NCBI GenBank assembly: GCA_024679065.1
Contig: JAGIQG010000009.1
Coordinates: forward strand, 91,760,001 to 91,824,000
From: Sphyrna mokarran
Lineage: Eukaryota
Reading direction: 5' to 3'
Length of the DNA: 64,000 nucleotides
Position 1 is the first letter of the stretch; each line of letters opens with the position of its first letter. A program made the translations under genes and the position numbers. Below are positions 1 through 64,000 of the stretch, piece after piece. Under the pieces are notes generated by a model that saw only the letters and a list, made by a program, of their open reading frames with translations, made no database searches and was not told the origin of the DNA.

Positions 1-12700: not shown

Positions 12701-15700
12701 AACATTAGATGCCAGCTTTTATACTCTATACCTCTTTCTATGAAGGCTAGCATACCATAAGCCTTCTTCACCACCTTTTCCAGCTGTACTGCCACCTTCA
12801 AGGACTTGTGTACATGCACCCCTAGGTCCCTCTGAGTTTCTATACTCTTAATAGTCCTACCATTTATTGTATAACTCCCCCATACATTATTTCTTCCAAA
12901 ATGCATCACCTCGCATTTATCTGGATTAAATTCCACCTGCCATTTCACTGCCCACTTTACCAGCCTAGTTATATCCTGCTATATTGCCTGACACTGTTCC
13001 TCACTATCAGCAAGTCCAGCCATCATCGTGTCATCTGAAAACTTGCTGATCACACCACCTACTTCCTCTTCCAAGTCATTTATAAATATTACAGATAGCA
13101 GAGGTCCCAGTACCGAGCCCTGTGACACACCACTAATGACTGACCTCCAGCTAGAAAAAGACCCTTCCACCACTGCTGTCTGTCTCCTGTTACCAAGCCG
13201 GTTCTCAATTCATCTCGACACCTGTCCTTGTATCCCATTAGCCTTAACCTTTTCCACCAACCTAACATGAGGGAGTTCATCAAGCATCTTACTGAAATCC
13301 ATATAGACGACATCCACGGCTTGCCCTTCGTTGGCCGTTTTTGTCACCCCCTCAAAAAATTCTACCAGATTCGTAAGGCACGACCTCCCCTTTACAAGCC
13401 ATGCTGCCTATCACTAATCGGATTGCCGACTACGCACTACCACAGATTACCCCAAAAGCCTCATTTGTGCTTGGGTTTGTCACTTGTCCAAGCCCCTGCC
13501 AGCAGTCTGGCACAGTTGCTATGCCAGTTGTTCCACTGTCGATAAGGGTCTCAGAATCCAGTTCTATAGTCCCCTACTTTTCCCTACTCACGCTGTTGAA
13601 TGGGGCCAAGAGAAATCGGCTCAGGAAGGGGCCATGCTTAGCTTTGTATTGCCAGGCATTTGGAGGACAAGGACAAAGGAATCTTGTTAAAGTTAAAGGG
13701 CTTTGCTGCGTACCCACCCTGGATTTTCCACTCCTCCCCCACTTCCCAATGATGACCTATTTTCCAGCGGGAAATGGCCATTGGCCACTGGCGGGCTAAT
13801 TCGGATCCACCAAAGTCTACAGTGTTTTGTGCGGCTTGCCATTGAAGAGTGGGGAGGGGGAGGAGGACTGGGAAAAGGCTATCCCTGGAAACTTGTGAGC
13901 AGTTTAGATCTCCATAATAGATGGATAGGCTAGGATTTGTGGCACTACAGCAACATGTTCACCAGATTGGGCTCCACTAGTGAGCCACAGGCCATTGAAG
14001 CCCCTGGATGGTTGGGGGCATGGCCGGGCATTCCCAATGATGCGGTGCCCACCTGACACACTGGCAGTGCCAGTGAGGCACAGGGTAAGTGTGCTGGGGC
14101 AGTGTCAAAAGGTTCTGATGTCCCTGTTTGGGGAAGGGGGGTGGTGGAGGTCTCTCAATTAACACAGTGATCAGAGCGTCTGAGCACATTACAACTGGTT
14201 TCACCTGTGTTCAGACTCCGCACCCTCTGTACTGGCACCAAGCTCCCAACTGTCTAAAAAAATGGGAAAGATTGTGATGTAGAGCACCCCAATAGGACTG
14301 CTGTGGGGGGACTTTCTTTTTCTTTTCCTTGGGAAAATTCCATCATGTGGTTTTCAACCAGATCATCTGTGGGATGGTGGAACATGCTTGAAGGGCTGAG
14401 TGGCCTCCTCCTGTTCCGAATTCCTATGTTCCTATTTTTGAATCCTACAGGATTCGAGAAGGGGCTTGGCAGGCTAGATAGTCCCTGGGAGATTCCTTTC
14501 CCTGATTGGAGAATCCAGACCAAGGCTTAGCCTAACAGGGGGGTGTTATTTAGGACCTCGATGAGGAGCAATTTCTTCATTCAAGCGTTTGTGAGCTTTT
14601 TGGATTTCTCTAACCCTGAATGTGATGGATGCTCCATCGTTGAATATATTTAACTCAGATTCAGGGATCCAAAGGATAAGGTGGTGGGAATGGAGGGGCG
14701 GGGGTGGGCAAGCAAGGAAGTCTGAGGATCAGCCAAGATAATATGGAGTGACAGGCCGTCTGGTCTGGCCCCCTTCCCATTGCGTGTGCATTTATTCCCT
14801 GCCCTGTCTCCCAAAGACGAGGAGCCGTAGAAGGTTCCCATACTGATCTGGAGGCTCAGGCCCCCTCCCCATTCACGATCACTCTCTGCTTCATTACCTC
14901 AGGCTCGCACACCTTGCAGAACCTCTTCAACTACAACGTGCGGCTGGCTGGCCTTCCGGAATTCTCCGTGGTGGGGATGCTGGATGATCTGCAGACACAG
15001 TACTACGACAGCGACCAGAGGAAAAGCGAGCCTCGGCAGCAGTGGATGGCCCACAGCTTTTCAGACAACTACTGGCATGAGCAGACCAGGGCCGTGGAGT
15101 CTGTTCACCAGCTTCTCTCTAGTAACTTTGGTCCATTCCTCCCACAATTTGGTGCGTCTGCTTCAATGCTCGCTTCGCGTTTTAGTTAAAATGGAGCCAG
15201 ATTGACACCAACATGCAGGAAGTTTCACCCTGGGCAACTTTAGCGCTAGTGAGAGACAGTTAGAATGCATTCTTTAACTCTCCAGTTACAAATTTAACTG
15301 GAAAAAGAGAAAACAACAACAGCTTGCATTTATCTAGTACCTTCGCCGCAGGAGAATGTCCCAAGTTCTTTCTGAGGAGGAATTTGACTCTGACCCACAC
15401 AAAGAGACATTAGGGCAGACCTCTAAAAGTGGGCAAAGGGGCAGATTTTTGCAAGTAGCTTGAAGAAGGAAAGTGGGGTAGAGAAGTGTGTGGGGTTGTG
15501 GGGGGGGTGGTGATTTTGCAGAGCTGGGAATTCAGGCAGCTAAAAGACTGGGCGACCAATGGTTTTTAAAAATTCAGCTTTGCTCAGTAGCCATAATCTG
15601 AATCTGAGGTAACACGGACAGGATGAAAGTTACAGAGGCAGAGGAGATTGGACGGGGATAAATCGGCCAACGTTGCAGGTGTTAGCCACTTCGTGACAGC

Positions 15701-18700
15701 AAAGACATCTGGTTGGAAGCTCATAAAATCACAGAATAGAGTCACAGACTCCCTACAGCTTGCACCGACAACAATCCCATCCAGGCCCTATCCCGATAAC
15801 TCTGTATATTTACACTGATAATCCACCTAATCTTGTGACACTAGGATCAATTTATCATGGCCAGTACACCTAACCTGCACATCTTTGCATTGTGGGAGGA
15901 AACCAGAGCAACACGGAGGAAAGCCACGCAGACATGGGGAGAGTGTGCAAACTGCACACACAAGTCACACAAGCTGGGAATTGAACGCAGATCTGTGCTG
16001 CTGTGAGGCTGCAGGGCTAACCACTGGGTCACTGTGCTGCTCAGCTCCCAACTTCAATATGACTGCCAAGGGTCTGGTTTATTCCCAGGCTGCTGTGCTG
16101 ATTCCTGTAGCTGGGGAACAGAGCTTTAGTGGGAGCTGAAAACTATGCCCGCCGTTTTCGAATTCCCGTTCCGATTCTCTTCCCGCACACAGCAGTGCAC
16201 CAACTTCCATCTGTTTCCATAGCCCGTCATTCCCGGAATAGATCTTTAGAGGCTTATAGTTTGAGGGAAGCCACTCCACATGAAGCGTGGCTGAGCAGGA
16301 GTCTCTCTGCTCTTAAGCCAGCCATTGGTGTATTGGGAAGGATTTACAGGTCAGTGTGCTCAGAGGCAGAACGCTACCCACTGCATCACAACACCTCCAT
16401 CCACTGTCTTCCTAGACAGTGTTTAATTGGAGGCAGATTTGATTCACCCAGTGTTAGATGTCAGATAAGCAGTCTGACAATAATTTGACAGAAGTGATGA
16501 CATTGAGTTGAGTTAATCTATAAAACCAACAGCAGTATGTGCATGGCACATTGGTGCGATAAAGGTTGGACCCTTGGGGAGTATCAGAGGTAATGGTGTA
16601 GAGGGGAGGGTGTGCAGGATGGTAATTCTCTTGCTCTGACTAGCTGGTTTAGGAGTGGAACCCATTCAGTGCAGTCGTAGCAAGCTGGACACCACTGAAG
16701 AGCAAACCGAAATGCGAAAGGCTGCAGACAGCAGCAGAAGGACCAGGAGGGATGGGCTTCCTTAATCACAGCCACAGAATGTCACACGGCCCCAAATGTC
16801 AGTCGCCAATCTCATCGTTATTCTTTACATTCACTGAATTGTTCACTCCAATTCAGGGTCACTTAATTTACTCACTCACTCTCGCTCACTCACTCTCGCT
16901 TGCTCACTCGTTCTCCCTCTCTACCTCTCTGGCTCACTCTTCCGTTGTCCCCCTTCTCGTTCTTTCTCCTCCTCTTTCTCTCTCGCCCTCTCGCTACCCC
17001 TCCTGCTTCTCTCCCTCTCCTCCTCTCACTCCCTCTCCCCTTCTCGTTCCCTCTCCCCTTCTCGCTCCCTCTCCCTTCTCGCTCCCTCTCCCCTTCTCGT
17101 TCCCTCTCCTTCTCGCTCCCTCTCCCCTCTCGTCCCTCTCCCCTTCTCGCTCCTCTCCCCTTCTCGCTCCCTCTCCCCTCTCGTCCCTTCCCCTTCTCGT
17201 TCCCTCTCCCCTTCTCGCTCCCTCTCCCCTTCTCGCTCCCTCTCCCCTTCTCGTTCCCTCTCCCCTTCTCGCTCCATCTCCCCTTCCTCGTTCCTCTCCC
17301 CTTCTTGCTCCTCTCCCCTTCTCGTTCTCTACCCCTCCTCGCTCCCTCTCCCCTTCTCGTTCCCTCTCGCTTCTCGCTCCCTCTCCCCTTCTCGTTCCCT
17401 CTCCCCTTCTCGTTCTCTCACCCCTCCTCGCTCCTCTCCCCTTCTCGTCCCTCTCCCCTTCTCGCTCCCTCTCCCCTTCTCGTTCCCTCTCCCCTTCTCG
17501 CTCCCTCTCCCCTTCTTGTTCCCTCTCCCCTTCTCGTTCCCTCTCCCCTTCTCATCCCTCTCCCCTTCTCGCTCCCTCTCTCCTCCTCGTTCCCTCTCCC
17601 CTTCTCGCTCCCTCTCTCCTTCTCGTTCCCTCTCCCCTTCTCGCTCCCTCTCTCCTCCTCGTTCCCTCTCCCCTTCTTGTCCCTCTCCCCTTCTCGCTCC
17701 CTCTCTCCTTCTCATTCCCTCTCCCCTTCTCGCTCTCTCTCCCCTTCTTGTTCCCTCTCCCCTTCTCGTTCCCTCTCCCCTTCTCATCCCTCTCCCCTTC
17801 TCGCTCCCTCTCTCCTCCTCGTTCCCTCTCCCCTTCTCGCTCCCTCTCTCCTTCTCGTTCCCTCTCCCCTTCTCGCTCCCTCTCTCCTCCTCGTTCCCTC
17901 TCCCCTTCTTGTCCCTCTCCCCTTCTCGCTCCCTCTCTCCTTCTCATTCCCTCTCCCCTTCTCGCTCCCTCTCCCCTTCTTGTTCCCTCTCCCCTTCTCT
18001 CCCTCTCCCTTTTCGTCCCCTCTCCCCTCTCTTGTCCCTCTCCCTTCTCGCTCCCTCTCTCCTTCTCATCCCTCTCCCCTTCTCGCTGTCTCTCTCCTTC
18101 TGTTCCCTCTCCCCTTCTCGCTCCCTCTCCCCTTCTCGTTCCTCTCCCCTTCTTGTCCCTCTCCCCTTCTCGCTCCCTCTCTCCTTCTCGCTGCCTCTCT
18201 CCTTCTTGTTCTCTCTCCCCTTCTCATTCCCTCTCCCCTTCTTGCTCCTCTCCCCTTCTTTTTCCCTCTCCCCTTCTCATTCCCTCTCCCCTTCTCATTC
18301 CCTCTCCCCTTCTCGCTCCCTTCCCTTCTCATTCCCTCTCCCCTTCTCATTCCCTCTCCCCATCTCGTTCCCTCTCCCCTTCTCATTCCCTCTCCCCACC
18401 GTCCCTCTCCCCTTCTCATTCCCTCTCCCCTTCTCGTTCCCTCTCCCTTCTCGTTCCCTCTCCCCTTCTCGCTCCCTCTCTCCTCCTCGTTCCCTCTCCC
18501 CTTCTCGCTCCCTCTCCCCTTCCCGTTCCCTCTCCCCTTCTCGCTCCCTCTCTCCTCCTCGTTCCCTCTCCCCTTCTCGCTCCCTCTCTCCTTCTCGTTC
18601 CCTCTCTCCTTCTCGTTCCCTCTCTCCTTCTCATTCCCTCTCCCCTTCTCGCTCCCTCTCCCCTTCTCGCTCCCTCTCCCCTTCTCATTCCCTCTCCCCT

Positions 18701-21700
18701 TCTCATTCCCTCTCCCCATCTCGTTCCCTCTCCCCTTCTCATTCCCTCTCCCCATCTCGTTCCCTCTCCCCTTCTCATTCCCTCTCCCCTTCTCGTTCCC
18801 TCTCCCCTTCTCGTTCCCTCTCTCCTTCTCGCTCCCTCTCTCCTCCTCGTTCCCTCTCCCCTTCTCGCTCCCTCTCCCCTTCTCGTTCCCTCTCCCCTTC
18901 TCGCTCCCTCTCTCCTCCTCGTTCCCTCTCCCCTTCTTGTCCCTCTCCCCTTCTCGTTCCCTCTCCCCTTCTCATTCCCTCTCCCCTTCTCGCTCCCTCC
19001 CCTTCTTGTTCCCTCTCCCCTTCTCATTCCCTCTCCCCATCTCGTTCCCTTTCCCTCTCATTCCTCTCTCCTTTCGCTCCCTCCCCCTTCTCATTCCCTC
19101 TCTCCTTTTTGCTCCCTCCCCCTTCTCATTCCCTCTCCCTCTTGTCCCTCTCCCCTTCTCGTTCCCTCTCTCCTTCTCGCTCCCTCTCTCCTTCTCGTTC
19201 CCTCTCCTTCTCGTTCCCTCTCCCCTTCTCATTCCCTCTCCCCTTCTCGCTCCCTCTCCCCTTCTCGCTCCCTCTCCCCTCTCCCCTTTTCGCTCCCTCT
19301 CCCCCTCGAGCTCCTTTTCCCCCTATCGCTTCCTCTCCCCGTCTCATTCCCTCCCCCTCCTCACTCCCTCTCCCGATCTTGTACCCTCTCCCCTTCTCGT
19401 TCCCTCTCTCCTTCTCGCTCCCTCTCTCCTTCTCGTTCCCTCTCCCCTTCTCGTTCCCTCTCCCCTTCTCATTCCCTCTCCCCTTCTCGCTCCCTCTCCC
19501 CTTCTCGCTCCCTCTCCCCTCTCCCCTTTTCGCTCCCTCTCCCCCTCGAGCTCCTTTTCCCCCTATCGCTTCCTCTCCCCGTCTCATTCCCTCCCCCTCC
19601 TCACTCCCTCTCCCGATCTTGTTCCCTCTCCCCTTCTCATTCCCTCTCCCTTCTCACTCCCTCTCCCCTTCTCGTCCCTCTCCCCTTCTCGTTCCCTCTC
19701 CCCTTCTCGTTCCCTCTCCCCTTCTCGCTCCCTCTCTCCTTCTCGCTCCCTCTCCCCTTCTCGTTCCCTCTCCCCTTCTCGTTCCCTCTCCCCTTCTCGC
19801 TCCCTCTCTCCTTCTCGCTCCCTCTCTCCTTCTCGTTCCCTCTCCCCTTCTCGTTCCCTCTCCCCTTCTCGTTCCCTCTCCCCTTCTCGTTCCCTCTCCC
19901 CTTCTCGTTCTCTCTCTCCTTCTCGCTCCCTCTCTCCTTCTCGCTCCCTCTCTCCTCCTCGTTCCCTCTCTCCTTCTCGTTCCCTCTCCCCTTCTCGTTC
20001 CCTCTCCCCTTCTCACTCCCTCTCCCCTTCTCGCTCCCTCTCCCCTTCTCACTCCCTCTCTCTCCGTTCCCTTCTCCCATTCGTTCCCTCTCCCCTTCTC
20101 GTTTCCCTCTCCCCTTCTCGTCCCTCTCCCCTTCTCGTTCCCTCTCCCCTCTCACTCCCTCTCCCTCTCGTTCCCTCTTCCCCTTCTCGCTCCCTTCCCC
20201 TTCTCGCTCCCTCTCCCCTTCTCGCTCCCTCTCCCCTTCTCGCTCCCTCTCCCTTCTCGCTCCCTCTCCCCTTCTCGCTCCTCTCCCCTTCTCGTTCCCT
20301 CTCCTTCTCGCTCCCTCTCCCCTTCTCGCTCCCTCTCCCCTTCTCGTTCCCTCTCCCCTTCTCGCTCCATCTCCCCTTCTCGTTCCCTCTCCCCTTCTTG
20401 CTCCTCTCCTTCTCGTTCTTCACCCCTCCTCGCTCCCTCTCCCCTTCTCGTTCCCTCTCCCCTTTCGTTCTCTCACCCCTCCTCGCTCCCTCTCCCCTTC
20501 TCGTTCCCTCTCCGCTTCTCGCTCCCTCTCCCCTTCTCGTTCCCTCTCCCCTTCTCATCCCTCTCCCCTTCTCGCTCCCTCTCCCTTCTCGTTCCCTCCC
20601 CCTTTCATCCCTCTCCCCTTCCGCTCCCTCTCTCCTCCTCGTTCCCTCTCCCCTTCTCGCTCCCTCTCTCCTTCTCGTTCCCTCTCCCCTTCTCGCTCCC
20701 TCTCTCCTCCTCGTTCCCTCTCCCTTCTTGTCCTTCCCCTTCTCGCTCCCTCTCTCCTTCTCATTCCTCTCCCCTTCTCGCTCTTCTCCCCTTCTGTTCC
20801 CTCTCCCCTTCTCGCTCCCTCTCTCCTTTTCGTTCCCTCTCCCCTTCTTGTCCCTCTCCCCTTCTCGCTCCCTCTCTCCTTCTCATTCCCTCTCCCCTTC
20901 TCGCTGTCTCTCTCCTTCTTGTTCCCTCTCCCCTTCTCGCTCCCTCTCCCCTTCTCGTTCCCTCTCCCCTTCTGCCCTCTCCCCTTCTCGCTCCCTCTCT
21001 CCTTCTCGCTGCCTCTCTCCTTCTTGTTCTCTCTCCCTTCTCATTCCCTCTCCCCTTCTTGCTCCTCTCCCTTCTTTTTCCCTCTCCCCTTCTCATTCCC
21101 TCTCCCCTTCTCATTCCTCTCCCCTTCTATTCCCTCTCCCCTTCTCGCTCCCTCTCCCCTTCTCATTCCCTCTCCCCTTCTCATTCCCTCTCCCCATCTC
21201 GTTCCCTCTCCCCTTCTCATTCCCTCTCCCCATCTCGTTCCCTCTCCCCTTCTCATTCCCTCTCCCCTTCTCGTTCCCTCTCCCCTTCTCGTTCCCTCTC
21301 CCCTTCTCGCTCCCTCTCTCCTCCTCGTTCCCTCTCCCCTTCTCGCTCCCTCTCCCCTTCCCGTTCCCTCTCCCCTTCTCGCTCCCTCTCTCCTCCTCGT
21401 TCCCTCTCCCCTTCTCGCTCCCTCTCTCCTTCTCGTTCCCTCTCTCCTTCTCGTTCCCTCTCTCCTTCTCATTCCCTCTCCCCTTCTCGCTCCCTCTCCC
21501 CTTCTCGCTCCCTCTCCCCTTCTCATTCCCTCTCCCCATCTCGTTCCCTCTCCCCTTCTCATTCCCTCTCTCCTTTTCGCTCCCTCTCCCCTTCTCATTC
21601 CCTCTCCGCTTCTCGTTCCCTCTCCCCTTCTCGCTCCCTCTCTCCTTCTCGCTCCCTCTCTCCTTCTCGTTCCCTCTCTCCTTCTCATTCCCTCTCCCCT

Positions 21701-24700
21701 TCTCGCTCCCTCTCTCCTTCTCGCTCCCTCTCTCCTTCTCGTTCCCTCTCCCCTTCTCGTTCCCTCTCCCCTTCTCGTTCCCTCTCCCCTTCTCGTTCCC
21801 TCTCCCCTTCTCGCTCCCTCTCCCCTTCTGTTCCCTCTCCCCTTCTCATTCCCTCTCCCCATCTCGTTCCCTCTTCCCTTCTCATTCCCTCTCTCCTTTT
21901 CGCTCCCTCTCCCCTTCTCATTCCCTCTCTTTTCGCTCCTCTCCCCTTCTCATTCCCTCTCCGCTTCTTGTTCCATCTCCCCTTCTCGTTCCCTCTCTCC
22001 TTCTCGCTCCCTCTCTCCTTCTCGTTCCCTCTTCCCTTCCTCATTCCCTCTCCCCTTCTCGCTCCCTCTCCCCTTCTCGCTCCCTCTCCCCTCTCCCCTT
22101 TTCGCTCCCTCTCCCCCTCGAGCTCCTTTTCCCCCTATCGCTTCCTCTCCCCGTCTCATTCCCTCCCCCTCCTCACTCCCTCTCCCGATCTTGTACCCTC
22201 TCCCCTTCTCGTTCCCTCTCTCCTTCTCGCTCCCTCTCTCCTTCTCGTTCCCTCTCCCCTTCTCGTTCCCTCTCCCCTTCTCATTCCCTCTCCCCTTCTC
22301 GCTCCCTCTCCCCTTCTCGCTCCCTCTCCCCTCTCCCCTTTTCGCTCCCTCTCCCCCTCGAGCTCCTTTTCCCCCTATCGCTTCCTCTCCCCGTCTCATT
22401 CCCTCCCCCTCCTCACTCCCTCTCCCGATCTTGTTCCCTCTCCCCTTCTCATTCCCTCTCCCCTTCTCACTCCCTCTCCCCTTCTCGTTCCCTCTCCCCT
22501 TCTCGTTCCCTCTCCCCTTCTCCCTCCCTCTCCCCTTCTCGTTCCCTCTCTCCTTCTCCCTCCCTCTCCCCTTCTCGTTCCCTCTCCCCTTCTCGTTCCC
22601 TCTCCCCTTNNNNNNNNNNNNNNNNNNNNNNNNNNNNNNNNNNNNNNNNNNNNNNNNNNNNNNNNNNNNNNNNNNNNNNNNNNNNNNNNNNNNNNNNNNN
22701 NNNNNNNNNCCTTCTCGCTCCCTCTCTCCTCCTCGTTCCCTCTCCCCTTCTTGTCCCTCTCCCCTTCTCGCTCCCTCTCTCCTTCTCATTCCCTCTCCCC
22801 TTCTCGCTCCCTCTCCCCTTCTTGTTCCCTCTCCCCTTCTCATTCCCTCTCCCCATCTCGTTCCCTCTTCCCTTCTCATTCCCTCTCTCCTTTTCGCTCC
22901 CTCTCCCCTTCTCATTCCCTCTCTCCTTTTCGCTCCCTCTCCCCTTCTCATTCCCTCTCCGCTTCTTGTTCCATCTCCCCTTCTCGTGCTCCCTCTCTCC
23001 TTCTCGCTCCCTCTCTCCTTCTCGTTCCCTCTCCCTTCTCATTCCCTCTCCCCTTCTCGCTCCCTCTCCCCTTCTCGCTCCCTCTCCCCTCTCCCCTTTT
23101 CGCTCCCTCTCCCCCTCGAGCTCCTTTTCCCCCTATCGCTTCCTCTCCCCGTCTCATTCCCTCCCCCTCCTCACTCCCTCTCCCGATCTTGTACCCTCTC
23201 CCCTTCTCGTTCCCTCTCTCCTTCTCGCTCCCTCTCTCCTTCTCGTTCCCTCTCCCCTTCTCGTTCCCTCTCCCCTTCTCATTCCCTCTCCCCTTCTCGC
23301 TCCCTCTCCCCTTCTCGCTCCCTCTCCCCTCTCCCCTTTTCGCTCCCTCTCCCCCTCGAGCTCCTTTTCCCCCTATCGCTTCCTCTCCCCGTCTCATTCC
23401 CTCCCCCCCCTCACTCCCTCTCCCGATCTTGTCCCTCTCCCCTTCTCATTCCCTCTCCCCTTCTCACTCCCTCTCCCCTTCTCGTTCCCTCTCCCCTTCT
23501 CGTTCCGCTCCCCTTCTCCCTCCCTCTCCCCTTCTCGTTCCCTCTCTCCTTCTCCCTCCCTCTCCCCTTCTCGTTCCCTCTCCCTTCTCGTTCCCTCTCC
23601 CCTTCTTGCTCCTCTCCCCTTCTCATTCCCTCTCCCCTTCTCCCTCCCTCTCCCCTTCTCGTTCCCTCTCCCCTTCTCGTTCCCTCTCCCCTTCTCGTTC
23701 CGTCTCCCCTTCTCGTTCTCTCTCTCCTTCTCGCTCCCTCTCTCCTTCTCGCTCCCTCTCTCCTCCTCGTTCCCTCTCTCCTTCTCGTTCCCTCTCCCCT
23801 TCTCGTTCCCTCTCCCCTTCTCACTCCCTCTCCCCTTCTCGCTCCCTCTCCCCTTCTCACTCCCTCTCCCCTTCTCATTCCCTCTCCCCTTCCTCGTTCC
23901 TCTCCCTTCTCGTTCCCTCTCCCCTTCTCGTCCCTCTCCCCTTCTCGTTCCCTCTCCCCTTCTCACTCCCTCTCCCCTTCTCGTTCCCTCTCCCCTTCTC
24001 GCTCCCTCTCCCCTTCTCCTCCCCTCTCTCTCCTTCTCCTATCTCTCTCCCCTTCTCGCCTTCCCTCCTCCCCCCTCTCCCCTTCTCTCTCCCTCTCCCC
24101 TTCTCGTTCCTCTCCCCTTCTCGCTCCTCTCCCCTTCTCGCTCCCCTCTCCCCTTCTCGTTCCCTCTCCCTTCTCGTCCTCTCCTCTCCTTCTCGCTCCT
24201 CTCCCCTTCTCGTTCCCTCTCCCCTTCTCGCTCCATCTCCCCTTCTCGTTCCCTCTCCCCTTCTTGCTCCTCTCCCCTTCTCGTTCTCTCCCCCTCCTCG
24301 CTCCCTCCTCTCCCCTTCTCGGTTCCCTCTCCCCTTCTCGCGTTCCCTCACCCCTTCCTCGCTCCCCCTCCCCTTCTCGTCCCTCTCCGCTTCCTCGCTC
24401 CCTCTCCCCTTCTCGTTCCCTCTCCCCTTCTCATCCTCTCCCGCTTCTCGCTCCCTCTCCCCTTCTCGTTCCCTCTCCCCTTCTCATCCCTCTCCCCTTC
24501 TCGCTCCCTCTCTCCTTCTCGTTCCCTCTCCCCTTCTCGCTCCCTCTCCCCTTCTCTTCCTCTCCCCTTCTAGCTCCCTCTCCCCTTCTCGTTCCCTCTC
24601 CCCTTCTTTCCCTCTCCCCTTCTCGCTCTCTCCCTTCTCATTCCCTCTCCCTTCTCGCTCCCTCTCCCCTTCTGATTCCCTCTCCCCTTCTCGCTCCCTC

Positions 24701-27700
24701 TCTCCTTTTCGTTCCCTCTCCCCTTCTTGTCCCTCTCCCCTTCTCGCTCCCTCTCTCCTTCTCATTCCCTCTCCCCTTCTCGCTGTCTCTCTCCTTCTTG
24801 TTCCCTCTCCCCTTCTCGCTCCCTCTCCCCTTCTCGTTCCCTCTCCCCTTCTTGTCCCTCTCCCCTTCTCGCTCCCTCTCTCCTTCTCGCTGCCTCTCTC
24901 CTTCTTGTTCTCTCTCCCCTTCTCATTCCCTCTCCCCTTCTTGCTCCTCTCCCCCTTCTTTTTCCCTCTCCCCTTCTCATTCCCTCTCCCCTTCTCGCTC
25001 CCTCTCCCCTTCTCATTCCCTCTCCCCTTCTCATTCCCTCTCCCCATCTCGTTCCCTCTCCCCTTCTCATTCCCTCTCCCCATCTCGTTCCCTCTCCCCT
25101 TCTCATTCCCTCTCCCCTTCTCGTTCCCTCTCCCCTTCTCGTTCCCTCTCCCCTTCTCGCTCCCTCTCTCCTCCTCGTTCCCTCTCCCCTTCTCGCTCCC
25201 TCTCCCCTTCCCGTTCCCTCTCCCCTTCTCGCTCCCTCTCTCCTCCTCGTTCCCTCTCCCCTTCTCGCTCCCTCTCTCCTTCTCGTTCCCTCTCTCCTTC
25301 TCGTTCCCTCTCTCCTTCTCATTCCCTCTCCCCTTCTCGCTCCCTCTCCCCTTCTCGCTCCCTCTCCCCTTCTCATTCCCTCTCCCCATCTCGTTCCCTC
25401 TCCCCTTCTCATTCCCTCTCTCCTTTTCGCTCCCTCTCCCCTTCTCATTCCCTCTCCGCTTCTCGTTCCCTCTCCCCTTCTCGCTCCCTCTCTCCTTCTC
25501 GCTCCCTCTCTCCTTCTCGTTCCCTCTCTCCTTCTCATTCCCTCTCCCCTTCTCGCTCCCTCTCTCCTTCTCGCTCCCTCTCTCCTTCTCGTTCCCTCTC
25601 CCCTTCTCGTTCCCTCTCCCCTTCTCGTTCCCTCTCCCCTTCTCGTTCCCTCTCCCCTTCTCGTTCTCTCTCCCCTTCTCGCTCCCTCTCCCCTTCTCGC
25701 TCCCTCTCCCCTCCTCGTTCCCTCTCCCCTTCTCGTTCCCTCTCCCCTTCTCGTTCCCTCTCCCCTTCTCACTCCCTCTCCCCTTCTCGCTCCCTCTCCC
25801 CTTCTCACTCCCTCTCCCCTTCTCATTCCCTCTCCCCTTCTCGTTCCATCTCCCCTTCTCGCTCCCTCTCTCCTTTCCTCCTCTCTCCTTCTCGTTCCCT
25901 CCTCCCTTCTCATTCCCTCTCCCCTTCTCGCTCCCTCTCCCCTTCTCGCTCCCTCTCCCCTCTCCCCTTTTCGCTCCCTCTCCCCCTCGAGCTCCTTTTC
26001 CCCCTATCGCTTCCTCTCCCCGTCTCATTCCCTCCCCCTCCTCACTCCCTCTCCCGATCTTGTACCCTCTCCCCTTCTCGTTCCCTCTCTCCTTCTCGCT
26101 CCCTCTCTCCTTCTCGTTCCCTCTCCCCTTCTCGTTCCCTCTCCCCTTCTCATTCCCTCTCCCCTTCTCGCTCCCTCTCCCCTTCTCGCTCCCTCTCCCC
26201 TCTCCCCTTTTCGCTCCCTCTCCCCCTCGAGCTCCTTTTCCCCCTATCGCTTCCTCTCCCCGTCTCATTCCCTCCCCCTCCTCACTCCCTCTCCCGATCT
26301 TGTTCCCTCTCCCCTTCTCATTCCCTCTCCCCTTCTCACTCCCTCTCCCCTTCTCGTTCCCTCTCCCCTTCTCGTTCCCTCTCCCCTTCTCCCTCCCTCT
26401 CCCCTTCTCGTTCCCTCTCTCCTTCTCCCTCCCTCTCCCCTTCTCGTTCCCTCTCCCCTTCTCGTTCCCTCTCCCCTTCTCGTTCTCTCTCTCCTTCTCG
26501 CTCCCTCTCTCCTTCTCGCTCCCTCTCTCCTCCTCGTTCCCTCTCTCCTTCTCGTTCCCTCTCCCCTTCTCGTTCCCTCTCCCCTTCTCACTCCCTCTCC
26601 CCTTCTCGCTCCCTCTCCCCTTCTCACTCCCTCTCCCCTTCTCATTCCCTCTCCCCTTCTCGTTCCCCTCTCCCCTTCTCGTTCCCTCTCCCCTTCTCAC
26701 TCCCTCTCCCCTTCTCGTTCCTCTCCCCTTCTCGCTCCCTCTCCCCTCCTCTTCCCTCTCCCCTTCTCGTCCCTCTCTCCCTTTCTGTTCCCTCTCCCCT
26801 CTCGTCCCTCTCCCCTTCTCGTCCCTCTCCCCTTCTCCTTCCCTCTCCCCTTCTCGTTCCCTCTCCCTTCTCACCCCCTCTCTCCTCTCCTCCCTCTCCC
26901 CTCTCGTTCCCTCTCCCCTTCTCACTCCCTCTCCCCTTCTCGCTCCCTCTCCCCTTCTCACTCCCTCTCTCCTTCTCGCTCCTCTCCCCTTCTCGTTCCC
27001 TCTCCCCTTCTCACTCCCTCTCCCCTTCTCGTTCCCCTCCCCTTCTCTCTCCCTCTCCCCTTCTCGTTCCTCTCCCTTCTCACTCCCTCTCCCCTTCTCG
27101 TTCCCTCTCCCTTCTCACTCCCTCTCCCCTTCTCGCTCCCTCTCCCCTTCTCACTCCCTCTCTCCTTCTCATCCCTCTCCCCTTCTCGCTCCCTCCCCCT
27201 TCTCATCCTCCCCTTCTCACTCCCTCTCCCCTTCTCGTTCCCTCTCCCCTTCTCGTTCCCTCTCCCCTTCTCCCTCCCTCTCCCCTTCTCGTTCCCTCTC
27301 TCCTTCTCCCTCCCTCTCCCCTTCTCGTTCCCTCTCCCCTTCTCGTTCCCTCTCCCCTCTTGCTCCTCTCCCCTTCTCATTCCCTCTCCCCTTCTCCCTC
27401 CCTCTCCCCTTCTCGTTCCCTCTCCCCTTCTCGTTCCCTCTCCCCTTCTCGTTCCGTCTCCCCTTCTCGTTCTCTCTCTCCTTCTCGCTCCCTCTCTCCT
27501 TCTCGCTCCCTCTCTCCTCCTCGTTCCCTCTCTCCTTCTCGTTCCCTCTCCCCTTCTCGTTCCCTCTCCCCTTCTCACTCCCTCTCCCCTTCTCGCTCCC
27601 TCTCCCCTTCTCACTCCCTCTCCCCTTCTCATTCCCTCTCCCCTTCTGTCCCTCTCCCCTTCTCGTTCCCTCTCCCCTCTCTCCTTCCCCTCTCTTCCCT

Positions 27701-30700
27701 CTCCCCTCTCACTCCCTCCCCTTCTCGCTCCCTCTCCCCTTCTCACTCCCTCTCCTTCTCCTCTCACCTTCTCGTTCTCTACTCCCCTTCTCACTCCCTC
27801 TCCCCTTCTCGCTCCCTCTCCCCTTCTCACTCCCTCTCCTTCTCACTCCCTCTCCCCTTCTCTTCCTCCCCTTCTCACTCCCTCTCCTTCTCCCTCCCCT
27901 TCTCCCTCCCTCTCCCTTCTCGTCCCCTCCCCTTCCTCCTCTCCCTTCTGTTCCCTCTCCCTCTCACTCCTCTCCCCTTCTCGCTCCCTCCCCTTCTCAC
28001 TCCCTCTCTCCTTCTCAATCCCTCTCCTCCGTTCCTCTCTCTCCTTCTCATCCTCCCCTTCTCATCCCTCTCTCCTTCTCGTTCCCTCTCCCCTTCTCGC
28101 TCCTCTCCCGTTCTCGTTCCCTCTCCCCTTCTCGCTCCCTCTCTCCTTCTCCTTCTCTCTCCCCTCCTCGTTCCCTCTCCCCTTCTAGCTCCTTTTCCCC
28201 CTATCGCTTCCTCTCCCCGTCTCATTCCCTCGCCCTCCTCACGCCCTCTCCCGATCTTGCTCCCTCTCCTCTTCTCGTTTCCTCTCACCTTCTTCCCTCT
28301 CCTCTTCTCGTTTCCTCTCACCTTCTTCCCTCTCACCTTTTCATTCCCTCTCTCCTTCTCGTTCCCTTTCCCCTTCTCATTCCCTCTCCCCTTTTCGCTC
28401 CCTCTCCCCTTCTCATTCCCTCTCTCCTTCTCGTTCCCTTTCCCCTTCTCATTCCCTCTCCCCTTTTCGTTCCCTCTCCCCTTCTCGTTCCCTCTCCCCT
28501 TTTCGCTCCCTCTCCCCTTCTCATTCCCTCTCTCCTTTTCGCTCCCTCTCCCCTTCTCCTTCCCTCTCCTTTTCGCTCCCTCTCCCCTTCTCATTCCCTC
28601 TCCCTCTCATTCCCTCTCCCCTCTCGTTCCCTCTCCCCTTCTCGTTCCCTCCCCCTTCTCGTTCCTCTCCCCTTTTAGCTCCCTCTCTCCTTCTCGTTCC
28701 CTCTCCCTTTTCTCTCCCTCTCCCCTTCTCATTCCCTCTCCCCTTCTCGTTCCCTCTCCCCTTCTCATTCCCTCTCTCCTTCTCGTTCCCTCTCCCTTCT
28801 CGCCCTTCCCTTTCTCTCCTCTCCCCTTCTCATTCCCTCTCTCCTCCTCGTTCCCTCTCCCCTTTTCTCTCCCTCTCCCCTTCTCATTCCCTCTCTCCTC
28901 CTCGTTCCCTCTCCCCTCCTCGTTCCCTCTCCCCTTTTCGCTCCCTCTCCCCTTCTCATTCCCTCTCTCCTTCTTGTTCCCTCTCTCCTTCTCATTCCCT
29001 CTCCCCTTCTCGTTCCCTCTTCCCTCCTCGTTCCGTCTCCCCTTTTCGCTCCCTCTCCCCTTCTCATTCCCTCTCTCCTTTTCGCTCCCTCTCCCCTTCT
29101 CATTCCCTCTCTCCTTCTCGCTCCCTCTCTCCTTCTCGTTCCCTCTCCCTTTTTCGCTCCCTCTCCCCTTCTCATTCCCTCTCTCCTTTTTGCTCCCTCT
29201 CCCCTTCTCATTCCCTCTCACCTTCTTGTTCCCTCTCTCCTTCTTGTTTCCTCTCCCCTTCTGGTTCCTTCTCCCCTTCTTGCTCCCTCTCCCCTTCTCG
29301 CTCCCTCTCCCCTTCTCGCTCCCTCTCCCCTTCTCGTTCCGTCTCTCCTTCTTGCTCCTCTCCCCTCCTCGTTCCCTCTCCCCTTCTTGCTCCTCTCCCC
29401 TTCTGGTTCCCTCTCCCATTTTTGTTCCCTCTCCCTTCTCGTTCCCTCTCCCCTTCTCGTTCCCTCTTCCCTTCTTGTCCCTCTCCCCTCTCGCTCCCTC
29501 TCCCCTTCTCGCTCCCTCTCCCCTCTCCCCTTTTCGCTCCCTCTCCCCCTCTAGCTCCTTTTCCCTATCGCTTCCTCTCCCCGTCTCATTCCCTCCCCCT
29601 CCTCACTCCCTCTCCCGATCTTGCTCCCTCTCCCCATCTTGCTCCTTCTCTCCCTCTCCCCTCCCTTGCTCCCTTTTCCCCATCTCACTCCCTCTCCCCA
29701 TCTCACTCCCCCTCCCCGTCTCAGTCCTCTCCCTCTCTTGCTCCCTCTCTCCTTCTCACTCTTCTCTATTTCTAGAGCTCCCTCTCACTCATTCACTCAC
29801 TCACACTCTCGTTTTCTACCCCCTCGCTCTCTCTCTCTCCCCTTCGCTTACTCTCTCTGTCTTTCTCACACTTGTTTGCTCACTCTCTTTCTCCTGCTCA
29901 CTTGCTCACTCTCCTCTTGCTTGANNNNNNNNNNNNNNNNNNNNNNNNNNNNNNNNNNNNNNNNNNNNNNNNNNNNNNNNNNNNNNNNNNNNNNNNNNNN
30001 NNNNNNNNNNNNNNNNNNNNNNNNNNNNNNNNNNNNNNNNNNNNNNNNNNNNNNNNNNNNNNNNNNNCACATAGACACACACTTGCTCTCAGAACACACG
30101 TACACTCTCTCACATACATGCATGCATGCGCACACCCATGCACACATGCATGTGCGCACATGCATGCACACGCTCGCACACACACATACACTCATACGCA
30201 CACACACTTACACTCATACAACTCTCGCACATATGCACACATACGCATTCTCTCTCATACACGCACACATACACACTCTCTCTCATGTACACACTCTCTC
30301 TCATGTACACACTCTCTCACATACGCACTCTCTATCACATACTCTCTCTTTCATGCACACACACTTTCTCTCTCACATATACTTTCACTCTCTCTCTCAC
30401 ACACACTCTCTGTTTCACACTGACACACTTTCTCTCTTTCACACACAAACTTTTTCTCTCTCACACACATTTTCTCTCTCACACACACTCTCTCACATAC
30501 ACACTCTCACTCTCTTTCTTCCACTCATTCGCTCACCCTCCCTCAGACACTCACACTCACATTCACACATACTCACTCATAGCTACACATTCTAGAGCCA
30601 GCCTGAAAGTGGATTATCCTGGACCAGGCAATATGCACTGAGATTGCATGAATCAATATTCAATGAGAAAAGCAGCCTCTGAGTGACAGTGATTATAACA

Positions 30701-33700
30701 TAGTAACATATCATGTCCAGTTTGAAATGGCTCATGTTTTAAATCAATAAAAAGTAATTATAAAAGTATGAAGGTTGGGTTGAGTGAGGAAAACTGGGAT
30801 GCTAGATTAAAGGTAGCACAGTAAAGTTACTGTTTCAGACTTTGAAGCTGCAATTGAATAACTCTCAGGAAAAGGTTAATCCCAGTGAGAAAGAAAGGCT
30901 TGTTGTGAAGGATATATCATTCACACTAAATAAGAAAGTTCAGAAAAATCAAAAGCAACATTGTGTGAATCTTCAAGGATTATTAGTTGATCAGAGGATT
31001 AGACAGATTTTTATGAACCAACAAAGAATGACAAAAAAAGTAATACAGAGATAGAAAGCAGAGATGAGAGAAAGAAGGCTAGGGATATAAAAACAGGCAG
31101 CAACAAGCTTCTACAAGTATTTAAATAGAAAAGGATTAGCTAAAACTGATGTTGGCTCCAGGAGAGTGGTCTGGGTAATTAATAACATAAAAGAAAAAAA
31201 TTGAACAAGATCTTTCACAGATGATGGCTTAGAAAACCTAGAATTGATAGAATCCCCGCTGTGCAGAAGGAAACCATTTGGTCCACTGAGCCTGCACTGA
31301 CAGCAATCCCACCCAGACCCGATCCCCATAACCCCGGGTATTTACCCTACTAATCCTCCTGGCACTAAGGGGTAATTTATCACAGACAATCCACCTAACC
31401 TGCACATCTTTGGACAATGAGAGGAAATCAAACCAGCCGGAGGAAACCCACGCAGACACGGAGAGAATGAACAAACTCCACACAGTCCCCCCGAAGCCGG
31501 AATTGAAACTAAGTCCCGTGCACTGTGAGACAGGAGTGCTAACCACCGTGCCACTCCAAAGATTCCAAAAGAGTCTCAAAAATTCTTCAATATCAAGAGA
31601 TGATGAAGAGGGATGAACTTGTTACAATCCCCATCATCAGGGAAAAAGTACTGGAAAGCCATTGAATCTCAGGGCTGACAAGGCCCCAGGAACTCCACTT
31701 ACTCACCCCCTCACCATAACTCTTCATTCCTTTCCTGTTCAAAAATTTATCTATCCTTGCCTTAAAAACATTCAATGAGCCAACCTGAACCACTTCACTG
31801 GGTAGGGAATTCCACCGGTTCACAACTCTTTATGTGAAGAAGTTCCTCCTTAACTCAGTTTTATATCTGCTTCCCCTTATTTTGAGGCCATGCCCGCAAG
31901 TTCTAATTTCACTGCCAGTGGAAACAACTTCCCTGCTTCTATCTTATCTATTGCCTTCATATTCTTATAAGTTTCTTTAAGATCTCCCTCATTCTTCTGA
32001 ATTCCAATAAGTATAGCCCTAGAGTACTTAGTCTCTCCCCGTGAGCCAATCCTCTCAACTCCTCTGCACTCCTGCCAGTGCCAGTATATCTTTTCTCAAG
32101 TAAGAAGACCAAAACTGTACACAGTACTGCATGTGTGGCTTCAGCAGCACCTTATACAGCTGCAACATAATCTCACTGTTTTTAAACTCCATCCCTCTGG
32201 CATCGAAGGAAAAATTCCATTTGCCTTCTTAATTATCTACTGTAGCTGTAAATCAACTCCTTCAGATTCCTGCACAAGGACACTCAGGTCCCTCTGCAGA
32301 ACAGCATGCTGCAATTTTTTATCATTTAAATAATAGTCCATTTTGCTCTTATTTCCCGCAAATGATCTCACATTTATCAGTCGCAGACACATTGGTTATC
32401 ATATTCCAAACTTCCTTAGATTCTGGAACAGTTCTAGCAAATTGAAAAATAACTAATTTAACACCTTTAATCAAGAAAGGAAGGTATAAGAAAGCAATAT
32501 GTTATAAGCCAGTTAGCTCAATGCCAGTTAACCTAACTAGCCATCAAGAAATTGCTAGAATCCATTATTAAGGAAGTTACAGAAAGATACTTAAAATACA
32601 GAGAGTAAGAGACAAATGGGTATTTTTTGGATTGGCGAGTATAACTATTGGAGTGCCTGCCATTGGATCAGTGCTGGGTCCTCAACAACTTTCAACAATA
32701 AAGGGACTATGTGTCTGCTGGTTATGGTTGCCACTGACACTGACAGAGGAACTGGGGAGCCTCAGAAGCGACATGGGACAGTTGAAGTGAGTGGACTAGA
32801 ATTTGGCATTTGGAGTATAATGTTGAAAATGGGAGCTTGTTCATTTTGGCATGAAGAATAGAGAGAAGTTGCAGAGGTCTACTGTACAAAAGGAGCTGGG
32901 TGTCCTGGTACATGAATTACACAAAATTAGCATGCAAGTGCAACAAGTGATGAGGTCGGCAAATCGAATGTTGATGTCAATTGGTAGAAGAATGGAACAT
33001 AAAAACAAGGAAGTTTAACTGCAGCTGTACATGACCCATCTGGTGTACGGTTTTAGCTTCCTTATTAAAAATATATGAAACTGCTTTAAAAGCAGTTCAG
33101 GAATGAGTCACTGGCTTCATTCCTCGAGAAAAAAAGCTTGTCTTACGAGGAAAGGTTGAGCAGATTGGGCTGATACAAAGAGTGAGAGGTGATCTCATTG
33201 AAAATTATAAGATCATGAGGGAGCCTGCTTGGGTGGATATCTGTTCCTTCTTGTGGAGTGGGGGGGGGAGTTATGTTTGCCCAGCAGAGTGAGAGACACA
33301 TGGAGATTTCAGCCTGTAATGTTGCGTTGACCTGTTGATCTTCGGCAGGAATCCAGTACATCCAGGGGCTCTGGAGCTGTACGCTACAAAACAACAAGAG
33401 CACCAACAGCTTGATAAGGATAAAAACTGGTTATGGAGAGATTCAATGTGAAATGGCCACAATGCATTGCAGGGGGACAGGCTTACTCAATTTGCTGACG
33501 CAAGACTTTGAAAAAATCCTCAACACTAATATCACTTTTGTCCGTTTACTACACACCAGCTGTGTTCAACATCTGCAGAAAACTCTTCAAGTTGGTAAAG
33601 CAGCCCTGGAAAGAAAAGGCAAGTGGAACACTACACTTAGTTTCACAATGAGGTCTGCATTAAGAGTGGATCTGGGTTCTGATTTTTAAGGAGGATCAAG

Positions 33701-36700
33701 GGACTGACTAAGAAGGAGAAAATAGACTATGAAAGTAAGCAAGCAGGGAACATATATACTGATTGTAAAAGTTTCTGTAGATATGTAAAGAGAAAAAGAT
33801 TGACAAGAATGCATATAGGCCTCTTAAAGTTAGAAACAGGGGAATTCACAATGGGAAACAAAGAAATGGCCGAGGAACTAAATGTTTACTTGGCTTCTGT
33901 CTTCACAAAGGAATCATGATGTAGAGATGCCGGCGTTGGACCGGGGTAAACTCAGTAAGAGGTCTGACAACACCAATTTTAAATCCAACCGATTTATTTG
34001 ATAGTAAACTTGCTAGCTTTCGGCCTTTGTGCCTTTGACAATCGAATGAGGTCAGGCTATTGCAGACCAGAACACCTCATTCACCTGACGAAGGCACAAA
34101 AGCTGAAAGCTAGCAAGTTTACTATCAAATAAATCGGTTGGATTTAAAATTGGTGTTGTCAGACCTCTTACTGAGTTCACAAAGGAAGACATGAATAAGA
34201 AGTTCTGAGAGAAACAAGTTTTAGCGAGGAGCTGAAGAAAATCAGCATTAATAGAGAAATAATTTTGGGGAAATTGATGGGATTGAAGTTAGATAAATCT
34301 CCAGGGCCTGATAATCTTCATCCTAGGGTACTTAAGGAAGTGGCCCTGGAAATAGTGATCCATTGGTGGTCATTTTCCAAAATTCCTTTGGCTCAGGACT
34401 GGTTCCTACCGATTAGAGGGTAGTTAGCGTAAGCCTGTTATTCAAAAAGCGAGATGGAGAGAAGACTGGGGAACTATAAACCAGTGAACCTAATGTCGGT
34501 ACTGGACAAGTTGCTGGAGTCCATTATAAAGGATTTCATAACTCAGTATTTGGAAAACAGTGGTATAATCAGACAAAATCAACATGGATTTACAGAAGAG
34601 AAATCCTATTGGAATTTTTTGAGGATGTAACTAGTGGAGTTGACCAAGGAGAACTGGCGGATGTGGTTTATATAGACTTTCATAAGGCTTTCGACAAGGA
34701 CTCACAGAGCTCACTACTAAGTAAAGTTAAAGTGCAAGGAATTACAGGTAGTGTCTTGAGATGGATGGACAGGAATGACAGCAGATAGGAAGAAAAGAGA
34801 TGGCGTAAATGGATTTTTTCTGACTGGCAGGCAGTGACTAGTTGTGTTCCGTTGGGATCTGTGCTATCACCCCAAGTGTTCACATTATATATTAATGGTT
34901 TGGAAGAGGAAACTGAATGTATTATCTCCAAATTTGCAGGTGATACAAAGTTGGGTGGGAGAGAGAACTGTGAGGAGGGTGAAGAGATACTTCAGTGTGA
35001 TTTGGACAGGCTGAGTGTGTGAGCATATGCATGGCAGATGCAATACAATGTGGATAAATGTGAGGTTATCCAATTTCATAGCAATAATTGAAAGACAGAT
35101 TATTACTTGAATGGGTATAAATTGAGAGAGGTGAATACTCTATGATACCTTGATGTCCTCGTGCATCAGTCACTGAAAGTAAGTGCGCACGTACAGCAAG
35201 CAGTAAAGAAGATATATGGTATGTTGGCCTTTGTAGTGAGAGGATTTGAATATAAAAATAGGGGTGTTTTACAGCAATTGTACAGGATGTTGTTGAGGTC
35301 ACACTTGTATTATGGGCAGTGGCAATCTTATTTGAGGAAGGATGTTGTTGCTATAGAAGAAGTACAGTTAAGATTTACCAGACTGATGACACGTCTGTTG
35401 TGTAAGAAGGGACTAAATCAGTTAGGGTTATATTCACTGGAATTTAGAAGGGTGAGAATGGATCTAGTAGAAGTTGAACAGCGTTTAGACAGGGTAGATT
35501 CAGAAAGAATGTTCCCAATGGTGGGGTAGTTTTGAACTAGGGACTCACAGTTTGGGAATAAGGAATAAACCTTTTAAAACTGAGATAAGGAGAAATTTCT
35601 TCAACCAGAGAATGGTGAATGTGTGGAATTCACTATCACAGAAAGTAGTTGACGCCAAAATGTCTAATTTCAAGAAGATATAGCTGTTGACGCTAACAGG
35701 ATCCATGGATATGGGAAGAAGGGGGGGATCAGGGTATTGATCAAAATGAATGACAGAGCAGGCTCGAAGGACTGAACGGCCTACTCCTATTTCTAGTTTC
35801 TATGTTTCTATATTTCTATGATTATGAATGTAACATGTGGCTTGAAGATTGAATTTAAGTTTTCTGAAACAGTGCTTCTGATTCTTTGTTCTTCCTCAGT
35901 TGCCCCTGAGGTGCTGGTTTTCAATACGAACTTCACCCAGTCTCTCCTGTGCCTCGTCACTCCTTTCTATCCACGAGGTGTCAATGTCACCTGGCTGCGG
36001 GATGGAGAGCCCGTGGTGGATGACCTTACGGTGACAGTTCTACCAAACCATGATTCCACATACAGAATGGAGATTCTCATTGAACTTGATGGCAACAACC
36101 CAAGGAGCTACACATGTCAGGTTCAACACAGCAGCCTGCCCACGACACTGACAGTGACAGCAGGTAAGTTATCCAGAAAGATAGAGCACCAAGGATGGCC
36201 ATTCGGGCCATCATGCCCATTCCAGCTCTCTGAAAGACTGGGTCAAGCAGGCAGGCGCCATCCAGGTTCACTCTCTACTGCCTTGCAAAGCGATCTCTTA
36301 GAAAGATATCTAATTCCTTTTTGAAAGTCATTCCTGCTCCCTCTGCCCATTTACAGCCTCTCACGGCAACTTGCTGGATGATAAAATGTCCTCACCTCTC
36401 CTTTTCCTGCTTACATTAAATCTATTTTTCACACTTCCCGACTCTCGACCTGACAATGGGAATTGCGATGGAGTAACTGAAGGTAGAGTTGAGGGGGGGG
36501 GGGGGGGTGGTGGTGGCAGGAGAGAGTTTGGTGGAACAAATGAAAGACTGAGGAGAGGCCAAATCATAAGTGCTTACCAACATTTGGGCTGGAGAGTAAC
36601 TGAGTGTCAACTACAAACAAATGTCAATCATGGTGAGGGCAGGGGTCAAAATATGCACTTGCCCATCTGGGTTTTATAGACACCCAAGCAATGCATTGCA

Positions 36701-46178: not shown

Positions 46179-48209
46179 ACTCTGCGTGGGAATGCTTGAA
46201 GACAATAGCAGATGGATAAAGTGGGGAGAGTGTATTAATTGTGTCCTTCATCCTCATTTTAATGGGATTCAGAGGAGACAATAGCAGACAGCATGCAATC
46301 CCAGTGTTCTATATGTGGGCTTTTACTGTGTTTATTGGGTAATTCAGGTCAGGAATTTCTTATCCTCTAGGCTTGGACTGTAGATATTAAGCAAAATTAA
46401 ATGAATATTGCAGATCAATTCATTGCCAGTGATTTGAGTACACTTCTGTCCAAGGAATGACAAAGGTCACTTGCAGCCCTGGGACATCCCAGTGAGTGTT
46501 ACAGAAATGAACTCTTGACAGGGCAGCCAGTTCTTCAATGGAGGAAACCATGCACACTATTTGTGCACAGCAAGCTCCCACAAACAGCAATATGATCATG
46601 GCCTGGGTACCTGTTATCCATAGCTGAAGGTTAAGGGAAAATATTAGACAGGAAAAGAAGAGATTATCCTTACTGTTCATCCAAAGAACAAGGGGGTTTT
46701 ACTAAAGACTGGTTGCAGTTTAACATCATAACACAATAGGTCGAACACTGCAGCACTCCCTCAGTAAAACATAAAGCCAGCAGAATGCCAGAGGATGCTC
46801 CTCCTTTTGAGGGGGAGAGCTCACTGACAATGATCTAATCTGACGGTTAGCATATCTCAGACAAGGGGCACGATGGAGAAGATATGACCCTTTGTAAGTA
46901 ACTCAGCCAGTACGGGAAAGGAACCCATGCTACTGGAGTCGCTCAGCATCGCAAACCAGCAACCAACTGAGCTAACCGAAGCAATGCATGCCCTCAGTGC
47001 TGACCCTCTGGCACCACAGTGTGCCCTTAGTGCCAACTTCCCAGGGAGTATGGTGTGTCCTCAGCACTGACCGCCAGGCAGCACGCTGTGTCCACAGCAT
47101 TGACCGCCAGGAACCTCGCAAGAGTTAGCACTCATTTTATGCCCCATGGCAGCTATTGCTGCCTCAGCGCTCGCGACCCCGGGATCTCATCTTGCAGTCT
47201 CAGTGGGGGTCGTGGCAGAGCTCCCCAATCTCCCAGAAGGCCAACATGTCATTTGCCTTCCTAACTGCTTGCTAACTTTGTGTGTTCATTATGTAAGTGC
47301 ATCCTGAACACCAGCATTTACAAGCTTCATGTGCTTCAGGAAAAGAAGTTTGCTTTCCTATTATCACCACCAAAGTGAATAACCTCAGGCTTCTCCGGAT
47401 TATATTCCAGATGCTATGTTATTACCCACTCATGTGGCCTGCCCATGGACAAATTCTCTGGCCTCTCAGCAGTGGGAGGCAGTTTGCTGGCAGTGGGATT
47501 CGCTGGTCCCACCCCATACTCCTAGAAATATCGTGTGAACTACAAGTGAGACCAAAGAATCCCCGCTGCTTGAAAACCCGGAGGTTCTGGCCATATCGCT
47601 TTGCAGCCTCATTATTCCACCTCACAGCTTATATTCTCACCTAGTTTTGTATTTTCAGAAGATTTAGATAGATTATGCTCTGTCTTTTCATCTAATTTAT
47701 GAGTAAAGATTGCAAATAGTCAAGGTCCCAGTAATGATCCTTGTGACCTTCCAGTCATCAAAGCCTGCCAACTTGAAAATGTCCTGTTTATCCTGACTCC
47801 GTGCTTCCCGTCCAGTACACAATTCCCTATCCATACTATTATATCTGTTACATATCACCACCCCCCCTAACCTCCCCAAAGTACCTTATTAAGCTTTTGA
47901 AAATCCAAGTATACTACATCTACTGGTTCCTCTGTAACTACCCTTCTGTTAACATGCCAGCAATAATAAACGTCTCATTTCGTGTGTGCATGTGTCTGCA
48001 TGTGTCTGCATTGTGTGTATGTGTGTGCATGTGTGTGCGTGCATATGTGCGTATATGTGTGCACATCATGTGTGTGTGTGTGCACACACGTGAACATGAG
48101 CACATGCATGTGTATGTGCGTATGTGGTGCATGTGCGCACATGTTTGTGTGTGTGTGTGCATGCACACGCATCTGGTTTTGTGTGTATGTGTGTGTGTTT
48201 GTGCGTGAA

Positions 48210-48550
48210 GTCCCATAATGTAACCCTGGCAGTCCTCGCAGTCTGCCTCCATCTCCCCTGAAGTATCTATGTTGCTTGTCCCATACAATATCTGGATGTT
48301 TCTGTATAATTTGAATTCCCCTTTCCTGGGCCCCATTATATATAGAGGAAATTCCTTCACAGTCTACCTCCTCCTCCACCTCAGTCTGCCTCCAGATTAC
48401 CGGGCACACCCCACACTGTCCAGCCACTACATATAAAGCAATAAAGTCAATCTGAGTCTGTTCCAAAGGCATGGCAGGTACAGAACTGGAAACAGTGCCA
48501 ATACTATCCTTCTCCTCTGCTCTAGTGCAATCCCCCTCTTTCCTCACCCT
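48210..48550 (-). mobile_element. Degenerate retroviral/LTR integrase relic
   Basis: PAMPLEQTQIDFIAL resembles the P..PFE.LQIDF..L first catalytic-Asp motif; HPDIVWD...YFRG resembles P..I.SDNG..F.G. Confidence 0.45.
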
Positions 48551-49279
48551 CCCAGCTTCTAACTGGAGACTTCAAAATAATTTGGCACATTGGAGGTTTT
48601 CGGAGTAGTGAAACAGGATGAAGCATCAGAGGGACAGACAAAGGGATACAGAGGACAGAGAAAGACAGACAGCACGAGAGTGAAGAATACATCCAAAATA
48701 AAATGGGATAGTGGGAGTGGGGAAGATGGAGATAGAGAAATGGGGTGATGAAATGCGTGGGTTTCAAGGTTTTTCTTAAACATATAAGATCATAAAATAT
48801 AAGAGCAGAAGTAGGCCACTTGGTCCATCGAATCTGCTTTGCCATTCAATGAAATCAGGACTGAGTTGATTTGTTAGTCCTCAACTCCACTCTCCCACCT
48901 TATCCCCATAACCATCGAATCCCTTATCTCCACATCATGCTGTTTTCCTTAACCCTTTTGGGGAAAGTGGTGGAAAGATTCCTGAGCTGATTGTCAGCTT
49001 GTTGAATTTCCACAACCAATGGGTCCTGGTGTTGGATTCGAATCTGCAGCTTCTGTTTCGGAGGGAGGGACACTAATGTTACACCACAAGGTCTCTTCTG
49101 GAGTCTGAGCACATGTGGGTAAATTCACTCAGTGTTGTTAAATAGGGGTGTTGAGCTGCAGCTTCAGATCACCACCTGGAATTTAGTGACAACAAGAGAG
49201 AGTTGGATATACGAGGGAGGAACGGGAAACTAGAATTCCCAGCAACAAGCTAGTCAGGAAATGAGGGAAGGAGCAAAAT

Positions 49280-49600
49280 TATAGAACCCCACAGTACCCA
49301 AAGAGGGTCTTCAACCCATCGAGTCTGCATCGAACACAATCCCACCCAGGCCCTACCCCCATATCCCCACTAATCTCTCTAACCTATGCATCTCTGGATA
49401 CTAAGGGGCAATTTCTTACCATGGCCAATCAACCTAACCTGCACATCTTTGGACTGTGAGAGAAAACCTGACTACCCAGAGGAAACCCATACAGACATGA
49501 GGACAATGTGCAAACTCCACACAGACAGAGACCCAAGCCAGGAATCGAACCCAGGACCCGGGAGCTATGAAGCAGCAGTGCTAATCACTGTGCTACTGTA
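49280..49600 (-). mobile_element. tRNA-derived SINE
   Basis: Typical body and head. Confidence 0.75.
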
Positions 49601-49991
49601 CCACCCTGCTACCATGCCGCCCAAAAGTTGAGCGTTTGATTAAAGAAAGCTGATAAAAGGGCTGGTGTATTTGAGGGGGACAAGACAAAATCTATTTTGT
49701 TTGAATTTGAGCAGAAGAGGAGTCATCACATTGCTGGGTGTTCACTGTCAATGTGGGGGAGAGGGAAGAAGACATAGCATAAAGTGGCTGGTGGGGTCGA
49801 AAGCAGGAGCGACTAAATGACAAAAGGGACAATGGAACGAGAGGAACAAGATGGTAATGAGACAAGATGAAAAGAGATTTGGGGGAGGTTTGAAGAGAAT
49901 GATCATGAACAGTTACTTTCCAGAAAAGACAGAATGATCCCTGACCCTGGGATACGAGGATATTCTCCTCATGATCACATATCCGGCTGTC

Positions 49992-50300
49992 AGCATGGTG
50001 GCACAGTGGCTGCCTCACAGCGCCAGGCACATGGCTTCAATTCAGCATTAGTAATACTCTGTGTGGAGTCTACACATTATCCCCGTGTCTTCCTGGGTTT
50101 CCTCCAGATGTTGCAGTTTCCTTCCACAGTCCAGTGACGCGCAAGTTAGGTTAATTGGCTGTTCTAAATTGCTCCTCGGTGTCAGGGAGACTAACAGGAT
50201 AAATATGCGAGGGTTAAGAAGATAGGCCTGGGTGCGATTGTTGTCAGTTCAGGCTCGATGGGCTGAATGACCTCCTTCTACACCAGAGAGATTCTATCAT
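49992..50300 (+). mobile_element. tRNA-derived SINE
   Basis: cagcatggtggcacagtggctgcctcacagcgccagg... with CR1-type tail gggctgaatgacctccttct. Confidence 0.75.
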
Positions 50301-52639
50301 TCTGTCTGAATTGCTCTCATTCACCTGTCACCAAATACCTCGATGTGATGTTCAGAAAGGGTCACCATTGAGTGGCTGGCAGTGACTGCAAGTACAAACC
50401 GTCTGGATTTCCTGCGCTGTTTCAAACCAGATGCAGTGACCTCTTCATGCAGACATGGCGATGCTGTCGGAACTTCCTCAACTGGCACAAGTTTTTGACT
50501 CCCCATTTGTTGGTGGTGGTGGGTGAGGGGGAGGAGGAGGGGTGTCTCAGGGTGTGGGGGGAGTGGGTTCTAGCAACACATTATCTTGAAATCAGGGAGC
50601 AAGGTAACAAACCTTTAAAATTATAAACAATTTGCGATGGGGGCCCTTGACCATTTATTTATTGTGCCTAGTCAGCAAGATCTTCCTAAAGCAGTTATGT
50701 TGCTTTCAAGTGGACCGTAACTCTTGTAAATCCATCCCTTTCCTTCCAACCTCTTGTCTTCCACCTCCTCTGCCACAAGTAAGTACTGTATTTTATTATT
50801 GTGTGGGTTGTGGGAGTCACTGACACATCCCTAATTGCCCTTGCTGGGCCACATTGCCGTGAGCCTGCAATCACATATAGGCCAGACCAGGTAAGGACAG
50901 CAGATTTCCTTCCGGAAAGGACATTTATGAACCAGATAGGTTTTTATAAGAATCCATATCATTGGATTTTTAATAGTAATTTTTATTGAATTCAAATTCC
51001 GCCATTTGCCGTGGTGGCATTCCAACCCAGAGCATTGCTCTGAGTCTCTAGATTATTAATCCAGGGACGATACCTCTACATCACCAGTTCCTCACAAGCA
51101 AGCTCAAGTTTAATTCAGTATTGCTTAGTACAGGCACAGTACAGGCTCATTGACCCTCTATGTTGTGCCAAGCTTTGTCCAAACTCAAGGTCAAGCTATC
51201 CCACTCCCTATGGTTTTGATAGTTATCTTTCAATTATATTTATATCTGCATTGTAAAAGCAAACTATTGCAGAGGCTGGAGATTAGAAATTGCTGCAGCA
51301 TGCGTGACAAGTGGGATAGAGTGAACATTTCAGACCAGTGACCCTCCATCACAGCTCTGCACTTAACTGTTAATTCCATGTCCAAAGATGTGTGGGTTAG
51401 GTTGATTGGCCAGGCTAAATTGCCCGAGTGTCAGGGAGTCCAGCAAGATAAATACTTAGGGTTATGGGGAGAGGACCTGGGTGGGATTGTTATCAATGCA
51501 GGTTTGCAGATTCAGTGGCTGAGCAGACTCAATGGGCTGAATAGCCTCTTTCTGCACTGTAGGATTCTGTAGTCCTATGTGACTCTGTGTTACTAGTTTA
51601 TCAGTTTTGTTTTGCCATATCTTATTTCCTGATCAGAGATTGATTTTTCTGTGCTGTGCTCCATTTCTCTGCTGTGTGTGTATCTGATCTCCTGCCTCAC
51701 GATTGGCACGTGCTGCCAGCCGTTCAAGTGTAGGCCCATCCCTCAAACACATTGTGTCTCAAACTCACGGATCACACTTCCCTCACCCTCCCTCAGGAGA
51801 AAGTGGCAGCCACAGCTAACTAGCAGCGCAGGGCAGGTAACATGTCTATCTGTGTAAATGTGCAGGATACAGGCACAGTGAAGGTTCGTTGAGCTCATGG
51901 TTCAGTCAGTGCTGGTATTGTACCCTTCCCACAAAACTGATCAGGTTCAGAGCTGGAGGACGATGAATCCAGCGACAGGGAGGCAATGACATGGAAGTAA
52001 GTGGTAAGGGAAAACAAGAAAATGGGAAAATATGAATGTAGCGACAGGAGTGGGCCATTCAGCCCATTGAGGCTGCTCAGCCACTGAATAAGACCATGGC
52101 TGATGAATGGATACCAATTGAAAAATTCAATACAAAAGTGTGGGAGATGGGGACACTAAGATAGCAGCCTCTGAGTTTCCTGCGATATTAGTTTCACTGT
52201 CAGTGACGCGGGTAGCTGCAAGGAAGAATTTGCATTTCTGTTGCCCCTCTCGCTGGCCTGTGACTGATTTGAAGATGAATTTCAGCTCCCCCTCTTCCCG
52301 ACTCTAATGTGCCAGAGACTGGCACCACCCTAGGAATTCTGGGTGTCAGAGTCTGCTTCAAAGACCAAGAGTGCTACTGACTGAGACAAGTCATCCACAG
52401 GACTGGCACTGCCAATTTTGTGCCATTTTGGGTCACTTAGTTCCATGGCTCAAATCTCAGGGGAGAATCTTCCTCACCTGAATCTGGGACTACAACTGAG
52501 TTTGAGCTGTTAGTGAATCACTCCAATTGGAATTTGATGCATTTATTGAAAGAAGAAGAATATACGCACAGTTAGGACAAGATACATTAGTTAAAATTTA
52601 TACCAGTAATGCAATTCATCAACCAATTCTACAAAGTTG

Positions 52640-53050
52640 GTATGATGGGTACCATGTTGCAGCTGCAGAATGTGGGAACTGATGGATACCTGTGAGATTC
52701 AACTCAAACACTTCAGTAGTGTCACAGTTGGAGGAACCTTGGCTCAGATCCTTTGAGCTGGGGACCGAGCTATGAGGAACTGCAATACATCAGGGACGGG
52801 GAATAGGAACACCTTGTGCCAAGTTCTAATTCAGTTCATAGTGAGGGAAGGTAGGGTGCAGCTACTAGTGAGGCAGGTCTGAGCATTAAGAAGTACAAGT
52901 GGAGAAGTCTTAGCCTTTCCAATTATCCAACAGGTTCCAGATTTTTGCAGATTGCATGAAAGAAAGCATGAGCTGAAAGATGGACAAGCAAACTGACCAA
53001 GGTCCTGGGAAAATTGAGAGCCGTACCATTGGGGCAATCTTCATCTGAAC
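52640..53050 (+). mobile_element. Degenerate CR1 ORF1 fragment
   Basis: CCSCRMWELMD and LSNRFQI motifs typical of the CR1 ORF1 N-terminal region. Confidence 0.45.
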
Positions 53051-53669
53051 CAGACAAGACCAGAGTAATGGCAGGTTCTATAATTAGAGTGGCAGAGAGG
53101 GTTCTGATTACCAGATAAGAAACTGCAATGTTATCAAATATCAGTAGGCCATCAAACCATAGTGACAATATAGAACAATGTAAAAATCATGAGGCAGAAT
53201 TTTCCCAAAATTGCACAGACTGTTGGATCAGGAGAGAAAAGCAGTGTGAAACACACTGGCTTCACAGGCATCTTCTTTCACCAGGTTAAACAGGTATATT
53301 TATTACCAGATTTAATAGCATTCTGTGCAGTTTCAGAGATCTGGTGAGGATCACGTAGCCAGTTGGAGGGGTGGGGCCTACACATGCTGGCAACGCTGCC
53401 AATCCGAGCCATTTAAAGGGATCCTCGATCTCAAAGTTATATTTAAGGTACTCTATCGATTCCAAAAAAACACCACAAGCGTCACACCTCTCCCCAAAAC
53501 AATGCTAAGATTGGGGCACTCCCCGCAGCTTCCTCCCCTTTCCAATACAGATATAACTTCTCTGCAGCTCGCACATATCAGTTTTAAACCTCAGATGACC
53601 TTTGATATCTTCGATGAGGGTTGAATATCAATCTGAATTCATTGCAAACTCACACAACACTTTGGGACT

Positions 53670-54199
53670 CTACGGTTCAAAGTCACGGAGTTTAAGAGCC
53701 CCGTCACTCATACCGGGAGATTGAGGATAGAGGAAAGGGAAGAGTTTCTCAGTGAATGTGTCAGTGAAAATGTAGAGAGCGGACATATCACTGGCATTGT
53801 AAAAGATCACCTGTCCCCTCTCATAGTCCAGGAAAACTCCGATTGTTCTCGGTTTCTCATTCAGAGTCAGTGGGACAAAATATTGTTCATTTGCTCCATA
53901 TTTATGACCTCTCCATCCCACACTCCAATACCCTTCATTAGGATTCAGTGTGAGCTTTCCTTTCCTATTGGCTGACTCTCTGGCCACACCCACTGTGTGG
54001 GTGCCACTGACCCCCACCTCCACCTCCCAGTAATGTTTCCCTGATGTGAATCCCTCTGACCCCAGGACACAACGACACTCATCAAACCTCTCCGATTTAA
54101 CACGAAGCCGGGAATCCTTGAATTTCACACAGGTCTGGCCGTCAGACAGGAAAAAGTCACGATGCACTGTACTCGGGTCCAGTGTCAGTGAGTCAGGAG
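53670..54199 (-). CDS. TRIM terminal exon, B30.2/PRY-SPRY domain
   Basis: Acceptor ctttttctccAG. Motifs LTLDP.T.H, ERFD...[46 protein letters not shown]. Confidence 0.96.
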
Positions 54200-57100
54200 C
54201 TGGAGAAAAAGAAGGAGTGAATGGCTTAAACATTTTTCCTAGAAAATGTACATGGACACAGTTTATAACTGTATTCAGCACCCCTCCCATAAATTCAATG
54301 TCATTAACTTTTCCCAGACTCCAGTGTGTACAGTGAATAGATATTACAGACTGGGTACGGTGTACGGTTAAATATATTCCCAGACTCCAGTGTATATAGT
54401 GAACAGATATTACAGACTGTGTATGGTGTACAGTTAGATATATCCCCAGACTCCAGCTGCGCTCCCTCGCCTCCTCCGTAGGATTGAACTGAAAAATAAA
54501 GAAACTGGGAGCAGGATTAGGCAACTCAGTTCCTCAAGTTTGCTCTGCTATTCAATACAATCATAGAACATAGAACATAGAACATAGAACATTACAGCAC
54601 AGAACAGGCCCTTCGGCCTTCGATGTTGCTCTCGTTTCAGGCTCATCATCACCTTCCTCCCCTTCTCCTCCCTTGGTGGACAGGGCTGTGGAGAGGAGGC
54701 AGAGTTGAGATTAGCCATGACCATATTATGGAGGCAATCTTGATGTTAGCTTGTCTCTGTGTTCCAGCATTGTCTTTATATAAATGAAAAAAATTGCAAC
54801 AAGAAAACTGCATGTTGCCATCGAACTCCATGTACACCCCATTCTCCATCAATGCAAGTCTCTGCTGCCTCCTGCCCCATCATGCACATGACCTTTTACA
54901 AAATGCCTCCAACCTACTGTTCTTTACCTTTACTCCTTCATCCCAACTCACCTCGTATCATTTGGATATTTGAAATATCCAAATTTCCAATATGTTGGTG
55001 CACTTTTTATACATAATCATGCAAACTTTTAACATTGCTGAAGGTCCCTTATATCTCTACATTGGCTACTAGCTGAATCATAGAATCCCAACAGTGTAGA
55101 AAGAGGCCATTCAGTCCATCTATTCTGCACCGACTCTCCGCCAGAGCATTCCATCTAGGCTCTATCCTCATAACTCCACACATTTCCTGTTGCTCATCCT
55201 CCTAACCTGGGACACTAATGGGCAATTTAACAGGCCAGTACACCTAACCTGCACACCTTTGGACTGTGAGAGGAAACCAGAGCACCTGGAGGAAACCCAC
55301 ACAGGCATGAGGAGAATGCCAACTCCACGCTGACAATCACTCAGGACTGGAATTGAACTTAGATTCCTAGCGCTGTGAAGCAGCAGGTACTAAACACTGT
55401 GCCACCACCAACTCCCATCTGAACTAAACTACGCACTCCAGATTTCACAGTGCCGGCATACCACAATCCAACCTCTGTGGAGGCAACTGATCATTTATTG
55501 CCTTAGTAATACACTCCTAACGAGCTCCCAGGAAAATGCAAGGGCTGTGTTCGGGGGAAGAGGCCTGAAATTTCTGGCCTCATTCAACATTTCCACCAAG
55601 GCCAGGAGGTTCCAAGGAAGTGGTGAAAATCTGCGTTCGAGCCACTGGGTGTCAAATAAAAGGATGTTGAATCACTCAATCTCAGATTTCACATGAAGAA
55701 CATTCCCTGGAGTGGGGTCCCTGATGCTGCTGTCCCAGTGATCTCTACCCAGTAATAGGCAGCACCTTCAGGAGAGGGAGGATGAGAGCAGAAAGCTGTA
55801 CAGAGAGTGGACACCAAGCTGGGGAGTTTCTTACCTGGAAAGATGGTCCATTTCATTGCCTTCCACACTGGGTGGAGAAACAGGCCTTGGAATCCTGCAT
55901 ATTTCTGTCTTGGAAACATCACTATCTCCTTATTCAGTTTAAAGACATCACTTTCATCTGAATCTGAATCTTTCAATCCAAATTCAATTTCTTCATCTTC
56001 ACTCTCTTCTGAATCTTCCACATCCTTCCTTTTATCCAGGTAACTGTGTGAATGGGATTGATTTAATCACTCACTGTTTGGATACAAACTGCCATCATTG
56101 TGTAAAACCCTGTGTAAGTTTGGATTAGATACTCACCTTTCTTTCAATCTTTTTAGTTCCTGTGGGACAAAGAATCAGAAACGTTTTAATAAATAAACAT
56201 GCTGCTGTTTAGATTGTAATTTTTAATGGTGTACAGTCAGTGGTTATAGTTAAATGTGAAAGGATCTGATGGAGTTTTCAATGATTCACTGATTTGATAC
56301 CACATCAAATATCACCCTCTTCCCTTCCATGTCCAACCTCGAATGCTCAGATAGAGTTTGCTCTGTTGTTGAAGACTTTGAAGGTTCATTGATCTTTTCA
56401 TTCCTGTACACTTTGTTCCCAATAACTCAGGCCATCTTGCTGCTCTGTGCAACTCTGACCTTAGACCGTGATTTGGAAACTTGATCTCAGTGTCTGCTCA
56501 ATGAGAAAGTGTCAATAATCTGTCAGAGATATTCAGATGTTGGGTCGCAAACTATTTCTGGGTATGTGAAGCCATTGAGTTCATCAATTCACCACCAGAC
56601 TATCAGTGATCCCCTCCCACCCTCATCGCATAACCTAAATGTACACTTAGCTAACGCTATCTGACTCAGGAGAATGAAATCATTTGATCTTCAGACTCAT
56701 AGTAAGATGTAAATTTACAGCTTTAGAAATAGACAAATGTGGCTTGGATATTAACAACTTTAAAGTCAACCATGGGAGTCTTTCAGGCATGATGGGAAAG
56801 TTAGCCAACACAGAGGAATGATGGGAAAGCTACTATGAGGATTCACCTCACAATCATGAATTTTAAAATCCTAACTATAGTCACAATTTAGAGAAGAAGG
56901 TATAAGGAGATAGCAGAGCAGATAGAGAGTCAGGAAGTCCACTCTACGTAGGTAACTGACCATCTTTGTAAAACATTGGATTTTGCACTCCCACCCAACC
57001 CAAAAATGGAAATTCCTGCTCAATGTCAATGGATCTTTAAATGGTCTGTGAAATTTTCTGTCCAGGCCAAGAAGTTCCCCATGGCAGGTGGGACATGAAA

Positions 57101-60100
57101 TTTACTCTCATTGTATTTTCTCTGTAACTGATTTGTTGAGATATGTGGGTGAGGCTTAGACCAAGTTGTGGATAGAAACAGCATATGGGGTGAGAGTCTA
57201 CGAAAAGGCAGCAAGGACTAATCTCCCAACACTTGTTGGATAAAAACCTTAGGCAATGGAATGCTCACCCTTGTGTGGTCTTTATCTTTGACCACATATC
57301 TAATAGGCCTTTGCATGAGGAGGTCTTGTGGAGCACTGGGTAGCACCACTTCCTTTGAGCCAGAAGCTGCAGGTTCCAGTCCCACCCCAGGATCTGATGG
57401 TCAAGGAAGGTATGTTCATAACACAGCAAAATAGGTTGAGAGTGCCAATCTACAAATGCTTCTCAACACACCAATAGCTGGCAGCCAGAGCAGGAAAGAT
57501 TATTTTTTTTAAAACTGGTCAGTTAAATGATGGAAAGAAATGGGAGCCTCTATCATCACTATCCAAACTTGCAGGTTACAAAGCTTTAACTTGCTGTCTC
57601 AACCCTCTTTGGCCTCCTGACTTCTCAACATTTCTATCATACTGCAGGCTGTATTTTGACTTTAGCAGATATAGGTTTGCTCACCCAACTAACAGTCCTC
57701 GCCATTCCTGTTAACCTTTGAATACAAATCAGCAGAAGCATTAGTGGGGTGACAGAGCTGATAGGACAGTTTATTCTGTCACCAAGATAAAGGCCAAATA
57801 GTGCATTTGGAGACCTGAATTAAAAATTGAAAACAATGGAAAAACCCAACAGGCCTGGGAGCAGCCGTGTGAGAGAAAAAGTGCTAATGTTTTGTGTTTA
57901 TCTGAGCATTCTGAGGAACTGTTCAGAACAGGTTTGGAAGAAGTGTCATAGAAAACTCTAACTTTTCTTGGGTAACTAAACTGATTACACAGTTGAAACC
58001 TTCTGACGTTTGCGGTTTTAATTGTATTTTTTAGATGATTCCCACTGCAAGATAATTAGAACATAAAACATAGAAAAACTACAGCACAAATAGGCCCTCC
58101 ACTTCCTCATCCAGGTCATTTATAAAAATCACAAACAGCAAGGATCCCAGAACAGATCCTTGAGGCACTCTACTGGTGACTGACATCCATGCAGAAAAAG
58201 ATCCATCTACAACCACTCTCTGTCTTCTGTGGGTAAGCCAGTTCTGGATCCACAAGGCAACAGCTCCTTGGATCCCATGTCTTCTCACCTTCTCAAGACA
58301 TCTTGCACGGGGGACCTTATTGAACATCTTGCTGAAGTCCATCTAAACCATATCTACCATTCGTCCTTCATCAATGTGTTCAGTCACATTTTTCAAAGAG
58401 CTCAACCAGGCTTGTAAGACACAATCTGCCTTTGACAAAGCCGTGCTGACTACTTTTGAGCATACTAAACTTCTCTAAGTGTTCATAAATCCTGTCTCTC
58501 AGGATCTTCTCCATCAACTTACCAACCACTGAGGTTAGAATCACCTATTGATAATTTCCTGGGCTGCCCCTGTTCCTTTTCTTGAATATAGGAACCACAT
58601 CCACAATCCTCCAATCATCCGGAATCTCTCCTATCTCCATCAATGATGCAAAGATCATTGTCAGACGCTGTCCAATCTCTTTCCTTGCCTCCCACAGTAA
58701 CCTGCGATGCATCCCATCTGGTCCTATCTTGATGCTATTCAAAAGTTCCAACACATCCTCTTTCTCTTTCTTAATTATTCAATCGAGCATCCACGTACAA
58801 TGATCCAAAGCTCAGAAGTTATGAGGCAATTCTATCGAAATACAACAAATCAGTGAAAGGCAAACAGGCCGTTTGGCTCATCTGTTTAATGCTGGTGCTC
58901 CATATTAGTCCATTTCTATCTCAGTAAACGGAGTTTTCCTATCCGTTTTATTAATTCTGGTTCCCAGTTTGGATCTTCCCTACAAGTGGAAATATATTCT
59001 ACATAGAATTCATCAAAGCTCATCAAGACAATCTTGACTGACAGTCCTCAGTTATACTGCACATGACATACTGTTGGAACAACATAAGAACATAAGAACT
59101 AGGAGCAGGAGTAGGCCATCTGGCTTCTAGCCTGTTTCGCTATTCAATAAGATCATGGCTGATCTTCTTGTGGACTCAACTCCACTTACTTGCCCACTCA
59201 TCATAACTCTTCATTCCTTTACGGTTCAAAAATTTATCTATCCTTGCCTTAAAAACATTCAGTGAGATTGCCTCAACTGCTTCACTGGGTAGGGAATTCC
59301 ACAGCTTCACAAGCCTTTGTTTGAAGAAGTTCCTCCTCAACTCGGTCCTAAATCTGCTTCCCCTTATTTTGAGGCCATGTCCCTTAGTTCTAATTTAACC
59401 CGCCAGTGGAAGCAACTTCCCTACTTCTATTTTATCTATTCACTTCATAATCTTATATGTTTCTATAAGATCTCCCCTCATTCTTCTGAATTCCAATGAG
59501 TATAGCCCCAGTCTACATAATATCTCCTCATAAACCAACCTTCTCATCTCCGGAATCAACCTCTCTTTTGCAGCCGCTCTAGTGTCAGTGTATCCTTTCT
59601 CAAGTAAGGAGACCAAAACTGTACACAGTACTCCAGGTGTGACCTCACCAGACCTTATACACTGCAATATAACCTCGTTTTTAAAGTCCATCCCTCTAGC
59701 AATGAAGGACAAAATTCCATTTGCCTTCTTAGTTTTCTGCCACAGCTGTAAATCAACTTCTTGAAATTCCTGCACAAGGACATCCTGGTCCCTCTGCACA
59801 ACAGCATGCTGCAATTCTTCACTATTTAAATAATCGTCTATTTTGATACCAAAAATAGATAACCTCACATTTACAAATGCGATAGGGGGTTTGTGAGGTG
59901 GTGGAGTGAGGAATGATAGCCATACTGAAGCTATGGTAGAGAATAGTAGCCATATTAATAACTGTGTCCTGTGAAAGTGTTAAACCATGAAAAAGCAAGT
60001 ACATACGTTAACAGCAGAGACATGCACATCAGGATAGAAAGCTGCTATATAAAGGACAACTGTGAGTATACAGATCTTTCGGATAAGCAGAAAGTGAGGA

Positions 60101-61030
60101 CAATGTCTTAGTCTGGCAGAGGCCACCAAACCAGACATTTGGAAATGGGAGGATTGATTTTTGTTATAACATTCAGACACAGCTGGGATGTCCAAAGATC
60201 ATTGAAACAATAATCTACTGGTGCAATTAAAACCTCACACTGATTGGATATTATAATTAAACAAGTATACGCTGATTGGGATTGATTTTAATAACTGTAT
60301 CTTATGCATGATAACAGTGGGTGGGTAGAGATAACTCCTATACTTTGATTGATATATGGTAATTATTTGTAATCAAATTTGAATCCATACTCTATTCTCA
60401 GTACTCAGACTGGCTTTAATGGTTTAATAAGGGTCCTTGTAGTTCTAGTCTTCAATAAATCATTTTAAACCACTCTGTCATTTTGTCTGGCTACTTGAGG
60501 AAAATGATAGTTATAACTACATTAACAAGTGAAGCATCATAGAAGCAACAGGTTTGGCCCTATTATAAAATGCTATTTACAATCACATCAACAGTTGGGG
60601 ATTGGGTTTTAAAGAGTCACCTTGAGAAAGGAGACACTGTCTTGCTGCTTGATGTCCACATAAAGATTCAATATCTTCTCCTCAACTGAAGTCAGTTCCT
60701 CTTCAATCCTTCTCAGATTCTCCTCCATTGCTCGCAGATCTTCCTCCTTTTGTTTCCTCAGTTCTTTGATTAGATGTTTCTCTTTGTCTTCAAGATATCG
60801 ATGGATTTTGGCAAATTCTGCAGAGATGTCTTGCTCCAGGGATCTACTGAGTTGCTAAGACAGTGAGACAGATTGTTTAAAACAGTGTGTTGTTAAAGGG
60901 TTTCAGTGTTGAAAGGTACTAAAGTCATACTCACCTCTAGTTCTGAGATCGCCCTCTGCTGCTGCTGTTTGAATTCACTTTGATTTTTCTTTTTATTCTC
61001 CATGAAATCTAAGGGTAGCTTCAGCTTCTC
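53670..61030 (-). CDS. TRIM protein with coiled-coil and B30.2 (PRY-SPRY) domain, 5'-partial: complement(join(53670-54199,55835-56043,56137-56159,60621-60854,60935-61030))
   Basis: Exon sizes 96/234/23/209/530 nt with phases 0/0/2/1 and GT-AG sites match the conserved TRIM-B30.2 gene architecture (96, ~231, 23 nt exons). The frame is open throughout. No RING/B-box exon was found before the window end. Confidence 0.92.
54313..54455. repeat. 66-bp tandem repeat, ~2.2 copies
   Basis: cccagactccagtgt(g/a)ta(c/t)agtgaa(t/c)agatattacagactg repeated. Confidence 0.8.
55078..55410 (-). mobile_element. tRNA-derived SINE
   Basis: Typical body and head. Confidence 0.75.
55835..56043 (-). CDS. TRIM linker exon with acidic tract
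   Basis: ttcacacAG / GTAAGA. Encodes [69 protein letters not shown]; the F.G.....VWK.M...I.P end is typical of the pre-B30.2 exon. Confidence 0.88.
56137..56159 (-). CDS. TRIM 23-nt micro-exon (ELKRLKES)
   Basis: gtcccacAG / GTGAGT; the canonical 23-nt TRIM exon, phase 0 to 2. Confidence 0.85.
58095..58760 (-). mobile_element. CR1 LINE RT fragment
   Basis: [49 protein letters not shown]. Confidence 0.9.
59080..59880 (-). mobile_element. CR1 LINE 3' fragment with (TTCTTATG)n tail
   Basis: [36 protein letters not shown]. Confidence 0.88.
60621..60854 (-). CDS. TRIM coiled-coil exon (234 nt)
   Basis: Encodes [78 protein letters not shown], with the TRIM I..EF..LH..L motif and D...FL end; AG/GT boundaries. 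Confidence 0.92.
60935..61030 (-). CDS. TRIM coiled-coil exon (96 nt) [32 protein letters not shown]
   Basis: Acceptor atttttAG, donor GTGAGT; the 96-nt size is typical of TRIM genes. Confidence 0.88.
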
Positions 61031-62049
61031 CTAAAAATAGAATCAGATCTCAGTGCGATTTATTACAATGTCTGCAAATTGTAAGGGGAGAGATGTTAAC
61101 ATGTGTTACGAGCACTTTATAGCTGGCAGAGTGAAAGGTATTCAATTTAACAACTTCAAATCAATCAATGGAATATGAAAGAGATGTGTGAGTTTAATAG
61201 GAAGGATGTTGAGATATGAAAATCTATGAGGACAGTGAGAAAATCAGTAATAAATCCAATAGTAAATTCAAGATAAATCCCTTCACATAAAAATGGTTAA
61301 CATGGAATTTACTGCCATAATGAATAGTTAAGAACATAAAAAATAGGAGCAGGAACAGACTAAACAACTCGAAAAACCTGCACCATCATTCAACGTAACT
61401 GATCTTCAGCCTCAATGCCACTTCTCTGCCTGCTCCATTGACAGCACCATCCAAGCACGCAAATGCTCCCAATCAGAAAGACAAGGGTAGCAAATACCTG
61501 GGAACACCACCACTTGGCAATTCTCCTCCAAGGCACTCATCATCCTGACTTGGAAATATATAGCTGTTCCGTCACCATCATTAGGTCAAAATCTTGGAAC
61601 CCCCTTCCAAAAGGACTGGATAGTAACTCACTGCTACCATCTCAAGGGAAGTTAAGATTGGGCAATAAATATTGGCCTAGCCAGCAATACTCATATTCCT
61701 TTAAAGATCAAGATTTTTGCCATCTCAGCGTTGAATATGCTCAATAAAGGAGCATCCACAACCCTTATAAGGTAGACATTTCCATAAACATCAGAGTGAA
61801 GTATTAATCCTCATCTCAGTCCTAAATGATTGAGCAGTTATTGCGAGAATATGCTTGTCTTCGCGATCCCAACTCTCCCCCTTCCACTTCAGGGGAACAA
61901 CCTCTTGATTTCGACAGGGACACGCTCATTCAACATCTTAAATGTTTCAGTGAGATTTCTGTATGCTAAAGCTCCAGAGAGCACAGCCCCAAATTATTTA
62001 GTCTCATTGGACAACCCTCTTGCCCCGCCTCACCTCATCTGCTCTTTAA

Positions 62050-62530
62050 ACTACATAGAGTTGCCTTTGTGAACTCCAGGATTGACTATTGCGATGTATT
62101 GCTGCCTGCTCTCTTAGATTCTACCCTCCTTAAATCTTACATCATCTGTTGCCCAACATTCTGCCACCCACATCTTAATTCAGACCAAGTGCCGTTCATC
62201 TTTCACACTGTCCTCCATTGGATTCTGGTCAAACAAAGTCTTGATTTTAACATTCTCATCTTTCTGTTCAAATCCTTCCATGGCCTCATCTGTCCCTTTC
62301 TACCAAATCTCCTCCGTCTCCTTGGAGTTATCTGTGCTCTTCCAATTCTGACCCCTTGAGTACATCCAATTTTAATACTCCCTCATAGGAGGCTGTGCCT
62401 TCTGTTGTCTCGGCTCCAAGCACTGGAATTCCCTCCCTACGCCTCTCTGTTTCTTTCCCTCACTTTCCTCTCTAAGCTACTCCTTAAAAACCTACCTCTT
62501 TGATCAAGTGTTTGATCTCGAACCTCATGT
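62050..62530 (+). mobile_element. L2-type LINE 3' fragment
   Basis: SRIDYC..LL, LHW..VKQ.LDF.IL...FKS.HGL and F...K.LLKTYLF motifs. Confidence 0.7.
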
Positions 62531-62865
62531 CACCTTACAGCAGCTGTGTATCAAACACCTTTTTTTTGCACACAATTCTAAAACCCTTTGCAGAGTCTCT
62601 GATGTGCTTGATAAATATCAGTTCAGTTCTAAATGATTTTTGATGGTTATCGGACTGAGGAAATAACAGGGTTATTTCCTCAGTCCGATTTGAAGGGATT
62701 TGGAGGGATTTGAACGGGTGAGACATTTAAATCTGTAATGTTGTAGTACTTGTTGTTCAATGAGGGAGTTAGGGGAGGAGGGGGCAGGGGTGGTAGACTA
62801 AGCATCGCCTACCTTCCTGGAGAGTGGAGTGAAAAATTGTTCATCACCAAAAATGAACAACATCA

Positions 62866-63170
62866 GCATGGGTGGCACAGTAATTAGCACTGCTGCCTTA
62901 CAGTGCCAGGGACCCTGGTTCAATTCCCAGCTTGTCTGTGTGGAGTTTGCAGTTTCTCTATGTGTCTGCATGGGTTTTCTCTGGGTGTTCAGGATTTCTC
63001 TACACTCCAAAGATGTGTGAGTTGGGTGGGTTTGCCATGATAAATTGTCTCTTAGTGTCCAGCAGGATAGCAGGGTAGATATGTGGGGTTACAGGAACAG
63101 GGCCTAGAGGGATTGTGGTCAGTGCAGGCTCAATGGGTTGAATGGCCTCCTTCTGCATTGTGGGAATTGT
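62866..63170 (+). mobile_element. tRNA-derived SINE
   Basis: ggtggcacagtaattagcactgctgcc...ggttcaattccc head; CR1-type tail. Confidence 0.78.
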
Positions 63171-63581
63171 GTGAATCTCTGACCTGGGATTCTATGATTT
63201 GATCACCTCAGTTAAAGCTACATTGTATAACAGTTTAGTGGTCTGTAATAAAGGAAACTTAGTTAATGTTGTATTACACTACATTAATAGTGCAACACAG
63301 TCTGTAATAAAGGGAAATTATTTAAAGCTACATTACACAACAGCTAGCATTACTTATCCTCCAGGATTATCCTGGAGTTCATCCAGGATTAAAGTTTAAT
63401 CTCTTTTTTTAAGTTTATTTATTAATACCACAAGTAGGCTTACATTGACACTGCAATGAAGTTACTGTGAAAATTCCTAGTTGTCACACTCCTGTGCTTG
63501 TTTGGATACACAGAGAGAATTTAGTATGGCTGATGCACCTAACCAGCATGTTTTTTGGGCTGTGGGAGGAAATCAGAGCAC

Positions 63582-63796
63582 AGTAAAGTTTCACAACACC
63601 AATTTTAAATCCAACCAATTTTTGATAGTAAATTCGTGAGCTTTCGACACTATGTGCCTTTGTCAGGCAAATGCAGTGTTAAGGCACATAGTGTCGAAAG
63701 CTCGCGAATTTACTATCAAAAATTGGTTGGATTTAAAATTGGTGTTGTGAAACTTTACTGAGTTTACCCCAGTCCAATGCCGGCATCTCTACATCA
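63582..63796. mobile_element. Palindromic Penelope-like element with hammerhead halves, inserted in a minus-strand SINE (~63405-63900)
   Basis: Inverted arms of ~80 bp; TSD-like aatcagagcac/aaccagaacac. Confidence 0.82.
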
Positions 63797-64000
63797 AACC
63801 AGAACACCCAGAGGAAACGCATGCAGAGACGGGGAGAATGTGTAGGCTCCACATAGGCAGTCATTCAAACTGAGAATTGAACCTGTGAGTTTGGTGCTCT
63901 GCAGGACTGTATCAGCAATCGACTGAGAACTATTTAAGAAAGGCATAATTTTACAAAAAAAATTCATGTGTTTTTTATTTTTCACACATTTGTTTAAGGT

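What the first reader, a model, noticed from the sequence alone, without database searches (positions are those of the whole stretch)
14903..33618. Highly derived ligand groove: nearly all peptide-terminus anchors are lost
By-eye alignment to HLA numbering: Y7->N, Y59 kept, R/Y84 lost, K146/W147->D/F (TQDF), Y159->L, W167->H, Y171->T. The alpha1 exon has only 83 codons (usually ~87-90), its helix ends in FGPFLPQF with two prolines, and the N86 glycan is absent. New sequons appear in alpha2 (NKS, and NIT on the helix). The whole ORF is intact, so it looks selected rather than decayed. Inference: a non-peptide ligand binder or ligand-free receptor ligand. It could belong to a known shark nonclassical lineage (UBA, UCA, UDA, UEA, UFA) or be a new one; I cannot assign it without a search.
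Basis: partly seen in the sequence, partly recalled or inferred. Interest (0 to 1): 0.75.

Follow-up and report, generated by a model that had tools for sequence, protein, structure and literature searches.

The report
Shark CD1-like MHC gene UFA
This is an intact shark copy of the already named immune gene UFA, whose groove has lost the residues that hold peptides and likely carries lipids, and whose tail-less end, shared with other sharks and rays, is predicted to tether it to the cell by a glycolipid (GPI) anchor.

Summary
In detail: the gene keeps 1 of 9 peptide-terminus anchors, has an 83-codon alpha1 exon and no N86 glycan, and five exons splice into an open 315-residue frame. It is not a new lineage. 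All three domains hit PDB 8GM8, titled shark nonclassical class I UFA, first, and trees place it inside a shark-and-ray UFA clade (100/99 alpha2, 100/99 alpha3, 100/100 joined). The odd features are lineage traits. UFA is reported, without primary data in the papers I could read, as CD1-like and lipid-binding. (1) A tail-less hydrophobic C-terminus resembles a GPI signal (window and 17 of 20 UFA proteins, against 3 of 167 controls; crude post-hoc rule). (2) An extra cysteine pair sits in alpha2 (13 of 14 against 0 of 30). (3) Several beta2-microglobulin contact residues are changed. Expression, dN/dS, synteny and ligand were not testable. Verdict: new member of a known kind, with a testable GPI lead.

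The parts
9685..9763 (+). Leader exon (ATG at 9685, 26 codons plus one base), GT donor
   Evidence: tblastn of Mustelus ortholog P0001, 70% identity; boundaries
14903..15151 (+). Alpha1 exon, 249 nt, 83 codons; Y59 kept, Y7 and R84 lost, N86 region deleted
   Evidence: best PDB hit 8gm8_A E 1.9e-20
16950..29757 (.). CT-rich 18-bp satellite (about 720 copies, one N gap) filling most of the 18.2-kb alpha1-alpha2 intron
   Evidence: Tandem Repeats Finder; gaps
33349..33618 (+). Alpha2 exon, 270 nt; anchors lost; four cysteines (canonical 101/164 plus lineage pair at 126/133); sequons NKS and NIT; followed by a GC donor
   Evidence: only PDB hit at E<=10 is 8gm8_A, E 5.6e-20
35900..36163 (+). Alpha3 (C1-set Ig) exon, 264 nt; two sequons; Q242 replaced by R
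   Evidence: best PDB hit 8gm8_A E 1.2e-31
39738..39823 (+). Terminal coding exon: glycine/serine-rich spacer, hydrophobic end, stop codon, no cytoplasmic tail (predicted GPI signal)
   Evidence: 96% identical to the end of P0001
39866..40335 (+). Possible intron in the 3' UTR (donor 42 nt past the stop); AATAAA at 40996
   Evidence: consensus sites only; not verified with RNA

Best explanation
The gene is the intact UFA ortholog of a shark: a nonclassical MHC class I chain that has lost the peptide-end anchors, likely holds a lipid in its groove, and is predicted to sit on the cell surface by a GPI anchor because it ends without a cytoplasmic tail. Shown: five-exon open frame, UFA identity, anchor loss, tail-less end, conservation across sharks and rays. 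Reported second-hand: lipid binding by UFA. Inferred: the C-terminal signal is cut in the ER and replaced by GPI. [quoted passage not shown] Inferred: cysteines 126 and 133 form a second alpha2 disulfide. Odds: UFA membership about 0.97, lipid ligand about 0.75, GPI about 0.6.
For: 8gm8_A is the best PDB hit for each domain, and the only hit for alpha2 among 177,635 sequences at E<=10; its title is 'shark nonclassical MHC CLASS I, UFA', and its aligned residues read the same as Gcirratum_UFA in PMC10751288 Suppl. file 10 (by eye). The window sits in the UFA clade at 100/99 (alpha2), 100/99 (alpha3) and 100/100 (joined), sister to Mustelus in 4 of 4 trees; the mixture-model quick tree gives 100. 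The model of the Mustelus ortholog (pLDDT 88.2) matches 8gm8_A at Z 27.1, rmsd 1.6 A over 252 residues; the next row is Z 23.3. Groove hydropathy over 41 recalled positions: window 0.84, UFA mean 0.84, classical UAA 0.16, CD1 1.55 and 1.93. Lipid binding is stated in PMC12562908 sect. 2.1 and CD1-likeness in PMC10751288. GPI-like end: window plus 17 of 20 UFA proteins pass a rule based on PMC2571997, against 3 of 167 other fetched proteins. Thirteen more skate copies on 1.1-1.35 kb Logan contigs, likely spliced transcripts, end the same way (13 of 13). Cysteines 126 and 133: 13 of 14 UFA rows, both absent together in Heptranchias, 0 of 30 other rows; they lie on adjacent strands in the model.
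Against: Groove hydropathy is intermediate: the UFA range 0.46-1.34 overlaps nurse UAA (0.64) and UBA (0.36-0.66) and stays below CD1. After 8GM8 the structural matches are near-tied between FcRn, chicken YF1, classical BF2, UGA and CD1 (Z 23.3-21.4), so the fold does not single out CD1. The lipid claim rests on 'unpublished data' and a personal communication. The GPI rule was written after I saw the tails. The last 21 residues are uncharged, long enough for a membrane helix. The best omega candidate lies only about 2 residues past the last alpha3 strand, without the roughly 11-residue linker that PMC2571997 describes; the other candidate has a very short spacer. Three of 20 UFA records (P0006, P0013, P0017) end otherwise. 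The model is of an 81%-identical ortholog, not of the window's protein.
Confidence: 0.6

Rival explanations
1. A UFA ortholog that binds lipid but is held by an ordinary membrane helix with no cytoplasmic tail, or is secreted after cleavage; no GPI.
For: The last 21 residues carry no charge and are modelled as a helix. The omega candidates fit the published layout only partly. Three UFA records have other ends.
Against: No basic stop-transfer cluster follows the hydrophobic run: 0-4 residues after the best 12-residue window in tail-type UFA, against 19-87 residues with 4-10 K/R in the 14 transmembrane controls. A small-residue cluster 20-29 residues from the end is kept from sharks to rays.
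Confidence: 0.22
2. A UFA ortholog that works as a ligand-free or lipid-stabilised surface ligand or receptor (MILL-, MIC-, FcRn- or EPCR-like), possibly without beta2-microglobulin, rather than as an antigen presenter for T cells.
For: D122 is kept in 0 of 14 UFA rows against 26 of 30 others, D119 in 1 of 14 against 23 of 30, Q242 in 0 of 14 against 26 of 30; D122 and G120 bond beta2m W60/H31 in HLA (PMC10288639; D119 and Q242 as contacts are recalled). FcRn ranks next to 8GM8 by fold. A MILL2-named cluster ties CD1a at 0.95 in the Atlas feature search (a lead only). A helix glycan could screen receptor docking (inference).
Against: Q96 (12 of 14), P235 (13 of 14) and D238 (9 of 14) are mostly kept. 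UGA also lacks D122. Crystal and mass-spectrometry evidence of CD1d-like lipids is reported.
Confidence: 0.14
3. A new, unnamed class I lineage.
For: Only 43-66% identity to nurse UFA by domain (hand count on the alignments). UEA and W-category were not in my trees.
Against: It nests inside the clade whose Chiloscyllium member shares nurse UFA's motifs (by eye), the clade roughly follows the species tree, and identity to all other lineages is at most 39%, 27% and 43% by domain.
Confidence: 0.02
4. A decaying pseudogene whose changes are drift.
For: GC donor after alpha2, a 12.8-kb satellite in one intron, and a 4-residue deletion in alpha3 relative to Mustelus.
Against: Open frame, all phases compatible, AG acceptors, canonical cysteines kept; end branch 0.077 against 0.13 for Mustelus, so no acceleration; the same changes are shared across 13 orthologs.
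Confidence: 0.02

Closest known systems
Nurse shark UFA (PDB 8GM8; Gcirratum_UFA in PMC10751288 Suppl. file 10)
   Same: Best hit for all three domains; same short alpha1, helix proline, extra alpha2 cysteines and anchor loss; model of the ortholog superposes at 1.6 A.
   Different: About 47%, 43% and 66% identity by domain (hand count); nurse UFA keeps Y7; the window has a helix sequon at NIT. The crystal construct is the ectodomain (265 residues), so it says nothing about the anchor.
Shark UGA (PDB 9CH4)
   Same: Second PDB hit for alpha1; sister to UFA in the alpha2 (98/91) and joined (97/87) trees; also reported as lipid-binding.
   Different: Keeps 5-6 of 9 anchors, N86 and an 87-residue alpha1; has a transmembrane helix and tail, with a YxxPhi motif in 5 of 5 skate copies checked. 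Identity 20-41% by domain.
CD1 (quail, turtle rows; human CD1a-d from papers)
   Same: 1 of 9 anchors, shortened alpha1 end, more hydrophobic groove; top Atlas feature hit is a CD1a-named cluster.
   Different: Orthology neither shown nor rejected (p-AU 0.25); groove less hydrophobic; no tail or tyrosine motif, which CD1 members other than CD1a carry (PMC2193123).
Mouse Qa-2 (and MILL, ULBP/RAE-1, recalled)
   Same: Class I-fold proteins on a GPI anchor with no cytoplasmic domain (Qa-2: PMC7770133).
   Different: Qa-2 binds peptides and is a mammalian lineage; the anchor would be convergent. Not compared by sequence here.
Classical shark UAA (PDB 6LUP)
   Same: Class I alpha1-alpha2-alpha3 fold and exon plan.
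   Different: UAA rows keep 8-9 of 9 anchors, N86 and a transmembrane helix with tail; 17-33% identity by domain.

Membership tests
UFA lineage | Closest named sequence and structure is nurse shark UFA in every domain | tested here: met
UFA lineage | Falls in one supported clade with shark and ray UFA orthologs | tested here: met
   100/99 alpha2, 100/99 alpha3, 100/100 joined. In alpha1 alone the long CD1 branch joins the group. Nurse UFA itself was not a row; the clade label rests
UFA lineage | Loss of peptide-terminus anchors and short alpha1 | tested here: met
   1 of 9 anchors (orthologs 1-3 of 9); length 83 as in 11 of 13 orthologs
UFA lineage | Maps in the MHC class Ib cluster with UDA and UEA; single or low copy | not testable with these tools
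   No genome held; only one class I gene in the window
UFA lineage | Binds lipid | not testable with these tools
   Second-hand report only; hydropathy intermediate
CD1 | Orthology to amniote CD1 | tested here: inconclusive
   Joined only in the alpha1 tree on a long branch; p-AU 0.252 for UFA+CD1 and 0.45 for UFA+UGA+CD1; two CD1 rows only
CD1 | Strongly hydrophobic groove | tested here: inconclusive
   0.84 against 1.55-1.93 for CD1 and 0.16 for UAA
CD1 | Transmembrane helix with cytoplasmic tail (tyrosine sorting motif in all but CD1a) | tested here: not met
   Stop codon directly after the hydrophobic run; feature from PMC2193123
CD1 | Associates with beta2-microglobulin | not testable with these tools
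   Contact residues partly changed; composition of entry 8GM8 not visible
Classical class Ia (UAA) | Nine conserved peptide-terminus anchors and N86 glycan | tested here: not met
   1 of 9, N86 deleted
UBA, UDA, UGA, UCA-type lineages | Clade membership | tested here: not met
   Each lies outside the clade that holds the window; labels are mine, by reading against Suppl. file 10
UEA lineage | Clade membership | not tested
   No sequence labelled UEA in the supplement; paper PMC8454915 not held. My 'UCA' row follows the supplement's nurse shark label and may be UEA (recalled)
W-category | Two-chain class II-like layout with two domains per chain (recalled) | tested here: not met
   One chain with alpha1, alpha2 and alpha3; not included in trees
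GPI-anchored proteins | Signal peptide, small-residue omega site 20-30 residues from the end, hydrophobic tail reaching the C-terminus | tested here: met
   Leader exon; candidate 27 residues from the end; last-20 hydropathy 1.69; crude rule, no trained predictor
GPI-anchored proteins | Unstructured linker of about 11 residues before omega and a 7-residue spacer | tested here: inconclusive
   One candidate lacks the linker, the other the spacer
GPI-anchored proteins | Release by PI-PLC | not testable with these tools
   bench test

The most novel reading that the evidence does not exclude
UFA is a GPI-anchored, beta2-microglobulin-independent lipid-binding class I kept from sharks to rays. It divides CD1's job with UGA: UGA carries a CD1-type tyrosine tail for endosomal loading, while tail-less UFA samples lipids at the surface or is shed. 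GPI alone: about 0.6; beta2m independence alone: about 0.25. The unseen primary paper on 8GM8/9CH4 may already state some of this.
Probability: 0.2. Interest if true: 0.65.

Novelty: new member of a known kind. Interest (0 to 1): 0.33.

Why it matters
The gene itself is one more ortholog of a named, crystallised lineage, so the finding as posed is ordinary. What could matter is the anchor. If UFA is GPI-linked, a CD1-like molecule of the oldest jawed vertebrates cannot use the tail-driven endosomal route on which most CD1 depend. The UFA/UGA pair would then offer a direct test of how lipid presentation was first divided between surface and endosome, which bears on the open question of when CD1 arose. 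The test is one PI-PLC experiment.

Tried and rejected
Whole genome: none held, so synteny and copy number are open. RNA runs for 33250-37800: no RNA holder listed, so no reads were laid and splicing, the GC donor and expression are unverified. dN/dS: no ortholog DNA available. Search for an alternative transmembrane exon downstream: 93 acceptor-like sites and 462 sites gave 7 and 28 candidates, mostly microsatellite read-outs and none convincing, but both scans missed the true terminal exon, so they are weak. First fold with 13 rows was poor (pLDDT 56.1) and was used only for PDB titles. Groove volume: model coordinates not available. Primary UFA/UGA paper or any GPI statement: not found in searches; 'GPI-anchored' has 0 occurrences in the two papers that name UFA; subscription journals and the thesis cited there are not searched; PMC8454915 not held. 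PMC7755423 and PMC6769792 passages added nothing on UFA. Earlier scan notes: none. The bacterial promoter scan does not apply to a shark gene and was ignored. CD1 orthology from the alpha1 tree was not accepted, as it rests on a branch of length 2.35 and is absent from the other trees. No second class I gene or other host gene was recognised in the window; the long frames seen are repeats or look like mobile-element remains (by eye, not scanned).
Full report
OBSERVATION. Searching the window with the nearest ortholog found three more exons: a leader at 9685-9763, alpha3 at 35900-36163 and a terminal exon at 39738-39823. Joined in a script they give 948 nt, 315 codons and a stop, with no internal stop. 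The splicing is inferred from consensus sites and from agreement with an ortholog; it was not checked on RNA. The 18.2-kb first intron is mostly a CT-rich satellite.

The residue claims hold. With columns located through nurse shark UAA and HLA numbering recalled, the window keeps Y59 only: 1 of 9 anchors, against 8-9 of 9 in four UAA rows. Position 143 depends on a gap. N86 is deleted.

IDENTITY. Each domain was searched separately against the PDB. Chain 8gm8_A was best each time: alpha1 E 1.9e-20 (next 1.8e-13), alpha2 E 5.6e-20 (the only match at E<=10 among 177,635 sequences), alpha3 E 1.2e-31 (next 3e-19). The entry is titled 'Crystal structure of shark nonclassical MHC CLASS I, UFA', and 9CH4 is UGA. 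The aligned residues read the same as Gcirratum_UFA and Gcirratum_UGA in Supplementary file 10 of PMC10751288 (compared by eye).

Protein searches gave a tight group of orthologs from sharks and rays; the closest is Mustelus asterias at 83, 78 and 83% by domain, which suggests a ground shark (inference). I built trees on 44 rows: the window, 13 UFA-group proteins and 30 other class I proteins, hand-picked from 263 fetched and labelled by me. The window lies in the UFA clade at 100/99 for alpha2, 100/99 for alpha3 and 100/100 for the joined domains, and is sister to Mustelus in 4 of 4 trees. A mixture-model quick tree without one long row agrees. In alpha1 alone, the two CD1 rows join the UFA group on a very long branch. 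AU tests neither reject nor show UFA+CD1 (p 0.252) or UFA+UGA+CD1 (p 0.45). Nurse UFA, UEA and W-category were not rows. An AlphaFold model of the Mustelus ortholog (89-row alignment, pLDDT 88.2) has an intact class I fold and matches 8gm8_A at Z 27.1, 1.6 A over 252 residues, with all other listed rows at 23.3-21.4.

THE ODD FEATURES ARE LINEAGE TRAITS. Among 13 orthologs: 1-3 of 9 anchors; alpha1 length 83 in 11; N86 missing in 13; the first helix proline in 5; a sequon in the NKS loop in 6. Only NIT is close to private (1 of 13). The window lacks the helix sequon, 8 columns away, that 7 of 13 carry, so the glycan may have moved about two turns along the same helix (inference).

LIGAND. PMC10751288 (passages, section 9, supplement parts 1, 97, 98) calls UFA very similar to CD1 in its binding region, citing unpublished data, and places it in the class Ib cluster. 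PMC12562908 (passages, section 2.1) says crystal structures and mass spectrometry suggest that UFA and UGA bind lipids like those of CD1d, citing a personal communication. My own measure is only mildly in favour: mean hydropathy over 41 recalled groove positions is 0.84 for the window, 0.46-1.34 for UFA, -0.26 to 0.64 for UAA, 0.36-0.66 for UBA and 1.55-1.93 for CD1.

(1) No cytoplasmic tail. The last exon gives a glycine/serine spacer, a hydrophobic run and a stop. In tail-type UFA proteins 0-4 residues follow the most hydrophobic window, against 19-87 with several basic residues in 14 transmembrane controls. This matches the GPI layout described in PMC2571997 (passages). A rule written after seeing the tails passes the window, 17 of 20 UFA proteins and 3 of 167 other fetched proteins of 260-460 residues. 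The three failures are a partial record, an isoform X2 and an alternative-end form. Thirteen further near-identical skate copies on 1.1-1.35 kb contigs, likely transcripts, all pass. Against: 21 uncharged residues could span a membrane, and neither omega candidate fits both linker and spacer. Skate UGA, by contrast, has a helix and a short tail with a YxxPhi motif like that of the turtle CD1 row (5 of 5 checked; not in the sawshark UGA record). Such motifs route CD1 to endosomes, CD1a excepted (PMC2193123 passages). Mouse Qa-2 is a precedent for a GPI-linked class I (PMC7770133 passages).

(2) Two extra cysteines at 126 and 133 occur in 13 of 14 UFA rows and 0 of 30 others; Heptranchias lacks both together, and they lie on neighbouring strands in the model. 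A disulfide is likely. (3) D122, D119 and Q242 are kept in 0, 1 and 0 of 14 UFA rows against 26, 23 and 26 of 30 others, while Q96 and P235 mostly remain. D122 and G120 bond to beta2m in HLA (PMC10288639 passages); the roles of D119 and Q242 are recalled. The interface is remodelled; whether beta2m still binds could not be seen here.

MECHANISM. Most likely: the chain enters the ER by its leader, folds as a class I platform with a second alpha2 disulfide, takes up a lipid instead of a peptide, has its C-terminal signal swapped for GPI, and displays lipid at the surface without tail-driven endosomal cycling. The gene structure, identity, anchor loss and missing tail are shown; the lipid is reported second-hand; the disulfide, GPI and trafficking are inferred.

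NOVELTY. The lineage is named and crystallised, so this is a new member of a known kind. I found no primary UFA paper and no mention of a GPI anchor in the library. The library lacks most subscription journals, and the paper behind 8GM8 and 9CH4 may already cover the anchor, the disulfide and beta2m. PMC8454915 and its supplements could not be seen and bear on the UEA comparison. Interest 0.33, carried mainly by the GPI lead.

Noticed in passing
P0240, P0242, P0246-P0248 (skate UGA) and P0015 (turtle CD1): Skate UGA has a short basic tail with a YxxPhi motif that closely parallels the turtle CD1 tail, which suggests CD1-type endosomal sorting in UGA.
   Followed up: partly
window 33619-33624: The alpha2-alpha3 intron starts with a GC donor (gcaagt) rather than GT.
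   Followed up: no
window 16950-29757: A 12.8-kb CT-rich 18-bp satellite, with stop-free frames of about 1,900-2,000 codons that are repeat artefacts.
   Followed up: no
window 39824-40335: After the stop the frame runs on for at least 15 codons without a stop, past a GT donor 42 nt downstream, with a strong acceptor at 40335; possibly the vestige of a former tail exon, close enough to the stop to escape nonsense-mediated decay (inference).
   Followed up: partly
window 35900-35945: Alpha3 is four residues shorter in its first loop than in Mustelus and carries a sequon there.
   Followed up: no
window about 33900-34170 and 41400-42200: Several inverted copies of a short element of about 150-200 bp, seen through a shared translated motif at 33998, 34128, 41588 and 42105; MITE-like by eye.
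   Followed up: no
window 37874-38837: A 30-bp tandem array, 32 copies at 93% match, in the intron before the terminal exon.
   Followed up: no
P0009, P0010; P0019, P0026; P0234, P0236: Rays (Pristis, Hemitrygon, Hypanus) each have two UFA-type records, so the lineage looks duplicated in rays; database names for UFA are arbitrary (MR1-like, HFE homolog, CD1d-like, ZAG-like).
   Followed up: no
P0008 (Heptranchias): The deepest-branching UFA row keeps W133 and K146 and lacks both extra cysteines: a possible intermediate state.
   Followed up: partly
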